A stretch of DNA of 59,034 bases, the filler included. It is 3 parts of 3 records of this genome, joined end to end, with 100 filler letters (N's around TTAATTAATTAA, not from the genome) between each part and the next. Parts side by side here need not be neighbours in the genome. Positions count along the whole stretch, not along the records: positions 19,283 to 50,339 come from SRR20825019_92; 2 more parts are not named here. One strand, given 5' to 3'. This document shows, one piece after another, positions 1-59,034 of this stretch (positions are counted from its first letter, which is position 1; the number at the start of each line of letters is the position of its first letter). The notes under the pieces are model-generated. The model saw only the letters and a program-made list of their open reading frames with translations. It did not search any database and was not told where the DNA came from. A program made the translations under genes and the position numbers.

Positions 1-42
1 TAGCCTCCAGCAGTGGTGAAGATGAAAGATCAACAAGCCCTA
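1..42 (-). repeat. Truncated copy of small palindromic MITE/REP-like element
   Basis: Reverse complement TAGGGCTTGTTGATCTTTCATCTTCACCACTGCTGGAGGCTA matches the left arm and loop of the element at 5984-6045. Its TAG is the stop codon of the upstream CDS. Cut by the window start. Confidence 0.85.
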
Positions 43-729
43 GGGACAGCGTGTTCTCGCCTCTGATACAGGTAGGTCGTAATACTGGTAACGACAGATC
101 ATCGTCTTGCTATTAGAGGCTTCCACATCCATGCTTCTAAGCAAGTTCTGCCACAGGCTGATGCGCTCCGCGTTATCGACAAAATCACTGTCGTGATTGC
201 GCTTATTCAGCCAGAGCCCGACACCGTTAAAGCTGTAGACGGGATATAAATCATCGCGCTCCGTCGCCGGCACAATATTGGTGTTCAGGTTATCCAGTAC
301 CAGCGGCACGGCTTTCGGTGATTCGTAATAACTCACCACCATATGTGCCTGATTGAGTTCCAGGGCTTTGACATAGGTCAGACGCAACTTGTCTTCCTCC
401 ATGCCCATGCCAGTCAGGGTGAAATACTTGGCCAGCGAAAAGTCCTCACAGTCACCACCGCCACTGACAATGGTCTGTAGCGGGGTGGCCCAGTAGTCCT
501 GCTGCTTCCAGTGCTTGATATCATCAACAAACACTAACTGATTCACGAAATCATTGGCCGCCTGCAGTCGCCGCTCATCCGGCCAGCGCTGGCCATCGTC
601 AATAAGCTTGTTCCAACTGGCGACCCGGGCCTCAATCTCCGGACTGATACCCGTCGTTTCTTTTTTGGGGGAGGACGAACAGCCCGCCAGCAAAGCCAGC
701 AACAGAACCATCAGCCATTTCATTATCAA
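40..729 (-). CDS. Transglutaminase-like cysteine peptidase (BTLCP/LapG family), lipoprotein
   Basis: Lipobox LAGC; DYWATP, GDCEDF (Cys), AHMV (His), VLDN (Asp) and PVYSFNG motifs. ATGA overlap with the bioD stop. Confidence 0.9.
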   Translation of the reverse strand: MIMKWLMVLLLALLAGCSSSPKKETTGISPEIEARVASWNKLIDDGQRWPDERRLQAANDFVNQLVFVDDIKHWKQQDYWATPLQTIVSGGGDCEDFSLAKYFTLTGMGMEEDKLRLTYVKALELNQAHMVVSYYESPKAVPLVLDNLNTNIVPATERDDLYPVYSFNGVGLWLNKRNHDSDFVDNAERISLWQNLLRSMDVEASNSKTMICRYQYYDLPVSEARTRCP

Positions 730-1391
730 GCCTCCTGACAGAGGAATTCAGCGGCGGACTGATTCTCCGCCAGCTTCGGTACCACGCCGAGACAAGGGGC
801 AGAGATATGCTGCTTCAGCGTCTCTATAATGTCGGCTGATTCGCTCTGCTCGTCAAGATGATTGGCTACCCAGCCCGCGATTCTGATACCGCGTTGCTGG
901 ATCGATTCAATGCTGAGCAGCGCATGGTTAATGCAACCGAGCTTGACTGCCACCACCAGCACCACGGGTAAATCTAAGGCGACAGCTAAATCAGCCATGG
1001 TCTCACTCTGGTTGAGCGGAACCAGCCAGCCGCCGGCACCTTCCACCACCACGGCATCACTCTCGGCTTTGATACCTTCAAACTGCTGTTTAATATCGCT
1101 AATCGAGACTTCTGTATTGACCCGGCCGGCGGCAATATGCGGCGCAATGGCCGGCTCAAAGGCATAAGGATTGATGAGGGAATAAGGCAGCGATACATTA
1201 CTCTGTGCAATCATCGCCAGCGCATCTTCATTCTGCCATTGCCCGTCTATCCAGTCACAGCCGCTGGCAACCGGTTTCATGCCGGCCACGCTGAGCCCCT
1301 GTTGCCGTAATAAAGCCATCAGTCCGACAGAAATCCGGGTTTTGCCGACTTCGGTATCGGTGCCGGTCACAAACACATGCTTGGGAATCAT
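726..1391 (-). CDS. bioD: Dethiobiotin synthase
   Basis: FVTGTDTEVGKT P-loop, MKPVASG, VEGAGG, LGCINHALL. Confidence 0.97.
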   Translation of the reverse strand: MIPKHVFVTGTDTEVGKTRISVGLMALLRQQGLSVAGMKPVASGCDWIDGQWQNEDALAMIAQSNVSLPYSLINPYAFEPAIAPHIAAGRVNTEVSISDIKQQFEGIKAESDAVVVEGAGGWLVPLNQSETMADLAVALDLPVVLVVAVKLGCINHALLSIESIQQRGIRIAGWVANHLDEQSESADIIETLKQHISAPCLGVVPKLAENQSAAEFLCQEA

Positions 1392-2284
1392 CGACGTTGA
1401 ATCTCACTGAGAGGAATATTGACACTACCGTCGGCAGCGGCTCGTTGACCTGCTTGCTGCAGTTTCCAGCCATGGCCGAACACCACTTCATAACTGGCCG
1501 GAATCAACCCTTCAATCCGGAAATTTTCGTACTCGGCAACGACCTGCCGCATCAGGTTTTTACCGGTCAGACCACGGCGGCGGCCTTGATTGACATTATG
1601 CGCCCCCAGAATTTTGAGATCGCGCATCATTGCCATCGGCGTCGGATAGGTCAGCACATAAGGTTCGATATCAAGCACGCAATCCGACAAACCACTGGCC
1701 GTCATCGCATCGCCGACATCATGAATATCGTAAAACACGTTCACATGCGGATAGGCATCCACCGCCGCCCAGGCCTGCCTCAGTTCGGTCAGGGTATCCG
1801 GACCCAGCGTGCTGTACAGCAACAGACCGTCGGGACGCAGCACCCGCTGAATTTCATCAAAACTCACTGACGGTTCACACCATTGCAGGGCCAGATTGGC
1901 GAAGATCAGATCGACGCTGTTATCAGCGAGCGGAATCGCCTCGGCGTCCCCAGCCAATAACTGCAGCTTGTGACTGCTGCCGGGCAGCCAGCGCTTGAGA
2001 CCCTGATCCTGTCGATAACGTTTTCGCGCCTGTTGCAGCATATCGGGAGCAATATCCATCGCCAGCAGCTGAGCCTCGGGATAATGTTTTTGCAGCAAAG
2101 AGAGGTTTCGGCCGGTGCCGACGCCGAGATCCAGAATCGACTGCGGCTGAATTTTCATCAGACTCAAACGATCCAGTAATTCATCGGCGGTCTGCCGTTG
2201 TAAAATCGCGACGTCATCATATTTCGCTGCGGCGGCAGCAAAAGAGCGGGCTACTTTGGACTTATCGGGACGATATTCAACCAT
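1388..2284 (-). CDS. bioC: Malonyl-ACP O-methyltransferase
   Basis: SAM-binding ILDLGVGTG, NLALQW, TLGPDTLTELR; bio operon context. Confidence 0.95.
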   Translation of the reverse strand: MVEYRPDKSKVARSFAAAAAKYDDVAILQRQTADELLDRLSLMKIQPQSILDLGVGTGRNLSLLQKHYPEAQLLAMDIAPDMLQQARKRYRQDQGLKRWLPGSSHKLQLLAGDAEAIPLADNSVDLIFANLALQWCEPSVSFDEIQRVLRPDGLLLYSTLGPDTLTELRQAWAAVDAYPHVNVFYDIHDVGDAMTASGLSDCVLDIEPYVLTYPTPMAMMRDLKILGAHNVNQGRRRGLTGKNLMRQVVAEYENFRIEGLIPASYEVVFGHGWKLQQAGQRAAADGSVNIPLSEIQRR

Positions 2285-3038
2285 TAATAAACTGTTCTAT
2301 CTGTTGCTGACATTGCGCAGCCTGGGCCATAAACGGAGCGTGACCGAGGCCGTCGAGCATCACGACCTGCAGCGCCGGATTCAATTGTCGGGCGTAGTCA
2401 GGCATCTCTGACGGAATTAAGGTATCGCGGGTTCCCAGCAGCATCTGAACCGGGCAATTCAATGCCGCCAATGCGTCACGCATATCCAGTTGCAGCAGAC
2501 AATCCAGACCTGCATGCAGTGCCTCGGAATCAGGCGAGTGCTGCAATGCCAACCGTTCGCTCAACTCACGAATCGTGGCGCGGCTTTTGTCCGCGCCCTT
2601 GGCCTGCAGCATCAGAAAACGCTGCAGGGTCTGCTTTTGGTCGACATCCAGACTGACTGCAAAATTCTCAAACACTTCGCTTTGCATCGCACAGGGCCAG
2701 TCTTTGTCACGAACAAAGCGCGGCGTTGCTGCCATCAGACTCAATTTGCTGACCCGATCGGGATAACGCTGGACAAAAGCGAGGCTCAGCAAACCACCCA
2801 GTGACCAGCCCAGCCAGACCGCTTTTTGCGGCAGCTTATCAGCCAGTGCTGGCAGCAGTTTGTCGAGTTCAAAACCACCCGACTGCCAATCGCTTGAACC
2901 GTGACCCGGTAAATCGACCAGATGCAGCGTAAATCGCTCTGCCAGATAGTCAGCCAGTTGATGCCAGACGCCACTATGCATGCTCCAGCCGTGCAGCATC
3001 ACCAGATTTGGACCACTGCCCAGCTGTTCAATATGCAC
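2277..3038 (-). CDS. bioH: Pimeloyl-ACP methyl ester esterase
   Basis: LHGW, GWSLGG nucleophile elbow, GHAPF. GTG start at 3038 preferred over ATG at 3056 because it has an upstream GGAG. Confidence 0.95.
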   Translation of the reverse strand: MHIEQLGSGPNLVMLHGWSMHSGVWHQLADYLAERFTLHLVDLPGHGSSDWQSGGFELDKLLPALADKLPQKAVWLGWSLGGLLSLAFVQRYPDRVSKLSLMAATPRFVRDKDWPCAMQSEVFENFAVSLDVDQKQTLQRFLMLQAKGADKSRATIRELSERLALQHSPDSEALHAGLDCLLQLDMRDALAALNCPVQMLLGTRDTLIPSEMPDYARQLNPALQVVMLDGLGHAPFMAQAAQCQQQIEQFING

Positions 3039-4203
3039 CGGCCTGCTCCAGTGCATTCAGTAGTTTATTCACATCCTGTTCGCTGTGTGCGGCAGAAAAA
3101 GTAATACGCAATCTGGCAGTCTTTTTGGGCACCGTGGGGGGGCGAATCACGCCGACCAGAAGGCCCGCCTGTTCCAGATTTTTACCCACAGCCAGCGCTT
3201 TTTTATCGTCACCGATGACGACCGGTTGGATCGGAGTCTGTGACGGCATGAGATTCAGGCCCAGCTGCTGTGCGCCCTGTCTGAATTGCTGAATTAAGGC
3301 TCGTAAATGCTCACGGCGCCAGTCTTCCTGCTCCACCAGTTTCAGGCTGGCCAGTGTTGCTGCGGCCACCGCCGGCGGCTGCGCTGTGGTGTAGACATAA
3401 CTGCGAGCCTGTTGAATCAAGATCTCGATTACCGTTTCATCAGCCGCGACAAAAGCGCCGCCGGTTCCAAAGGCTTTACCCAGGGTACCCACCTGAATCG
3501 GCGCCAGCTCGGGGGCGATGTCAAAATGCGAGACGGTACCCCGTCCCCCTTTGCCGATCACGCCGAAACCGTGCGCATCATCAATCAAGACTGCAGCGCG
3601 GTGCTGTCTGGCCTGCGCCATAATATCGGGTAGAGGCGCGATATCACCATCCATACTGAATACGCCATCAGAGACAATCAAGCGGTGCTTGGCAGTAGCA
3701 GCGTTATGCAGGCGTTTATGCAGTAGCGCCATATCTGCATGGGGATAACGCAGTTGATCGGCTTCGGTCAGACGACCGCCATCAAGCAAAGAGGCATGGT
3801 TAAGCTTATCCTGAATCACCGCATCACCGCGCTGAAGCAAACCATCGATGGCGCCCAGATTGGCCATGTAGCCAGTGGAGAACAGCAGCACACGAGGCTG
3901 GCCGGTAAAATCGGCCAAAGCTTCTTCCAGCGCTTGATGATAATAACTATGGCCGGTCAGCAGATGTGCAGCGCCACTGCCGACCCCTTCCCTGTCCACG
4001 GCATGTTTGAAGGCCTGTTTGATATCGGGATGCGCCGCCAGACCGAGATAGTCGTTACTGCAGAAAGACAGCATGGTTTTGCCATCGACCGTGACATTAA
4101 CGCCCTGCTCGCCCAGACGCAGGCGGGGCTGGCGGTAACGACCCGCCGCTTTGCGGTCAGCTAAAGCAGCGGTTAATTCATCATGCCAGGGGAGTTGCGA
4201 CAC
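3028..4203 (-). CDS. bioF: 8-amino-7-oxononanoate synthase
   Basis: SNDYLGL, NHASLLDG, VFSMDGD, DDAHG, GTLGKAFG (PLP Lys), IRPPTVP. Confidence 0.97.
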   Translation of the reverse strand: MSQLPWHDELTAALADRKAAGRYRQPRLRLGEQGVNVTVDGKTMLSFCSNDYLGLAAHPDIKQAFKHAVDREGVGSGAAHLLTGHSYYHQALEEALADFTGQPRVLLFSTGYMANLGAIDGLLQRGDAVIQDKLNHASLLDGGRLTEADQLRYPHADMALLHKRLHNAATAKHRLIVSDGVFSMDGDIAPLPDIMAQARQHRAAVLIDDAHGFGVIGKGGRGTVSHFDIAPELAPIQVGTLGKAFGTGGAFVAADETVIEILIQQARSYVYTTAQPPAVAAATLASLKLVEQEDWRREHLRALIQQFRQGAQQLGLNLMPSQTPIQPVVIGDDKKALAVGKNLEQAGLLVGVIRPPTVPKKTARLRITFSAAHSEQDVNKLLNALEQAGAY

Positions 4204-4212
4204 TCTTGGCTA

Positions 4213-5223
4213 TCAGGCCGCCGAACACTGCTTTTTTTCGGCTTTGTCGTCACCGACCCAGGGGGTAATACCCAGGCGTTTGAACAGTTGCTGATCGTGG
4301 TTGGTATCCGGATTATCGGTGGTCAGCAGTTTCTCACCGTAGAAAATCGAGTTGGCACCGGCCAGGAAGCACATGGCCTGCATTTCATCGCTCATATTTT
4401 CACGGCCGGCTGACAGACGCACGAAAGATTTCGGCATCATGATACGGGCCACGGCAATCGTGCGCACAAACTCCAGTGCATCCAGATTATCTGTGCCGTT
4501 CAGCGGCGTACCTTCGACCTGCACCAGCAGATTGATCGGCACGCTCTGTGGCTGGGTAGGCAGATTTGCCAGACTAATCAGCAGACCGGCACGGTCGGCC
4601 TGGGTTTCGCCCATACCGACAATACCGCCGCTGCAGACATTAATACCGGCATCACGGACATGGCCCAACGTGTTAAGGCGGTCTTCATAGGTACGGGTGG
4701 AAATGATCTCACCGTAAAATTCGGGCGAGGTGTCGAGGTTGTGGTTGTAGTAATCCAGACCGGCATCTTTCAGGCGTTTGGCCTGATGCTCTTCCAGCAT
4801 ACCCAGGGTCACACAGGTTTCCAGGCCCAGACTTTTCACCCCTTCAACCATATCTGCAACACGTTCCAGGTCGCGGTCTTTCAGGTTACGCCAGGCAGCG
4901 CCCATACAGAACCGGCTGGCACCAGCATCTTTAGCTTCATTGGCTGACTTCATCACCTCTTCCAGTGGCATCAAAGGCTCGGCTTTGACCGCAGAAGGAT
5001 GGTGGGCACTTTGCGGGCAGTAGCCGCAGTCTTCGGCACAGCCACCGGTTTTGATGCTGAGCAGTGTACTGATTTGTACCGCATTGGCATCAAAATGCTC
5101 TCGGTGAACGGTTTGAGCTTGATACAGCAGATCATTGAAAGGTAAAGCAAACAGGGCTTCGACCTCTTCCTGCTTCCAGTTTTGACGAATCGTCGCTTGG
5201 GTTTCTGCTACATTCTCAGGCAT
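4213..5223 (-). CDS. bioB: Biotin synthase
   Basis: Radical [31 protein letters not shown]. Confidence 0.98.
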
Positions 5224-5257
5224 GATGACTCTTCACTGATTTAAAGGATTAAATTGG

Positions 5258-5980
5258 GTGACGGTCATGGCTGTATTCAGCGCTCTGACACATCAATCCG
5301 GTAAATTATACAGGAAACTGTTTCCAATACCTTGTTTGCTCTGCGGCCTGCCGGGCGACTGCGATCCGCTTTGCCGGGCCTGTGCGGCTGAATTACCGCT
5401 GCTGGGGCCGGCCTGTCAGCGCTGTGCGATGCCGCTGGAATCTGCGCAGATTTGCGGCCGCTGTCTGCAGCATCCACCAGTCGCTGATCACAGCCTCAGC
5501 CTCTATCGTTATCAAGGCGACATTAAACGTTGCATCACCAGTTTCAAGTTTCATCAGCAACTGCAGTTTGCTGACTTCTTCGCCGCACAGCTGTATCAAA
5601 TACTCAAATCCCGCAGCCCATTGCCTGACTGTCTGATACCGATCCCACTGCATCCTTTACGCCTTCGTCAGCGCGGTTTTAACCAGGCCCATGAAGTTGC
5701 GCGCAAGCTGGCAGCAGCGCTGAATATTGAGTGCCATCCCGGCTTGTTGCAGCGGGTCCGGTATACCCGCTCCCAGAGCCAGCTCTCTTTCAAACAGCGG
5801 CGTCATAATGTCCGCCGGGCTTTTCGATGTAGCAACCATAGAGTACCGTCCCATATCGCCCTGATTGATGATGTAATGACTTCAGGACACACCACCGCAG
5901 AAGCCACCAAAGTGCTGCAGAAAAACGGCGCAGAAACGATTGAAGTGTGGACAATTGCACGTGCAATAAGCCATTATTAA
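5258..5980 (+). CDS. comF: ComF family protein (zinc ribbon + PRTase-like)
   Basis: Four CxxC pairs, RGFNQA, LIDDVMTSGHT; divergent from bioB. Start may be ATG at 5267. Confidence 0.9.
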   Translation: MTVMAVFSALTHQSGKLYRKLFPIPCLLCGLPGDCDPLCRACAAELPLLGPACQRCAMPLESAQICGRCLQHPPVADHSLSLYRYQGDIKRCITSFKFHQQLQFADFFAAQLYQILKSRSPLPDCLIPIPLHPLRLRQRGFNQAHEVARKLAAALNIECHPGLLQRVRYTRSQSQLSFKQRRHNVRRAFRCSNHRVPSHIALIDDVMTSGHTTAEATKVLQKNGAETIEVWTIARAISHY

Positions 5981-5983
5981 TGT

Positions 5984-6045
5984 TAGGGCTTGTTGCTCTT
6001 TCATATCCACCACTGCTGACTGCTATGAAAGAGCAACAAGCCCTA
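5984..6045. repeat. 62-bp palindromic MITE/REP-like element (full copy)
   Basis: Perfect 22-bp inverted repeat: TAGGGCTTGTTGCTCTTTCATA (5984-6005) and TATGAAAGAGCAACAAGCCCTA (6024-6045), with an 18-nt loop. Confidence 0.9.
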
Positions 6046-6073
6046 GACAAAATACCGCTCATAAGGCGTCTGG

Positions 6074-7138
6074 ATGCACGATATCGCCACCTTACAAGCT
6101 CGATTGGATGAACTGCTTCGTATCGCCAAAAGTAATGAGCGGAAACAGGAGAACTTCCAGCAATACGAACTGGCTCTGCTCAACAGCACCAGTCTGCATG
6201 AGCTGTTAAGCATTATTCTCGACCAGCATAAAGATCGCTTTCAGCTCACCGAAGTCACGCTGATGCTTTATGATCCCGAGTATGAAATCCAGCGCCTGGT
6301 GGAATCCAAAATTGCCCCACATGCCTGGACAGGCCGACTGATATTCAGTGATTCGGCGCACCTGATTAATCAGCATTTCAGTCCCCAGCGAAAGCCGCGC
6401 CTGCTCAAATATTCACCGCATCAGCATGCCTATCTGTTTCCCGAGCAGGAGGATTTGGGCTCCGTCGCCTTGCTGCCGCTGATGCGTCAGAATCACCTGT
6501 TCGGCTGTCTTAACCTGGGCAGCCGTAATGCGTCCCGTTTCCAGGGGCAGATTGGTACCTTGTTTCTGGAACATCTTGCGGCTGTCGTCTCGGCCTGTAT
6601 CGAAAATGCGCGTCTGCATGAACATATCAAACTGGTGGGTTTGCACGATGCCCTGACCGGCATCAATAACCGTCGCTTTTTTGATCAGCGCCTGAGCGAG
6701 GAAGTCAGCCGGGCCCAGCGTTCCGGTTCGCCTTTATCCTGCCTGTTTATCGATCTGGACCATTTCAAACGGGTCAATGACCAGTATGGTCACCAGGCCG
6801 GTGATGCGGTGCTCAAACAGGTCTCCAGACTATTATCTGACCGTTTACGGCAGACTGATGTGCTGGCACGTTATGGGGGTGAGGAATTTATTATCCTGCT
6901 TGCCGATACCGCCCGGGAAGATGCTGCCCTGATAGCCGAACAAATCCGTGATCGTGTCGCCAAGGCCCACCTCGTGATTCCCTCAGGGAAAACACTGAAC
7001 ATCACCCTGTCGATTGGTGTGGCCACCATGCTGGTGCCGGGCACAATTAAAGACGGCAGGCAATTAATCGCGATGGCCGACCAGGCCGTCTATGCCGCCA
7101 AATTATCTGGCCGTAATCGGGTTAAGCAGGCTCGCTGA
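6074..7138 (+). CDS. Diguanylate cyclase with N-terminal DUF484/GAF-like domain
   Basis: DALTGINNRR, DLDHFKRVND, RQTD I-site, RYGGEEF; N-terminal LGSVALLPL...LNLGS...RF...GTLFL. Confidence 0.92.
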   Translation: MHDIATLQARLDELLRIAKSNERKQENFQQYELALLNSTSLHELLSIILDQHKDRFQLTEVTLMLYDPEYEIQRLVESKIAPHAWTGRLIFSDSAHLINQHFSPQRKPRLLKYSPHQHAYLFPEQEDLGSVALLPLMRQNHLFGCLNLGSRNASRFQGQIGTLFLEHLAAVVSACIENARLHEHIKLVGLHDALTGINNRRFFDQRLSEEVSRAQRSGSPLSCLFIDLDHFKRVNDQYGHQAGDAVLKQVSRLLSDRLRQTDVLARYGGEEFIILLADTAREDAALIAEQIRDRVAKAHLVIPSGKTLNITLSIGVATMLVPGTIKDGRQLIAMADQAVYAAKLSGRNRVKQAR

Positions 7139-7566
7139 TGTTACTGGCCACGTTTATCATCAATACTGTTATCGTTGTCGCGACAGTGCTAATCCATTAC
7201 GAAACCCTGTATCTGCTGGCTAAGAAGCTACCCTCGGTGAAAGTGATTCACCGCTATCGGGTGTTACTGGCGGTCATGGCCATCATGCTGGCGCATGTAG
7301 CCGAAATATGGCTGTTTGCCGTGGGTTATTACATCATGATTCATACCGGTGACTTCGGAACGCTCAGCGGCAATATCGATTTAAGCCTGCTGGACTGCAG
7401 CTATTTTTCTTTCACTACCTTCACCACACTGGGGTATGGTGATATTGAACCCAGTGGTTATCTGCGTTTTCTTACCGGTCTGGAGTCACTCACCGGGCTG
7501 GTAATGATCACCTGGTCTGCCTCATTCGTCTTCCTGGAAATGCAGAAGTACTGGCCGAAGCGCTAG
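7138..7566 (+). CDS. Small potassium-channel pore protein (Ion_trans_2)
   Basis: TFTTLGYGD selectivity filter flanked by hydrophobic helices; TGATG coupling to the upstream cyclase. Confidence 0.88.
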   Translation: MLLATFIINTVIVVATVLIHYETLYLLAKKLPSVKVIHRYRVLLAVMAIMLAHVAEIWLFAVGYYIMIHTGDFGTLSGNIDLSLLDCSYFSFTTFTTLGYGDIEPSGYLRFLTGLESLTGLVMITWSASFVFLEMQKYWPKR

Positions 7567-7578
7567 GGCTTGTTGATC
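7564..7578 (+). repeat. Half copy (left arm only) of the palindromic element
   Basis: TAGGGCTTGTTGATC is identical to the first 15 nt of the copy at 1-42; its TAG is the channel gene stop codon. Confidence 0.7.
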
Positions 7579-7601
7579 CTAACCCCCAAGAGGTGACTGT
7601 C

Positions 7602-8186
7602 ATGCACGGCAGAATCGACCAAATCCTGCAACAGATTCGCCAACTGGAAGAAGAACTCAAAGCCGAATTGAACCAGCGCAGTCAGGTCATCGGCTTTACC
7701 ATCCGTGGCCGTAAAGTCGAATTCGAGCGCTCCCTCAAACAGACGCACAAACGCCTTAAACTGAGTGTCTGGCGCTGGCTCGGTATCCGCCCCGTCAATC
7801 TCATCACGATGCCGATTATTTACGCGATGCTCGTGCCGTTGATAGCGATTGATCTACTGGTGAGTTTCTACCAGTACAGCTGTTTTCCTATCTACCGCAT
7901 CAAACTGGTTAAACGTCGCGACTATATTGTGTTTGACCGGCATCAGCTCGCTTATCTGAATGTTTTCGAGCGCTGGCACTGTCTGTATTGTTCTTATGCT
8001 AACGGCGTGGTGGCCTATATCCGCGAAATTCTGGCTCGCACTGAGCAGTATTTCTGTCCGATTAAACATGCCCGTAAAGTGCTGGGCAGCCATGATCGTT
8101 ATCAATATTTTCTGGAATATGCCGATGCTAAGCATTATCACCGCCAATTACAGCAATACCGGGATAAACTCGTCAGGGGAGAATAA
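7602..8186 (+). CDS. Hypothetical membrane protein with Cys/His motifs
   Basis: N-terminal coiled coil, one hydrophobic segment, HCLYCSYANG and EQYFCPIKH. ATG at 7602 follows AGAGG; the ORF track starts at GTG 7593. Confidence 0.75.
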   Translation: MHGRIDQILQQIRQLEEELKAELNQRSQVIGFTIRGRKVEFERSLKQTHKRLKLSVWRWLGIRPVNLITMPIIYAMLVPLIAIDLLVSFYQYSCFPIYRIKLVKRRDYIVFDRHQLAYLNVFERWHCLYCSYANGVVAYIREILARTEQYFCPIKHARKVLGSHDRYQYFLEYADAKHYHRQLQQYRDKLVRGE

Positions 8187-8191
8187 AAGGC

Positions 8192-9013
8192 TCAGCGCAT
8201 CTTTATCGCTGAAGGGTGCTGCACAATCATAAAGTGTTGCTTGTCCTGTCTTCGCAACCAGCCCCGCACTTCTATTGGACGATCCAGATACCGTGACAGC
8301 GGTGAAAAGCCTGCCTGCAGTGACTTGGCGATCTTGATAACAAAATGTTCAGAGACTGTCAGATTAATATACTTTCGGCTTTCACTGATGCGTTTCGGTG
8401 TAACCTGCCAGCGCTGCCAGCCATGATAACTGCGGCCGGGCACCAATTCAGCCAGTGTCTTAGGCTGAAACGCCGGCCTTTGCCAAAGCCCGCTATTGGC
8501 TTTTTCCGCGTGCTGCTGGGCCTCGATCAACTGCTTGCTGTAGCGCAGATTGGGCGGCGTCAGAGTCAGCATTGCCAGGCCTTCTTTAAGTAGTCTGGCG
8601 TTCAGGTATTCACCCGACGCCAGAAAGACATGAGCCAGCTGCCGCTCATATTTATCGCGCTGCTCGGCATCATATTCCAGCCAGACATCGGGGGTCCGCA
8701 AAGTTTTTCGCAACCAGTCGCGAGCGGCTTCACCTCCGGCCTCAGCACGAGTAAAACGACTCTCTACTTCCGGTGTATTAATACCAATAAGCCTGATTTT
8801 TTCACCGCTTTCCAATACCAGCGTATCGCCGTCAATCACATGCCTGATTCTGACCTTATAGCGATAAGGAGCAGTGTTGAGCTCGACTGGCTCTGCGCCA
8901 ATGGACGGTTTGTCGCTAAAGCGGGTATGGCCGAAACGATCTTCACTACGATAAATATCTGCCTGTAAACCGCCGCTAAGCAGCAACAAGAGAATGGCAA
9001 TCCCTTTGCGCAT
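8192..9013 (-). CDS. Secreted thermonuclease (SNase) with short DUF4124-like N-terminus
   Basis: Signal peptide, ADIYR..D..G...FSDKP, VIDGDT, IRLIGINTPE, DKYERQLAHV. Confidence 0.88.
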   Translation of the reverse strand: MRKGIAILLLLLSGGLQADIYRSEDRFGHTRFSDKPSIGAEPVELNTAPYRYKVRIRHVIDGDTLVLESGEKIRLIGINTPEVESRFTRAEAGGEAARDWLRKTLRTPDVWLEYDAEQRDKYERQLAHVFLASGEYLNARLLKEGLAMLTLTPPNLRYSKQLIEAQQHAEKANSGLWQRPAFQPKTLAELVPGRSYHGWQRWQVTPKRISESRKYINLTVSEHFVIKIAKSLQAGFSPLSRYLDRPIEVRGWLRRQDKQHFMIVQHPSAIKMR

Positions 9014-9033
9014 CCTGTCTCTCCCTGGTTAGT

Positions 9034-9537
9034 CTATTCGCTGGCAGTTAACAGTCTGTCGAGTCTGTCCTGTTGCGAGGCAACCTGCCTGCGACAATCC
9101 GCTATTAATTGTTTTAGCATGTTGGCGACCGCATCAAAACTGTCACTATGCTGACTGGCATGGGCCGCTTCCACCGCACAACAGATTGCCAGATATTCTC
9201 CTTTTTTCACCGATTGCGGCATCTCTGACAAAGTCATTGTCAGTTTTTTAATCAGCTTCTGAACCTCAGTCCAACTTTCTGCCTCAGAAATAGCTGCCAG
9301 CAGACGATGAGCCTGTTGTAAATCCTGATTAATGCGATGACCCAACTCCTGAATACCCTGGGTGAGCACCCGGAAGGCATCGCCCTCACTACCAGCCCTG
9401 GCAGCAGCACTGACCGCATTGGATGACAGTAAATGCATCTGCCGCAACAAGGGCTGCATCGCGGTCAGTTGTTGTTGCAGCGTCTCCAGCTCTGGTTTGA
9501 GTTGCATAAGGCGGCGTTGCTCAAGATGACCTGTCAT
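9034..9537 (-). CDS. Small soluble protein with chemoreceptor (MCP) signalling-tip-like motifs
   Basis: HLLSSNAVSAAARAGSEGDAFRVL resembles the MCP consensus [24 protein letters not shown]; TGATG coupling to ubiA. Confidence 0.65.
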   Translation of the reverse strand: MTGHLEQRRLMQLKPELETLQQQLTAMQPLLRQMHLLSSNAVSAAARAGSEGDAFRVLTQGIQELGHRINQDLQQAHRLLAAISEAESWTEVQKLIKKLTMTLSEMPQSVKKGEYLAICCAVEAAHASQHSDSFDAVANMLKQLIADCRRQVASQQDRLDRLLTASE

Positions 9538-10409
9538 CAGCCGGCCCAGAAAAGATAGTGCAGCACCAGGCTGATAAAAATCACCATGCCTACCCAGTTA
9601 TTATTCAGAAACGCCCGCAGGCAGCTTTTTGGCTCACGATGCCGGCTCAGATACTGCTGATAAATAAACAGCCCGGCAGCCATTAACAGACCGAGATAAT
9701 AAATCAGACTGAGTTGCAGTTGCTGACCAATCAAAGCCATCACCATCAGATAAGCGACCTGGAGAATGCCCTGAATCACCAAATCATCCTCACCAAACAG
9801 AATCGCTGTCGATTTGATGCCGACTTTCAGGTCGTCCTCACGATCGGCCATCGCGTAAAACGTGTCATAGACCGTGGTCCAGATAATATTGGCCATAAAC
9901 AGCAGCCAGGCAATGATAGGCAGGCTCCCGGTCTGTGCCGTGAACGCCATCGGGATTGCCCAGCCGAAAGCCATGCCCAGATAAATCTGCGGCAGGTAGG
10001 TGTAGCGTTTCATAAAGGGATAAGTTGCTGCCAGAAACACGGCCACCAGCGACATTAAAATGGTCATGGTATTAAGCAGCAGCACCAGACCAAACGCTGC
10101 CAAAGCCAGCAGTACAAACACTATCACCGCATCGCGCGCCTTTAACTCACCGGTCGCCAATGGTCTGCCCTCAGTACGCCAGACATCACCGTCCATCTCG
10201 CGATCGGCAAAATCATTAATCGCGCAGCCAGCGCTGCGCATGATAATCACGCCCAGAATGAAGACGATTAACACGGTTAAATCCGGAAAGCCTTCGGCTG
10301 CAATCCACAGGGCGCTCAGAGTCGGCCACATCAGCAGTAAAATGCCAATCGGCCGGTCCAGGCGCATCAGTCGCAGATAAGGCTGCAGCATGGGATATTT
10401 AGCACTCAC
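9537..10409 (-). CDS. ubiA: 4-hydroxybenzoate polyprenyltransferase
   Basis: [37 protein letters not shown]. Confidence 0.97.
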
Positions 10410-10967
10410 TCAATCACTCCACTTCGCTGACGGCAGAAAAATTTCATTGACCAGCATGCCTTTATCATCCAGATAAAAACAGGATCGGCGAGCCCATAAT
10501 TGTTCAGGGAGCTGATCGAGATGCCGTGTCGCCAGTTTAAACAGCCTGTCCTCTGGTTGCAGACAAGCCACTTCAATATCCCCGCGTCGCAGCGACGGAT
10601 CATTAAACAACATCTGCCCCAGCGAGCGATTTCCCAGCGTTTCAAAACGGGCCTGCATTGCCTGATAGGTCCGCTTTGGCACCATGGTGCGGGCATAAAC
10701 TTCGGCTTTATCGCCATCAAGCAGGTGGACTTCCCGGCTGAACATCCATTGCCCCAATGGCTGACCCAGAAGCAACGACTCATCTGCCAATGGCCGCTCC
10801 CAACCGCTTCGCAACAGTTTGACTGCAAACGCCTGTTCGCAGGCTTGTGTTAACTGCTGTGTCAGAGAGCCGCTGTCTGTCAGCCAGTCTCGTAATGACG
10901 GCGGCAGGGATTGAACAAGCGGCGGATGCCAGTGGCTACGGAAATTCATTAACGGTCCATTCATCAA
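10410..10967 (-). CDS. ubiC: Chorismate pyruvate-lyase
   Basis: WLTDSGSLT, REVHL, LWARRS, LVNEIFLP; directly upstream of ubiA. Confidence 0.93.
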   Translation of the reverse strand: MMNGPLMNFRSHWHPPLVQSLPPSLRDWLTDSGSLTQQLTQACEQAFAVKLLRSGWERPLADESLLLGQPLGQWMFSREVHLLDGDKAEVYARTMVPKRTYQAMQARFETLGNRSLGQMLFNDPSLRRGDIEVACLQPEDRLFKLATRHLDQLPEQLWARRSCFYLDDKGMLVNEIFLPSAKWSD

Positions 10968-13057
10968 ACATTGCCGAAATCGAGTTTGTGCGCAAACCAG
11001 CGGTTCACCAGCGCATCGGCCTGTTGCGGCGCGTCCTTGAGTATGGCTCTGGCAGCCCGATCCATCACTGCCAGCAGATCCTGATCATCAATCAGATCGG
11101 CAACCCGGAATTGCGGCAGGCCGGTCTGACGGGTGCCCAGCACTTCTCCGGGGCCGCGGATTTCAAGATCTCGCTGAGCAATCACAAAGCCGTCATTGGT
11201 CTCGCGCAGACACTTGAGTCTAGCCTGGCCATTTTCGGATAAAGGCGGATGATACATCAATACGCAATGACTCTCGATTTGGCCGCGTCCCACCCTGCCA
11301 CGTAACTGATGCAATTGTGCCAGTCCCAGCCGCTCGGCATTTTCAACCACCATCAGGCTGGCATTGGGCACATCGACGCCGACTTCAATCACCGTAGTCG
11401 CCACCAGCATATCCAGTTCGCCAACCTTAAAGGCTGTCATTACCAACTCTTTATCCACGGTTTTCATACGGCCGTGAACCAGGCCAATCTTCAGATCGGG
11501 CAGGCTATCCTGCAGAGTAGTGGCAGTATCTTCGGCGGCCTGACACTGCAGATGCTCAGACTCCTCAATCAGCGTACAGACCCAGTAGACCTGTCGTTGT
11601 TGTTGACAGGCGGCATGCACCCGGTCGATGACATCCTGCCGGCGTGTATCAGGCACCACCACCGTCGTAACCGGAGTCCGGCCGGGCGGCATTTCATCAA
11701 TCACTGATACATTCAAGTCGGCATAGGCGGTCATCGCCAGCGTTCGCGGGATAGGCGTCGCAGTCATCACCAGCTGATGCGGCATCGAATCGACATCGCG
11801 TCCCTTGTCTCTGAGCGCCAGCCGTTGGTGTACGCCGAAACGGTGCTGCTCGTCGATAATGACCAGACCGAGATTATTGAACACCACTTCGTCCTGAAAC
11901 AGGGCATGGGTGCCGACTGCGACTTTGATTTCGCCTGACTGTAAATCTGCCAGCACTTGTTTACGCTGTGAGGCCGTTTGTTTACCGGCGCACCATCCTA
12001 CCTGTATACCCAGCGGTGTCAGCCAGTTGGCAAAAGTCTGATAATGCTGTTCTGCCAACAATTCGGTCGGTGCCATCATCACTGCCTGGCAGCCGGCGGA
12101 TACCGCTTCCACGGCCGCCAGTGCAGCCACCACCGTTTTACCCGAGCCGACATCCCCCTGCACCAGTCGCTGCATGGGATGAGGCTGGGTAATATCCTGC
12201 AAAATGTCATCAATCACCCGCTGCTGGGCGCCGGTTAATGGAAAGGGCAAGGCTGCCAGAAGCTGTTGGCGATGACCACTGTCACCTTTGAGCATGGGCG
12301 CCGTATGATGCTGGGTCTGGGCACGAAGTTTTTTCATCGTTAACTGCTGCGCCAGTAATTCCTCATAAGCCAGCCTTTTCTGGGCCGGGTGTTTACGTTC
12401 CAGCAATTGTTCTACAGCCGCATCGGGCGGCGGCTGGTGCACATATTTAAGCGCATCGACCAGAGAGTATTCCGCTGCCTGGTGCAGTCTGGATGAGGCC
12501 GTCAACAGCTCTGGCATTGAATCCTGATCCAGAATCGCCAACGCCTGCAGCATCAGCTTGCGCAAGGACAGTTGATGCAAACCTTCAGTGGTGGGATAAA
12601 TCGGGGTCAGCTCATTATCCACCGGGACGATACCCTCAGCGGCTATCAGCTGATATTCAGGGTGCACCATCTCCATTGATGAAGGGCCATTGCGAACTTC
12701 GGCAAAGCAGCGGATGCGTCGGCCTTTGGCCAGTTGTTCCTGCTGAGCTTTGGAAAAATGAAAGAAGCGCAACACAATAGCGCCGGTACCATCAGAGATG
12801 TGGCATAACAAGGAACGACGCCGGCCGAATTTGACCTGGGAAAGCTGGATCGTACCTTCAATCAGCACTTCCTGTCCGGGTCTGAGCGCCCCCAGCGGCA
12901 TGAGGCGGGTACGATCCTGATAACGCAGCGGTAAATGAAACAGCAGGTCCTGAACCTGCACAATACCGATTTTGCTCAGCCGTTCAGCGACTTTGCCGCC
13001 GACACCTTTGAGCGAAGTTACCGGCTGTGATAACAATTCACCCGCCACCACAGCCAC
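10964..13057 (-). CDS. recG: ATP-dependent DNA helicase RecG
   Basis: QGDVGSGKT, DEQHRFG, MTATPIPRT, QLRGRVGRG, RGPGE. Confidence 0.98.
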   Translation of the reverse strand: MAVVAGELLSQPVTSLKGVGGKVAERLSKIGIVQVQDLLFHLPLRYQDRTRLMPLGALRPGQEVLIEGTIQLSQVKFGRRRSLLCHISDGTGAIVLRFFHFSKAQQEQLAKGRRIRCFAEVRNGPSSMEMVHPEYQLIAAEGIVPVDNELTPIYPTTEGLHQLSLRKLMLQALAILDQDSMPELLTASSRLHQAAEYSLVDALKYVHQPPPDAAVEQLLERKHPAQKRLAYEELLAQQLTMKKLRAQTQHHTAPMLKGDSGHRQQLLAALPFPLTGAQQRVIDDILQDITQPHPMQRLVQGDVGSGKTVVAALAAVEAVSAGCQAVMMAPTELLAEQHYQTFANWLTPLGIQVGWCAGKQTASQRKQVLADLQSGEIKVAVGTHALFQDEVVFNNLGLVIIDEQHRFGVHQRLALRDKGRDVDSMPHQLVMTATPIPRTLAMTAYADLNVSVIDEMPPGRTPVTTVVVPDTRRQDVIDRVHAACQQQRQVYWVCTLIEESEHLQCQAAEDTATTLQDSLPDLKIGLVHGRMKTVDKELVMTAFKVGELDMLVATTVIEVGVDVPNASLMVVENAERLGLAQLHQLRGRVGRGQIESHCVLMYHPPLSENGQARLKCLRETNDGFVIAQRDLEIRGPGEVLGTRQTGLPQFRVADLIDDQDLLAVMDRAARAILKDAPQQADALVNRWFAHKLDFGNV

Positions 13058-13077
13058 TGACTCCTTTAATGCTTGAT

Positions 13078-13464
13078 TCAGGCGCCCAGGTGCAGCACCG
13101 CGTCCATCTCAACCGGCACATCCTTGGGCAGTGAGGCAACACCAATCGCGGCACGCGCCGGATACGGCTGTTCGAAATATTCGGTCATGATGTCATTGAC
13201 GGTACCGAAATGACTGAGATCATTCAGAAAGATATTGAGTTTGACCACATCCTGCAGGCTGCCACCAGCGGCTTTGGCGACGGCTGCCAGATTATCGAAC
13301 ACGCGACGTACCTGAGCAGAAAAATCTCCATCGAGTACCGTCATGGTTTCCGGCACCAGCGGGATCTGGCCGGACAGATAGACGATATCGCCGACTTTGA
13401 CTGCCTGAGAGTACGGGCCGATGGCTTCCGGTGCATCGGCAGTGTGAATAATTTCGCGTGTCAT
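13078..13464 (-). CDS. ridA: RidA family enamine/imine deaminase
   Basis: [30 protein letters not shown] at 13464 has an upstream GGAG. Confidence 0.93.
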
Positions 13465-13498
13465 TACGTTCTCCATAGAAAACCGCGTCAAAGCGGCG

Positions 13499-15658
13499 TC
13501 ATTGATTAATACGGGAAATTCTTTCCACCATATCGAGCAGGCGCAGACGGCGAATCACCCTCGCCAGGTGCTGACGGCTCTGGACCTCGATAGTCAGTCT
13601 GAGATCGGAATAACCGCCATCACGCTCATCAACCACGACGTTATCGATGTTGGAATCGGATTCAGACACGACGGCAGCCACCGTCGCCAGTACGCCGCGC
13701 TGGTTCTTGACGTGCACCATAATGTCGACCGGGAATTCGCGAGAGACATCCGGGGACCAGGTCACGTCCAGCCATTTCTCATTCTGTACCCGCAGATGGG
13801 AGGTGTTTTTACAGCTGCGTTGGTGAATAATGATGCCGCGACCGGTACTGACGTAACCGTGTATCGGGTCACCCGGAATTGGATGACAGCAGCGGGCAAA
13901 ACTCACCACCATGCCCTCGGTACCGGCGATCATCAACGCCTGGGGCTCTTTATTCGGCGTCGAATCATTGACCAGCTTCTGAGCAATCAGCAGTGCGGAA
14001 TGATTACCGAGACCGATATCTTCCAGCAAATCGTCAAACTGCTTGAGCTCGAATTCGCTGACCAGGTCGTTAAAGCGCTCGACCGGAATATCATCAAGAT
14101 GAGTCGAGAAAGCGGTCAGGTGTTTATTCAGCAAGCGACGGCCCAGCAGAATCGCTTCTTCAGTCTGCAGATGGCGCAGATAATGACGAATACTGGTGCG
14201 GGCCTTAGCGGTCACCACGAAATTGAGCCAGGCCGGATTCGGATGAGAATTGGGCGAGGTAATAATTTCTACCGACTCACCGGTTTCCAGTTGTGTGCTG
14301 AGTGGCACTAGATGGCGGCCGACACGCGCAGCAACACAGTTATTACCCACATCGGTATGCACGGCATAGGCAAAATCGACCGCGGTACCTCCCCGCGGCA
14401 GAGTCAGGATTTCGCCTTTGGGTGTGGAGACATAAATTTCGTCAGGGAACAGATCGATGCGCAGGTTTTCCAGAAACTCCATTGAATCGCCGGAACCTTT
14501 CTGCATTTCCAGAATGCCCTGCAGCCACTGACGGGCCTTGCGATGAGCAAGATTATCGCCGCCCGACTCGCCGGTTTTATACAACCAATGCGCGGCCACG
14601 CCGGCTTCGGCCATGTGATCCATATCGCGGGAGCGAATCTGTACTTCTATAGGCACACCATAGGGTCCGAACAGGACCGTATGCAATGACTGATAGCCAT
14701 TGGCCTTGGGAATCGCAATATAATCTTTGAATTTGCCCTGAACCGGTTTATAAAGGTTGTGCACGACACCAAGCATCCGGTAACAGGCATCGACATCATC
14801 AACTATGATGCGAAACGCATAAACATCCATGACTTCGGAAAAAGTCAGCTGTTTGCTGACCATTTTCTTGTAGAGGCTGTATAGATTCTTTTCCCGGCCC
14901 TGAATATCGGCACTGAGTCCTTCCTGCTCCATGCGGTTAAGGATGGAGGCCGTGATCTGACTGACTATTTCCTTACGATTACCGCGCGCCTTCCGCACCG
15001 CATCCTGCAGCACACGATAGCGGATCGGGTAAAGCACATGGAAGCCCAGGTCTTCCAGCTCGCAGCGCATCAGGTTCATACCCAGGCGCTGGGCAATCGG
15101 TGCATAAATATCCAGCGTTTCATGGGCAATGCGGCGACGTTTTTCCGGCCGAAGGTGGCCCAGAGTGCGCATATTGTGCAGACGATCTGCCAGCTTGACG
15201 ATAATGACGCGGATATCACGTGACATCGCCAGCAACATTTTGCGCAGGTTTTCCGCCTGCGCATGTTTGGTGGTTTCAAACGCGGCCTTGGCGAGCTTGG
15301 TCACGCCCTCCACCAGATCGGCCACTTCTTCACCAAACTCAGCCGCGAGGTCATCGCTGCTCAGCGCTGTATCTTCAATCACATCGTGTAACAGACCGGC
15401 CATGATGCATTCATAGTCCATGTGCATCATCGCCAGCACGTGCGCTACCGCCAGCGGGTGGGTAATGTAGCGTTCGCCGCTGCGACGGGTCTGACCTTCG
15501 TGTGCCTGATCCGCAAAATGATAGGCACGGCGAATGGCATCCACTTGCCTGGGTTCCAGGTAATTGGAAGTCGCAAAACACAGATCATCGATCGTAAGTT
15601 TCGGCTCAGACTCCTGGATGAAATCCAGTTCGGAGGCGACTGAAGGTTTGGCGCTCAC
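13499..15658 (-). CDS. spoT: Bifunctional (p)ppGpp synthetase/hydrolase
   Basis: Intact HD motif [24 protein letters not shown] and ACT domains; follows rpoZ. Confidence 0.97.
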
Positions 15659-15663
15659 GGGGT

Positions 15664-15924
15664 TTATTCTTGGCTTTGCAGCTCTTCGTCAGCCACGATG
15701 CTTTCTTCAGCATGTTGGCGGGCACTGGTTTTTGTCAGAATATCCGGTCCGACCAGACCTTCAGCAATTTCACGCAAAGCCAGTACGGTCGGCTTGTCAT
15801 TATCCACATCAACCATCGGGTCATCGCCGAGAGCGATTTCACGCGCGCGCTTGGCAGCAACCAGAACCAGCTGGAACCGGTTATCAACGTTTTCTAAACA
15901 ATCTTCTACAGTGGTGCGAGCCAT
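15664..15924 (-). CDS. rpoZ: RNA polymerase omega subunit
   Basis: [39 protein letters not shown]. Confidence 0.98.
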
Positions 15925-16021
15925 CTGATTTTCCCCATGAGTTAAAAGAAGTAATTCTACGTAATATCAGCGTTTTAAGCTAGGTGAGCTAAGCGATCAG
16001 CGGGATTTGTCACCCCCTGAC

Positions 16022-16633
16022 TCAGCCCAGCAGTTCACTGATGAGACCTGCCTGCTTCTGTTTCTGCAGCGCCAGGCTATGTCGTTTAGCGAGGATGATG
16101 GCGGTCAGGCTGTCCAGTGCCTCGCTGAAATCATCATTGACGATGAGATAATCGAATTCAATATAGTGAGAAATTTCATTTTCCGCGTCCCGCATGCGGC
16201 GTGCAATGATCTCTTCATTGTCTTGACCGCGGTTACGCAGACGTTGTTCCAGCGTCGTTTTGGAGGGGGGCAGAATAAAAATCCCGGTCGCGTCGCTGAG
16301 ATTATGTCGAACCTGCTGCGCCCCCTGCCAGTCGATCTCGAGTATGACGTCCAGGCCCTGAGCCAGCATTTCCTGTACTGCAACAGACGAGGTACCGTAA
16401 CTATTATCAAACACCGTGGCAGACTCCAGAAAGTCGCCTTTGTCGCGCATATCAGCAAAGGTCTGCTGGCTGACAAAATGATAATCACGGCCATCGACCT
16501 CACCCTCACGCGGTGGCCTTGTTGTGTGGGAAACAGACAGCCGGATATCATCATGGCGCTCGACCAATGCATTTACCAGACTGGTTTTCCCTGCGCCTGA
16601 CGGGGCGGCGACGATAAATAAACTTCCTATCAT
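16022..16633 (-). CDS. gmk: Guanylate kinase
   Basis: APSGAGKTS, SHTTRPPR, EIDWQGA. Start at ATG 16633 fits the family length. Confidence 0.97.
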   Translation of the reverse strand: MIGSLFIVAAPSGAGKTSLVNALVERHDDIRLSVSHTTRPPREGEVDGRDYHFVSQQTFADMRDKGDFLESATVFDNSYGTSSVAVQEMLAQGLDVILEIDWQGAQQVRHNLSDATGIFILPPSKTTLEQRLRNRGQDNEEIIARRMRDAENEISHYIEFDYLIVNDDFSEALDSLTAIILAKRHSLALQKQKQAGLISELLG

Positions 16634-16693
16634 GCGAGCAAACCTTGGTCTTGACTTCAAAACCGACATCGTGCCGGTAAAACCCAAATCGAC

Positions 16694-16699
16694 ATTATA
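16694..16699 (-). promoter_or_regulatory. Possible sigma70 -10 box for gmk-rpoZ-spoT
   Basis: Perfect TATAAT on the minus strand ~60 nt upstream of the gmk ATG; no convincing -35. Confidence 0.4.
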
Positions 16700-16815
16700 C
16701 CGATGAGAAGTCATTGTGCGGCGAATTAGTCACAACATTTGCATGGGCACTGATTGTTCTAAAGCTTGACTGACTTGGAATACTTGTCTTTGTCTGTCTG
16801 CTAATTTAACGCACT

Positions 16816-17844
16816 ATGACAATGGAGAAGTCAATGTCCCCCGATACGTCACAGCTGAGTCGTGATCAATTGCTGGCTATGTTCAGGCTGCAAACCGATA
16901 TCGCCAAGATGGGCCTGAATATCAGCAATATTCTGGATCTGGTTACAGAGCGGAGTATGGCACTGACGGGCGCCGACGGCAGTGTGATCGAGCTGACTGA
17001 CAAACTGCATATGGTTTACCGTGCCACGGCAGGTATCGCCAGGAGCCAGCTTGGTCTCAGAATTCCTGTCCAGGGCAGCCTGTCCGGCCTGTGTAGCGAA
17101 ACCGGTAGTAGCCTGCGTTGTGATGACGCCAGTACAGATCCGCGTGTCGATCGCTCCAGCTGCGAACGAATCGGCCTCAATGCCATGCTGGTCGTGCCGC
17201 TGCGGCATGGCGATCACACTATAGGGGTATTGAAAGTTCTGTCTAAACAACGGAAAGCTTTCAGTGAAGCGGACGAGGTCATGTTGACCATGCTGTCGGA
17301 TATGGTGGCATCAGCGATGTTCTACGCGACGGAATACAATTTTGAAGACCTGTTCTATCGCGCGACTCATGACCAGATGACCGGTCTCGCCAACCGCGCA
17401 CTGTTTCTGGATCATATGCATAGTGCACTGGCCCAGGCGAGGCGGCATCAATCTCTGGTCGGTATCTTGATGATCGATATGAATGATCTCAAGCAAATCA
17501 ATGATAATTTCGGCCATCTCAGTGGTGATGCCGCAATTTGTGAATTTGCAAGTAGACTCAAACAAAAAAGCCGGGCCAGTGACACCGTTGCCCGCTTCGG
17601 CGGCGATGAGTTTGGCATGATTCTGATGCCTATCAGCTTGAGAGAGGATATCGATCTCAAAGCCAGACGGCTGGAGCGCCAGCTACAACAGGAGTTTCAT
17701 CATAATAATGATGTGCTGCCACTCAGTGCCAGTATTGGTGGCGCAGTTTATCCCCATGACGGCAGAGATCTGGAAACCCTGCTCGAGCAGGCCGATCGCC
17801 AAATGTATGCCAGTAAGCGGGCACTCAAGCAAAACCGATCATGA
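16816..17844 (+). CDS. GAF-GGDEF diguanylate cyclase
   Basis: GAF (GSLSGLC, MLVVPL..IGVLKV), HDQMTGLANR, RASD I-site, RFGGDEF. Confidence 0.92.
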   Translation: MTMEKSMSPDTSQLSRDQLLAMFRLQTDIAKMGLNISNILDLVTERSMALTGADGSVIELTDKLHMVYRATAGIARSQLGLRIPVQGSLSGLCSETGSSLRCDDASTDPRVDRSSCERIGLNAMLVVPLRHGDHTIGVLKVLSKQRKAFSEADEVMLTMLSDMVASAMFYATEYNFEDLFYRATHDQMTGLANRALFLDHMHSALAQARRHQSLVGILMIDMNDLKQINDNFGHLSGDAAICEFASRLKQKSRASDTVARFGGDEFGMILMPISLREDIDLKARRLERQLQQEFHHNNDVLPLSASIGGAVYPHDGRDLETLLEQADRQMYASKRALKQNRS

Positions 17845-17845
17845 T

Positions 17846-18712
17846 TTACTCAATATTCTGGATCTGCTCCCGCATCTGCTCAATCAACACTTTTAAGTCA
17901 ACCGAAAACCGGGTTGTGTCGGTATCTATCGACTTGGAACCCAGCGTATTCGCTTCCCGATTCAGCTCCTGCATCAGAAAGTCGAGTCGGCGACCAATCG
18001 GTTCCTCACGCTGTAAAACCAGTTCAACTTCCCTGACATGATTCTGCAGCCGGTCCAGTTCTTCAGCAACGTCGCTTTTCTGCGCCAGCAGAACCATTTC
18101 CTGCTCCAGTCTTTCCGGCTCCAGACTCACTGCCAGCTCCTGCACTCTTTCCTGTAATTTCTGCCGGTGGTTCTGCAGAATTTCCGGCATTTTTTCACGA
18201 ACCTGCTCGGCAATCTGGTGAATCTGCTGACAACGCTGTTCGATCATTTTCTGCAGTGCAGCGCCCTCCCGCTCACGGGTGTCGACCAGATCAATCAGGG
18301 CTTTTTGCAGTGAGGCCATGACCCGTTCGCTAAGCGCCTCCTGATCCAGGCTCGGTGTCTCAATGACGCCGGGCCATTGCATGACTTTCATCAAATCCAG
18401 CGGCGCAGCATTATCACTGAGCGAGGCCAGTTGCTGATAACGACTGATTACGCGTTCGGCCAATTGCTGGTTAATCTCCAGGCTTTCCTGTTGTTGCTCC
18501 GGTGATTTGTAACGCAGCGCGACTTCAACTTTCCCCCGGCCCAGGGTATCGCTGATAAATTTGCGCATCGCCATTTCCAGTGGCCTGAAGCTCTCCTCCA
18601 GCCGGAAACCGATTTCAAGATAACGGTGATTCACCGAGCGCAGTTCCCAGCTCAAGGTACCCAAGTCTGTTTGCTCCTCATAGCGGGCAAACGCAGTCAT
18701 GCTTCGTGTCAC
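17846..18712 (-). CDS. yicC: YicC/YloC family endoribonuclease
   Basis: SMTAFAR, ELRSVNHRYL, GRRLDFLMQELNREANTLGSK, EQIQNIE. Confidence 0.96.
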   Translation of the reverse strand: MTRSMTAFARYEEQTDLGTLSWELRSVNHRYLEIGFRLEESFRPLEMAMRKFISDTLGRGKVEVALRYKSPEQQQESLEINQQLAERVISRYQQLASLSDNAAPLDLMKVMQWPGVIETPSLDQEALSERVMASLQKALIDLVDTREREGAALQKMIEQRCQQIHQIAEQVREKMPEILQNHRQKLQERVQELAVSLEPERLEQEMVLLAQKSDVAEELDRLQNHVREVELVLQREEPIGRRLDFLMQELNREANTLGSKSIDTDTTRFSVDLKVLIEQMREQIQNIE

Positions 18713-18782
18713 AAATAAATTCCAGCGTCAGAGAAAACCCTGATCTTACCCAAATCCCCCTGCGGCTGACAGTCACGATCAG

Positions 18783-18788
18783 TATAAT
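18783..18788 (+). promoter_or_regulatory. Possible sigma70 -10 box for rph
   Basis: TATAAT 31 nt upstream of the rph ATG; no well-spaced -35. Confidence 0.4.
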
Positions 18789-18819
18789 GAGTCAAATTTG
18801 ATTGGGAGAAATACCGGTT

Positions 18820-19182
18820 ATGCGTCCAAGTGGTCGTCAAGCGAATGAGTTAAGACAAATCACCATCACCCGCAATTACACCAAACATGCTGAAGGCTCG
18901 GTTCTGGTCGAGTTCGGCGATACCAAGGTGTTGTGTACTGCCTCAGTGGAAGAGCGTATCCCCCCTTTCCTGCGTGGCACCGGCGAAGGCTGGGTCACCG
19001 CTGAATACGGCATGCTGCCGCGTTCTACCGGTTCACGCATGCAACGTGAAGCAGCCCGTGGCAAACAGGGTGGCCGCACCATGGAAATTCAACGCCTGAT
19101 AGGCCGTTCCCTGAGGGCAGCGATTGATCTGAAGACCCTAGGTGAGCGCACCATCACCATCGACTGCGATGTCATTCAGGCT
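18820..19182 (+). CDS. rph: Ribonuclease PH (3'-truncated by contig end)
   Basis: [50 protein letters not shown]. Confidence 0.96.
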
Positions 19183-19282
19183 NNNNNNNNNNNNNNNNNN
19201 NNNNNNNNNNNNNNNNNNNNNNNNNNTTAATTAATTAANNNNNNNNNNNNNNNNNNNNNNNNNNNNNNNNNNNNNNNNNNNN
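19183..19282. other. Artificial contig-joining spacer
   Basis: 44 N + TTAATTAATTAA (19227-19238, stops in all six frames) + 44 N. Confidence 0.98.
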
Positions 19283-19510
19283 TTGCTTCTAAATATAGAA
19301 ATAATGAATCATGGATCGGCCGCTACTCGAGACCGGACTGAGCACTCCTACAACGCGTTGTGACTGTGCAGAGCAACAACAACAAAAACAATGAATTTAG
19401 TGGTGCATGCGATCGAAGACGCCCGCCCTCCCGGCCGCTGCCGTGCCCAGGAGTGCCAGGGACCTGACCCGGGGAGGAAGCTGGAACGACACCTACGGAA
19501 AGGCGCGATG

Positions 19511-22500
19511 CTAAATCTGCCGTTTCGAGGAATTCTCCTTTCCAAGATCTTCACCTGCCCCCACTGCCTCCGCATAGTGCTCCAAGTACTTTTTTCCAGT
19601 TGTACCCCGATGCTGACCGGACCGCGACCCTTTGAGGCCAGATAGCTCCAGCAAGGACCGCGTGCCTCCAGTCACCAAGTCGCGGATGGATGTATGTCGT
19701 TCCCGCAAGCGCTTGGATTTTGACAGATCGCTCGGCACATGGGCATAGCTGGGTAAGAGTCAGCCATCCGGAAACACCGAGCGTATTTGTGAATGCATAC
19801 CTATTGAAGACAACTTTACCGCGGCCGCCCGGATACGAACTGAGGTTGAGTGAGGAATCCGCGCTCTTGGATGCCTTGCTGCTGCGCTTTTTCCTCTGGC
19901 CGGGCTTAAGGACAGAGTCCTCCTTCCCTGCCTTGTACACCCGCTCATCGTAGTTAGGTGACACAGATGTTGCCCAGCTCTGCTCGTGATCCTGCATTCA
20001 CATCGTCAGTTCAGAATGTTACATCTCACTTGCTCAAATACCTTGCGATAGAAGGTCTGGTTGTTTTTCTTGGATTTCGGAAGGATCGCGCCAGGTAGCT
20101 TGTAGAAGTTGGCTGGAGTAGAATCCTCATACCAGCGGTGACGGTGCTTTGGTTCCAGTAACAACCACTCCGTCTGAGACGTATTGGCACTGGTGACAAG
20201 ATCTCGGTGATCTTTGTAAGGGATCCGCCCGCCCTTGGGAGACGGAGGATTGGTGTCTATCAGCTCAATCCTGGCAGTATCGTTGCCTTGTAGACGCATC
20301 TGCCTGACAGGACTTAACTGGGCAAGCTGATGGTGAAACACATCGCGAATGTGGCTCTGCCATTCACCATGATCAAAGAACTCATCCCGCTCGTCATCAT
20401 GTTCACTGTGAGCTTCCGCGGATTCAGGTCGCGATGCGTCCTTTTCCGTGGTGTCCTGCTTCGAGATGGGTTGGACTTCACCCTCCTGCAGTTGTGAATG
20501 TGGCATAAGGGCGCCTTCGCCTTGATGGTCCGCACTAAGAGCGGGTTCACCTACGCCGTCATCTTGTTCGCGCAAGACCTCGTCAATGGTTTCTTCAACG
20601 TCACCATGGACCTTGCGAATGTAGTACTCCTCCATGTTAACGGGGAACCGCGGCCGTCTGACAAGCTCCGAGAGGCGGGGCTGAGCTGTGGCCGGGCGCT
20701 GGTATGGATTTTTCTTTGGACGGATGTGGACAGCCGGTGTGTGAAGATTGTTGATGGAGTCACTCGTGACAAATTTCCAATGGTCGGATGTGTCCATGTC
20801 TCTACCGCTCGCGTATCCGAACCCGCCCCTAAGCACTGGAATATGCGTCGCAGGGGCGCTCGGGTGCACCCCTCGCTTCCGCCTGGGGCTCGCAGTCCGG
20901 GGTCGGCGCGACCCAAATGCAGCAGACATATCAGAAGTATCCATATTACCCGAGGACCGCCGGGCCCGGCGCCCCTCGTCCCTCGCAACGCGTGCCTTAA
21001 TGGGGTCTAGGTGGGCAATGGCACTTTCGATTTTCTTCTGCTCCATTTTCAGCTCCATAGTCTCATCCAGATGCGGCGTTTCGTACGGCACTGCAAACAC
21101 CTGTATCGGATTAGCGTTGCCCCTATGTCATAGCAGATATCATTACCATTGATGAAGGGAGTTCTACTCGAGACCACAGTTTCACCCTCGTGTTGCAACG
21201 CAGCCATATGATATTGTTGATGAGCATCGTGGCGATTTTTTCTAACGATGGGAAGCGCTTCTTCCGAATCTTAGAGAAAACTGTGCTCCTCGATCCTACA
21301 AGGCGATATTAGACATGATATTTCGTCTCAATAACCTGCATACATACCTTCACTGTCCTCCCAGATGATCTCAAATGGTCCTAAAGGCATATTGGGAACC
21401 ATTTCTCCGGTAATGGGGTCCACAAGAAGTTTAGTTGTTACCTCAACTCCAGGAAAGTCTTCGTGAATACGAGCCTTCACCTCATCACGGTACCATTCGT
21501 ACTCCTTGCTATCGTGGCGAGTGTGCCAGTCGTGATGTTTTTCACAATCGTTGCATATGAAGAGAGTGACCTTAACTGGGAGGCATGGGTCCAGCATCTC
21601 GAAAATCAGAGATGAGCGGATAGTTCCTATTGCAAGATGTACCGGAGCACATCCGTATGAGTCGATGATGAAGACATCCCCGCCAGCCGCAATAATCTCC
21701 TTCACAATCTTTAGATCTTCTGGGTGGTGCGGCGGTGCCTAAATTCGATAATGAGGCGTCAGCTTCCGGAACCTAGCCATGCCATCGTACTTACCGCTGC
21801 ATAGTGCATTGCCGAGCGTCCAAGATGATCGACGGCATTGACCTCGACTTCCGCCTCTATAAGCTTGGTCACTAAAGTGTGATCACCTAGTCTTGCAGCT
21901 TCGTGAAGAGCAGTGCGCCCTTCGCAGTTCTTAACATTCACCAACTGAAACAAGGTATCGGTTCGCCTCGCATAGTCCAGTATCAAATCACCAAATATCT
22001 GTAGAGTAGTTTGGTGAGAAGCAGACATTCCGTTATATCACTCGCACTTACTCTGTCATATGAACAAAGAGTTAGGGTGTGAAGTGGAGTATTCCCGGAT
22101 GCATCCTGAAGCAGCAGGTCCACCCCATAGTCCACCAGTATTTTCACGCATTCTTGGTGCCCGTACTTAATCGCCAAGGACAAGCAAGTCTCCCCACCGG
22201 CTCCAATACTACGAAAATGGGTTAATATGACGGAGCATATAACCCGGGGGGGACGCACCTGTCGGCAATGTATCTGGCATCCTCTTCGCTGTGAGAGCTC
22301 AACATTGTCTGAAGAGCGCCGGCATTCCCGTACTGTGACGCATACAGCGAGTAGAGGCGGCCCTGCCTCACCTGAGTGGGGAATTCGGGGGTAATTGACC
22401 CTTGCTGCGTCAGCTTATTCACAAGCATGTCGAAGCAAAGTCCATCCTCAGTCTCGCAGGCCAGCCACAGGAGAGTGTGGTAATTTTCGTCACGAGTGTC

Positions 22501-25500
22501 GATGTCTTCGAAATGCAACAAACTGTCCAATAATCCCACGTGATTGCCCCTCACCGTATCGAACAAGAGATCGTTGATGTGAATATCAATGTGCTTTTCG
22601 CGGGCCTTAAGAAGGATCATATGAGCGCACTCCTGGCTTTTGCCGTGGTTCTTGATCGCGTACAGAAGAGCCGTCGTACCCTCGGCATCGACGTGGTTGA
22701 GATCAATATTCTTAAAGTTGAGAAGTAAGGATACAGTCTGCAGCTGTTCATTGATGACCGCCATGTGCAGAGGTGTGCGTCCTGATACAACGTTAAACAC
22801 CACACGTCACAGAATTGTCATAGCACGTACCGGTTACCGCATCAGATGTGTTCACATCGAGCAAGAGCTGGTTCTTTCGCGCATTCCTCAAAATAATCTC
22901 AACAACATCAGTGTTGTTTGTTGTTGCTGCGATTTCAAGAGCAGTGTGCGGTCGTGGCCGAGCATTATCCACACTGATTACGAGGTGTTAGTGGGCCATG
23001 GACAACCTCTCCACAAACCGCACCTGTTAAGATCATCACTAATACTCATGAGAAGTTCGATCACTTCTAGATCCTTGGACACGATGGCGTAATAGAGTGC
23101 AGTGAAACCCTTATTATCTTTGGCACCGTTGTCCATAACCTTTTTCGATTCCGGGCCAGTAAGCTTCGAGATCAGGAGGCTCACAACAACAGCTGGATTT
23201 GTCGACTACACAACGCACAATTGGGTCAAACAAACAATTTGCATGTATATCTCAATCCTGCCTACATCGGTCACTGCGACATGGAGAGGCGTCATGCCTT
23301 CATTGTCAACGACATTCGGATCGGTATCCTTGTGGTCAAGGATAAGCTCAATTGCATCAACATCACCAAGGCGCACTGCCGCGTGGAAGGGTGAAAACCC
23401 CTGGTTGTCGCGGCAATTTACAATGATGTCGCTAAAACCAAGCAAGAAGCGAAGAGCTGAAGAAACTTTTGTCAGAATGGGCACGCCTACCTAACATGGA
23501 AACACGTACCATCATGCAACTTCACTTCCACTGCGTGGTGAAGAAGTGAGCGGCCGTTCTTGTCCTTGACATTCACGTCAAGCATCAAGTGATTCTCGAG
23601 AGATTTCTGAAGAATCAGAGCAATGCACTGAGTCTTGGGCTGCTCACTGAGCATCGCCACCTGAAAACAAATTTGTCAATGAAAATTCAACCTGAGAATT
23701 CACATGACATACCTGAACAGCAGTCCTGTCTCGGCCAACACTGTTAAGGTTTATCCCTGGGATATCCAGAAGGAGTCGCACAATGCCCAAATTGTTCTGA
23801 TTAATGGCGTAGTAGAGGGCGGAATAATTGTCGCTGTCCAATACGTTGACATCAAACACTCGCTTCTTGGCAAGAGCTGCAGAATAGCGTTAGTATCATA
23901 CCACGGGAACATGTGCACAGTGATACCTTTGCTCAAAATAGTTTTCGCAATTTTGGACGAGCCAGGGTGATGCACAATGTTGACAATCGCGTTGATGATT
24001 GCGGTGCGATGGTTCTGGTCATCAGTGGCGGCCAAATTAATGGAAGCAAAATCGAGCAATATGCTGACTATGTCCGACTGTCGCCGCTCCACTGCAATAT
24101 GCAGTGGGGTCATCCCATGTTCATCCTTAGTGTTGATATCCATGCTCAAGCCAATCGACAGTGTCTTCTTTAGAATCATCAAGATGCACTTCGTCTCCGT
24201 AAATGGCTCCGAGCAAAAGTGCATGGCAACCTCTACAGCTGTGTGGGATCGGGAGTAGCCAGTGTGAACCCATTCACCTTCTTCGTCGATAGAAGCATCA
24301 TACTCGATAACTTCAGGTTCGGGCTCGTCGAGTTCCGCCATATTTTCAGACTTTTCGTTGTCTGTTTCGGCAGTCTGGGCATCTGCGGGGCTATTCAACG
24401 ACAGCATGGACTGACCACGAATGGACTTCTTCTTTGAAGCTTCCATCAGCTTTGCTTCTTCTTCCGCTGCTTTCTGAATTTTCTTCAATCGCGCCGCCTC
24501 GTCGGCCTTCATTTGTCTCAACTCTGCTCGGCGCTCTCTCCCAGCATCACCAATCTCACAACCAAGGCGAATTAGCTGGTTGATGGCATGAAGCTCCGCG
24601 TCAATAACTTCGCCATTATACTCTTCACACTCCATAGTGGCATCCCTTGCCGCAAGGTATTGCTCCTGAGCCTGGATCTGCATAGTGTTACGAACTGTTC
24701 TAAACTCACGTAAAGGCTGCAGGAAATCATTAGCCAGGTCACACTGGCACACTATCAGAAATTCGCCATACCTCCCCCCTTGCAGTATGGTTCAACTCAA
24801 GATCATCGAATGGATTCATCAAGATCATCTCAATGATATCAAGATGCATGAGCTTGATGGCGTAATAGAGCACCGTGTGTCCTTCCTGAATGTACACATA
24901 CATTAGGATACCTTCCTGCGGGTTCTGGGGAAGGTATTACGCACCTTATCCATAATATTCACAACAGATGGAGTCGCATTCTCCAGGAATTTCTTGTACA
25001 AAAAGGTGAAAGTTGAAGTCTCTGTGGGACAATCTAGCACAGCCATGTGTAGGGGAGTCCACTCGTGCTCAGTGTCGACGACAGTGGGGTCGATTCCTGC
25101 AAACGCAGGTCGGATACCTTCCGACGATACTCTGTTGGCACTTACCTTTAAAGTCCATCAATAAGTCAACGATGGAATGATTGGATTTCTTGACAGCATA
25201 GTGAAGGGCAGCATAGCCCTCGGTCGATAATGCATTTACGTCCAAATCCTTAAACCTGACCATCGCCCTTACCACCGACGTCAGTTCTTGGAGAACAGCG
25301 GTGTGAATAGATGCGAATCCATTTTCTGTAGTTGAAGCTGTCAAGGCCAAACCTCTGCGACGACAGGTCCACCTCTTACTGTCAAATCGGTTGATGTCCA
25401 GATTGATGTTCATCTCGTGCGCCTTTTGCAGGACGGCGACAGCGCATTCTACAAGAGCCCTTGGATACCCGCCGTCCTTGCGGAGTGCTGCCTCGGTCAG

Positions 25501-28500
25501 TTCGTCATCAGCTACGTCCCTCTTCGATGGCACCAGGGCACATTGCAGCGCGGTAACCCCCGGTGTAACATCGTTCAAGTCAACCTTGCAGATTGTTAGC
25601 AGCAAATACAACATCCAGACACCCCACTCAAAACCAACCTGGCGCCCAAACACCAAAAGCTGGCGCATCAAGTCGGGGTCCTCACGCTGAATGATGTAGT
25701 ACAGGGCAGTCTTGCCTTCCGAATCGGCAAGATTGGGATTAAATCTGGACAGAGCGTTAGTGTGCAAATGGTGATCGTCAGGGATGACTGACTTGATCTT
25801 GTGCTTCTCAACATAAGCCAACATCGACTTGAGAAGACTAGAAGACACAGTGGTCTCATGTTGGCACCCAAGTACCAGAGGAGACTGCTTAAACTGATGA
25901 CCAATGCAAATATTAGTAAGCGGACCAAATGGATTGTTCAGGTGTCTACCTCGGTATCCGTAATATCAAGATTGATTGCCGCAAAGCGCAGAAGGCAGGT
26001 GGTCACATCAGTTTGATTTCGGCGCACAGCATGGTGCAATGCCGTGTACCCATTCTCATCAACGGTATTCACATTGAGCTTAAGGTGCTGCTTGATGGTC
26101 TGTTTCAGCAATGTGCATAGCATGGCTGTCTTATGGGTCTGTCCTTCCTCTGTTCCATAATTCATAGTCGCAATCTGCATCGCGAAAGTTAGGTAACGTT
26201 GTGAAATCACAGTCCGTAGCCTAACCTCTAAAGCTGTGTAGACGCCTTTCCCATCAGGCTTAAGCTTGACATTATTGAGATCACAAGCCCGATAACCGAG
26301 AAACATTTCCACAAGCTCATGATCGTTACTCATCACCGCGTAGTGCAGAGGAGCACATCCATATGAATCTTTCACGTTGAAATCCAAGGGAACCCTCATC
26401 TAATGATGCAGTTAGAATGCTGCACCTCCTGAACATGCACTCACGCACCTTTTTCAATTTGAGCTTCCGCAAGATGAGAACCATCATTTGGAGGCTATTG
26501 GGGCAATTGGTCACCACCAGGTGAAGGCATGATCGCTTCACACCATTTGTCAAACCCTTCGCACATGTTCAAATCAGTTCCGATAATTTGGTAACACCTT
26601 CAAGGCTCATAAGCACTCACCAAGTCAACACGCTTCTGTGTCAGGATCTGGTCCACAGCATCTATGCTTCCCAGTTCAATGGCGTAGTGGAGGGCACAGT
26701 TACCCAACTCGTCTTTCAAGTTCAGATGAATGTCCTCAAATCGAAGCAGCCAAGCCAGGGCCGTGTGGAACTGCATGATAACAAACCAGTGGATTGCGGT
26801 TCTCTTATCAGCAAAGGTTCGGTTGATATCAAACTTCATTTGCATCTCAAAAAAGCACTGGATCATCGTTCCACATATTAGTGCCTTCTGGGGATTCGGA
26901 TCAAAGTCATCAATGCTGAAAGAAGGTTGAGTCCGTGCAGAACGACGACGCCTTGACTCTACGCTCACCTAATAGCCATTTGAACTGCAGTTTCCCCAGC
27001 AGTATTACAGTTATCAATCACCAAAGTTTTGCATTGAAGCAGCATCTTGATGAGATCCTGGTCTGATCTTTCCAATGCATAGGCAATATACGTCATATCC
27101 ATCTCATCCTAAGGCGTACAGGTTGGCCTTACAGATTCATTCGCGACCATTTCTATATCCTTCTCACCTTGATGTTCGGGTCAAATCGTGAAAGATGGTT
27201 ATTTTCTTGTGATACCACTGCTTGCATAATGGAATGTGACATGGGCTTGGGGGCGCCCTCCTTTGCAGGCTTGTTCGTCTTGGTTGGCACCAAGCAAATT
27301 GCCTCACGTATTGCGGTCTAGAACATTGCTCAGTTCCTTCCACTGGACATAGGTAACTCGATCACTTACTCTGTTCCTGTTGTCGGTGATGTTGAAGTCC
27401 AAATCCTTGAACTGCAACATCATATTGACGACTTCAACCTGCTCGCGCAACACAGCATAATGGAGAGGGGATTTTCCTTGGGCATCTACGGTGTTCAAAT
27501 TGAGTGGGTACCCGCGGTTCAAGGCCTTGTCGAGAATCATCATCACGGCTTCAATCTCTGATGGCCGACTGTACTCAGCCTGGGCGACCTGAAGCGCTGT
27601 TCTATTCGGGTTGCGACGATCGACTTGATTGAGATCGATAGACTTAATCTCGAGGAGCAGCCTAAAGGAAGAAAGCATTTGTTTCTGGAGGACCTTGAGC
27701 ACGAGGGTCTCTCCTTTTTCGTCTTTGAAGTTGACGTCCCAATCAATCTACCACAATCAACACCGTCACTATAATTTCTTGTTGTCGTAAACACGAGCGC
27801 ACCTGGTTCCGAATCAAACGCTCAATGATTACAGAAAAGAAATTCGTTCCCTTCCTGTGGTCTCTAGTAAGTGCCATGTCAAGGGCGCGGCGACTTTGAG
27901 CGCTGTCCATATCGATGTCTTGAGGTGCACATGTAAGAGATGGGACGATATGCATAACAAGATGTCTTACCTGGATTTTCGGCAATGAGCTGGACGACAT
28001 CCAGGAAATTCTTCTCCACAGCAAGGTACAAGGCTGAAGGCCGTTAGCTGACAGAGATGGGACAGAAAAGGGATGACTTACCCCCGTTCCCATCCATGTC
28101 AGTCACATTCACATCGATGCGCATATTGTTCTTCACCACGCGACGAAGAATAGTATCGCTACTCATCTTGGCCACAGCAGCAGTGGGGTGAAGCAATGCG
28201 GCGACGAGAACTGGATGAATGTATGAGTCCACAAAAGTAGGCGAACAACAGATTCTTACCAGATTGACCTGCCTTATTCGTCAGATCCAGATCAAGGTTA
28301 GGGAAATCAAGAAGGAGAACGGTGACATCGGTGAGATTCTTCTGAACACTGATGAATAGTGCTGATGATCCGGTATCTTCCTCTCTGTGGTAATAGTCAG
28401 AAATGGCCCTTCGTATCCACCATACCAGACTCACCTGGTATTGACATCGAATATAGACTCTTTGTCCATCTTGACCGCAGTCCGCAAAATGAGACGGGCC

Positions 28501-31500
28501 AATTCCGAAGGTTTAAAGTCACCCATGATAGCAGCCACGAGAATATTCCTGTTGGTCGGGTCGGTCTGTTCTCAGGCAAATCAATGCATGTTACCTAGAA
28601 CAACCACGGAACCACAGGTACCTGGTTCCACTCGAAGGATGGTGACTCGATAACCATCTTAATAATGTCGGATTGGCCGTTCTTGATGGCATGGAAGATA
28701 GCCGAGTACCCATCACAGTCCTTCAGATTCAAATTAATGGAAAGTTGATTCTTTTCAGCCTTTTCTAAAATTAGTCGGGCTGACTTGAGTCCGGAGTGGT
28801 CTGCCCTGCATATAGCCATCGACAAGCATGTCCGTTTCGAATTATTTTGAATGTTCAGATCCAAACCCTTCACATCAAGTAGCAGATCCAAGACCTATTC
28901 AATCCAGGATTAAAAGACTGTCCGGGCACATCATGAGAACTCATACCTGGTGGTGAGAGCGCTTGATGGCGTGGAATATGATGGTATCTCCATCGTCATT
29001 CTTTTGGTTGGGGTCGATGTCGCGTTCCTCAGCGATGACCTGTGGATGTATAAGCGTTGTTCGATAATGTTCGTCGAAGGCTGGCCACACACCTTTTTCA
29101 AGATGAGTTGGAGTACAAACTGATCGTCGGGCCGCTTGCTTGTAACAGCATGAAGAACATTGATTCCTGCGTTATTAATAGCGCTACACTTTGCACCTCG
29201 CTCTATAAGGTAGCTTATCATGGCCTAAAAATGGCTATGAGAACTATGGAGATAGACCTAGCACCTATGACCTACGTTGTTGCTCTTGCGAATTGCATGA
29301 TGGAGAGCACTACCGAACTCATCCATGTGGTCCAACTTCACTTCTAGATCGTTTTTCCGACAAGTCTCCACAAATAGCTTCATAGCTGCCGGATCATCCT
29401 TGGCTGTGGCAATAGCGTTAACCACCCAAGATTGTGTGCGTGTCGGCATGACATACCCGCAGCGAGAATCACACAGGTTTGCCCTTTTTCGTTGATAACA
29501 TTAGGATTGATCCCAGGGGATTCCAGCAGCGTATGAATGATGACATTTGTTTCTGAAAAGAGGCCAGTCAGCAAGCTTCTATCTCCAGTGCATGGCGTTT
29601 TACCAGGCGCGGAGAGGATGGCAAGGTGCAATGCGGCGCATGACCTCTCCTTTGTCTCGGGGTCTACCCGTCGCTCGTTGAGATGTATGCCCTCAAACTG
29701 AATGAGCAGGCGTATCACTTCTAACAAGTTGTAGCGCACGGCCATCTGCAAGACTGTGAAACCGTCTCGGAAAGGAGCGTTGACGGACAAATTGCCTTGA
29801 CTCTCCAAGCATCTTTCTAGTAGGGTGATCGCGCACTGGTGACCCCTAAACACAAGTATTAGTGGGCGGTTGCGATTGGCCGCGGTCATTCGTACTTTCT
29901 ATCAAACTTGTTGCCTTGCTTTTGGTTCACCGATGCCAGGATGCATTGCTGTAACAGTGTAACACTTTCTTCGTCTCGGCAATTCACGTCACACTTGAAG
30001 TCCAGCATTAAGTCAAGGATAGCCGCTGAGGTACGAGTTACTAAATCAAATGAAAAACAGAACGCTCATGCTACACATACCCGATCGCGCATCGACTACC
30101 GAATGCAATAGCGGCCGACCTTCGCTAGACTTGACATCTATGTCTAGAGATAACTTAAGGGCGATGGCCTGCTCCAACATGAAGATGGCAACCTTGGGAT
30201 CACGCTGCACATTGAGATAAGTATTCATCTGAGCGGAAACGCCTCCACTCTTCAGCCCTCACATGCGATACGGCCAGCTGAAGCGCGGTCTGTGCACCCT
30301 CGACCGACCTCCACACTGTTCTGAATTTCTTCTTCTTCTTGGATGTTGACCGCACTGTCTGAGACGGCACTTGCGAAGAAATAGCCTGAAAGCCACAGGG
30401 TGAGCATCATCAAAGCATAAACGCCTCCGTACGTACCGCCTGATCGCCCGCACTTCCCTCCTTCTCAGGAGGGGCAGTCGCTCCAGTCATCGAATTCGCC
30501 GCATCGCTGGCTTCAGCAGACGGGGCATCGTCTTTGACTTCACCTTCAGCCTTTGGCGCACCATTGTCCACCTCGGGCGTTTCCGCGGGTCTAGTCTCAT
30601 TGCTCTCGTTAATCTCCTCACTGACCTCGGGGGCCCCACCAACTTCTTCCGGTCCGGTCGTCAAAGTTTGCTCCCGAGAAGTCGCGACAGGTGCTTCCTC
30701 GATTCTACGAGAGGAAGTTTCGGACATATTTGATTCCTGCGGCAAACTCGAAGGTATCCCGTTGTCATCATCGGCATCGTTATTATCCTTGATGGTGACT
30801 TTCACGCGAGGGGCACGAATATTCAATTCAAGACCTGGGAACTGCATCATGGCTTGCATGACGTCCATTTGCATGTTCTCCACGGCTCTGAAAAAAGCAG
30901 GGAACCCATGTTCATCATGAACATTAATGTCCAAGGCCAAGTTGTTTTCGCGAGACTGATAGAACTATTACAACATGGAAACTCAATCCTTCCCGAGGTT
31001 CATACCTTGTTCACCAATGCCATTGCAACAAGAGGTTTCGTCTTGAACGCTTGAATGCTAAAAATAAGGGGGTGCATGTCGCCTTTGCTGGTCATTGAAC
31101 TGTTCACATCGATGACATCGTAATTCAGGAGAGCCGCAACAGTTTCATGTTGGTTGAACTCAAGAGCACGATGATATACATTCACCCCTTGTTCGTCCTA
31201 ATCAAAATAATAAGAACGGTGACAATTCGCAACTGACAAAGCACATACTTCAACAAGAACGTCCAGGTTAGTGTTGTAGGTGTGAGAATATTGTATCAAT
31301 GCAACCGCCGCCCGAGGATCTCTGTGATGCTTTCGGAGCGCGTAATGTATACACGCAGTCTTCGTTCCGGGCATCCGCTCGTTCACTTTGACCCCGGGAA
31401 TAGCGCAGATGTGTTGAACAGCGTCGCCCAGGTTGAGTTCGATCGCACGATGGAGAGGCATGAAACCTTCGAAGTCCTTCTTGTTGATGTCAAGGGCCTT

Positions 31501-34500
31501 GTTATAAGTCTTTGCGTTCTAGTCATAGTCAGAGTAATTTCAGCGACGTCTGAGACAACGCATTGGCATCAAATACCTCAAGAATAGCTACGGCCGAGCG
31601 CCGATCTTGTACTAGAGCAGCCTCCAAAGGAGTCCGCCCTTTCCCATCGGTCACAGCCAAGTCTGTCGTTGAGCACTGCACCAATAATCTCACTATCTCA
31701 TCCTGCTGTTTATCGATGGCTGTGTGAAGAACCTGGACGAAAAGAAGAAATGAGCCTCCGTCACATGTTTGGCCAGAAATGCAATACCGTCTGTTTCATA
31801 ATATCGGGCTTATCGGTGATGAGAGGGAGGTCGTGCTCTAGGGATTTCTGTAGAATCACATGGGCCATGTCAAGCCTGCCATTCGCGACGGCATCGTGGA
31901 GCGGGGTGCGAAACTGCGCGTTTTGATAGTTGAAATCGACAAGATCTGCGAGTCCGGTCAGAACCTACACATTTACATACGCCACACCATATACGTTTGC
32001 AATCCAAAAGGACTCGGACCATGTCACTATCGTGCGCGGCAACCGCGATTTGGAAGGGAGTCCGACCATCCTACACAAACAAGGAATGTCAAAATCGATA
32101 TGAATCTAGGCAACTTCTTGGAGCCATACCGAGTCCTTTCCGGTAACCTGGTCTTGGTGTAGCTGACCTTTCATGATACGCTTCACTATCACTTCCAATA
32201 CGCCCACATATCCACCCTGGATTGACACGTCAGAGCAGAATCTAGACGATATCTTGAGTACAATACCTTGACAGCCGCGAGTACAGGGCCGTCTCCATCC
32301 TCGTTAACCACATTAACATCTGAAATATACTCGAGCATTCGATCCAATGCCTCAGGATCATGGACAGAGTCGTTGATCACATCGAATATAACAGAGTTAG
32401 CCTGTTCTTCCATTTCTCCATCATTGAATTTCCCATCTTCATCACGATATTGACTGAATTCGTCCGCTACATCCCGTGTTATTGATGCAGTGGATGATGT
32501 ATCACTCATGTCGTCCGACATCATCTTCTCAACCTCCTGTAATATACGTTTACACAGAATCAAAGTTACGCAAGACACGCTCATCATACCATCGACAGAT
32601 CCATCATAGACCGCGAGACATTATCCTTCTTGAGGCTGCCTAAGCTTGCAGGAATAATATCCTTCACGTCGACAGGTTCCGCCTCGCTATTTCCAGACAA
32701 CTGCGAAGTGCGCGCATCTCGATCGGTTCGCACGTCAATGCAGTCTAAATGCCCCCCTGCTTGGTACAAAACATCCTGGCATTTCAGACATCTCAGTTTC
32801 AACGCCAGTCGAAACGGAGTAAGGCCTTCAAACGAGTCACCAGCTCCTGGAGCTGGAGCGCGACCCCAAACCGCAGTGGCAGGCCCGGCCTTCACAGTTA
32901 CATCGTTTGGGCGATACTTGCATAGCAGCCGGAGAAGTTCAAGAGAGTCCGGATGCTCGTTATCTTCCGAGCACAACCTCACCACAAAATGGAAACATGT
33001 GCCAACCATCTCGTCGACGCATATGGAAGCACCGCCAGCCAGCAAATACTTGACACACACAGCCTGTCTTGCTGTTGGACAGAAGCTTTAGGCATTTTCG
33101 AAGGTCCATTCAGTACACCTACCTGCCAATGCCAACATCAGCGGAGTATAGCTGTTCTTGTCGCGGCCATTGATCAACTTGTCATCGGTCTTCATCCCTT
33201 TTTCCTTAGCGTGGCTTCTCTTCAAAAAACTTCTCACCCAGAGTTTATGCCCGTTCCGTGCCGCGGCATGGAGCGGTGTTCGGCCAATTGCATCCGTCTG
33301 GTACAATAGGGCGACGCTGCCAGATGCCAAAAGCGTGTCGCCAGCAGCGTAGCTCCCAGCACGCACGGCATACAGCAGCGGTGAAACACCCTGGTGGTTA
33401 GTAAGCTTTGGACTGGCTTTGGCGGCAAGCAAAGTGCTGATGATTTCAACATGATAATCGTAAAGCATTCGAGCCCCAAGCCGGGTCAACATATTTGCTC
33501 TGTCCACTCCAGGCATTCTCAAATTGATATTTCCCTTGAAAATACTTAGGTGCGTTTAGATTCGGTAATTGTGATCACTTACAGGTTGGCAGAATGAGCA
33601 TTCTGTGCACCGACAGCATGACGGCGGCGACGATTTGTTGGAGCAGTCCGGGCACATACAGTCGCAGTATCCCTAGAGGGGCCTTAGTTTACGCAGAGCC
33701 GACACATGGATTATCATGTCACGCACCTGACCAGCAATCAGCATTACAGTGTCGCCGTTCTTATTAGTGGCATTGAGTTTCGGAACCAGGCCTGAGGAAA
33801 TCATCCGTACAACATTCTCGACTTGTGCGTGATATCCTCGCTGTGAGGCCAGGTGCAAAAGAGTGTTGCCGTCAGGTGTTCGGGCGTCAATGCGCTTCTC
33901 GCTTATGGCCATATTCACGAGATGCTAAAAGGGTTTGAATAACTCAGAAATATAAAAACGACGTCATAATATACGCACCGTTACACAATCTTCGTAATCG
34001 TGGGCAACGATAGGACTGAGCATCGCGCCTCGCTGTTGTATGATCACGAAGACATCTATGGGCACTCCTCGGCCGGGATTCGATTCATCGCAAATTATCG
34101 AAACATGGTTCTGTAAAGATGGCACCAGCTGTACATGTATTAGCAATGTCAGAAGTCCATCAATAATCACAACTGTACCTCATAGAGACACATGCTGATC
34201 GATTTGGTGGGACTATGGCCTGCTTTCACCACAACGCCGTCAACCTCTATATATTGCAAGTGGTAGGGAATCTTCTGTTCTTTTTTGATCATCACCATCA
34301 GTTCGCCCAGAGATGTCACGCTGGACACTGTCATTTTCATATGAATATTCCTCGGACGAGAGAGTACACTCATTACAGCTGGAGGATGTTCATGCATAGG
34401 TATTCCCTCAGCAGCAGCGCCAGAAATTCCTGTGTCCAGCATTTCCACGGGCTCTGAAGTAAGGGCTCTGACAACCTCGATGAGACCCCTTTCAGCAGCA

Positions 34501-37500
34501 TGCTTCAAAGCAAGCTGCACACTCGCCACCACAAATGGAAATTCTTCGATAATTTTGGTAGCAAGTGCGGAATTGCCGTTGTGGATAGCTAACAAAAGAC
34601 TTGCTCTCACGTCAGAATGAATATCATACTCCGATTCCATTTTCTCTTTTGTGCTCCTAGAGGACAGGTTAGCACTTTGAAATGGATTCATGATTGATTG
34701 ATTGATTGATTGAGCAACAGACCTGTTGTTAATACATTCCACAACTGCAGAAAACATGCTCGGAGGCGCCCCACTCATAGCCAGCGCCTGTTATTTTGAA
34801 CTCTTTCAGATCCAACTACACCAACACATGGAAATCTTAATACCTGCATCGGTGACACACCCTTCTTATTCGATATAACTACTGTAACCGCGCATTCCGG
34901 TAGAGCAAGAACTCTCTCTGCAATATCCCAATGACGACCCAATATCGCAGCCACTGCAAAAAGTGAGTTCGTAAAATTCAAAGCAAAAAAGCAAACCTAC
35001 TCAGAATGGTGTTCCCGGCTAGATCCCATACATCTTCATATCTGACTCCAAGCACCTTATCAATGATAAATTCGACAAGAGAAGCGTGCCCTCGCCCCGC
35101 TGCAAGAACAATGCTAGGAGAACGCTGGGGACCATTGGGTGTGTAAAAGTAGTGATCTATCCACGGCTCCCCCTTGAGGACGGGGTTAGGACTAGATTTT
35201 CGAGCCCTAAGTTCGCTTACCATTTCGCTTCCAGACTCTTCCTCAATAGCACCATTGCTCTCATCGTCTTCAAAATCAGATACGTTTCGACTAGTAAGCT
35301 GGCTAGCTTCGCCTTCGATGCCCTTGCCTAGTGCATCCCTCGTACTGGTATCCTCAATCTTGGATAATGCCTGCAAGATCTCGCTCTTGACAGTGTCGGC
35401 GACAGAAGGTCTCCTCTCAGATACCGCCTGGGATAATGGTCCGCTAATTGAAGCTCGCCGGGATCCAACTGCGCTCCCTTGTGGAGACTGCGAGCTCACG
35501 GTATTAGATATTGCCACCAGAAAGACCAACAGATAACCTACAGCCTGAACGGAGATGGGACGAGAGGATGTAGCAGTCATCTTGAAAAGAGGTGATTCGG
35601 ATACCTCATCCAGAACTTCAGAACATATGACTGCGATGTCGTCATAGCCATTCAGGCAGCAGTAACCAATAGGGGTGAACATATCCGCATCGGGAGATAC
35701 CAGCATGGCCTTCACGTTGCCGTGCTTATGAATCTAAAGCTAAAGTGAATATCGCCGGCGTCCTGCAAGAACATGAAACTAACCTTTTTCAGAAGAAACT
35801 TCAGGATCAATACTCGCTCTTTCTTATTGCCAGTACCCTTGCACAACATGTGAAAAATATTCTGGCCTTCATGGTTGGATCTTTTCAAGCTGGCGTCCCT
35901 ATCCAGCAGCTCCCTTACTGCCGCATTATTGCCAGCATATAGTGCTAGTAGAAGTGCTGAGTTTCCGAAGCGGTCAACAGATTCGACGGATCTAAAGTTT
36001 TTCATCACTGATGTGAGGAGGTGGGAAGCATATGCCAAAGATGTGGAGAGCACACAATTGTGCAAAACTGTTCGGCGATAGTAGTTCCGCTTTTTGATGT
36101 GAGGCATATTGTCTGTCTAAATTCAGAAATATGTACCAAGACTAAGCACTGCCAACTCACCAAGAAGGACCTCAATGCAATCTTTCTTTGTCGCTTCGCT
36201 GCCGGCGAAGGCGTAATTCAGAGGGACATCTCCGAGCCCATCCTCAAGGAGAGGATTCGCGCCAGCTACTAGTAAAGATTTTACGCCATCCTTATTTCCA
36301 AGCCATGAGCACAAGTGAAGAGGCCGTGGCTTGAGCTGAAACAAGCGCCGCATGGCTTCAAGTTGGCGATACTGATCGTGCGACATCATATCGGCGAGCT
36401 GTACCCTGGTGGCATTGGTTAGAAGGCGGCACCACTGCGGCGGTGGAACGCACCTGTCGACATATTCAATCCCGTCAATATCATTTTCAAAGTCTTCGAA
36501 CGCATCCTCATCGCCGTGCCTGATCGGCTTGTTCTGCCCCAAGACAAACTCAGGGACGCTATTCGATCTGGTAATACGATTTTTCCCGGAGTCCGAATCG
36601 GTTTCATCAATAGCACTTCCCTTGCTCGCAATCCTATTCAAGTCGTCCTCGCTCTCATTCAGTTCTGCATCGATCAACTTTTGTTTTCGGCGGTTGCGTT
36701 CCATCGCCTCTCGTTCTTCTTCTTCGCGCTTCGCCCGTTCCCTACAAAGTACGCCAATAAGACCCCATGTGGAATGATCCGAAGGTCCATCCCATACTTT
36801 TCCTCAGTTGCCTGCCTGATGCTTTCTTCTTCAACAAACTCTTTGTCGATTCCTTCTTCTTGTGCCTCCCCATCGGCTGAATCCTCCTTGCTAATTTCCG
36901 GCTGTGGTGCTGAGGAAAACGCCCCTCTTAGGAAGCGAATGGTATTGTATGCAGAGTTCAGCTTCCCGCGATATCCCTAGGAGATGACAAGTTTGAGAAT
37001 TGTCCCGCGAGCGTGCTATGCGTTTACCTGCGCGTTGGAATCCCGACCCTTAGACAGCCGCTTCAAAATGCGAATTCCCGTCTCTTCCTTCCTATTGTTG
37101 TTATCTTCATCACAGTAATCTTCGATGTCCACTCCAACCTGGAACAAACGGTTGGAAAAATATCAAAGACTTCTCGTGGATGGTACCGACCTGATGATTG
37201 AAGTCGGCGGTAGTGCAATGCTGCAGGAAAATCATCATCAGCTCCGCAACCTCGTATTCGCTCGTGACAACCCCTTGGTATAGCTTGTTGTACACGAGGC
37301 AAGCATAATGGATCGGAGCAAGACCATCATTATTCAACAGCCGAAGGTTTACGCCTCGGTTTAGGAGCATTTCCACAAGGGCAGCATTGCAAGTCTTCAT
37401 TGCTAGAGCAGCACCTTAGCGATCTCTAGAAACAAAAGTGACAACGGTACTATTACCACAATGGAGGGGAGTATTTCCATCATCACTTCTGGCATCAAAG

Positions 37501-38342
37501 TCAACTCCTGGACACGATTCAATAAAATATTTCGCAGTTTTCGAAGCCCCAATCCGAATGGCGTAATTAAGTGCAGGCTCCTCCTCAGGGATATTTCTGC
37601 TCTCTATAGGAGTCAAGGGGACATAGTGTTGTCTTTGAGTCAGCGTCAGATACACAGCCGGATTGACAAGAGGTGCAGCAGCCGTTGTAATTGTCACAAA
37701 TGACTGCGACATTCGGAGCCGCTTGTGGGCAACCTACGCAACTTGGTTTACAAACTACCATCCCAAGATAAGGTGGCCTTACCAGAGCACGCGCGAACAT
37801 TGGTGATGAAGGATCCATCGCGCCGACATGAGTGTACATCTCCACTGACCGAAAATCATCTTGCATGATGGCATCAGCAAAGTCCCGAACTATTTTTTCC
37901 TGAGAGATTGCCGTGCGGGTTAGCGCGACATCACCCAGTCAGACCCTTGCACACAATGGTCCAACCTGATCCGTCAAATAGTCAAAGTCGTCCCGGATCC
38001 ATTTTGGGGATCTCCAGTTATTTGGGATCATGCTGCCCTTTCTCTTGACTACAGACTCGCCCTCCTCCTCACCTTCATCCACATCCTTCTTCTCAGAAGT
38101 CTGAAAGAAACCTTAGACTCATTTCGACCTCACCACGCACTCCCTAATGCGAACCCACCTCGTCCCCTTCGCTAATATCAGAGTCTCCTCCCTCAACCGG
38201 TGCAGCGTCGAAGTCACCCATTTCCATTGAAGGGTTTGGCTCCATCGTGGACCTGTGACACCAAGTGAGATCTAGGCTACTAGATTTAAAACCACTCTTA
38301 CGACTGCTCAGACCCCGGCACCGGCAGCGTACTCGCGATCAT
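19511..38342 (-). CDS. Giant spliced ankyrin-repeat protein (eukaryotic; ~65-70 introns; roughly 5,100 aa)
   Basis: Consecutive minus-strand ORF fragments join in frame across GT..AG introns, e.g. 38301-38253, 38158-38101, 37965-37900, 37782-37734, 37456-37403 (restores GNTPLHC|AMKT), 33726-33673, 33582-33535, 21347-21296, 21146-21101, 20029-19992, 19800-19749. Dozens of GxTxLHxA-type repeats. The start codon and the in-frame introns are the least certain parts. Confidence 0.85.
34691..34710. repeat. (TGAT)5 microsatellite inside a 66-nt intron
   Basis: tgattgattgattgattgat within predicted intron 34722-34657. Confidence 0.85.
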
Positions 38343-39370
38343 GTCAACTGAAGCCGTTTCAGACTGTATTTCCGACGTAACAGGCAACGGGGTCATAGGT
38401 GTATTTCGGCCGGACGGAGCATCCGACACATCTTTTGAACTAGCAGGACGGCTGGACAACACAGTTATTTTCACAAAACCACAATTTGACACCTCAACTA
38501 CCTCAGTGAAGCTGGACTATCTCTCCCGGACATTCCTAGACTATGTCCCCAAATAAACCCGTCTCGTGTTTACCCGTAAGATAAGATCTAGGCCAGGGCA
38601 TACTTTATTGCCAGATAGGGGTCCCCGAAAACTCGGATGAGCCTCCTGGAAGGATCATGTGAGAGCGTGGTGCGCTCATGCAACGGACGGGGTAATTTTG
38701 CGCGGCTTTCCGGCCGCGGCTACAACACAGAGGGACGATGGCATACCAGAAGGCGGAGCCTCTACAACCTACCCACGGCACCGTTCTGAAAGTTCCAATG
38801 AACCCTACCCCGCCAAGGCTGGTGTCCGGTCGCTCGCGAGCTGGACCCCGTCCTCTCAGCACTGGTACATTGCAGGGGACAAGAAGGAACGACAACCGAT
38901 TATGACTTGAACCCGCCCCGGGCCGGCCGGCGGTGCGGTCGGTCAGCCTGGTGCGGAGGTTGCACCGGTCAGGTTCTTGCCCGCGTCCTCCCTCGGGGCG
39001 ATAGCGGTTCAATTTGTGTGGAGTCTAAACTTCCATTCTCTCGGGGGAAAATAGTGACAAAAAGCGGTTGTAACTTAAATCAGCACAGATGAGATGAACC
39101 GAATGATCTCTATGATCTGATGAGCTGTACCCCTTGCCGTGATTGCCTGCTTCCACCTGTATGGATACCTTCGTCAACGCCTTTCCACCAACACCATTGT
39201 TCATGCTCAGTGCTGCCAGCCCTCACCTCCCAGGCCTCGGCTGGGCATCAATCGGCCCGGCCTCAGTGTCACTGGTGTTTCAGTAAGTCAGTGGAAGCCA
39301 GGCCGGCTGGCCAAGGGGCAACCGAGGCCGCGAACTGTGGTGCCATGCCCGCCGCCGCGAAGTAGACTGA

Positions 39371-39416
39371 GTGCCATTCGAGAGAGCGGCCGGGTGCCAT
39401 TCGAGAGAGCGGCCGG
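39371..39416. repeat. Perfect 23-bp tandem duplication in divergent intergenic region
   Basis: GTGCCATTCGAGAGAGCGGCCGG at 39371-39393 and 39394-39416. Confidence 0.92.
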
Positions 39417-39672
39417 CGGGGTGCGGCCCCCTTCCGCTTGATCCTGAACCCGTGTCTCACGCAGTCAGCCACCCGACCACCCACTGTCACTGGTATTGTT
39501 GCTTTCGCAACGACTGAACTTGCCCTTTTTCAGCCCACACGCGAAAAACACGCACCCCCGAAACCTGAGCTCCAGCGTCGTCAATGCCACAGAACCCTCA
39601 AGCTAACCCTGTCTATCAATCAAGAGGAACCATAAAGATGCCTACCTCACCATACTCTGAAAATAAGTTGGT

Positions 39673-41992
39673 ATGCAGCCTTATCCAGAGGCAAGAAACC
39701 AACAAGACGATATGACTAGGCGGCGGCTGTCGAGCATGGAGGGAGGGCGTACCCCTACTACACCTCACCTCAACACCCCAAATACTTTAGGAAACCCATT
39801 ATTGGATTCCTCCGAATATAGTGACGGTGCTCCCGCTCCTCGCAAGAAGGTTATGTCACGGTCCGGGTGTCATCCTGTTGTCACGACTTCTTGTGTGTTG
39901 ATGGCACTTGTTGTGGGTTGCGTAGTTGGTATGTTTGCGTTGATAGTGAGTTTTGTTGGTGGCCTTCTAACATTCCGTCTTGTTAGGTGCTGCTGCCTAT
40001 GGTGGTTACTCATTTTTATACCCCGCATCTCCCTCGCTGCACTCTGGCGGGGGTGACTCCGACGACGGAATATTGGCTCCAGAGCTCATCCCGAGACTTG
40101 TGGAGGTTGGAATCAATAGCATCACCCTTGACTTTGATAGGTATCCTCGTGCTCTTCAATACACTGCTGAGTGCACAGAACTCGAGTCCAAGAAGACTTT
40201 CACTATGGATTCGTCCACCTCCAAGGTCACAGTTACCGGCCTGGAAGCAAGCACGCTTTACGAATGCGTATACCGTGTCACTGTACCGGAGGGAGTGTCG
40301 CCGGACTCACCCTCGGTGAGGTACCCTACCCTAGCAGCCACCGTGCCTGGAAAGAGCGCTGGCGTGTGGGCTGTGGAGCCAACCACGGCTGATTTGATTA
40401 CACTCGACTGGGACGAGACCGAGAATGGTGGCTCCGATATCACTGAGTATGAGCTGCTCTACAGTGAGAGCAAGGCAGACAATACCGTGAAAGACTGCTA
40501 TAAGACTGGTCCTGGTTGCTCGGTCTGTGATGCTCCATATGAAGAGGTTTGTGTATGATAGTGTGGTGTTGTACGACGATGCCTTACGCGTATTTTAGGA
40601 ATCCTCTGAAACCTTCTTTACTTTAGGAGGTCATTGCAAAGACGTTCCGTTTACAGGATGCCCAAATTTCAACCTCAAGTTGGTGTGCTATGACTTCCAG
40701 GTGTGTTGCTTACTTGTGATAAGTGATATAAGCTAACGAATTCACTGCCTTAATAGTGTTGCCGAGATGTTCCTCAGGCAAACGAAGGCCAAGTTTTTGA
40801 GTCTCTTTACAAGGGCAAGGACAGTCATTTTACCCACAAGGGACTTCCAGCTGGCCACAAGTATGCATACAAAGTGTTGGCAAGAAATGAGGTCGGCGAT
40901 GGTTTACCCAGTCTTGCCACTCCCGCGTTTACATCTACCCCCGATGCCAAGGTCCCTGACCGTGCTGATGCCCCACGTATCAAGGACTCTACTCCCATCA
41001 GCTTGCGGTTGGCCTGGGATATACCCGAGCACAATGGTGCCATGATTGTAAAGGCCAAGCTACTCATGCATGATGGAGACAAGACGTCTGTAGCCTGCCA
41101 AGATGAACGCCACCTCACGAAGAGTTGTACAGTTGAAAATCTGAAGCCGGCAACCAAGTACACCTTCAGTGTGCAGGTGAAGAATGAGAAGGGATGGTCA
41201 CCTGAAGGAACCAAGGCTGAGTTGGAGACACCAGAGGCTGGTGCCCCGCCCACATGCAGTCCTGTTGAGTACGCTAACTCAGGGCCCGACTGGATCGATG
41301 TTAAACTCAAGGCCGCTCCTCACTACGATAAGACGATAGAACAGAAGTACGAGCTCGAGTATAAGCAAAACCGTGCAACTGAGTATACCAAGGTGAACGG
41401 TGCCATTGACATTGAGGATGAAGGAGAACTTGTCTATCGTGTTGGTTCGTTGGTTCACAACAAACATTACAACTTCCGAGTTCGTGCTGTGAACTCCAAA
41501 GGTTCAGGTTCGTGGAGTGAAGTTATTGAAGACTGCTGTGACACCCAGTTGTCTGGCAAATGTAATGCTAAGGACCGCAAGATAATGACGCACAGTGAGA
41601 AGGCTGAATACGAATATAGTGGTATGTATGATCGACATGATGCGAGGTACACACATTCATTTATATGTGCAGACATCGCCCATGATTGCGGCAAGTCGAA
41701 TCTTGGCCGCTCTGAAGCAACTGCGGCCTGTATCCGCAGCCAAGTATCAGGCTTCAGTGCAGGCTGTGCATCGTGCTTCGGCGAGGTATTATCCTTCATG
41801 AGAATGTATGATACGAGTACTCACTGGTTTGTGTAGGTGGCCTCGTGTGGCAAAAGCAAGTGTTGGAGCAAGTGCTTCCCTAATGATATGTCACAGGGCT
41901 GCCGCCAGTGCTACCAAGACAATTGCCGGCCATCGCTTGCGGAATGTGCCGGCATAGCCATGGAGGATCTCCCTCGCGAGCGCCCATTGTAG
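39673..41992 (+). CDS. Spliced single-pass membrane protein with four fibronectin type III domains and Cys-rich modules (683 aa)
   Basis: Exons 39673-39928, 39987-40546, 40599-40700, 40757-41621, 41673-41785, 41837-41992 total 2052 nt with consistent phases; introns are 58, 52, 56, 51 and 51 nt GT-AG. FN3 motifs GLEASTLYE, GLPAGHKYAYKVLARNEVG, NLKPATKYTFSVQVKN, YNFRVRAVNSKG. Confidence 0.88.
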
Positions 41993-42105
41993 GATGGATA
42001 CAAATGTACAATTAAAGGATTGCAATGCAGAGAAAGAGTGTTTACTGGGTGCTAATCATCAATAATGATTTTTCGAAACAGCCTGGTAGAATTGCCAAGC
42101 CTACT

Positions 42106-45100
42106 TCATGACAGTACCACATCCTCTACGGTGATCGATCCCTTCCTCTCTTTCAATTCCTGGAAAAACGCGAGATTCTCCTTAGTATTACTCAAAAGTG
42201 TATTTGCCGCGTCAGGATTGCGACTGTGAAGGAGACTACACAGGACTTCGACCTGCGGCAACCCAATGAAAGACATAAATCCGACTTGGCATTCCGCAAC
42301 AGCAGGTTTTTCACGATCCATGAAGGGGCTAACTGGCATGCCATAAGCCTTTTCGACATCACCCTGGGTCCAGAATTCCCTGATGACACGGAGGACCCAG
42401 CGAAGATAAATCTTCAGAGGACGGGCAGGATTCGAAACGTCGGCAACCTTGATGATAATTTTCATAAGAAGCACTCGGTCAATATCCACGGCACTAATAC
42501 CTCTGCTCTGCGCTTCCTTAACCGCATTCAGGACGGAGTTGTGCTTGGATAAGTCCGTACTCAAGACTACCTGGGTAATCAAATCCTTCATGCGCGCTTG
42601 ATCCTTCTCAGAGAGGTGAGTGAGGAAAGCGCAATGCTCGTCTTGCATGACGTGAAAGGCCTCACAAAGATGATAACATTCCAAGACGCTATCCGGTTCT
42701 CCCCTCTCTTCCGCCAAGTGCAGTAGCTCTGAATTAGTTGCTTTCAGGAATACATTTGTTACAGCAGGATGGCGGAAGTCATGAATGGTCGCCGCTATGA
42801 TCAACGCTAGTTGTTCCAATGGAGTGAAAATCTGCTCCAACTTAAAGGCCGCCATGATGAAATGAACGGCTTGTACAACATCAGCCCCATGTGTGGAGTT
42901 ATGGTAGAAATTCCTCGCAATATATCCATCATTGATCACCACAAGGAAGTTTTGAAGTCTCTCCAGAGGAAGCGCCAGCGTTTCAACAAGGTCCCGAGTG
43001 TTAATGGTGTACCAAGACGCAAAGTAGAGAGGGGCGCCTCGAGATTTCTTGGCTAACTCGAATACATCGAATTCCCACGTTCCAGCATTGTGATACAGAT
43101 ATGGGTTACACTCTGAAGCGTGAGTATTGTAATTAGACCGGACTCGCACATTCGCTCGACAATATTTTGCAGTCTGTTGCATAGATAGCTTAATTTTGCA
43201 GTCCTCGATATACCATGATATAGCCTTATCATTCGGATTACTGGCCTTCAACTTTTCCAAGAGACAGAAAGCATCACCTCGAATCTGTTGAACAGTAAAC
43301 ATCACTGCTTTCTCAAACTCATGCTGATATTCGATCTTCGAAGAGTGATTGATAATAATCTCATAAATGTCAACTGGAATCGTTTTCCCCTTCACTGTAA
43401 CAAGACCAATATGCCTGTGTCGCAAGGCCTGAAGGACTGTCGAATCGATTCGGTTCAATGTGTCGCCTGTGATTAAGATTTCTGCGCCAAACACTTTGGA
43501 CTGACCCTCTAGCCTGGAGGCAGTATTCACCACATCCGATATCACCGTTGAGTCCATTCGTAGAGTCTCGCCAATTGTTCCAAGCACAACTGGCCCTGAA
43601 TTAATGCCAATGCCAACAAGGATGGGGGGCTCGTTCATTTGAGCACGTTGACGATTGAAAGCGGACAATTCGTCAATAATGGCACAAGCAGCCTTCACAG
43701 CATCTGTGGCGTGAGTAGCACTGCTCGGAAATAATGCCATGATACAATCTCCAATATATTTGTCAATGAAGCCTGAGTGCCGTCTGATGATCGGACCAAG
43801 CCGAGACATAACATCGTTCAGAAGATCAAAAACACTGCGCGAGTCGGCCAGCTGCTCCGAAATAGATGTGAAATCCCGAATGTCCAGATAGAAGACAGTC
43901 ATTTCAAGCTCATTCATATCGCCCAGACAAACATCGATAGCGTTCGAGCTTCCCAATAGTCTACAGAACTCGGACGGTACGAAGCGTACGTACGATTCGT
44001 TGACGCTGATCAGCTCTTTGTTCCTCTCTTCCAAAGCCTTCGAGTGTTCTCTCAACTCTGAGTACAGGCGAGCATTGTTCAATACTACAGTCATCTGCGA
44101 AGACAACATGTCCAGCATATGAACGTGGGTTTTTGTGAAAGCATTCTTAAGCACAACATTCTCAACATAAATGATGCCGTGAAGTCTTTTCTGCATAGTC
44201 AGTGGAATGCAAGCTACACTCCCGTCACGGGTACGACTAGATAAACCGGCCCCATAAACAGGCTCCGTTTTCTTCAATACCATTTCAACAACTTTCATGT
44301 CAATGTCACGAAACTCCTGCAAAGACACATCAGGTTTGAACATTTCTCCTCTGCCATTTGTGCATATGTTCACAAACAGTTTAGATGGAGCTGCAAGCAC
44401 ATCACGGCGAGTCGCAGTCTGGACTCCTTCCACTCCCATAGTGTTTGTGTTTGCGAGAGCGAATACTACTGTCTGCGCACCAGAAAACTTGGAAACAACA
44501 TCAACAAGGCTAACCAGCAACTTATCGAAGTCAATTTCCGATGAAATAAGTTTGCTGGCTTGGGCCACAGCTTGGCTGTCGAAAGAGGCGGCTTTTCCTC
44601 CTTTTGTAGTGTCAACAGTTCCTGTAGCAACTGTGGTGTCTCCTTCTGTATAACCCTCCGGTGATGAAGTCGAACTCCCGCTGCCCGCCGACTTCATAAT
44701 GTGCGACGCGTTCTCACCAGCAAGGACGGATACAACAGCCATTGAACCCCACATACACCCATACTCTACGAAGGTATGGACAACTGCCGACGCAATAGAT
44801 TCCAGGCTTGATTTGTTCAAGGCCTCGAACAACAATCCAGACGCAAGCACCACGATGCTTGGTTGTGAATTGACGCGAGCATTACTTATCGCTGAATCTA
44901 GAATCGGAATAGCATTGTGCCAAGAATTCTTCAAAATCAGCAGGTGTGCCTGCACGACTAGCAACCGACTACGATATAGTCGCGGTTGGTGCGCAGCGAA
45001 TACCTTGAGCTTCTCCATCAAATGCTCGATTTTCTTGTTATGCCTGTCAATCTCATCTAGAACACCATCATTTTGTTCTTGTAAATTGAGAAATCTAATT

Positions 45101-48100
45101 CTCTCTATGAGAATTAATGGCGCTATGCAGACATATTCGATATAGGGTATCAGACCAGTAGAAAGGTACAGAGACGATTCAGGAATCTTCGTGAGGATCT
45201 GGTATGCTTCTTCATACTGCTGGAGTAGGGTATAAGCCAACGCATAGTATATGTGTGATATAGAAACAAAAAAGAATGGATGGTCAGGTGATATTTGCGC
45301 TTCTTCATCGGACAGCCAAGAGCTGACTTGCCCGCTTTCTAGCAGGGAGAGTGCCCCATACACTGCCGTGAGCGACCGATTATACAATGTCAACTTGCGC
45401 CGACGTGACAGCTCAATGTAACCTCGAAGCTTTGAGGCCACAATTGGAATCGGACTCCCTCCCTGTGTGAGACTCCAGCATTCCTGAATGGCTGCAAACA
45501 ATGCATAGGAGTGATCCGAGAGGGACATAGCTATCAACCTTCCCTCATTGAAGTAACTGCTAATATCCTTGGGATCCATAACCCATTGGCAGGTCATACC
45601 CACATGAACGTTAACCCGCGCCGTCGATATGCCCTTGGCATCTTGGGAATCACTCATTTGCAAAAGAGCGTGCTTAGCCAGCTCTCCCCCCAGTTTCAAT
45701 TCATTGTAGTACGCAGCCATAACAAATCCAAAGACCGCCAAGCCCTCTGCTGTTCTTGGATTCACACCATACACCATTGCTCTAGAGGTGATTGTGGTCG
45801 CTGCCCATGTGTAGAGACCACGGTTTCCTACAAAATAAGCTAATGAAATCAAATGCATCAATAGACCGCAGATAGTTTCCTCTTCCCAGGCAATATTGAG
45901 ACTCCATTTGCTAGTAAGGGTAGAGAAATCGGTGGTTTCACACAAGAGATTCTTGGTTCTAGACACAATCTTCTCAACGTCATCAGGGGAAGGACTTATA
46001 GTTGCAGGCATTCCAAAGACCTCGTTAAGGCAGTCGATAATGCAATCTATCGCTTGCCTTGGTGCGTTTTGATGAAGGAGTCGCCTTGTCTTCTCACCAT
46101 AAGCCCAAGCAATATCGCTGTACTTCGTGCAATGCACCATCACCATCGAAAAATAGTCCATGTAAAGTTCAGAATCATGGTGGTCAACCTCTACTTCCAA
46201 GAGTGCTTTCAGCACTAATAATTCAAGGTTCTCGCTATCCGAGGCAATATTGCAATTAGAAAAGAATGTCAGAGCGTGCTTTTCCATGTGGGACATCCAA
46301 TTCTTCCGCTCGCCGTTCGCTACAACTTCAAAAATCCGAGATTCGATCCCCTGAAGGTAATGGTTTCGATCCTTTCGGTTCAGCACTGCATCAACTACCG
46401 ACACTTGAAACAGAAAGAAGAAAGAACAATATGCATGCTGTCGAGCCCGGACATTGTCGCTAGACTTGAATTGACGGAAAAAGTGCATATTCAAACGAGT
46501 ATATACTTTCAATTCCCCAAGAATCAACTCCAGTTTTCCCTTAAAATCAATATCGTTGACTCCCAATTCCCGTGACTTTGCGTCGTGTACCAGTCGAACA
46601 AAATAGTCAAGACTGTCGTTCGCCAGCTCACATACAGTCCCACCATACTTCAAAAACATTTCCCCTTCGACAATATCTTCGTCAAATACGTTAGGTGCCT
46701 CAATAGGCGTCGCAGGGTCAAAATCCTTTTGGCAAATAGCAAAGAGGGTGCGCATAACAGAGACTCGAGTAACCCGTTGACCTCTAAAAGATACACTTCT
46801 TCTCTCGATTTCGTCACGGGCACTCTTCTTACTAAACTCTACAACCGTATCGTTGAACCTAGCACTGCTTGATAGAGACAGTATTCTGTTTTCGTTCATA
46901 CTCCCCACTAATTGGCTAACATCCTCATAACACATTCCCATCACCAGAGCGAGTATCCACACCGTAGAAGATCCACCGACCCAATGTAGCGCAATCAAAA
47001 ACTCTAGATCGCTATCACGTAAGTTTGTTAACTTCTGATTCATGTCTAACATTAAGTCATCATATCCTTTCCAAATGAAGGCACCCTTATCAAAAGAGAA
47101 GCGAATAACGCCACTGAAGAACAAGGCCCGAACGACTTTTTCCATTCCCAAGGGATTCCCAGTGCAGGTTTTGTGAACTCTCTCGGCTAGTTGGCGAACA
47201 AGCTGAATATTTTCATGAAAACATGTTGATATGTACTTCTCGATGTCCCCGATGTCAAGTGGATGCATCTTGATTTTCTTCAGAGATTGCCCCGATGCCA
47301 TCTCCACAACACGTTCAATATGGGGATTGACTTCACTACACTTAGATTGAATCGACAGGAACACAAGACAATTCACATTCTTCTCCATCAGATTCGATAA
47401 TTGAGCCGCAAGGAGATCGCTCATTTGGTGGGCATCATCAACAACAATTACCAATCTGCTGCCACGCAACCCGTTGGCCAAGTACTCTAGAAGTTTCTTC
47501 ATTTCGTCATCCAAATCACTTTCAAAGGAATGCATGTCGTCTAGAGCTGAGGTCTCTCGCATTTTTGAGTCCACAGGCTCGAGGCATCCTTCAAAGAAGA
47601 CATCACGATAGTCTGGAAATTCCCGCCACACCCTTGTTAGCCTCAACAGAGACAAGTCCTCGCGAAGCGTCATTAATTGCACCATTCCCAATTTCTTCAT
47701 GGACACAGCAATCGCATCAATCAACATTGAATGATGGGTTTTGGCTTCTTTCTCGCAACTGACAGAAACTACAAAATCTCTCGAAAAGCTTCGTTCACAA
47801 TACTTGTTGAGGACCACGGTCTTGCCACACCCTTCATCACCTTCCAAACACACAACACGGGCAGCCACAGCTGGTTGGCGAAGAAATTCATCGATTTCTG
47901 ATATAGTGTCATCTCTCCCTAGAAAAGTCTGTGTTGGTGCAAATTCTCCATTCACGCCTCCGTCCATCGCAATCTCGGATATCGGGCCCATGTTAAACAA
48001 ATCGTTTCTAAGAGAGACTTCTGATATATCTGAACCATTGGCTATTCCTTTCAAAAACTCTGGAAATAAGGATTGTGACACCTTCCCTGCAGGTCCCAAA

Positions 48101-49463
48101 AATGCGCGGAATAGTGCACACATAGACAAAAACCGGTCATCGGGATTCTTTGATATCATCTTGGCAATGATATTCCCTATCAATGGCGGCACAGCAGTAT
48201 TCAAGGTACAGACATTCGGCGGAACCGTTGCGAGGTGGCCGTATATCACGGACTCTTGGTTTGCAGAATCCTGGAAAGGAGTAGTACCTGTCAGCAGGAA
48301 AAAAAATGTAATGCCGAGGCTGTAAATATCAGATTTGATGGATATGGGGGTGTCCAGCCTCCCTGTACATTCAGGGGACATATAAAGCGGTGTTCCCACA
48401 TTTGTGGACCTCGACTGGGCGGATTCAGCGAGCAACGAAGCTATCCCAAAGTCTAGGATGGAAATAGACATTCGCCGAAGACCGGGCCTCAACTGCATTC
48501 CATCCCCATTGTCGAAATACTCCACGTTCACGGCCACATTGTCTGGTTTCATATCACGATGAAGAATATTGCATTCGTGAACATGACCCAACGAATGGAT
48601 AAGCTGACAGGCTACTACAATAAATTCTGCGACATCAAGGGGGCCAGTATTGCCAACCAATGTGGCCAGTGTCTCAGACCCTTCGTCAGAAACTACCATT
48701 GCGGCCTCAGTGCTACCCAACTCAACAAACCCAAGCCCTTTGGGGCACCTGACTACAGTAGACTCCAGTGTCGACAAAATGCTCCACTCGTGTTCAATGG
48801 CACTCTTAGGGCCGGCCTTGCACACAGCAGGGACACCTGTGTTCGCGTGCTTGCATCGATAGACAACCCCATGTGAATTCCGTTTCAGCTCGTAAACAAT
48901 AGTATATTCCAAAGTCTTCAGGGCGTATTGCAGATTCGTCATTCCCTGAGTGAATACCAAGGTTAAAACCAGAAACATACACAGAACACAAACACAACAA
49001 AATTTCGTACATCCATTTCGTAGTAAACAGCCGAGTTAGATTTGCTTTTCGAGCGAAATTTACGTGAGAAGATACTTCTATCTGAGAAGACGCTTTTCTC
49101 TTGGGTGTCCGACGAAGACTCCATTGAGACTATGGCGGTGGCTGGTGACCTGGGCTGAAAGTCAAAGAAATATGGTCAGCGTTGTCGCCCAGTTGTTAGC
49201 AGGCACAAGCCTACCAACGCATGCAAGGAAAACGGTGTTTCGAAAGTAACGCCGCGTGGTGTACCGCGAGGACTGTGTATTCCGGTTGTGTTTTCCGCTT
49301 CGCTATTGCTTGAATTCTTTCTATTTTTTTCATTGAGGGACAGCGCCCGGGAAGCCTTCTTTGGGCCTGGAAGGATCCGCCCGCTGGAACCTTGTGTCCC
49401 GACCCATGAGGTATGGCGCACAGACTTAGGAAGACTATATATACTATCGCCCTCGTTACTCAT
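42106..49463 (-). CDS. Ser/Thr kinase - STAND/AAA ATPase - GAF - class III adenylate cyclase - class I phosphodiesterase fusion (2410 aa, 3 exons)
   Basis: Exons 49463-49215, 49154-49011 and 48945-42106; introns 49214-49155 (60 nt) and 49010-48946 (65 nt), both phase 0. Motifs: HRDMKPDN/DFG/YMSPE; GDEGCGKT/VIVVDD/GNP; ISSEID..GIIYVEN..NARLY; DIRDFT/DKYIGD/VNTASRLE; YHNSTHGAD/HDFRHPAVTN/ADVSNP/QVGF. Confidence 0.92.
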
Positions 49464-49660
49464 GCTATGCGAGGGTCACTTTCGACAATACAACCAATTT
49501 CTGATATAAGTACACAAATATATGCACATCAAAACTGGCAGAACGATGACGTTTTCGTTGCAGGCTGCGCAAGAGAAGTTAACCCTGCAACGGGACCTAG
49601 CCAACAAACACAAGATGAAAGGCTCTAAAGCCGCCCAATTAGCGGAAACAACGTCAAAGT

Positions 49661-49682
49661 CTCTCTCTCTCTCTCTCTCTCT
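49661..49682. repeat. (CT)11 microsatellite
   Basis: Pure CT run ~200 bp upstream of the fusion gene start. Confidence 0.92.
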
Positions 49683-50339
49683 ATCCGTTCCCCCCACACC
49701 CACCCCTCTCAGTCTCTTGAGCTCGATGTGGCCCCAATACACTTCGCCATACATGGGCAGCCATGCTTCGAAAAGGAGATGGCTAACAAGAAGAACTGGG
49801 CAATATCCTCTCGACTGGCGCGGATACCGTTTGACCATTTGCCACAACTGCGTTCCCCTGCGTTGAGGCGACTGACGTTGGAGACTTGTCCTGGTTGAGC
49901 CCACAAGCCTCTCACTGATCGACTGAATTCGGCGGTCCCGGGCAGCCGGCCTGTGGGGGCTGTGAGGGCATGATGGTGTGTTCATGGTGCGGCCCGGCCG
50001 CACGCCGCACAGTCGAAATTCAGTGCCCAGCGGCAGGCCGAATGGGACCGAAGGCCCCCTGGCTCGGACTGAGCCGCGAAGCAGCAACGCATCGGAGATA
50101 ACAACCCCACTGACCCCATCCGAAATCGTCAAAACCCGAGGAGGCACAGGGGACGGTAGTAGACCACAGAGCCAATGAGACAATTCAAGGGTTTTTATAA
50201 TATGTCTATATTTAGAATAATGTAGGAAATACCACATCTTCAAAATATAGTTCTGGATTGATCTCGGGATGAAGTCAGTATTTGTATACCAATGTTAACA
50301 CAAATGATATGTTGTTCATGTAATTGTGCACATGATACC

Positions 50340-50439
50340 NNNNNNNNNNNNNNNNNNNNNNNNNNNNNNNNNNNNNNNNNNNNTTAATTAATTAANNNNN
50401 NNNNNNNNNNNNNNNNNNNNNNNNNNNNNNNNNNNNNNN
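50340..50439. other. Artificial contig-joining spacer
   Basis: 44 N + TTAATTAATTAA (50384-50395) + 44 N. Confidence 0.98.
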
Positions 50440-50440
50440 G

Positions 50441-50617
50441 GATCTGGCGGATGCGCTGGGCCTGTCGCTTGTTCACACCAACAAAACTCTGAGCAAATTG
50501 CGCACGCGTCAGCTGGCGAACTGGAGCGACGACGCGTTGATCGTCAATGATCTGGGCGCCCTGGCTAAGGCCGCTTGCATGACGCTGGAACCTTTGATGA
50601 AACGTCCGATCATGTAA
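50441..50617 (+). CDS. Crp/Fnr family regulator, C-terminal HTH fragment (5'-truncated)
   Basis: Translates DLADALGLSLVHTNKTLSKLR...KRPIM*; absent from the ORF track. Confidence 0.85.
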   Translation, partial: DLADALGLSLVHTNKTLSKLRTRQLANWSDDALIVNDLGALAKAACMTLEPLMKRPIM

Positions 50618-50646
50618 GCGGATCGTCAAAGATCGAACAGGTCCGG

Positions 50647-50679
50647 GACCCTCTGCACGCCCCTGCAGAGGGTCTTTTT
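50647..50679 (+). terminator. Intrinsic terminator
   Basis: 11-bp stem GACCCTCTGCA/TGCAGAGGGTC, 6-nt loop, then TTTTT; lies between convergent genes. Confidence 0.85.
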
Positions 50680-50680
50680 G

Positions 50681-51559
50681 TTATCGTGGCTCCGCCGCCA
50701 GTACATCATCCTTGACCTGACCCCAGGCGATCAGCGCAAAGACCACCGTGCCACCAACGATATTGCCCGCCAGCACCGGAATGAAAAAGCCGAACAAAGC
50801 CTCGGTCGGGCCAAGCAACCCTTGCACCGCAAGATAAGCCATTTCGACCGACCCTGCGACGATGTGGGTAAAGTCACCCGCCGCGATCAGCCATGTGAAT
50901 GTCAGGATGATGAAAAACCCGGATTCGTCCGCCTGCGGCAGCATCCACACGATGGCCGCGACCAGAATGCCCGCCGGAATCGCGCGGAAAAAGCTTTCGT
51001 CCGCGGGCATATGGATTGCATGTTCAGACAAGGACAGCAGCGCAGGCGCAAGGTTTTCAGGGATCGCGGGCGTATAGGCGTAAAGCGTCGCAATACAGAA
51101 CGCCCCCAGCACGTTGGCCCCCAGCACAATCACCCACAGCCGCGCCACGCAGGCGAAATTATGGGCCGTTGGTTTGACCATCAGCGGCAGCACCGTGGTG
51201 ATGGTGTTTTCGGTGAACAGTTGCATCCGGCCCATGATGACCAGCAAAAAGCCCAGCGAATAGCCGAAGTTCTCGATCAGGAACGACCATGGCGCATCGG
51301 GCAGATAGGTTCGCAGGATCGCCTCGCCCAGCACCGAAAAGCTGATCATGATGCCAGCGGCCGTACCGGACCAGAACAGCGACCGCTTGGTGCGCGCCAG
51401 CTCTTCCTCGCCATCGCGGCGGATCACTTCGTAAATCAGCTTTGACGACAGTTTGGCCGCGGCTTCGACCGACTCGCGTTCGGTTTCTTCGTCAAGGGGC
51501 ACCGCACCGGGATCGTTCTCGTGAATAGATACCATTTTATGTTCGTCCCAGTTGGTCAT
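50681..51559 (-). CDS. Formate/nitrite transporter family protein (YfdC-like)
   Basis: GEEELAR, QLFTENT, HIVAGS, GNIVGG; multiple TM helices. Confidence 0.9.
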   Translation of the reverse strand: MTNWDEHKMVSIHENDPGAVPLDEETERESVEAAAKLSSKLIYEVIRRDGEEELARTKRSLFWSGTAAGIMISFSVLGEAILRTYLPDAPWSFLIENFGYSLGFLLVIMGRMQLFTENTITTVLPLMVKPTAHNFACVARLWVIVLGANVLGAFCIATLYAYTPAIPENLAPALLSLSEHAIHMPADESFFRAIPAGILVAAIVWMLPQADESGFFIILTFTWLIAAGDFTHIVAGSVEMAYLAVQGLLGPTEALFGFFIPVLAGNIVGGTVVFALIAWGQVKDDVLAAEPR

Positions 51560-51662
51560 CGGACTTTAACACGCGGACCTCTTGTTTGGTTCCCGTTTAT
51601 CTGGTGCCATTGCCGCGTAGGTGTTCTGCCCCACATTGCAGCCTGACACTTTGGAGAGATAC

Positions 51663-52889
51663 ATGTTCGGATCGCGCGCCTATGTACTGAAAATCGCACA
51701 AGACGTGCGATCCAGCTATTGGTTTATTCCCTCCACCCTGGTGGTCGCGGCCCTTTTGCTGTCTGAACTGACCCAGTGGATCGACCACAACCCCGATATG
51801 CTGCCTGTCGCGCTGCCGGATGATTTTCTGAACACACAGGTGGACGGCGCGCGGCAAACGCTGGCGGTGATTGCGCAATCGATCATCGGGGTGACGGGTG
51901 TGATGTTCTCGATCACCATGGTGGCGGTGTCCTTTGCCTCTGGCAACTTCGGGCCGCGGCTGATCGGGAACTTTATGCGCGACCGGGGCAACCAGACAAG
52001 TCTGGGCCTGCTGATTTCGTCCTTTGTCTACACGCTGATGATCCTGCGCGCGGTGCAAAGTTCCGGTGCGGACGGGCTGGAATCCTTCGTGCCGCAATAT
52101 TCGATGGTCGCGGCGATCCTGCTGACGTTGATGTCGGTGGGCACGTTGATCTATTTCCTGCACCATATTCCGGAAACCATCAATGTATCGAACATTTCGG
52201 CCGCGTTGGGGCGCAGATTGGCGCGGGGAATCGAACGGATCATCGACAACCACGCCGAACGGACACCTGAACCCGAAGTGCAGCCTGCAAAGAATGCGAC
52301 CGAGACCGAGCTGAGCCTTGGGCGTGCGGGCTATATCCAGCAGCTGGATCTGACAGGTCTGTTTGAACTTGCCGAAGAAAACGACTGGGTGGTCCATGTC
52401 GCCGTCGAGATCGGCAGCTTTGTCAGCATGTACGAAACGGTCCTGACCGTCTATTCGGCCAGCGCACCCACGGCAGACCAATGCGACAGCCTGTGTTCCA
52501 GCTTTGCCGTCGGTGAAGAGCAGACCGAGGCGCAGGACATCACATTCATGATCGACCAGCTGGTCGAGATGTTGGCGCGGGCCTTGTCGCCGGGGGTGAA
52601 TGATCCGTTTACCGCATTGAATTGCCTGAACTGGCTGCGCAACGGCATCAGCGTCGCCTTGCAATACAAAGGTGGGCTTGCCCCGGTGCCGCGGGCGCGC
52701 GTGCAATACCGCAGCCTGACCCTGCAGCATTTGCTGAACATCAGTTTTCGTGCCGCCGCACCCTATTGCATGCCCGACAAGATGGCGCGCGACCATTGGA
52801 TGTTCTCCGTGCGCAGCCTGATGGACGCGGCCACGGGCGAACATAAAAAGACCGTGGCCAAGCTGCTTGAGGAATTTGAAAAAGCCTGA
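51663..52889 (+). CDS. DUF2254 family membrane protein
   Basis: SSYWFIP, FSITMVA..ASGNFGPRL, ARALSPGVNDPFTA. ATG at 51663 follows GGAG. Confidence 0.88.
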   Translation: MFGSRAYVLKIAQDVRSSYWFIPSTLVVAALLLSELTQWIDHNPDMLPVALPDDFLNTQVDGARQTLAVIAQSIIGVTGVMFSITMVAVSFASGNFGPRLIGNFMRDRGNQTSLGLLISSFVYTLMILRAVQSSGADGLESFVPQYSMVAAILLTLMSVGTLIYFLHHIPETINVSNISAALGRRLARGIERIIDNHAERTPEPEVQPAKNATETELSLGRAGYIQQLDLTGLFELAEENDWVVHVAVEIGSFVSMYETVLTVYSASAPTADQCDSLCSSFAVGEEQTEAQDITFMIDQLVEMLARALSPGVNDPFTALNCLNWLRNGISVALQYKGGLAPVPRARVQYRSLTLQHLLNISFRAAAPYCMPDKMARDHWMFSVRSLMDAATGEHKKTVAKLLEEFEKA

Positions 52890-52958
52890 GCGCAGCCATT
52901 TGCCAAACCGGATCACTTGTCGCACAACTGCGGCACTGCTGATTGAAAGGTTCCCGTC

Positions 52959-53654
52959 ATGCGTTTCGTCTTTCCACCCGCTCCCCAGGCCGCTCTGGCC
53001 GTTGCAGGCAGCACCGACCATTTCCCGGTGCGGCGTGTCTTTTGCGTCGGGCGCAACTATGCCGCCCACGCCCGCGAGTTCGGCAATGACCCTGACCGCG
53101 ACCCGCCGTTCTTTTTCACCAAGCCGGCGGACGCGGTGGTGAACACGCCCTGCACCGTGCCCTATCCGCCGCTGACCGAGGACCTGCATTTCGAGATCGA
53201 GCTGGTCATTGCCATCGGCAAGGGGGGCGCAGACATCGCGGCTGGGGATGTACCCGATCATATCTGGGGCGCTTCGGTCGGAATCGACCTGACCCGCCGT
53301 GATTTGCAGAACGAAGCCAAGAAGATGAGCCGCCCGTGGGACTGGAGCAAGGCCTTTGACCACTCGGCGCCGATCGCCCCCATCGTGCCGATGGCCGATG
53401 TGCCCAGCCTGACGCAGGGGCGCATCTGGCTGGCCGTGAACGGCGAGATCAAGCAAGACGCCGACATCGCCGATCTGATCTGGCCGGTGGCCGATCACAT
53501 CGCAACGCTGAGCCAGGCGATGACACTGGCCCCCGGTGACATCATCATGACGGGCACGCCTGCGGGCGTGGGGGTGGTGACGCCCGGTGACGTGATGACG
53601 GGCGGTGTCGATGGCATTGCTGAACTTGAGGTGACAGTGGGGCCGCGGGCATGA
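52959..53654 (+). CDS. Fumarylacetoacetate hydrolase family protein (fumarylpyruvate hydrolase-like)
   Basis: RRVFCVGRNYAAH, PFFFTKP, HFEIEL, DLTRRDLQ, TGTPAGVG. Confidence 0.92.
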   Translation: MRFVFPPAPQAALAVAGSTDHFPVRRVFCVGRNYAAHAREFGNDPDRDPPFFFTKPADAVVNTPCTVPYPPLTEDLHFEIELVIAIGKGGADIAAGDVPDHIWGASVGIDLTRRDLQNEAKKMSRPWDWSKAFDHSAPIAPIVPMADVPSLTQGRIWLAVNGEIKQDADIADLIWPVADHIATLSQAMTLAPGDIIMTGTPAGVGVVTPGDVMTGGVDGIAELEVTVGPRA

Positions 53655-54295
53655 CGCTTGTCCTGCACAACTATTTCCGCTCGTCCACGTCGACACGTGT
53701 GCGGGCGGCACTGAACCTCAAGGGGCTGGCCTATGACTATGTGTCCTATGCGCTGCTCAAGGACGAACAGCGCGGGGCGGCGCATCTGGCGCTGAACCCG
53801 CAAGGGCTGGTGCCGACCTTGGTGACGGATGAAGGTGCGCTGCCGCAGTCGCTGGCGATCATCGAATGGCTGGACGAGGTACACCCCGAGCCGCCCTTGC
53901 TGCCCGCCGACGCATGGGGTCGTGCGCGGGTGCGCAGTCTGGCGCATATCATCGCGCTGGATGTGCATCCGGTGAATAACCTGCGCATTCTCAAACACCT
54001 TGAAACCGAATATGGCGTCGATGCCGACGGCAAGGCCGCGTGGTTCCGCAAATGGGCACAGGCGGGGATGCAGAGCCTTGAGGCGCGCCTGTCCTCAGAG
54101 GCTGAAACCGGCACCTTTTGCCACGGGGATATCCCCGGTCTGGCCGATCTGTGCCTGTTCGCGCAGGTGTTGAACAACGGACGGTTCGGCGTGGGGCTGG
54201 ATGCCTATCCGACCATTGCGCGCATTCACGCGGCCTGTATGGCATTGCCTGCGTTTGAACGCGCAGCCCCCGCCAACCAGCCCGACGCGACCTGA
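53651..54295 (+). CDS. maiA: Maleylacetoacetate/maleylpyruvate isomerase (GST zeta)
   Basis: YFRSSTSTRVR, NPQGLVP, QSLAIIEWL, HPVNNLRIL, PANQPDA; ATGA overlap with the hydrolase. Confidence 0.93.
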   Translation: MTLVLHNYFRSSTSTRVRAALNLKGLAYDYVSYALLKDEQRGAAHLALNPQGLVPTLVTDEGALPQSLAIIEWLDEVHPEPPLLPADAWGRARVRSLAHIIALDVHPVNNLRILKHLETEYGVDADGKAAWFRKWAQAGMQSLEARLSSEAETGTFCHGDIPGLADLCLFAQVLNNGRFGVGLDAYPTIARIHAACMALPAFERAAPANQPDAT

Positions 54296-54381
54296 TGCGA
54301 CACCGTGGCACGCGGCCTTCGTCTGGCTGCGTGCTACTCTGGATCTGGACAATGCTGAAGCCAGTTGATCGGAGTGACCCC

Positions 54382-54855
54382 ATGAAATCCATGTTCCGCG
54401 TTCTTGCCATCTTCGCCCTCGCCACACCTGCCTTTGCCGACAGTCACGCGGCGGGGGATGCCGACGCCGGGGCCAAGACCTTTGGCAGATGCAAAAGCTG
54501 CCACATGATCGCCAATGGCGACCAAGTGATCGAAAAGGGCGGGCGCACCGGGCCGAACCTCTATGGGGTGATCGGGCGTCAGGCGGGCACCGCCGAAGGA
54601 TACAGCTATCAAAAGTCGATCGTTGCCGCGGGCGAGGCTGGCCTGGTCTGGGACGAGGAATCGCTGACCAAATATGTCGCCGATCCGCGTGAATTCCTGC
54701 GCGAATTTCTGGACGATTCCAAGGCCAAGTCGGGCATGTCCTTCAAGCTGAAAAAAGGCGGCGCTGATGTGGCTGCCTATCTGGCGCGCGTCGGTCCCGA
54801 GGTTGCACCGGCAGAAGCAGATGCCGCAGCAGCGCCTGCCGACAGCGACAGCTAA
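54382..54855 (+). CDS. Periplasmic class I cytochrome c (c2/c550-like)
   Basis: Signal peptide ending PAFA, CKSCH heme motif, TGPNLYGV, KSGMSFKL (axial Met). ATG at 54382 follows GGAG. Confidence 0.93.
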   Translation: MKSMFRVLAIFALATPAFADSHAAGDADAGAKTFGRCKSCHMIANGDQVIEKGGRTGPNLYGVIGRQAGTAEGYSYQKSIVAAGEAGLVWDEESLTKYVADPREFLREFLDDSKAKSGMSFKLKKGGADVAAYLARVGPEVAPAEADAAAAPADSDS

Positions 54856-54859
54856 GAAT

Positions 54860-56224
54860 TTAACGCGCGGTGCGGGCCTGTGCCTGCGCCGCAAGTTCCG
54901 GCAGGCCGTTGCGGGTATAGACCTCGGCCAGCATCCGGTTCAGCGGCACGCCATCGGGATCATAGGTACGCCGCATTTCCAGCACTTGCTGTGCCCGCGC
55001 CACGTCTCCGTTTTCCATCAACGCATCCAGATGGATCTGGTCAAACAGATCGCGCTGGGCATGGCTGCCGCCACATTCGGCCAGACGGGGCAGGGCGATG
55101 CCCAGCAGCCGTGCGGCTTCGGCCCAGTCGCGGTTGGCATGTGCCACGATCCCCTGGGCTGCGGGCAGGGCCACTTCGGCCCATGCGCGATAATCGTGCT
55201 GCGTGCTGTCGGCGGCGCGGTCCGTGATCGCCTGCATCAGCACATCCATCGCTGCACGATCATCGGTGCGCCCCAGCCCATACAGGTATTGCAGCGTCAG
55301 GAACGGGCTGACCGTATCGGCCCCGCGCTGCGCCACATGGGCCACCACATCGGCCCAGCGGTCGCCCACGTCGATCCCAGCGAAGTCCAGCCGCGCCAGC
55401 AGCGACACAGCCCCGACCTGATCCTGACTGTAATCCTTGGCCAGCCCCCAGACGTGTTCATCATAGGCTTGCAGTACATCCTCGTGCCGCCCTTGGCTGA
55501 TGTAGAACAGCGCCAGATGCCACCAGTTGTGGCTGCGCATAAAGCTGTTCAGATCCTGCCACGTGTCCGCGACGCTTTCCAGAAAGACGATGCCACCGGT
55601 CACGTCGCCGCGCGTCAGATAGATATGTGCCAGCGCGTGATGCGCCCACGGATCGTCGTGCCGCAGCCGCATTGAGCGCCGCGCGGCGGCTTCGGCCTCT
55701 TTCAGCAGGTGACATTCCTCGTAGCCGAATGCCAGCATACCATGGGCATAGGCGATGTCCTCGGCCCCCGGAAAGGCGCGGGTGGCGATGCGCAGCATGG
55801 CCGGGAAATCACCAATGTTGAACGTGTGGTATTGGCCCAGCTTCAGCATCACCATGTCACGCGGGTAACGGCGGATGGTTTCTTCGCACAGGGCAATCAG
55901 CTCGGGGATCTTGCCGTCGTGAAACAGCCGGGCGGCGTGAACGGTCGCCTGTTCGCGGGGTGTGGCATTGGGCGCGGCCGCTTCGGCAGCCTGCAGAAAA
56001 GGTGCGGCCAGTTGCGGGGCAATGGGTGCCTCCAGCAGCATGTAGAGGATCGCGGCATAGGCGTTGATCAACGCACAGTCGGGTGCTGCCTCGGCGGCCT
56101 TCAGCACATTGGCCGCCTTGGTCTGAAAGCTGATGAAACCGTGCACAAAATCGTCGATGCCTTGCAGGGCGGCATCATCGGCACCGGTGACGGGCAGGCC
56201 ATACAGGTCGGTCATCTCAGGCAT
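54860..56224 (-). CDS. TPR protein, TTC38-like
   Basis: GMLAFGYEE, DPWAHHALAH, HNWWHLAL, GGSHAQRDLF. Start may be at 56215. Confidence 0.88.
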   Translation of the reverse strand: MPEMTDLYGLPVTGADDAALQGIDDFVHGFISFQTKAANVLKAAEAAPDCALINAYAAILYMLLEAPIAPQLAAPFLQAAEAAAPNATPREQATVHAARLFHDGKIPELIALCEETIRRYPRDMVMLKLGQYHTFNIGDFPAMLRIATRAFPGAEDIAYAHGMLAFGYEECHLLKEAEAAARRSMRLRHDDPWAHHALAHIYLTRGDVTGGIVFLESVADTWQDLNSFMRSHNWWHLALFYISQGRHEDVLQAYDEHVWGLAKDYSQDQVGAVSLLARLDFAGIDVGDRWADVVAHVAQRGADTVSPFLTLQYLYGLGRTDDRAAMDVLMQAITDRAADSTQHDYRAWAEVALPAAQGIVAHANRDWAEAARLLGIALPRLAECGGSHAQRDLFDQIHLDALMENGDVARAQQVLEMRRTYDPDGVPLNRMLAEVYTRNGLPELAAQAQARTAR

Positions 56225-57221
56225 TCAGGTCCCTCCAGCAGGGCAAAAGGTCGTCCGGCTCAGCGTGGGCCAGATAGACGCCGCGCGCAATGGCCCGTGA
56301 CAGGCAGACCGCAGCGGCATGGCCGATCACCGACAGGTCGCGGTGATCATCCTGCATGGGCCGCGCGCCGGTGGACAGGGCAAAGACCAGATCGCCGTCG
56401 CCGGGGCTGTGCGCAGGCACGCAGGCGCGGCCGATGCCGTCGTGTGCGGCCCATGCAACACGTTGGCATTGCGCCTTTGTCAGGGCGGCATCGGTGGCGA
56501 CAATGGCGATGGTGGTGTTGGCGCGTTCGATCACGGCGCTGACCTTGCGGCTGTCCAGCGTGCGGCCCAGTCCACTGGCGGGGTCGGGACCAAGACCGCC
56601 GAATTCATTGTCTATTTCAAAGGGCGCCGCCCAAAAGTGCCGGTCGCCCGGTGTGGTCACGGCCCCCATCGGGTTCGCCGCGACCAATGCCGCCACGGTC
56701 GTGCCATCCGGCAAAACAAGCGAGGCCGAGCCAAGCCCGCCTTTCATCATCGCGGTCATCGCCCCGGTGCCCGCACCAACACTGCCCAGATCAAAGCTGT
56801 CGCTGGCGGCATCCAGCGCCGCACGCCCCAGCTTGCGATAGGGGTTTTCGTCCCAATCCTTGTCACCGCCGGACAGCAGGTCAAAGATGATCGCGCCCGG
56901 CACCAGCGGGATGACGGCGTCGGCAATCCGGTAACCGCGCCCCATCGCCCGCAGCCCGTCAACCACACCCGAACAGGCATCCAGCCCATAGGCCGAGCCA
57001 CCCGACAGCACCAGCGCATCGACCGCCGCCACCGATTTGTCCGGTTGCAGCAGATCGGTTTCACGCGTGCCGGGCGCGCCGCCCATGACGGCCACGGATG
57101 CGGTGAACGGCGCATCCGCCGTGACCACGGTGGACCCCGATTTCAGCACTTGATCGGTGGCGTTGCCGACACGCAGGCCGGGCACGTCGGTCAACAGGTT
57201 GCGGGGGCCGGGTGTCATCAT
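56217..57221 (-). CDS. P1/S58 family peptidase (DmpA-like)
   Basis: LTDVPGLRVG, GGAPGTRET, LSGGSAYGL, KGGLGSAS, NTTIAIVATDA, DGDLVF. Confidence 0.92.
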   Translation of the reverse strand: MMTPGPRNLLTDVPGLRVGNATDQVLKSGSTVVTADAPFTASVAVMGGAPGTRETDLLQPDKSVAAVDALVLSGGSAYGLDACSGVVDGLRAMGRGYRIADAVIPLVPGAIIFDLLSGGDKDWDENPYRKLGRAALDAASDSFDLGSVGAGTGAMTAMMKGGLGSASLVLPDGTTVAALVAANPMGAVTTPGDRHFWAAPFEIDNEFGGLGPDPASGLGRTLDSRKVSAVIERANTTIAIVATDAALTKAQCQRVAWAAHDGIGRACVPAHSPGDGDLVFALSTGARPMQDDHRDLSVIGHAAAVCLSRAIARGVYLAHAEPDDLLPCWRDLNA

Positions 57222-57222
57222 G

Positions 57223-57573
57223 TCAGATCCGTGGTTTCGGGGCGGCTGTGGCAGGATCGCCGGTGTTCGGCACGCCCTTGGGTTCGATCAGCAGCACCTT
57301 GCATTCGGCTGCGGCGCGGGGCCGGTGGGTGACGCCGCGCGGGACGATAAACAATTCCCCCGCGCTGACCTGATGCTGGGCATCTTCCAGATCCATCACC
57401 ATTTCGCCTTCGAGCACCAGAAAGAAATCATCGGTGTCTTCGTGCAGGTGAAATGGGAATTCGCCCTGAAACTTGACCACCATCACGTCGTTGTCGTTGT
57501 ATTCAGCGACCACATGCGGGTCCCAATGGGTGCTGAACTGCGCCAGCTTGGCGGCAAGGTTGACCGTCTTCAT
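57223..57573 (-). CDS. Cupin domain protein
   Basis: GEFPFHLHEDTDDFF, GELFIVPRGVTHRP, LLIEP. ATG at 57573 overlaps the SDR stop (ATGA). Confidence 0.9.
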   Translation of the reverse strand: MKTVNLAAKLAQFSTHWDPHVVAEYNDNDVMVVKFQGEFPFHLHEDTDDFFLVLEGEMVMDLEDAQHQVSAGELFIVPRGVTHRPRAAAECKVLLIEPKGVPNTGDPATAAPKPRI

Positions 57574-58310
57574 ATGCAGCGACCTCCGTCCACTTCCATG
57601 GCGACGCCGGTGATCATGCTGGCCTCGTCCGAGCATAGGAACAGCGCGGCATTCGCCAGATCTTCGGGTTGCGAAAAACGGCCCAGCGGGATCGTCGCCA
57701 GAAACTTGGCACGCATTTCCGGCGTGTCCTCGCCCATGAAGGATTTCAGCAGCGGCGTTTCCCCGGCGACGGGGTTTAGCGCGTTGACGCGCACGCCGCT
57801 GGGGGCCAGCTCAACCGCCATGGTGCGGGTCGCGGTGATCATCCAGCCTTTTGATGCGTTGTACCAGTTCAGGTTCGGGCGCGGCGATACGCCGGCGGTG
57901 GACGCGATGTTCAGGATTGCACCGGTGCCGCGTTCTTTCATGTGGGGAACAAGGCTGCGGGCGGTCAGATAGACCGACTTCATGTTGACGTTGAACACGC
58001 GGTCAAAGTCGTCTTCGGTCACGTATTCCATCGCCTGCGGCAGGTGGGTGATGCCCGCGTTGTTGACCAGAATATCCACATGGCCCAGCGTTTTCAGCGC
58101 CACATCGGCCATGGCCTGCACCGAGGCGCCCTTGCCCACGTCAACCTGACAGTATTCCGCGCCCAGATCGGCGGCCACTTTCGCGGCCCCCTCACCGTTG
58201 ATGTCGGCCACCAGAACGCGGGCGCCTTCGGCGGCGAACCGGCGCACGATGCCTTCGCCAAAGCCCGACGCCGCGCCGGTTACGATCGCTGTTTTTCCGT
58301 CCAGTCGCAT
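57570..58310 (-). CDS. Short-chain dehydrogenase/reductase
   Basis: TGAASGFG, NNAG, YNASK, VDGGRCI. Confidence 0.95.
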   Translation of the reverse strand: MRLDGKTAIVTGAASGFGEGIVRRFAAEGARVLVADINGEGAAKVAADLGAEYCQVDVGKGASVQAMADVALKTLGHVDILVNNAGITHLPQAMEYVTEDDFDRVFNVNMKSVYLTARSLVPHMKERGTGAILNIASTAGVSPRPNLNWYNASKGWMITATRTMAVELAPSGVRVNALNPVAGETPLLKSFMGEDTPEMRAKFLATIPLGRFSQPEDLANAALFLCSDEASMITGVAMEVDGGRCI

Positions 58311-58334
58311 GTCATTCCTCCCTGTGAATACGCC

Positions 58335-59034
58335 TTAGCCGTGATGGGCCGCGACGGTCTTGAGCGTGGAAAAGCCGTAGAGCGCTTCGAACCCTTTTTC
58401 GCGGCCATGGCCGGACTTGCCGCTGCCGCCGAACGGCAGTTCAACGCCGCCACCCGCGCCATAGTTGTTGATGAACACCTGACCGGCACGCAGCGCCTTG
58501 GCCAGACGCATCTGGCGCGCGCCGTTGGCGGTCCAGATGGCGGCAACCAGGCCATAGTCGGTGCTGTTGGCGATCTGCACCGCCTCCTCTTCGGTGTCGA
58601 AGGGGATCAGCACCTGAACCGGGCCGAAAATCTCGTCGCGGGCCAGCGTGTGATCGGGCGGCACGTCGGCGAACAGCGTCGGCAAGACATAGGCCCCGTC
58701 GTCATGGGCGTTCTGCAACTGTCCGGTGGCAGCGATGGTCAGGTCCGCGCCCTTGTCCAGAAAGCCCTGCACGATGTCGCGCTGGCGGTTGGAAATCACC
58801 GGACCGACACGCAGGTCGTCCATGGCCGGGCCGACAGTCAGCGCGCGATAGGCCTCGGCCATGCGGTCGCGCACGGTGTCATAAACGCCACGTTGCACCA
58901 GAATGCGCGAGGACGCCGAACAGGTCTGGCCCGCGTTCTGGATGCCCGCGTTGACCAGAAACGGCAGCGCCGCATCCAGATCGGCGTCGTCGAACACCAG
59001 CTGGGGCGACTTGCCGCCCAGTTCCAGCGTCACG
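58335..59034 (-). CDS. Aldehyde dehydrogenase (5'-truncated by window end)
   Basis: LELGGKSP (Glu), NAGQTCS (Cys), EIFGPV, PFGG. Confidence 0.95.
   Translation of the reverse strand, partial: VTLELGGKSPQLVFDDADLDAALPFLVNAGIQNAGQTCSASSRILVQRGVYDTVRDRMAEAYRALTVGPAMDDLRVGPVISNRQRDIVQGFLDKGADLTIAATGQLQNAHDDGAYVLPTLFADVPPDHTLARDEIFGPVQVLIPFDTEEEAVQIANSTDYGLVAAIWTANGARQMRLAKALRAGQVFINNYGAGGGVELPFGGSGKSGHGREKGFEALYGFSTLKTVAAHHG

Follow-up and report, generated by a model that had tools for sequence, protein, structure and literature searches.

An uninterrupted 6.8-kb exon in an intron-dense eukaryotic contig joins a bacterial-type kinase-to-cyclase protein to a eukaryote-type phosphodiesterase

The window analysed here, a stretch of 59,034 nt, contains a minus-strand gene with a 6,840-nt exon in which no credible intron was found, and which encodes in one reading frame a bacterial-type kinase-to-cyclase protein followed by a eukaryote-type phosphodiesterase (PDE). 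The explanation we favour, with a probability of about 0.6, is that a bacterial kinase-to-cyclase gene was taken up, fused to a eukaryote-type PDE and kept free or nearly free of introns in an intron-dense eukaryote. Features are listed in Table 1.

In the window, three contigs that are unrelated to one another have been strung together with N spacers (19183-19282 and 50340-50439, each made of 44 N, TTAATTAATTAA and another 44 N). Contigs 1-19182 and 50440-59034 carry uninterrupted bacterial genes. The bin is a mix of at least three organisms, so that paralogue searches in the 'same bin' would mislead; the window represents a prokaryotic bin with a contaminating eukaryotic contig, and bin-wide inference is unsafe. 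The intron comparison is nevertheless valid, since the long ORF shares the middle contig with the two genes beside it.

The exon runs from an AG acceptor (48947-48946) to a stop codon (42108-42106), within a minus-strand frame (42106..49035) that is stop-free over 2,309 codons. Both a 6,840-bp intronless exon and the presence of all catalytic domains, including the eukaryote-type PDE, in a single frame had been predicted originally, and both are borne out by the open frame and by the order of the domains in it. According to Pfam these are a Ser/Thr kinase, a STAND ATPase, a helical region, a GAF domain, a class III adenylate cyclase and a class I phosphodiesterase. The kinase keeps HRD (residues 159-161) and DFG (195-197) and has a degenerate Gly-loop. 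Walker A (GDEGCGKT, 399-406) and Walker B (VVDD, 531-534) motifs are present in the STAND NTPase. Class III cyclases are diagnosed by two metal-binding Asp, a Lys/Asp pair specifying adenine and an Asn/Arg transition-state pair. All three pairs are kept in the alignment to CyaB (3r5g), with the motifs DIRDF, DKYIGD, RMDST and NTASRLE, and on these residues ATP is the predicted substrate. Class I PDEs are marked by an HD-type metal site (HNxxH, HDxxH and two further Asp) and an invariant Gln. The colinear alignment to PDE4D keeps the His/Asp metal motifs and the nucleotide-pocket Gln (invariant columns H56, H60, D63, H96, D97, H100, D172, D210 and Q261), and the Pfam PF00233 match reaches 220 bits for a cut-off of 24.8.

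Table 1. Positions of the features described in the text, counted along the whole window
Feature	Positions	Strand	Details
Eukaryotic contig with the long gene	19283..50339	.	31,057 nt; spacers on both sides, spliced genes within
Giant ankyrin-repeat gene	19532..38512	-	65 modelled exons (15,591 nt, 5,197 codons), 64 introns
fn3-repeat gene	39665..41995	+	5 introns of 51-58 nt
fn3 introns	39929-39986, 40547-40598, 40701-40756, 41622-41672, 41786-41836	+	all five omitted by the spliced X1 contig
Uninterrupted exon	42106..48945	-	6,840 nt including stop codon 42106-42108; ATG 48942-48940
Class I (PDE4-like) cyclic-nucleotide phosphodiesterase catalytic domain, residues 1991-2299	42139..43065	-	PDEase_I 4.7e-65; PDE4D 8e-59
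Linker, ~43 residues, from end of bacterial homology (1947) to start of PDE homology (1991)	43066..43194	-	alignments
Class III nucleotidyl cyclase catalytic domain, residues 1711-1884	43384..43905	-	9.9e-17; CyaB 3r5g 5e-29
GAF, ~residues 1490-1652	44080..44568	-	weak Pfam matches below gathering scores; aligns to GAF of bacterial homologues
Long helical TPR-like region, STAND to GAF	44596..47382	-	colinear with bacterial homologues; P0004 BLASTP
Candidate intron, 48 nt, 3n, GT..AG	46351..46398	-	score -1.8; in a protein-specific insertion of 33 residues
AAA_16 / STAND NTPase, residues 371-551	47383..47925	-	AAA_16 2.3e-10
Ser/Thr protein kinase, residues 54-304	48124..48876	-	Pkinase 1.3e-27
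Candidate 5' intron	48946..49010	-	65 nt, GT..AG, model score +2.0
Candidate 5' intron	49155..49214	-	60 nt, GT..AG, model score -2.1
Candidate upstream start ATG	49463-49461	-	gene-model start

The genes beside the long exon are interrupted frequently. The original prediction gave ~65-70 introns for one and 5 for the other, closely matched by the 64 and 5 counted with the splice-aware Viterbi model from which our intron models derive. Modelled introns measure 46-66 nt (median 52), and the ankyrin frame needs 59 of them to stay open even on the minimum-intron path. The fn3 gene is convergent with the long gene across a gap of ~110 nt. Together, the two genes carry 69 introns across 17,502 coding nt, or one per 254 nt as a baseline from two genes on one contig, and their longest exon is 1,059 nt. 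At this density, a 6,840-nt stretch should hold ~27 introns, compared to 0 credible introns seen (Poisson P ~2e-12).

Transcript-like cover came from a public run, X1 (share 0.07), which is independent of the window and differs from it at 7 listed positions. An X1 contig of 2,108 nt skips the fn3 introns exactly (5/5). From these five exact GT..AG skips, and from loose ends that we take to be adaptor-like, we infer that X1, a run not recorded as RNA, is cDNA. On the long gene, low-depth X1 contigs are colinear and without joints over the PDE (42461-42900), the cyclase end and linker (43111-43331) and the cyclase (43586-43737). Transcript alignment, the check proposed at the outset, thus agrees with an unbroken exon over ~0.8 kb, the rest of the 6.8 kb being without cover; X1 cover is zero over 30340-39010 and 44347-50339.

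At the 5' end, two introns had been predicted. Two candidate 5' introns and their exons are plausible: both introns fall within the host size range. However, gene models starting at ATG 49463, 49124 or 48942 score nearly equally (248.5, 250.0 and 246.0, respectively) and X1 cover is absent from this region. The ATG at 48942 coincides with the point where the bacterial proteins start. For the second intron, a donor near 49063 would define a length of ~118 nt, outside the range of 46-66 nt, and 49010-48946 fits better.

Over residues 32-1950 the protein is colinear, from one end to the other, with a kinase-AAA-GAF-cyclase family that is widespread in bacteria. BLASTP against P0004 extends from residue 44 (subject 7) to residue 1947 (subject 1819 of 1828), in segments covering residues 44-~500 and 974-1947, the latter in one alignment. 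Identity is 21-25% overall in an 11-row alignment with bacterial homologues, and the GAF-cyclase part is 40-45% identical to family members. Among 71 matches in a protein search, the best carry Pkinase, AAA_16, GAF and cyclase domains and none carries a PDE; named members come from Planktothrix, Okeania, Spirulinaceae, Leptospirales, Microcoleaceae, Halothece, Phormidium and a deltaproteobacterium. A search of prokaryote genomes found 610 relatives. The best 80 all come from bacteria; many are full length, and their matches extend over residues 13-1916. With part of the protein as query, the ESM Atlas ranks first (0.96) a Pkinase/AAA_16/GAF cluster, and the cyclase domain appears in its automatic name. 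A word-based search with the STAND/helical region alone gave no match at E<=0.001, its prefilter being probably too coarse for this divergence, and an exact-peptide search of metagenome contigs, genome contigs and IMG/VR returned no close relatives.

That the named relatives of residues 32-1950 are all bacterial supports horizontal transfer of this part, and on these comparisons its acquisition from bacteria is most likely. Bacterial nearest relatives combined with linkage to genuine host genes are found for residues 32-1950 only. The gene itself does not sit in a bacterial genome, as the contig holds spliced genes; the bacterial family is a relative by descent. In a tree of bacteria and query only, the query branch measures 2.47 changes per site (median 0.56) and its placement is unreliable. 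A branch of this length means that the donor cannot be named, and does not support a recent arrival. Of the original idea that the body of the gene arrived intron-free, a bacterial and intron-free origin of residues 32-1950 is supported. Arrival by a viral vector is not: no viral relative was detected in IMG/VR with exact peptides or PDE motifs.

The last ~320 residues form a PDE4-like catalytic domain for which all named relatives are eukaryotic. The best named matches (Mastigamoeba, Pigoraptor, Acrasis, Mesostigma, Clastostelium, Ceratiomyxa and Diphylleia; 34-40% identity) are scattered over Amoebozoa, Opisthokonta, Heterolobosea, CRuMs and streptophytes, and among solved structures human PDE4D matches best (8e-59). 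With a bacterial-type kinase-to-cyclase part and a PDE whose named relatives are exclusively eukaryotic, the gene is a chimera. No protein carrying both cyclase and PDE was found in a search of 1.84 billion proteins, where the 11 top matches examined with Pfam hold either more than one cyclase or more than one PDE domain, and never both kinds. A PDE-motif scan of metagenome contigs gave 503 relatives; the best 80 are at most 37% identical, and thus include no orthologue, and phmmer detected a cyclase beside the PDE at 0/80 of these loci. The same scan of IMG/VR gave 73 pattern matches, none of which was confirmed. The suggestion that fusion preceded arrival fits poorly with a bacterial donor, given that the named PDE relatives are all eukaryotic and that none of the 11 top matches and none of the 80 metagenomic PDE loci joins a cyclase to a PDE. 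Bacterial transfer alone leaves unexplained why the PDE part (~1.06 kb) has no introns either.

Codon usage had been suggested as a check against host genes, and gave a mixed answer. GC3 is lower in the long exon (0.485, with an overall GC of 0.46) than in the neighbouring genes (0.547 and 0.542), but the RSCU correlation between long exon and ankyrin gene (r = 0.59) is as high as that between the two host genes (0.55). Codon usage of the exon is not clearly foreign and mildly different from that of its neighbours, which is not decisive. Per domain, GC3 is 0.535 for the PDE, 0.522 for the kinase and 0.45-0.48 for the middle, a difference estimated at about two standard errors.

Could the exon simply belong to an ordinary gene, with several in-frame introns hidden or in a genome where very long exons are usual? 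The baseline of two neighbouring genes and the partial RNA-like cover leave some room for this. A model using the ORF's own codon usage calls one weak site, 45003-44950; codon-shuffled ORFs give 0.375 sites on average, and at least one in 11/40 shuffles. With the neighbours' codon usage, 4 weak sites are called, more than in any of 40 shuffles (mean 0.75, maximum 3). These four fare badly. Residues within 45003-44950 and 45155-45105 align to the bacterial homologue. In the pair 48133-48087 / 48081-48030, the first would remove residues aligned to the C-terminus of the homologue's kinase, and the exon left between the two would be 5 nt long. Candidates 44373-44317 and 48531-48493 were ruled out on homology, score or size. 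The sole candidate compatible with homology, 46398-46351, is a weak one, with a score equalled or undercut by 6/69 true introns. Even if it were spliced, pieces of 2.5, 2.0 and 2.2 kb would be left, each about twice the neighbours' largest exon. Moreover, the chance that a ~52-nt intron is both 3n and stop-free is estimated at ~0.14, making ~27 hidden introns untenable. We thus hold an ordinary gene to be very unlikely.

Retro-processing offers another route to such an exon: an intron-bearing host gene may have lost all but its 5' introns by recombination with reverse-transcribed mRNA, or a retrocopy, as originally suggested, may have landed behind host 5' exons. In the classic model of 3'-biased intron loss, losses favour the 3' side, and in the gene the first ~500 nt hold no more than two candidate introns, followed by 6.8 kb without any. 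This process would also account for the intron-free eukaryote-type PDE part. A 1,062-nt intron-free stretch is absent from the neighbours' coding sequence, and the Poisson estimate for one is ~0.015 (e^(-1062/254)). Nevertheless, no poly(A) remnant is seen, the longest A-run in the 118 nt after the stop codon being 5, which is weak evidence as old copies lose such marks. The candidate 5' introns lack transcript cover, the ATG at 48942 is placed as in bacteria, and a protein of the bacterial family that is present over its full length need not have passed through a stage with introns; retro-processing appears rather unlikely. We consider it unlikely, too, that the complete five-domain fusion was put together elsewhere, by a large DNA virus or a eukaryote with few introns, and was passed on intact. 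Such a history would fit a fusion that is intron-free throughout, including its eukaryote-type PDE, and an exon with GC and GC3 below both neighbours. Against it stand the absence of a cyclase-PDE combination from the 11 top matches (1.84 billion representatives) and the 80 metagenomic PDE loci, and the lack of a close relative in IMG/VR, metagenome and genome contigs, all absences in limited searches. Descent from an older eukaryotic kinase-GAF protein is also conceivable. The 'group X' hybrid histidine kinases of fungi and amoebozoans, as outlined in PMC6324907, combine a Ser/Thr-kinase-related domain, GAF and a histidine kinase. Like the long protein they are eukaryotic, with a kinase-like N-terminus and GAF, but in that outline their output is a histidine kinase instead of a cyclase and PDE. 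None was found among the 71 matches of the protein search, which is limited by its word-based prefilter. Separately, we observed that Pfam TPR_CHK1, named after a group X kinase, matches a bacterial relative of the long protein.

Under the favoured explanation of bacterial uptake followed by fusion, the middle contig would come from an intron-dense microbial eukaryote and have been binned with bacterial contigs. The first ~1,920 exon codons would represent a complete bacterial-type kinase-STAND-helical sensor-GAF-cyclase protein, gained from a bacterium by horizontal transfer, and a bacterial origin implies that spliceosomal introns were never present there. After a linker, only the catalytic domain of a PDE4-like cAMP phosphodiesterase would have been fused in frame. 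The gene, probably expressed at a low level, would have remained free or nearly free of introns next to a host gene spliced five times; given the long branch, it is most economical to suppose that few or no introns were gained in the lineage since acquisition. One polypeptide may then make and destroy cAMP, the STAND/helical/GAF and kinase signals setting the balance. We infer the direction and time of transfer, the mode of PDE addition and the enzymatic behaviour. In this scheme a eukaryote would have built a new signalling enzyme by keeping a whole bacterial sensor-cyclase and extending it by a eukaryotic PDE catalytic core only. The gene also provides an internal yardstick for intron dynamics, as a probably foreign, strongly diverged coding region with 6.8 kb unbroken compared to one intron per ~250 nt. 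With sequences from the organism and from related species, it could date the end of intron gain and test whether such genomes need short exons for correct splicing.

Bacterial Pkinase-AAA_16(STAND)-TPR-GAF-class III cyclase proteins of ~1,750-1,950 aa occur in filamentous cyanobacteria, Chloroflexaceae, Leptospirales, Myxococcota and others. The long protein equals them in domain order and colinearity over residues 44-1947, but is encoded on a eukaryotic contig and has an additional C-terminal PDE that is in none of the listed homologues. Bacterial GGDEF-EAL proteins hold a c-di-GMP synthase and hydrolase in one chain. They share with the long protein the make/break logic on a sensor-linked chain, by analogy only, as folds and nucleotide differ. 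A fusion of adenylate cyclase and phosphodiesterase is already known: CAPE (COMBINED AC with PDE), reported from streptophytes with motile sperm, Marchantia among them (PMC5159850, PMC8115329, PMC11032487). As these sources describe it, CAPE, like the long protein, unites a class III adenylate cyclase and a class I cAMP phosphodiesterase in one polypeptide. The domain order is opposite, with an N-terminal PDE and a C-terminal cyclase in CAPE as described, and the long protein, set against that description, additionally has kinase, STAND and GAF ahead of its cyclase. Our literature search retrieved CAPE and no description of a kinase-STAND-GAF-cyclase-PDE protein. By analogy with GGDEF-EAL proteins or plant CAPE, the long protein may perform both cAMP synthesis and breakdown. 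More tentatively, it could be a protist cAMP 'make-and-break' module in reverse CAPE order, the first outside streptophytes, with essentially no intron gain despite a long residence, which we read from the very long branch and the host-like codon usage. If so, the gene would serve as a natural marker of an end to intron gain in this lineage and of a splicing system that tolerates very long exons. The bacterial alpha-amylase gene that moved to Agaricomycotina, as presented in PMC3584928, is likewise a bacterial gene in an intron-rich eukaryotic genome. In that account it gained many introns soon after transfer, unlike the long gene, which gained zero or almost zero despite strong divergence.

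The minus-strand frame of the long gene is free of stop codons from 49035 to 42106 (2,309 codons). GGA and an ATG (at 48942) come directly after an acceptor AG (48947-48946), and the uninterrupted exon runs from 48945 to the stop codon for 6,840 nt, exactly the length given in the original prediction. Introns of the two neighbouring genes were counted with a splice-aware Viterbi model, trained iteratively on these two genes, in which stop-free exons were scored by codon usage, GT..AG borders by donor and acceptor weight matrices, and introns by a length term. The counts (see table) bear out those of the original prediction (65-70 in 18.8 kb, and 5). Modelled introns of the neighbours measured 46-66 nt (median 52) and were very uniform in the ankyrin-repeat gene, whose exons had a median length of 164 nt; the largest exon of either neighbour was 1,059 nt. 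The ankyrin-repeat gene ends near the contig edge, so its 3' end may be incomplete. A cruder model minimising intron number still required 59 introns to keep the ankyrin frame open. Across 17,502 nt of coding sequence, the two genes together contain 69 introns, or one per 254 nt, and at this density about 27 would be expected in the long exon (Poisson P about 2e-12). The observed lack of introns in the long exon is real and far beyond chance.

Coordinates of genes, introns, contigs and protein domains (nucleotide positions along the whole stretch; residues of the long-gene protein)
Feature	Position	Strand	Details
Bacterial contig	1-19182		G+C about 0.51-0.55; uninterrupted genes back to back
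Two GAF-GGDEF genes	6065-7135, 16810-17841		on contig 1-19182
Eukaryotic contig	19283-50339		31,057 nt; sole eukaryotic one of the three
Giant ankyrin-repeat gene	38512..19532	minus	about 5,197 codons, 65 modelled exons, 64 introns
fn3-repeat gene	39665-41995	plus	5 introns
fn3 introns	39929-39986, 40547-40598, 40701-40756, 41622-41672, 41786-41836		model and X1 contig
Bacterial contig	50440-59034		G+C at least 0.6; long ORFs
Pkinase	residues 54-304		Pfam
AAA_16/STAND	residues 371-551		Pfam
GAF	about residues 1569-1652		weak Pfam matches
Class III cyclase	residues 1711-1884		Pfam
PDEase_I	residues 2044-2271		Pfam, 220 bits

The 59,034-nt window consists of three contigs connected by two spacers of 100 nt each (44 N + TTAATTAATTAA + 44 N), located at 19183-19282 and 50340-50439. 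Since they are artificial, the window represents three contigs of one bin, and features seeming to cross a spacer are artefacts. On the first contig, Pfam matches to AAA_26, methyltransferase, alpha/beta hydrolase, aminotransferase and radical-SAM/BATS occur in a row, which we take to be a biotin-synthesis cluster; UbiA, chorismate lyase, RecG, RelA/SpoT, guanylate kinase, YicC and RNase PH were also matched, and the gene order is presumably gammaproteobacterial. ORFs of the third contig were read, from their translations alone, as bacterial metabolic genes, putatively a formate/nitrite-type transporter, fumarylacetoacetate hydrolase-like and glutathione S-transferase-like proteins, a cytochrome c, a DmpA-like peptidase, a short-chain dehydrogenase and an aldehyde dehydrogenase. 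The bin is a mixture of at least three organisms, so that expressions such as 'this genome' or 'same bin', used in the original prediction, need care. The intron comparison is nevertheless fair, because the long ORF and both compared genes lie on one contig. Two simple repeats on this contig, both left out as repeats in the read alignment, are (CAAT)n at 34681-34722, where the ankyrin gene lies, and (GA)n at 49648-49693, upstream of the long gene. Inspection by eye also showed a GC-rich unit of about 20 nt present twice in direct orientation (about 39370-39425), within the stretch of roughly 1.2 kb that separates the divergent ankyrin and fn3 genes. The translated fn3 protein has a hydrophobic stretch near its N-terminus and a Cys-rich C-terminus.

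Hidden introns, which would have to be stop-free and a multiple of three in length, were sought by four tests. With the codon usage of the neighbours, the model called four weak sites (48133-48087, 48081-48030, 45155-45105 and 45003-44950), compared to a mean of 0.75 and a maximum of 3 calls in 40 codon-shuffled ORFs. With the ORF's own codon usage, 45003-44950 was the sole call, the shuffled controls giving a mean of 0.375 and at least one call in 11 of 40. None of the four sites was retained. Residues 1345-1362, encoded by 45003-44950, match a conserved stretch of P0004 (a bacterial homologue of 1828 residues) without a gap, and residues 1294-1311, encoded by 45155-45105, are also matched there. 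Removing 48133-48087 would cost the kinase domain its end, a part that is aligned with the homologue, and combining it with 48081-48030 would leave a 5-nt exon between the two. Alignment with ten bacterial homologues revealed nine protein-specific insertions of at least 10 residues, among which only one segment, the 48-nt GT..AG at 46398-46351 (a multiple of three), had intron size and a score within the range of true introns. Its score was -1.8, and 6 of the 69 true introns score as low or lower (range -4.2 to 9.3, median 2.5). No such insertion was found in the PDE part upon comparison with eight eukaryotic PDEs. The long exon thus holds no credible intron and at most this one weak candidate.

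Contigs of the public sequencing run X1 that align to the window provided a partial RNA-type check. One contig on the fn3 gene (2,108 nt, depth 108) skips five GT..AG segments, which coincide exactly with the five introns of the model once the stated cut offsets are taken into account. Its loose ends resemble the sequences of a template-switch oligo and of a transposase adaptor. We took it for cDNA because of these five skips and adaptor-like ends, the run being unrecorded as RNA. The adaptor-like letters adjoin the 5' end of the fn3 gene at 39665. Over 2.1 kb this contig and the window disagree at 6 positions, and X1 therefore represents a strain or allele that is slightly different. On the long exon, low-depth contigs without joints cover 42461-42900, 43111-43331 and 43586-43737. 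These three colinear stretches amount to only about 0.8 kb in total. Depth on the long gene drops from the 3' end inward and the ankyrin gene has zero cover; the pattern over the long gene is consistent with cDNA primed by oligo-dT from a 3' part that is unspliced.

Two introns with recruited host exons had been proposed at the 5' end; such recruitment is unsupported. The two introns are possible and are preferred by the model (49214-49155, 60 nt, score -2.1; 49010-48946, 65 nt, score +2.0; start ATG 49463), but models starting at ATG 49124 (one intron) or 48942 (none) score alike (248.5, 250.0 and 246.0 for the three starts, all within 4 units). If the donor of the second intron were placed near 49063, as one reading of the sequence allows, the intron would measure about 118 nt, beyond the 46-66 nt range. 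No X1 contig was found over the 5' end of the long gene.

Sequence comparison places residues 32-1950 in a family of bacterial proteins that have an identical five-part order. Among 5.8 billion proteins, 71 matches were obtained, the best being Pkinase+AAA_16+GAF+cyclase proteins of about 1,750-1,990 residues, and none of the 71 carries a PDE domain. The named members looked up were all bacterial (Planktothrix, Okeania, Spirulinaceae, Leptospirales, Microcoleaceae, Halothece, Phormidium and a deltaproteobacterium). Similarly, a search with one genome per prokaryote species gave 610 relatives, of which the best 80 are all bacterial (filamentous cyanobacteria, Chloroflexaceae, Leptospirales, Myxococcota and others), many of these 80 covering query residues 13-1916 at 28-34% identity. 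BLASTP aligned query residue 44 with residue 7 of P0004 and query residue 1947 with residue 1819 of 1828. The exon thus holds a bacterial-type protein from start to end, and ATG 48942 (residue 32) is placed where the bacterial start would be. The core of the original claim, a foreign and intron-free origin of the gene body, was right. Searches of metagenome contigs, prokaryote genome contigs and IMG/VR yielded no close relative. A FastTree built from 20 rows of full-length proteins gives the query a terminal branch of 2.47 changes per site versus a median of 0.56, with a best identity of 25%; the query falls beside other long branches, where its placement is unreliable. Codon usage departs only mildly from that of the neighbours: GC3 is 0.485 versus 0.547 and 0.542, and the RSCU correlation with the ankyrin gene (0.59) is as high as that between the two host genes (0.55). 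The long branch and mildly differing codon usage argue against a very recent arrival, and could alternatively reflect an unsampled donor or fast evolution.

After the bacterial-type part and a linker of about 43 residues, PDE4 catalytic homology starts at residue 1991. The PDE part is colinear with human PDE4D and lacks the N-terminal regulatory regions typical of PDE4. Its named relatives all come from eukaryotes, share 34-40% identity with it and are spread widely over the taxa (Mastigamoeba, Clastostelium, Ceratiomyxa, Pigoraptor, Acrasis, Diphylleia, Mesostigma, Guillardia and animal PDE8/3/4). A bacterial-type module joined to a PDE catalytic domain of eukaryotic type makes the long gene a chimera. 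The kinase motifs HRD and DFG and the STAND motifs Walker A and Walker B are present, and the Gly-loop of the kinase is degenerate. Certain residues are established as diagnostic for cyclase and PDE function: the cyclase retains the two metal Asp, the ATP-specifying Lys/Asp pair and the Asn..Arg pair, and the PDE retains its His/Asp metal site and pocket Gln. The best solved relatives are bacterial adenylate cyclases for the former (CyaB 3r5g, 5e-29) and cAMP-specific PDE4 enzymes for the latter (8e-59), followed by PDE7, PDE1 and PDE8. Since the catalytic residues are kept, an adenylate cyclase and a cAMP phosphodiesterase are predicted on one chain, and the product would be a sensor-controlled enzyme for both cAMP synthesis and hydrolysis.

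We favour, with a probability of roughly 0.6, a scenario in which a bacterial kinase-STAND-GAF-adenylate cyclase gene would have entered the eukaryote whole, gained a eukaryotic promoter, possibly together with 5' exons or 5'-UTR introns, had its 3' end joined to a PDE catalytic region, and acquired essentially no intron since. That protists take up bacterial genes, and that such genes lack introns, is already known. The intron-free PDE part is about 1.06 kb long, and no equally long intron-free stretch occurs in the 17.5 kb of neighbour coding sequence (Poisson estimate about 0.015). It may be a captured processed PDE copy, the product of fusion into a terminal PDE exon of unusual length, or foreign too.

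Retro-processing of an older intron-bearing gene would fit introns confined to the 5' end; however, no poly(A) remnant is present and nothing requires an intron-bearing stage. We consider it unlikely, and the passage through cDNA originally suggested is unsupported. A fusion already complete in a virus or an intron-poor eukaryote before it arrived would account for the PDE being intron-free as well, but neither such a fusion nor a viral relative was found in limited searches, leaving both fusion before arrival and a viral vector without support and this explanation quite improbable. In a phmmer search of 1.84 billion representatives with the GAF-cyclase-PDE part as query, where a protein with both domains is expected at the top score, no cyclase+PDE fusion was seen: 11 of the best-ranked matches, checked by Pfam, carry several cyclase or several PDE domains, never both. 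None of 80 metagenomic loci (the best 80 of 503 PDE relatives, at most 37% identity) contains a cyclase. In many of these loci (L001-L080) the best tblastn segment covers about 270-317 residues of the PDE domain, and these records may stem from metatranscriptomes or from genomes poor in introns. Finally, the gene could be an ordinary one that hides introns, or long exons could be common in its genome; the former could draw on the candidate 46398-46351, but this reading is very improbable.

Taken together, what is new in the long gene is its architecture and domain order, as well as its strong divergence contrasted with the absence of introns; a cyclase/PDE dual enzyme was already known. In the portions of the literature covered by our search, no published description of a kinase-STAND-GAF-cyclase-PDE protein was found. 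Eukaryotic 'group X' histidine kinases combine a kinase-like N-terminus with a GAF domain and differ from the long-gene protein in output (PMC6324907). The nearest published counterpart, CAPE of Marchantia and other motile-sperm streptophytes, is described as having an N-terminal class I PDE and a C-terminal class III adenylate cyclase (PMC5159850, PMC8115329, PMC11032487). On that description CAPE has PDE then cyclase, whereas the long gene has cyclase then PDE and, unlike CAPE, a kinase-STAND-GAF sensor part preceding both enzymes. The predicted protein, making and hydrolysing cAMP, would be analogous to CAPE and to GGDEF-EAL proteins.

Follow-up and report, generated by a model that had tools for sequence, protein, structure and literature searches.

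A stop-free frame of 2309 codons (stop-to-stop, 42106..49035, minus strand) in the window, i.e. the whole 59,034-nt stretch of DNA analyzed here, raises the question of whether one eukaryotic polypeptide can both make and destroy cAMP on a scaffold of bacterial type. The window consists of three contigs separated by artificial N-TTAATTAATTAA-N linkers, and the gene lies on a eukaryotic contig of 31 kb that is flanked in the window by two bacterial contigs, neither of which the initial annotation had recognized. The initial annotation had assigned one continuous frame to 42106..49463; the five modules are indeed in one frame, but the ATG at 49463 is out of frame with the main ORF and would join it only upon removal of two candidate introns, in which case the protein would have 2410 aa (Table 1). 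On the 5' side of the gene its contig extends for just 1.36 kb, and this sequence is uninformative. Upstream of the gene there are a GA microsatellite and GT..AG signals that resemble those of introns.

Table 1. Coordinates of the fusion gene, its predicted 5' exons, the encoded modules, the neighboring gene and the matching pieces from run X1
Feature	Position in the window	Strand	Residues	Remarks
Candidate first exon	49215..49463	-		ATG at 49463; in-frame stop four codons upstream; predicted only
Candidate intron 1	49155..49214	-		60 nt, GT..AG, has CTAAC; predicted only
Candidate second exon	49011..49154	-		144 nt; predicted only
Candidate intron 2	48946..49010	-		65 nt, GT..AG, holds first ATG of unspliced ORF; predicted only
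Main ORF	42106..48978	-		2290 aa + stop codon; from first ATG, at 48978
Ser/Thr protein kinase	48124..48876	-	35-285	Pfam Pkinase, 97.3 bits
AAA_16 / STAND-type P-loop NTPase	47383..47925	-	352-532	Pfam, 41.7 bits, cut-off 32.6
Paired alpha-helix array, TPR-like sensor arm	44689..46626	-	~785-1430	model
Divergent GAF	44080..44529	-	~1484-1633	near-threshold profile, homologues, model
Long GAF-cyclase linking helix	43966..44133	-	~1616-1671	ends RFVPSEF
Class III nucleotidyl cyclase	43384..43905	-	1692-1865	Guanylate_cyc PF00211, 61.6 bits, cut-off 21.9
Post-cyclase helical extension	43165..43383	-	1866-1938	shared with C-terminal tail of bacterial homologues
Fusion linker, predicted disordered	43084..43164	-	~1939-1965	pLDDT <50 at model residues 460-481
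Class I PDE4-like phosphodiesterase catalytic domain	42139..43083	-	~1966-2280	
Two introns of the convergent fn3 gene	41621..41836	+		51 nt each, GT..AG, both skipped in run X1 contig
X1 piece, cyclase	43586-43737			at least 99% identity
X1 piece, scaffold end and linker	43111-43331		1882-1956	at least 99% identity
X1 piece, PDE	42461-42900			at least 99% identity

The N-terminal kinase keeps K54, D142 of the HRD motif, N147 and D176 of the DFG motif (HRDMKPDN 140-147, DFG 176-178). Its Gly-rich loop is degenerate, as the initial annotation had noted, but that description was incomplete: the loop is likewise degenerate in the alignment consensus of the bacterial family discussed below and is thus a trait of the whole family, not decay in this protein. 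The P-loop GDEGCGKT, which the same annotation had placed from ~47930, is present, but at 47818-47841, ~100 nt away. It forms the Walker A motif (380-387) of an NTPase that also has a Walker B motif (VIVVDD, 510-515), a GNP motif (607-609) and weak Pfam matches to NB-ARC and nSTAND5. In the predicted model an alpha/beta P-loop core is followed by a helical array, and the best fold matches are Avs3, 6MFV (a STAND-TPR protein), Cdc6/ORC, CED-4, MalT and Apaf-1; those to Avs3, 6MFV, CED-4, MalT and Apaf-1 have E-values of 6e-7 to 3e-4 with low TM-scores. Profile, motifs and model agree on a STAND arrangement, namely a P-loop NTPase that bears both Walker motifs and leads into a helical region and a repeat arm. 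The Pfam search of the helical arm (~residues 785-1430) gave no match; its pLDDT is 75-95 over ~residues 920-1430, and PF25503 (TPR_CHK1) is present in its homologues.

The GAF module is divergent. On the whole protein the Pfam GAF models score only 17-19 bits, under their cut-offs; the call is therefore based on the near-threshold match of the isolated segment to PF01590 (21.7 bits, cut-off 22.4, profile positions 4-131 of 133; PF13492 gives 23.6 bits, cut-off 27), on collinearity with bacterial homologues that bear strong GAF matches (P0130) and on a confident predicted model of alpha/beta type. A sequence search of solved GAF structures found no match (best E-value 0.32). The RFVP motif of the helix that links the GAF domain to the cyclase also occurs in the bacterial family consensus.

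The cyclase keeps D1699, K1740, D1744, R1807, T1811, N1818 and R1822. Its best solved relative is CyaB from Pseudomonas aeruginosa (3R5G, 104 bits), and the matches with lower scores include Cya2 (2W01) and rhodopsin guanylyl cyclases. D1699 and D1744, which we take to be the two metal-binding Asp residues, align with Asp of both CyaB and OaPAC; K1740, T1811 (seven residues before N1818), N1818 and R1822 align with CyaB, the regulatory modules of which differ from those found here. The Lys/Thr pair (K1740, T1811) presumably reads adenine, which points to ATP as the substrate. At residue 1814, Ser stands in place of the Gly of many other cyclases, and this Ser is common to the whole bacterial family.

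Behind the cyclase, where the bacterial homology stops (1926-1938), a linker of ~25 residues leads into the phosphodiesterase (PDE), which matches PDEase_I (PF00233) over residues 2025-2252 with 220.1 bits (E-value 4.7e-65, Pfam cut-off 24.8). Its motifs are YHN..H (2025-2030), HDFRHPAVTNVF (2066-2077), ADVSNP (2179-2184) and Q2231. N2183 is kept, as are H2026, H2030, H2066, D2067, H2070, E2100, D2180, Q2231 and F2234, which align with PDE4D residues; we assume that these comprise the HD signature, the His/Asp metal ligands, the invariant Gln and the Phe clamp. The ligands, the Gln and the Phe clamp are aligned with human PDE4D and PDE4B (1OYN, 1TB5), the difference being that the domain is here fused behind a cyclase. 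Among solved relatives PDE4 ranks highest, followed by PDE7 and PDE1 and then by PDE3, PDE8 and PDE9: cAMP-specific PDE4 scores 185-197 bits (human PDE4D 197 bits by sequence) versus ~122 bits for cGMP-specific PDE9. The model is all-helical, with pLDDT >90 over most of the domain, and superimposes on PDE4D/4B chains with TM-scores of 0.87-0.92, rmsd ~2 Å and 32-36% identity. The nearest single-domain PDE relatives are eukaryotic (three amoebozoans, Diphylleia, Eutreptiella and a bird PDE4D). Neither Pfam nor the sequence search of solved structures gave a match to the regulatory region that precedes the catalytic domain in PDE4. The C-terminal 811 residues as a whole yield a confident predicted model (mean pLDDT 87.8). 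The motifs named in the initial annotation all occur close to the positions given there, and its view that the catalytic residues look intact is borne out by motifs and alignments for kinase, P-loop, cyclase and PDE. A membrane segment scan revealed no convincing hydrophobic segment (highest 19-residue Kyte-Doolittle mean 1.7), and the fusion protein is predicted to be soluble.

BLASTP revealed that residues ~20-1930 are collinear with bacterial kinase-AAA_16-GAF-cyclase proteins of ~1800 aa. In 11 homologues, the alignments start at query residues 20-119 (at 1322 for the partial P0130), all end at residues 1926-1938 and leave no more than ~10-25 C-terminal residues of the homologues unaligned, so that ~350 residues, the linker and the PDE, lie beyond the point at which proteins of the bacterial family end. 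The family consists of Pkinase-AAA_16-TPR-GAF-class III cyclase proteins of ~1700-1850 aa with the same module order as here, such as P0132 (Deltaproteobacteria bacterium TL4), P0130 (Halothece), P0154 (SAR324) and P0188 (Spirochaetota). It shares with the fusion protein the kinase motifs, Walker A and B, GNP, RFVP, the cyclase core and the C-terminal tail, as well as the unusual Gly-rich loop and TVISD.VN in the alignment consensus; identity to bacterial relatives is 33-45% in the GAF-cyclase part, and only 23-34% to any match in the N-terminal 1480 residues. All organism-named scaffold matches, which are a minority of the matches, are bacterial, and PF00233 occurs in 0/120 of the bacterial scaffold relatives among the matches listed. 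What sets the fusion gene apart from this family is also its location on a eukaryotic contig with spliced introns. Sister forms of the scaffold end in a histidine kinase, e.g. HstK of Anabaena, as far as the available part of its description goes (PMC2176072), and both histidine kinase and cyclase endings occur among our matches, in agreement with the initial annotation. No relative above ~45% identity was found in the libraries searched; the gene is a singleton, and conservation is therefore unusable as evidence of function. Sequence searches revealed no protein with both this cyclase and this PDE.

Fusions of a cyclase with a PDE are known in plants and diatoms; judging from sequence comparisons, the present combination is found nowhere else among the sources searched. 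CAPE (COMBINED AC with PDE) occurs in Marchantia and other streptophytes with motile sperm (PMC5159850, PMC8115329, PMC11032487) and, according to the parts of these reports at hand, likewise has an adenylate cyclase of class III and a PDE of class I on the same polypeptide, for which its authors propose spatial control of cAMP. The initial annotation correctly gave CAPE an N-terminal PDE and a C-terminal cyclase (PMC8115329), i.e. the reverse of the order found here, and CAPE is of the plant lineage; this distinction is drawn from descriptions only, in the available portions of which CAPE has no kinase, STAND or GAF module, unlike the fusion protein. Contrary to what had been implied, CAPE is not the only known fusion: a diatom protein and an environmental ORF also join the two enzymes. 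The bifunctional guanylyl cyclase/phosphodiesterase of Seminavis robusta is described, in the part of the report available, as two predicted N-terminal transmembrane segments followed by cyclase and PDE, and was read as cGMP-specific from its residues (PMC4726125). The order of the two enzymes is as in our protein, which, compared by description, differs in having no convincing hydrophobic segment and in carrying a kinase and a STAND NTPase at its N-terminus; that part of the report gives the diatom protein no kinase, STAND or GAF scaffold (PMC4726125). The environmental eukaryote-like ORF L081:4556-8560 (1334 aa) contains PDEase_I and Guanylate_cyc in one stop-free frame, with the PDE first, opposite to the fusion protein, and in a second environmental locus, L049, a cyclase-like frame, a kinase frame and a PDE frame share a strand within 6 kb. 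The AAA_16, helical arm and GAF of the fusion protein were found in 0/80 environmental loci, L081 and L049 included. The initial annotation knew of no described protein of such architecture, and our protein and literature searches found none.

Our analysis shows a protein with this architecture, with intact catalytic residues and good predicted folds, encoded in a eukaryotic setting. We assign a probability of roughly 60% to the reading that it is the product of a real eukaryotic gene, in which a full bacterial-type scaffold and a PDE4-like domain form a soluble signaling protein that makes and destroys cAMP. Residues ~20-1930 would then represent the complete form of a protein that, among our matches, is otherwise met only in bacteria, to which the PDE4-like domain would have been added after a flexible linker of ~25 residues; judging from the matches with named organisms, the scaffold probably reached the eukaryote by gene transfer from a bacterial source, and the PDE would have been fused to it later. 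The STAND/TPR/GAF part may sense a ligand or a partner and drive dimerization, upon which the homodimeric cyclase would make cAMP. The tethered PDE, closest to the cAMP-specific PDE4, PDE7 and PDE8, may hydrolyze this cAMP nearby, and so the signal would be brief or local. The direct attachment of the PDE to the cyclase dimer may allow both activities to be switched reciprocally. The more specific idea that a microbial eukaryote acquired an entire STAND-type kinase-GAF-adenylate cyclase sensor from bacteria and fused a PDE4-like domain to its C-terminus, giving a soluble and self-contained module in which a single switch turns synthesis on and hydrolysis off and the reverse, is tentative, and we would lean against it at present.

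The assembly contains both bacterial and eukaryotic contigs and the join falls exactly at the end of the bacterial-type protein (1926-1938, just before the PDE), so a chimeric contig has to be considered, with a bacterial scaffold gene and a eukaryotic PDE gene brought together in silico; alternatively, the long frame could be read as two separate products. In run X1 three pieces match the fusion gene at 99% identity or more, at a depth of only 2-5, and neither reads nor contigs cross from the cyclase into the PDE (42901-43110 and 43332-43585 are uncovered); the short upstream flank does not help. Against such an artefact, X1, which contains spliced eukaryotic transcripts, has pieces of the cyclase, of the scaffold end with the linker and of the PDE at similarly low depth, and the frame is open through the join. 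GC3 is 0.47-0.53 in six segments (kinase, AAA, middle region, GAF, cyclase and PDE; 0.38 in the 45-codon linker), and the PDE part and residues 1-1930 are correlated in codon usage at r = 0.40, within the range of 0.21-0.47 obtained for eleven 360-codon windows of residues 1-1930 versus the remainder, hence codon usage is continuous over the cyclase-PDE junction. The codon usage of the gene resembles that of the eukaryotic ORF pieces of its own contig (r = 0.51) and is uncorrelated with that of the bacterial contigs in the window (r = 0.06 and -0.12). With the microsatellite and the intron-like signals upstream also speaking against it, we regard the artefact as improbable. It is more improbable still, indeed barely credible, that the whole contig is bacterial, for instance from a symbiont with many ankyrin, fn3 and PDE genes of eukaryote-like type, a view to which the bacterial scaffold relatives and the 6.9-kb frame with no interrupting intron would lend themselves. 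An X1 contig of 2108 nt (depth 108) skips two 51-nt GT..AG stretches of the adjacent fn3 gene; these introns are spliced out, and the contig of the fusion gene is therefore eukaryotic. Ankyrin repeats occur in 14/80 ORF pieces of this contig, in broken frames on one strand, and the ankyrin coding pieces spread over several frames across 16 kb; a scan of one genome per prokaryotic species gave only a distant cyclase, from Ruegeria, at 32% identity.

If the gene is real, its enzymes could still serve other ends. Many GGDEF-EAL proteins hold catalytic-type modules that serve for binding or scaffolding, and one module of our protein could in practice be a nucleotide-binding or scaffolding module; the kinase without a canonical Gly-rich loop and Ser1814 fit this idea. 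Both features are, however, common to the whole bacterial family, all checked catalytic and metal-binding residues of the cyclase and the PDE are present, and the C-terminal models are confident, which makes a non-enzymatic module rather improbable. Somewhat less improbable, yet unlikely, is a cross-talk node in which the two enzymes act on different nucleotides, e.g. with cAMP made and cGMP removed, or the reverse. A few residues are an unreliable guide to PDE specificity, Cya2 and rhodopsin guanylyl cyclases are among the best cyclase matches, at lower scores, and the diatom cyclase/PDE has been read as a cGMP enzyme in the available part of its report (PMC4726125). The alignment of the K1740/T1811 pair with the adenylate cyclase CyaB and the top score of PDE4 over PDE9 argue against different nucleotides and for the single-messenger reading, in which cAMP is both made and destroyed.

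If both enzymes are active, the protein would be the most complete single-chain cAMP module so far, comprising a sensor, an NTP-driven switch, a kinase, a synthase and a hydrolase, and a natural test bed for the way in which PDE-cyclase tethering shapes a second messenger signal over time and in its reach. The C-terminal 811 residues, with their confident predicted fold, might be tried as a compact means of producing controlled transients of cAMP. Should the reciprocal switch be true, the protein would be a one-protein generator of pulses or local signals with a built-in protein-kinase output, of an undescribed kind. The fusion would represent a bacterial STAND signaling protein that works inside a eukaryotic cell once fused to a eukaryotic domain, and, beside CAPE and the diatom protein, a third independent cyclase/PDE arrangement, which would suggest that the fusion of these two enzymes has evolved repeatedly.

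The target gene is carried on the minus strand by a stop-free frame of 2309 codons that begins at 49035 and closes with the stop codon at 42106-42108; its first ATG, at 48978, yields a protein of 2290 aa (P0001). The initial annotation had extended the same frame up to 49463, but the ATG at that position sits in another frame; it joins the main one if two candidate GT..AG introns (60 and 65 nt) are removed, giving a predicted protein of 2410 aa. All sequence motifs listed in that annotation were located in P0001. A 272-codon open frame upstream of the target does not look like a gene: it crosses a (GA)n microsatellite (about 49670-49695) and a GC-rich stretch, and has the appearance of non-coding sequence (promoter or 5' region).

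Pfam searches identified in P0001 the domains Pkinase (residues 35-285, 97.3 bits), AAA_16 (residues 352-532, 41.7 bits, cut-off 32.6, accompanied by weak AAA_22, ATPase_2, nSTAND5 and NB-ARC matches), Guanylate_cyc (residues 1692-1865, 61.6 bits) and PDEase_I (residues 2025-2252, 220.1 bits). Three GAF models scored 17-19 bits on the whole protein, under their cut-offs, while PF01590 matched the isolated GAF segment over nearly its whole profile with 21.7 bits (cut-off 22.4); sequence searches with this segment found no solved GAF relative. BLASTP comparison with 11 full-length or partial homologues gave collinear alignments from residue ~20 to 1926-1938, which reach to 10-25 residues from where the homologues themselves end. 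In a 28-row alignment of P0001 with bacterial homologues of this scaffold (kinase to cyclase tail), the shared motifs comprise the catalytic loop and DFG of the kinase, Walker A, Walker B and GNP of the ATPase, RFVP ahead of the cyclase, the core of the cyclase (with TVISD.VN) and a C-terminal helical tail. The kinase C-lobe aligns with PknB, with HRD, N147 and DFG kept, and the N-lobe is devoid of a GxGxxG loop, as is the consensus. Neither the degenerate Gly-rich loop nor Ser1814 is thus peculiar to P0001, both being family traits; the loop had earlier been singled out as the only degenerate element of the protein, and it is indeed degenerate, but commonly so throughout the family. Modelling residues 340-1480 with AlphaFold (28 sequences, mean pLDDT 67) gave a P-loop core of alpha/beta type, a region with helices and a small sheet, and a long paired-helix array that is confidently predicted (pLDDT 75-95) from about residue 920 to 1430. 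The best Foldseek matches of this STAND model were Avs3, a STAND-TPR protein (6MFV), Cdc6/ORC, CED-4, MalT and Apaf-1, with E-values of 6e-7 to 3e-4 and low TM scores. Even with the E-value limit relaxed to 5, Pfam gave no match for the helical arm itself, but homologues carry PF25503 (TPR_CHK1).

Word-index searches with the N-terminal 1480 residues revealed 39 matches (23-34% identity, in the length classes searched), mostly kinase-AAA_16-GAF proteins with a histidine kinase or cyclase end. The GAF-cyclase-PDE query gave 351 matches in the length classes searched; most of the best 120 are ~1700-1900 aa long, with Pkinase, AAA_16, GAF and Guanylate_cyc as the usual domains, and none of these 120 contains PF00233. 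All scaffold matches bearing an organism name are bacterial, including cyanobacteria, Chloroflexi-type MAGs, Myxococcota, Deltaproteobacteria, Spirochaetota and SAR324, and so are the nearest ESM Atlas clusters, which serve as leads only (cyclase+GAF, cyclase+HD, kinase+AAA_16). Clusters from Bacteroidota and Spirochaetota in the same Atlas join Guanylate_cyc with HD or HD-GYP (again a lead only) and may represent a bacterial counterpart to a cyclase-hydrolase fusion. For the PDE part, the word index returned only three weak matches among long proteins (two from Eimeria, one from a crab); the best single-domain relatives share 30-40% identity with it, and six of the ten looked up were named, namely a bird PDE4D-like protein and proteins from the amoebozoans Clastostelium, Ceratiomyxa and Mastigamoeba, from Diphylleia and from Eutreptiella.

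An exhaustive phmmer search with residues 1480-2290 against 1.84 billion representatives yielded 90,529 matches. From the best 150 of them, all with 211 bits or more, P0001 itself is absent, as is any relative more than ~45% identical; fusions are covered by this list down to a total of 211 bits. Among 253 fetched proteins, local phmmer matched the cyclase in 236 and the PDE in 13, and none combined the two; Pfam analysis of 15 phmmer matches, mostly those with multiple matching stretches, likewise found several cyclases or several PDEs in one protein, never both. Scanning contigs from one genome for each prokaryotic species turned up one distant Ruegeria cyclase, and a metagenome scan with the protein gave no match; neither revealed a close relative. 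From a metagenome scan with a PDE alignment we kept 80 of 502 loci encoding a PDE relative; since just 23 of the 80 have at least 3 kb of upstream sequence, a missing upstream cyclase at most of them tells little. By tblastn with six parts of P0001, the cyclase part was found at two of the 80 loci and the AAA, helical-arm and GAF parts at none. Two metagenome contigs with PDE relatives deserve comment. In L081 (51.6 kb), a single frame, adjoined by a CtIP/SAE2-like gene, encodes a fusion with the PDE followed by the cyclase, the order seen in CAPE. In L049 (13 kb), many GT..AG pairs fit between three adjacent frames, which could be exons of one gene or separate neighbours. No description of a kinase-AAA-GAF-cyclase-PDE protein was found in the literature; supplementary tables of genome papers, outside the scope of this search, may list such proteins.

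A model of the C-terminal 811 residues (29 sequences, mean pLDDT 87.8) starts with an alpha/beta domain of GAF-like type, followed by a helix of 48 residues; these lead into the cyclase and a helical tail, and after a disordered stretch (model residues 460-481, protein residues 1939-1960) comes an all-helical PDE domain. The best solved relative of the cyclase is P. aeruginosa CyaB (104 bits), with whose residues D1699, K1740, D1744, R1807, T1811, N1818 and R1822 align; we take these positions to be those that bind the metal, select the substrate (adenine, from the Lys/Thr pair) and act on the transition state. The PDE is closest to human PDE4D (197 bits), followed by PDE4C/A/B, PDE7, PDE1, PDE3, PDE8 and PDE9; H2026, H2030, H2066, D2067, H2070, E2100, D2180, N2183, Q2231 and F2234 are aligned and kept, and its model superimposes on PDE4D/4B with TM 0.87-0.92 and an rmsd of about 2 A. 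It is unlikely that the two enzymes differ in nucleotide specificity, and still less likely that one of the modules is non-catalytic.

Two further alternatives concern the origin and integrity of the gene. The N44-TTAATTAATTAA-N44 blocks at 19183-19282 and 50340-50439 are artificial six-frame-stop linkers, so the window consists of three separate contigs from a mixed assembly (bacterial, eukaryotic and bacterial), and gene neighbourhood across the two linkers carries no meaning. In the first contig, Pfam domains are consistent with a biotin-synthesis cluster, a RelA/SpoT enzyme, RecG, UbiA, chorismate lyase and YicC; two GAF-GGDEF diguanylate cyclase genes (6074-7138 and 16816-17844), neighbours of the RelA/SpoT gene, RecG and the biotin-synthesis cluster, are unrelated to the fusion gene. 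On the middle contig, which has no large DNA repeats and no matches in tRNA and Rfam scans, 14 of 80 ORF pieces other than the target contain ankyrin repeats. All 14 are on one strand, and their scatter is consistent with a large, intron-rich eukaryotic ankyrin gene, or with several. Two other pieces contain fn3 domains. A sequencing-run search listed one public run (X1), with 0.09 of the sampled words, and no RNA run. Its contig of 2108 nt (depth 108) matches the fn3 gene minus the two 51-nt GT..AG stretches, which are thus spliced introns; hence the middle contig is eukaryotic and X1 includes transcript-derived sequence. The match of this X1 contig ends at 41995, about 110 nt from the target stop codon, and the contig runs on with 24 letters matching nothing in the window. 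The codon usage of the scaffold correlates with that of the ankyrin/fn3 pieces (r = 0.51) and not with that of the window's bacterial contigs (r = 0.06 and -0.12). The scaffold has bacterial relatives; that the contig, and hence the gene, is itself bacterial is extremely improbable.

Coordinates of features discussed in the text (window positions unless a metagenome contig is named)
Feature	Position	Strand	Remarks
First contig (A)	1-19182		bacterial, tightly packed genes (Pfam domains)
Middle contig	19283-50339		31,057 bp, GC 0.44-0.54, carries target gene
Third contig (C)	50440-59034		bacterial, GC up to 0.64
Ankyrin ORF pieces (n=14)	21762-37733	minus	over all three frames, 16 kb
fn3-domain gene	39971-41995	plus	convergent with target; two 51-nt GT..AG introns
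Open frame, 272 codons	49479-50294	minus	no Pfam match; upstream of target
X1 piece	42461-42900		in PDE; identity 99% or more
X1 piece	43111-43331		residues 1882-1956, scaffold end and most of linker; identity 99% or more
X1 piece	43586-43737		in cyclase; identity 99% or more
L081 frame	4556-8560	plus	1334 aa; PDEase_I 267-489, Guanylate_cyc 1019-1214
L049 frames	1065-6970	plus	cyclase-like (869 aa, weak PF00211), protein kinase (391 aa), PDE (763 aa)

An artefact of assembly or gene modelling would draw on the fact that no X1 piece bridges the cyclase and the PDE. Reads across this junction had been proposed as a check, and X1 does provide pieces on either side of it, but none that spans it: the three pieces on the target gene are short, with a depth of 2-5, and cover is absent at 42901-43110, at 43332-43585 and everywhere from 43939 upward. 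The composition of the gene speaks for continuity. GC3 lies between 0.47 and 0.53 in each of the six domain segments, with 0.38 for the linker of 45 codons. Between the PDE part and residues 1-1930, codon usages correlate at r = 0.40; when eleven windows of 360 codons from residues 1-1930 were each compared with the remainder of that stretch, r ranged from 0.21 to 0.47, which includes this value. The open frame, the GC3 values, the PDE codon usage within range and the contig-like codon usage thus indirectly favour the long frame as one gene, and an artefact is highly unlikely.

The analysis of P0001 shows which modules it has and how they are ordered, that the catalytic residues are intact and the folds confidently predicted, and that the linker is short and flexible; no membrane anchor is apparent (no convincing transmembrane segment was found in the protein). 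STAND NTPases are closed while bound to ADP and, once their repeat arm meets its ligand, convert to an ATP-bound oligomer; GAF domains signal to class III cyclases via a coiled helix, and these cyclases are active only as dimers, with their sites at the interface. From this behaviour, it would be expected that signal-dependent dimerisation or oligomerisation of P0001 switches on cAMP synthesis. The PDE4-like domain, tethered within a few nanometres, would break down the cAMP, so that the output would be brief or local. As two PDE domains would hang on a cyclase dimer in the predicted arrangement, reciprocal control of the cyclase and the PDE is plausible. The kinase may autophosphorylate or pass the signal on.

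A single chain that combines a cyclase with a PDE has precedents. In CAPE of streptophytes (PMC5159850, PMC8115329, PMC11032487), the PDE comes first and is followed by the cyclase, whereas in P0001 the cyclase precedes the PDE. In the diatom GC/PDE (PMC4726125), membrane segments lie on the N-terminal side of the cyclase and PDE domains, a feature without a convincing counterpart in P0001. The kinase-AAA_16-GAF scaffold is common in bacteria, and HstK-type kinases are mentioned in PMC2176072. The joining of a bacterial-type scaffold to a PDE, and its presence within a eukaryote, appeared in neither the libraries nor the literature searched. The significance of this finding is tempered by the precedents for the principle, by the gene being a singleton and by its functions being deduced from sequence and models; the fusion is nonetheless a neat and testable case.

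Follow-up and report, generated by a model that had tools for sequence, protein, structure and literature searches.

A predicted kinase, STAND ATPase, GAF, adenylate cyclase and phosphodiesterase fusion gene on a eukaryotic contig, with a bacterial-type backbone and a eukaryote-type phosphodiesterase

The locus, its gene model and its host

The window analysed here, a stretch of 59,034 nucleotides, consists of three contigs joined by linkers of the form N44-TTAATTAATTAA-N44 (positions 19183-19282 and 50340-50439), these being of the six-frame-stop type. The contigs match different organisms, the two outer ones being bacterial (Methylophaga-like and Pseudosulfitobacter-like). A reading of the whole window as a single bacterial genome carrying an island of low GC was dropped, since the N runs are linkers and the contigs match different organisms. 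The middle contig (31 kb) holds in its interior a single minus-strand open frame (42106-48978), of 2290 amino acids, with the domain order Ser/Thr kinase, AAA_16/STAND ATPase, some 700 residues of TPR-like helices, GAF, class IIIb adenylate cyclase, one-TPR tail, 30-residue linker and PDE4-like phosphodiesterase (PDE) (Table 1). From stop to stop the frame has 2309 codons, while no other on this contig exceeds 373, and it is therefore far beyond chance.

All of the strings quoted in the initial annotation lie in this frame. They are the cyclase lead-in NESYVRFVPSEFCRLLG (residues 1660-1676, positions 43951-44001), AIDVCLGD (1680-1687) and ELEMTV (1690-1695), the core RMDSTVISDVVN (1807-1818, 43525-43560), FEKAV (1888-1892) and NPNDKAISWYIEDC (1914-1927, 43198-43239) in the tail, and the PDE start WEFDVFEL (1968-1975, 43054-43077), with the claimed gap of 40 residues between tail and PDE. 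The span first given for the feature, 43080-48945, takes in the bacterial-type part but leaves out the PDE (42109-43098); position 48945 is the predicted 3' splice site that opens the large exon C. Removal of two predicted GT..AG segments gives a spliced ORF of 2410 amino acids with one terminal stop, and predicted intron 2 then takes in the opening 11 codons (MFLVLTLVFTQ) of the mechanical ORF.

Table 1. Features of the fusion gene, in order from its 5' end; positions are those of the window.
Feature	Residues	Position	Strand	Basis or remark
Predicted exon A		49215..49463	-	Start codon ATG at 49463; N-terminus Ser-rich and of low complexity; joins exons B and C in frame after splicing
Predicted intron 1, 60 nt		49155..49214	-	GTAGGC...CTAAC...TTTCAG
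Predicted exon B		49011..49154	-	Splice prediction
Predicted intron 2, 65 nt		48946..49010	-	GTACGA...pyrimidine tract...CACTCAG
Exon C, 6840 nt uninterrupted		42106..48945	-	Every domain and the stop codon
Hanks-type Ser/Thr kinase	35-285	48124..48876	-	Pfam Pkinase, 1.3e-27
AAA_16/STAND NTPase core	352-532	47383..47925	-	Pfam AAA_16, 2.2e-10; Walker A GDEGCGKT at 380
All-helical TPR-like solenoid	~640-1460	44599..47061	-	AF2 model; collinear with bacterial P0002
GAF domain	~1484-1634	44077..44529	-	Alignment with cyanobacterial GAF-cyclases; AF2 model
Class IIIb adenylate cyclase catalytic domain	1692-1865	43384..43905	-	Pfam Guanylate_cyc, 9.7e-17; long signalling helix in front
One-TPR helical tail	1885-1934	43177..43326	-	C-terminus in bacterial relatives; AF2 helices, pLDDT 94-97
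Seam linker	~1935-1960	43099..43176	-	Common to neither cyclase nor PDE relatives
PDE4-like class I PDE catalytic domain	1961-2290	42109..43098	-	Pfam PDEase_I 2025-2252, 4.7e-65

No transmembrane segment was found in the protein, nor any hydrophobic stretch typical of a membrane helix. On the reading favoured below, the product is probably a soluble protein of about 2300-2410 amino acids, in two parts of different ancestry. An exact look-up in a collection of 15 billion proteins did not find it, which says little because 7 of the 10 sequences queried were absent, including three of the four from bacterial contig A. The fusion is known from one gene on one contig.

The middle contig is eukaryotic, since it carries canonical short GT..AG introns. 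An ankyrin gene has three that are phase-consistent (50, 107 and 56 nt), their excision giving one ORF, and an fn3 gene 270 bp downstream of the 3' end of the fusion gene has one of 210 nt. Over its annotated stretches the contig has roughly one intron per 0.65 kb. On the introns of these two genes and those predicted at the fusion gene's own 5' end, the host is a eukaryote and the gene is probably nuclear; a bacterial host is ruled out by the spliceosomal introns. The density of canonical introns also makes a giant-virus origin of the contig appear unlikely. The host is probably a marine protist, co-assembled with the Methylophaga-like and Pseudosulfitobacter-like bacteria. Scans for tRNA genes, Rfam families and repeats gave no matches.

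Composition bears on the further suggestion that the gene is an artefact, either belonging to a co-assembled bacterium or lying on a chimeric bacterial-eukaryotic contig. The window does mix contigs of at least three organisms, and the large intron-free exon looks bacterial. However, the GC content is nearly even, at 0.44-0.50 per 2-kb bin between 40001 and 50000, with little change along the gene and its flanks, and the codon use of the gene has no correlation with that of either bacterial contig (r = 0.03 and -0.30). Furthermore, the gene is well inside its contig with a spliced gene 270 bp from its 3' end, has predicted in-frame GT..AG introns of its own, and contains a eukaryote-type PDE within the ORF itself. 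We consider an artefact very improbable. GC3 is 0.479 in the backbone, 0.531 in the PDE and 0.551 in the neighbouring genes, and the RSCU correlations with the neighbours (0.45 and 0.39) indicate only a modest likeness. There is no clear compositional seam in GC3 or codon use along the fusion gene, a point against the origin favoured below.

A bacterial-type backbone and cyclase

The kinase has HRD at 140, DFG at 176 and SPE at 201, with the Lys recognised by eye in AVCK and the Gly-rich loop reduced to one Gly. Its 16 best matches in the PDB are bacterial kinases of the PknB/PknE/StkP type (best 7.9e-18), the first eukaryotic kinase following at 2.6e-15; NCBIfam returned only sub-threshold kinase-domain matches. 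In the NTPase core, LVIVVDD was read by eye as the Walker B motif. The AF2 model of this region has an alpha/beta core and a winged helix (mean pLDDT 69.9), and Foldseek matched it to Avs3, the STAND-TPR protein 6mfv, Cdc6/Orc1, Apaf-1 and CED-4, with E-values down to 1e-7 and low whole-chain TM scores. With its Walker A/B core, and with the winged helix and repeat sensor arm seen in the model, the predicted protein is of the STAND type. The arm itself has no sequence match in Pfam or the PDB. The model gives it some 35 helices in pairs; in blocks of approximately residues 920-1420 the pLDDT is mostly 81-95, three 10-residue blocks being lower, and the arm is collinear with the bacterial protein P0002 at 23% identity.

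Collinearity with P0002 extends along the backbone over residues 26-740 and again from 917 onward. A search for relatives of the backbone gave 106 matches. Setting aside a flatworm protein that matches in the PDE only, all 13 with organism names are bacterial, and no eukprot or mmetsp entries were among the 106; here as in the other searches, a minority of the database matches are named to organism. The matches have the architecture Pkinase-AAA_16-GAF followed by outputs of the HisKA, GGDEF, cyclase or sigma54 kind. In the Atlas, the closest cluster (score 0.96; 72 members, 1713 amino acids) has Pkinase, AAA_16 and GAF, and is named as having a cyclase. Outside the cyclase, identity to any bacterial protein is only 23-25%.

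The GAF-cyclase region is closer to its relatives. Pfam GAF families gave E-values of 0.002-0.008, under their cut-offs, and the assignment is supported by an alignment of 486 columns, at 34% identity, with P0325 of Okeania sp. SIO2C9, a cyanobacterial GAF-cyclase. The cyclase domain scores 61.6 bits with PF00211 (cut-off 21.9), and among PDB sequences it matches Pseudomonas aeruginosa CyaB at 1.1e-28, compared with 8e-13 or weaker for eukaryotic cyclases. Its AF2 model (pLDDT about 90) superimposes on CyaB (PDB 3r5g) with a Foldseek TM of 0.83 and an rmsd of 2.3. The invariant columns D235, D280, K276, T347, N354 and R358 of alignment A3 are shared, as they are in a residue-by-residue alignment with CyaB; we take these to be the two metal-binding Asp, the substrate Lys and Thr, and the transition-state Asn and Arg. 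The substrate-defining Lys/Thr pair points to ATP specificity in the predicted cyclase. The tail on its own has no Pfam match, and the P0312 tails that align to it are Pfam TPR_2/TPR_6.

A search with GAF, cyclase and tail together gave 4967 matches at E<=1e-10, with coverage up to 98-99% at 32-35% identity. Among the best 120, 29 are named, these being 14 cyanobacteria, 5 spirochaetes (2 of them Leptospiraceae), 9 other bacteria and 1 archaeal MAG, with no eukaryote. The view that the lead-in, core and tail are of the type found in bacteria, including cyanobacteria and Leptospiraceae, is thus borne out.

These searches also bear on whether the backbone belongs to an old eukaryotic family whose output gave way to cyclase and PDE without a recent bacterial transfer. 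Such families exist. In the published account, the class X hybrid histidine kinases Chk1p of C. albicans and Mak2 and Mak3 of S. pombe have S_TKc, AAA_16, a long spacer and GAF in the same order as here (PMC9069115), and the architecture is therefore not confined to bacteria; it also fits this proposal that neither GC3 nor codon use marks the gene as foreign. Against it, cyanobacterial GAF-cyclases align collinearly with GAF, cyclase and tail from one end to the other, at 34-39% identity, eukprot or mmetsp entries make up 0 of the 226 best backbone and cyclase matches but 11 of 23 PDE matches, and the 5.8-kb backbone is free of introns in a contig with roughly one per 0.65 kb. We judge this origin unlikely, and a bacterial source for the backbone remains our preferred reading.

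The seam and the phosphodiesterase

Of the best 120 GAF-cyclase relatives (of 4967), 113 align as far as residues 1919-1945, and 111 of these have no more than 25 residues left after the alignment, in agreement with the claim that the tail is the C-terminus in bacterial cyclases. The alignment with the Okeania protein stops at residue 1932, the relative's own end, and none of the 120 aligns beyond residue 1945. PDE relatives begin at a median of residue 1967, 138 of 150 starting at residue 1960 or later. No Pfam family was found in residues 1866-2024. Because more than 100 relatives stop there, the end of the predicted bacterial-type part is placed to within about 30 residues by these alignments.

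The PDE scores 220.1 bits with PF00233 (cut-off 24.8) and matches human PDE4D at 2.3e-60 over about 300 residues. It has the invariant columns of alignment A1 (H70, H74, H110, D111, H114, E144, H147, D186, H190, D224, Q275 and F278); the metal site and glutamine switch are complete in these columns, and inspection by eye also shows the Asn, Tyr and Gln of the PDE4 type. No UCR1/UCR2 was found upstream with Pfam, the neighbour there being the cyclase tail, and hence the domain is a PDE4-like catalytic domain and not PDE4 proper.

The search gave 12832 matches at E<=0.001, the best 150 being 29-41% identical. Twenty of these 150 were looked up, and the 11 with names are all eukaryotic: Clastostelium (two), Ceratiomyxa, Mastigamoeba, Diphylleia (two), Ancyromonas, Rhodelphis, Eutreptiella, a bird PDE4D and an MMETSP transcript. 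The named closest relatives, from protists and other eukaryotes, are 36-41% identical. In a further set of 23 matches, 13 are labelled as eukaryotes and none as bacteria, 11 of the 23 coming from eukprot or mmetsp. The domain had been called a eukaryotic PDE1/PDE4-like one; it is PDE4-like, and its nearest named relatives agree with the rest of that description. On the expectation that it would nest in eukaryotes, the free maximum-likelihood tree is equivocal: the query lies among eukaryotic sequences, but it is sister to an amoebozoan clade with support of only 73/70, a poorly resolved placement, on a long branch (1.92) and inside no starred clade, and in an AU test a clade of the query with seven Opitutia PDEs was not rejected (delta lnL 6.57, p = 0.40).

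The AU result is one of the points in favour of a different history, in which all five modules were assembled in a bacterium that had captured a eukaryotic PDE or drew on a bacterial class I PDE, and the gene then moved en bloc into a eukaryote. Class I PDEs do occur in bacteria, since a scan of genome contigs with the PDE alignment found 22 bacterial MAG loci (Opitutia, Chlamydiales, Lambdaproteobacteria and two rumen MAGs), and the entire 6.84-kb exon is free of introns, PDE included. Like the remainder of exon C, the PDE segment has no introns, and so need not derive from a spliced host gene. However, the bacterial PDEs are 25-35% identical to the query, compared with 36-41% for those of protists, the free tree puts the query among eukaryotes, and kinase, AAA, GAF and cyclase domains are all absent from the 16 bacterial PDE ORFs that were examined. 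Nor was a fused relative found by the PDE, cyclase or backbone searches, or in genome contigs scanned with the whole protein: none of the best 150 of 12832 PDE relatives matches residues 1-1950, and PF00233 is absent from the best 120 of 4967 GAF-cyclase matches and from 105 backbone matches. En-bloc transfer is accordingly a rather doubtful account. A full fusion in bacteria, which the initial annotation had set against its own proposal, was found in none of the backbone, cyclase, PDE and bacterial-ORF searches.

Proposed origin and comparison with known systems

The origin that we favour, and consider reasonably probable, is transfer of a bacterial kinase-STAND-GAF-cyclase gene into a eukaryote, followed by fusion to a host-type PDE. 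Residues 12-1934 would represent a complete bacterial-type signalling protein, its cyclase ending in the usual one-TPR cap. After the move, a host-type PDE coding segment would have taken the place of its stop codon, and the chain would have run on through a linker of some 30 residues into a PDE4-like catalytic domain such as protists and animals have. At the 5' end the gene would also have acquired a short host-type segment carrying two small introns. The initial annotation likewise had a whole bacterial gene acquired and then extended with a PDE, and the bacterial-type backbone, eukaryote-type PDE and eukaryotic contig all favour this, although we infer the order of events.

Within the protein, nucleotide- and ligand-driven assembly of the STAND/TPR region, relayed through GAF and the signalling helix, may pair two cyclase domains to make cAMP, which the PDE tethered in cis would hydrolyse. 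The outcome could be a local, self-limiting cAMP pulse or set-point. The kinase, with HRD, DFG and Lys intact and a degenerate Gly loop, may be an extra output or an autoregulator. It is improbable, though conceivable, that the protein is an NLR-like (STAND) protist receptor derived from bacterial STAND conflict systems and a eukaryotic PDE, in which a ligand such as a microbial or viral cue would set off a cAMP burst, with shut-off by the PDE and relay by the kinase; it would then hold sensor, second-messenger generator and terminator in a single chain.

As far as its sequence tells, the gene is an inter-domain chimera and a variant of known cyclase/PDE fusions. If the favoured origin is correct, it is a natural inter-domain chimera of unusual clarity, placing a cyclase-PDE pair under a STAND/GAF sensor with an adjoining kinase. 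It would be a compact system for the gating of opposing activities in one polypeptide, and possibly a source of parts for synthetic cAMP control. Literature searches found no published description of a kinase-STAND-GAF-cyclase-PDE protein.

Several known systems share part of the architecture. Bacterial Pkinase-AAA_16-(TPR)-GAF-output sensors agree with the query in domain order and are collinear homologues of it through its first 1460 residues. They are 23-25% identical to the query, usually have HisKA/HATPase as output, and have no PDE; one, P0018, has an NCBI name beginning 'trifunctional serine/threonine-protein kinase', and another, P0003, has a cyclase output, but of another subtype with an HNOBA-like lead-in. 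These sensors are found in bacterial genomes and we know of none from a eukaryote, whereas the query is on a contig with spliceosomal introns. Bacterial GAF and class IIIb cyclases such as Okeania P0325 are collinear with the query in GAF, signalling helix, lead-in, catalytic residues and tail. They end within 25 residues of the tail, while the query continues into the PDE and begins with a kinase and STAND portion of 1460 residues. PDE4- and RegA-like PDEs (human PDE4D and amoebozoan) share the full catalytic domain, metal-site His/Asp and glutamine switch. The query differs in having a cyclase in front, in place of UCR1/UCR2 or a receiver domain, and in its identity of at most 41% among the best 150 of 12832 PDEs.

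Three further systems can be compared from their descriptions. The fungal Chk1p, Mak2 and Mak3 are described with HisKA-HATPase-REC as output, where the query has cyclase-PDE (PMC9069115). CAPE (COMBINED AC with PDE), from Marchantia and other streptophytes with motile sperm, joins a class III AC to a class I PDE, acting on cAMP (PMC5159850, PMC8115329). Its PDE is N-terminal and its AC C-terminal, the reverse of the query, and the descriptions consulted make no mention of kinase, STAND or GAF (PMC5159850, PMC8115329). The diatom Seminavis robusta has a pheromone-induced bifunctional guanylyl cyclase/PDE in one protein (PMC4726125), for which two transmembrane helices are predicted and cGMP is argued to be the nucleotide acted on; the query has no such helix, and has the Lys/Thr residues that suggest ATP. 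If our reading holds, the present gene would be a third, independent case of a cAMP cyclase joined in a single chain to a class I PDE, after CAPE and the diatom GC/PDE.

Three contigs, one of them eukaryotic

Two six-frame-stop linkers, each made of the twelve bases TTAATTAATTAA between two runs of 44 N, divide the window into three contigs placed end to end; they are unrelated, and any reading that spans a linker is meaningless. SpoT of contig A shares a 90%-identity cluster with Methylophaga sp. OBS1, and the rph gene is truncated at the end of that contig (19182). The same contig carries two GAF-GGDEF diguanylate cyclase genes (6074-7138 and 16816-17844), unrelated to the cyclase-PDE gene. 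The SDR gene of contig C clusters with Pseudosulfitobacter pseudonitzschiae. Several long ORFs without a Pfam match lie on both strands of a 60-64% GC stretch of contig C (51597-57332), and some of them may be shadow frames of one another. Scans of the 59-kb window for tRNAs, Rfam families and long repeats were all negative.

Features of the window
Feature	Position	Strand	Remarks
Contig A	1-19182		dense gammaproteobacterial housekeeping genes; Methylophaga-like
Linker	19183-19282		N44-TTAATTAATTAA-N44; six-frame stop
Contig B	19283-50339		44-55% GC in 2-kb bins (46-50% in most); contains cyclase-PDE gene
Ankyrin gene intron	22258-22209	minus	50 nt; GT start, AG end
Ankyrin gene intron	22051-21945	minus	107 nt; GT start, AG end
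Ankyrin gene intron	21794-21739	minus	56 nt; GT start, AG end
fn3 gene	39971-41836	plus	several fibronectin type III domains, Cys-rich C-terminus
fn3 gene intron	40547-40756	plus	210 nt; CTAAC branch site
Large exon, cyclase-PDE gene	48945-42106	minus	uninterrupted
Predicted 5' intron, cyclase-PDE gene	49010-48946	minus	GT..AG; prediction only
Predicted 5' intron, cyclase-PDE gene	49214-49155	minus	GT..AG; prediction only
Linker	50340-50439		N44-TTAATTAATTAA-N44; six-frame stop
Contig C	50440-59034		53-64% GC; Pseudosulfitobacter-like alphaproteobacterium

Contig B is eukaryotic, and has spliceosomal-type GT..AG introns. Its ankyrin-repeat ORFs are short and frame-shifting, and form an array on the minus strand (21300-36100) with short canonical introns of 50-107 nt. 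In silico splicing covered one gene of the array (21331-22806, minus strand), where excision of three GT..AG segments gives a single open frame with continuous ankyrin repeats. The fn3 gene is convergent with the cyclase-PDE gene and ends 270 bp from its stop codon. The predicted 5' introns of the latter would join two small in-frame exons to the large ORF, giving a spliced ORF of 2410 residues. The frame of the large exon has 2309 codons, and the runner-up on the contig has 373. In the annotated stretches of contig B, introns occur about every 0.65 kb, at which density a 5.8-kb backbone (the part preceding the PDE) without introns is unexpected, and an intron-free PDE segment of 1 kb is not. 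GC3 is 0.479 in the backbone, 0.531 in the PDE and 0.551 in neighbouring exons, while the RSCU correlation with the neighbours is 0.45 (backbone) and 0.39 (PDE), compared to about zero or negative values against the two bacterial contigs. Neither GC3 nor RSCU reveals a compositional seam or a mark of recent arrival.

The backbone and the seam

Numbered along the 2290-residue minus-strand ORF (42106-48978), the first 1934 residues appear to be a complete bacterial-type kinase-STAND-GAF-cyclase protein and the last 330 a eukaryote-type PDE4-like domain, a reading that is largely borne out. The initial annotation had described this cassette and PDE within one gene, with a visible seam, and that observation is confirmed. 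Pkinase, AAA_16, Guanylate_cyc and PDEase_I score above the Pfam cut-off, and GAF below it. The kinase domain keeps HRD, DFG and SPE with a reduced Gly-rich loop, and its 16 best PDB matches are all bacterial kinases of the PknB/PknE/StkP type. For residues 301-1464, a sequence search against solved structures gave no match. AlphaFold2, using 21 bacterial relatives, modelled this region (mean pLDDT 69.9, with blocks of the last 500 residues mostly at 81-95) as an NTPase core of alpha/beta type together with winged-helix elements and some 35 helices in pairs, for which the best Foldseek matches are Avs3, the STAND-TPR protein 6mfv, Cdc6/Orc1, Apaf-1 and CED-4. The model of residues 1465-1935 (mean pLDDT 84.7) has a GAF domain, a single long helix, the cyclase and a three-helix tail (pLDDT 94-97), and resembles sensor-helix-cyclase structures and CyaB (TM 0.83). 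The cyclase retains both metal-binding Asp residues, Lys and Thr, and Asn and Arg; Lys and Thr are the ATP-selecting residues of class IIIb enzymes.

A whole-length search gave 106 matches, the best with 24% identity across 31% of the query. They combine Pkinase, AAA_16 and GAF, in this order, with an output that is a histidine kinase, GGDEF, sigma54 or cyclase domain; those with organism names are 13 bacteria and, as the sole exception, a flatworm protein matching only the PDE. One backbone relative, P0002, is homologous from residue 26 to 740 and again from 917 onwards, and the nearest Atlas cluster (0.96; 72 members, 1713 residues) has the same architecture, cyclase included. The GAF-cyclase-tail segment gave 4967 matches at E<=1e-10. 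Among the best 120 there are 29 with a named source (14 cyanobacteria, 5 spirochaetes, 9 other bacteria and one archaeal MAG), and none of the 120 belongs to the eukaryotic sequence sources, in agreement with the Atlas search and the PDB ranking.

The same 120 relatives locate the seam. Alignments of 113 of them end at residues 1919-1945, most commonly 1927-1928, and 111 of these have at most 25 residues left thereafter; the other 7 end at 1874-1879, and none aligns past 1945. A cyanobacterial GAF-cyclase of 492 residues aligns over residues 55-492, its final residue matching query residue 1932. Among the cyclase relatives, P0312 (735 residues, from a JGI metagenome) consists of a receiver domain and, behind it, a tandem pair of units of class IIIb cyclase plus one TPR. 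Its aligned tails are Pfam TPR repeats, and its tandem layout shows that cyclase and tail move as a module. On the other side, alignments of the best 150 PDE relatives start at a median of residue 1967, with a median of 345 residues ahead of the domain. Some 30 residues between cyclase tail and PDE are common to neither set of relatives.

Origin of the PDE

In the PDE, neither the glutamine nor any invariant metal-site residue is lost, and an alignment with PDE4D, read by eye, also shows the Asn and Tyr that fix this glutamine for cAMP. The PDE search gave 12832 matches at E<=0.001, the best 150 being 29-41% identical. Twenty of these 150 were looked up, and the 11 with names all come from eukaryotes, for the most part Amoebozoa and further heterotrophic protists. 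In a further search, 13 of 23 matches were labelled as eukaryotic (7 from Mastigamoeba) and none as bacterial.

Class I PDEs are nevertheless present in bacterial genomes, as 22 MAG loci that are 25-35% identical to the query; none of the 16 ORFs scanned has kinase, AAA, GAF or cyclase domains. Most (L005-L022) are class I (PF00233) PDEs from Opitutia/Verrucomicrobia MAGs and one Porticoccaceae MAG. The seven Opitutia-type PDEs used for trees, one being that from Porticoccaceae, are stand-alone, putatively bacterial proteins of about 414-462 residues, and L001, from a Chlamydiales MAG, is a putatively bacterial PAS-PAS-PDE. L002 and L004, from rumen Prevotellaceae and Clostridia MAGs, are long-branch ORFs of about 710-720 residues with odd amino-acid make-up that cluster with each other and close to a sequence from a euglenid; both may belong to protist contigs that ended up in bacterial bins.

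Of the per-domain trees proposed initially, that of the PDE was run. FastTree, with 194 PDE domains, places the query inside a 30-member clade (SH 94) that contains Clastostelium, Ceratiomyxa, Mastigamoeba and Mesostigma. IQ-TREE (LG+C20 PMSF) was run on 57 of these 194 rows, a hand-picked set made up of this clade, 18 further rows and 10 loci from bacteria. Here the query is sister to the Clastostelium/Ceratiomyxa group with support of 73/70, on a long branch (1.92), and lies in no starred clade, while the seven Opitutia PDEs form a clade with 100% support and a long stem. When the query is constrained to group with these seven, the likelihood drops by 6.57 lnL, and the AU test does not reject the grouping (p-AU 0.40). 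The tree thus leans eukaryotic without settling the placement, and the case for a eukaryotic PDE rests mainly on similarity rank.

The initial proposal was that a whole bacterial gene was acquired horizontally and then extended with a eukaryotic PDE. The pairing of a bacterial-type cassette with a eukaryote-type PDE is largely upheld. Which way the events ran and in what sequence, where the PDE came from beyond what similarity rank tells, and everything functional about the cyclase-PDE protein are inferences.

Comparison with known fusions

None of the best 150 of the 12832 PDE relatives matches residues 1-1950, PF00233 is absent from the backbone relatives and from the best 120 of the 4967 cyclase relatives, and a genome-contig scan using the whole protein gave no match. 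Nor was a kinase-STAND-GAF-cyclase-PDE protein found in the literature searched; for the domain architectures of Physarum cyclases and PDEs, supplementary figures are cited (PMC4758236), and these may include a match. CAPE of streptophytes is a cyclase/PDE fusion with the PDE first and the cyclase last (PMC5159850, PMC8115329), the reverse of the order here. The GC/PDE fusion of a diatom is a transmembrane protein (PMC4726125), whereas no membrane helix is evident in the present protein sequence. The fungal proteins Chk1p, Mak2 and Mak3 have the order kinase-AAA_16-GAF (PMC9069115), which they share with the protein of contig B.
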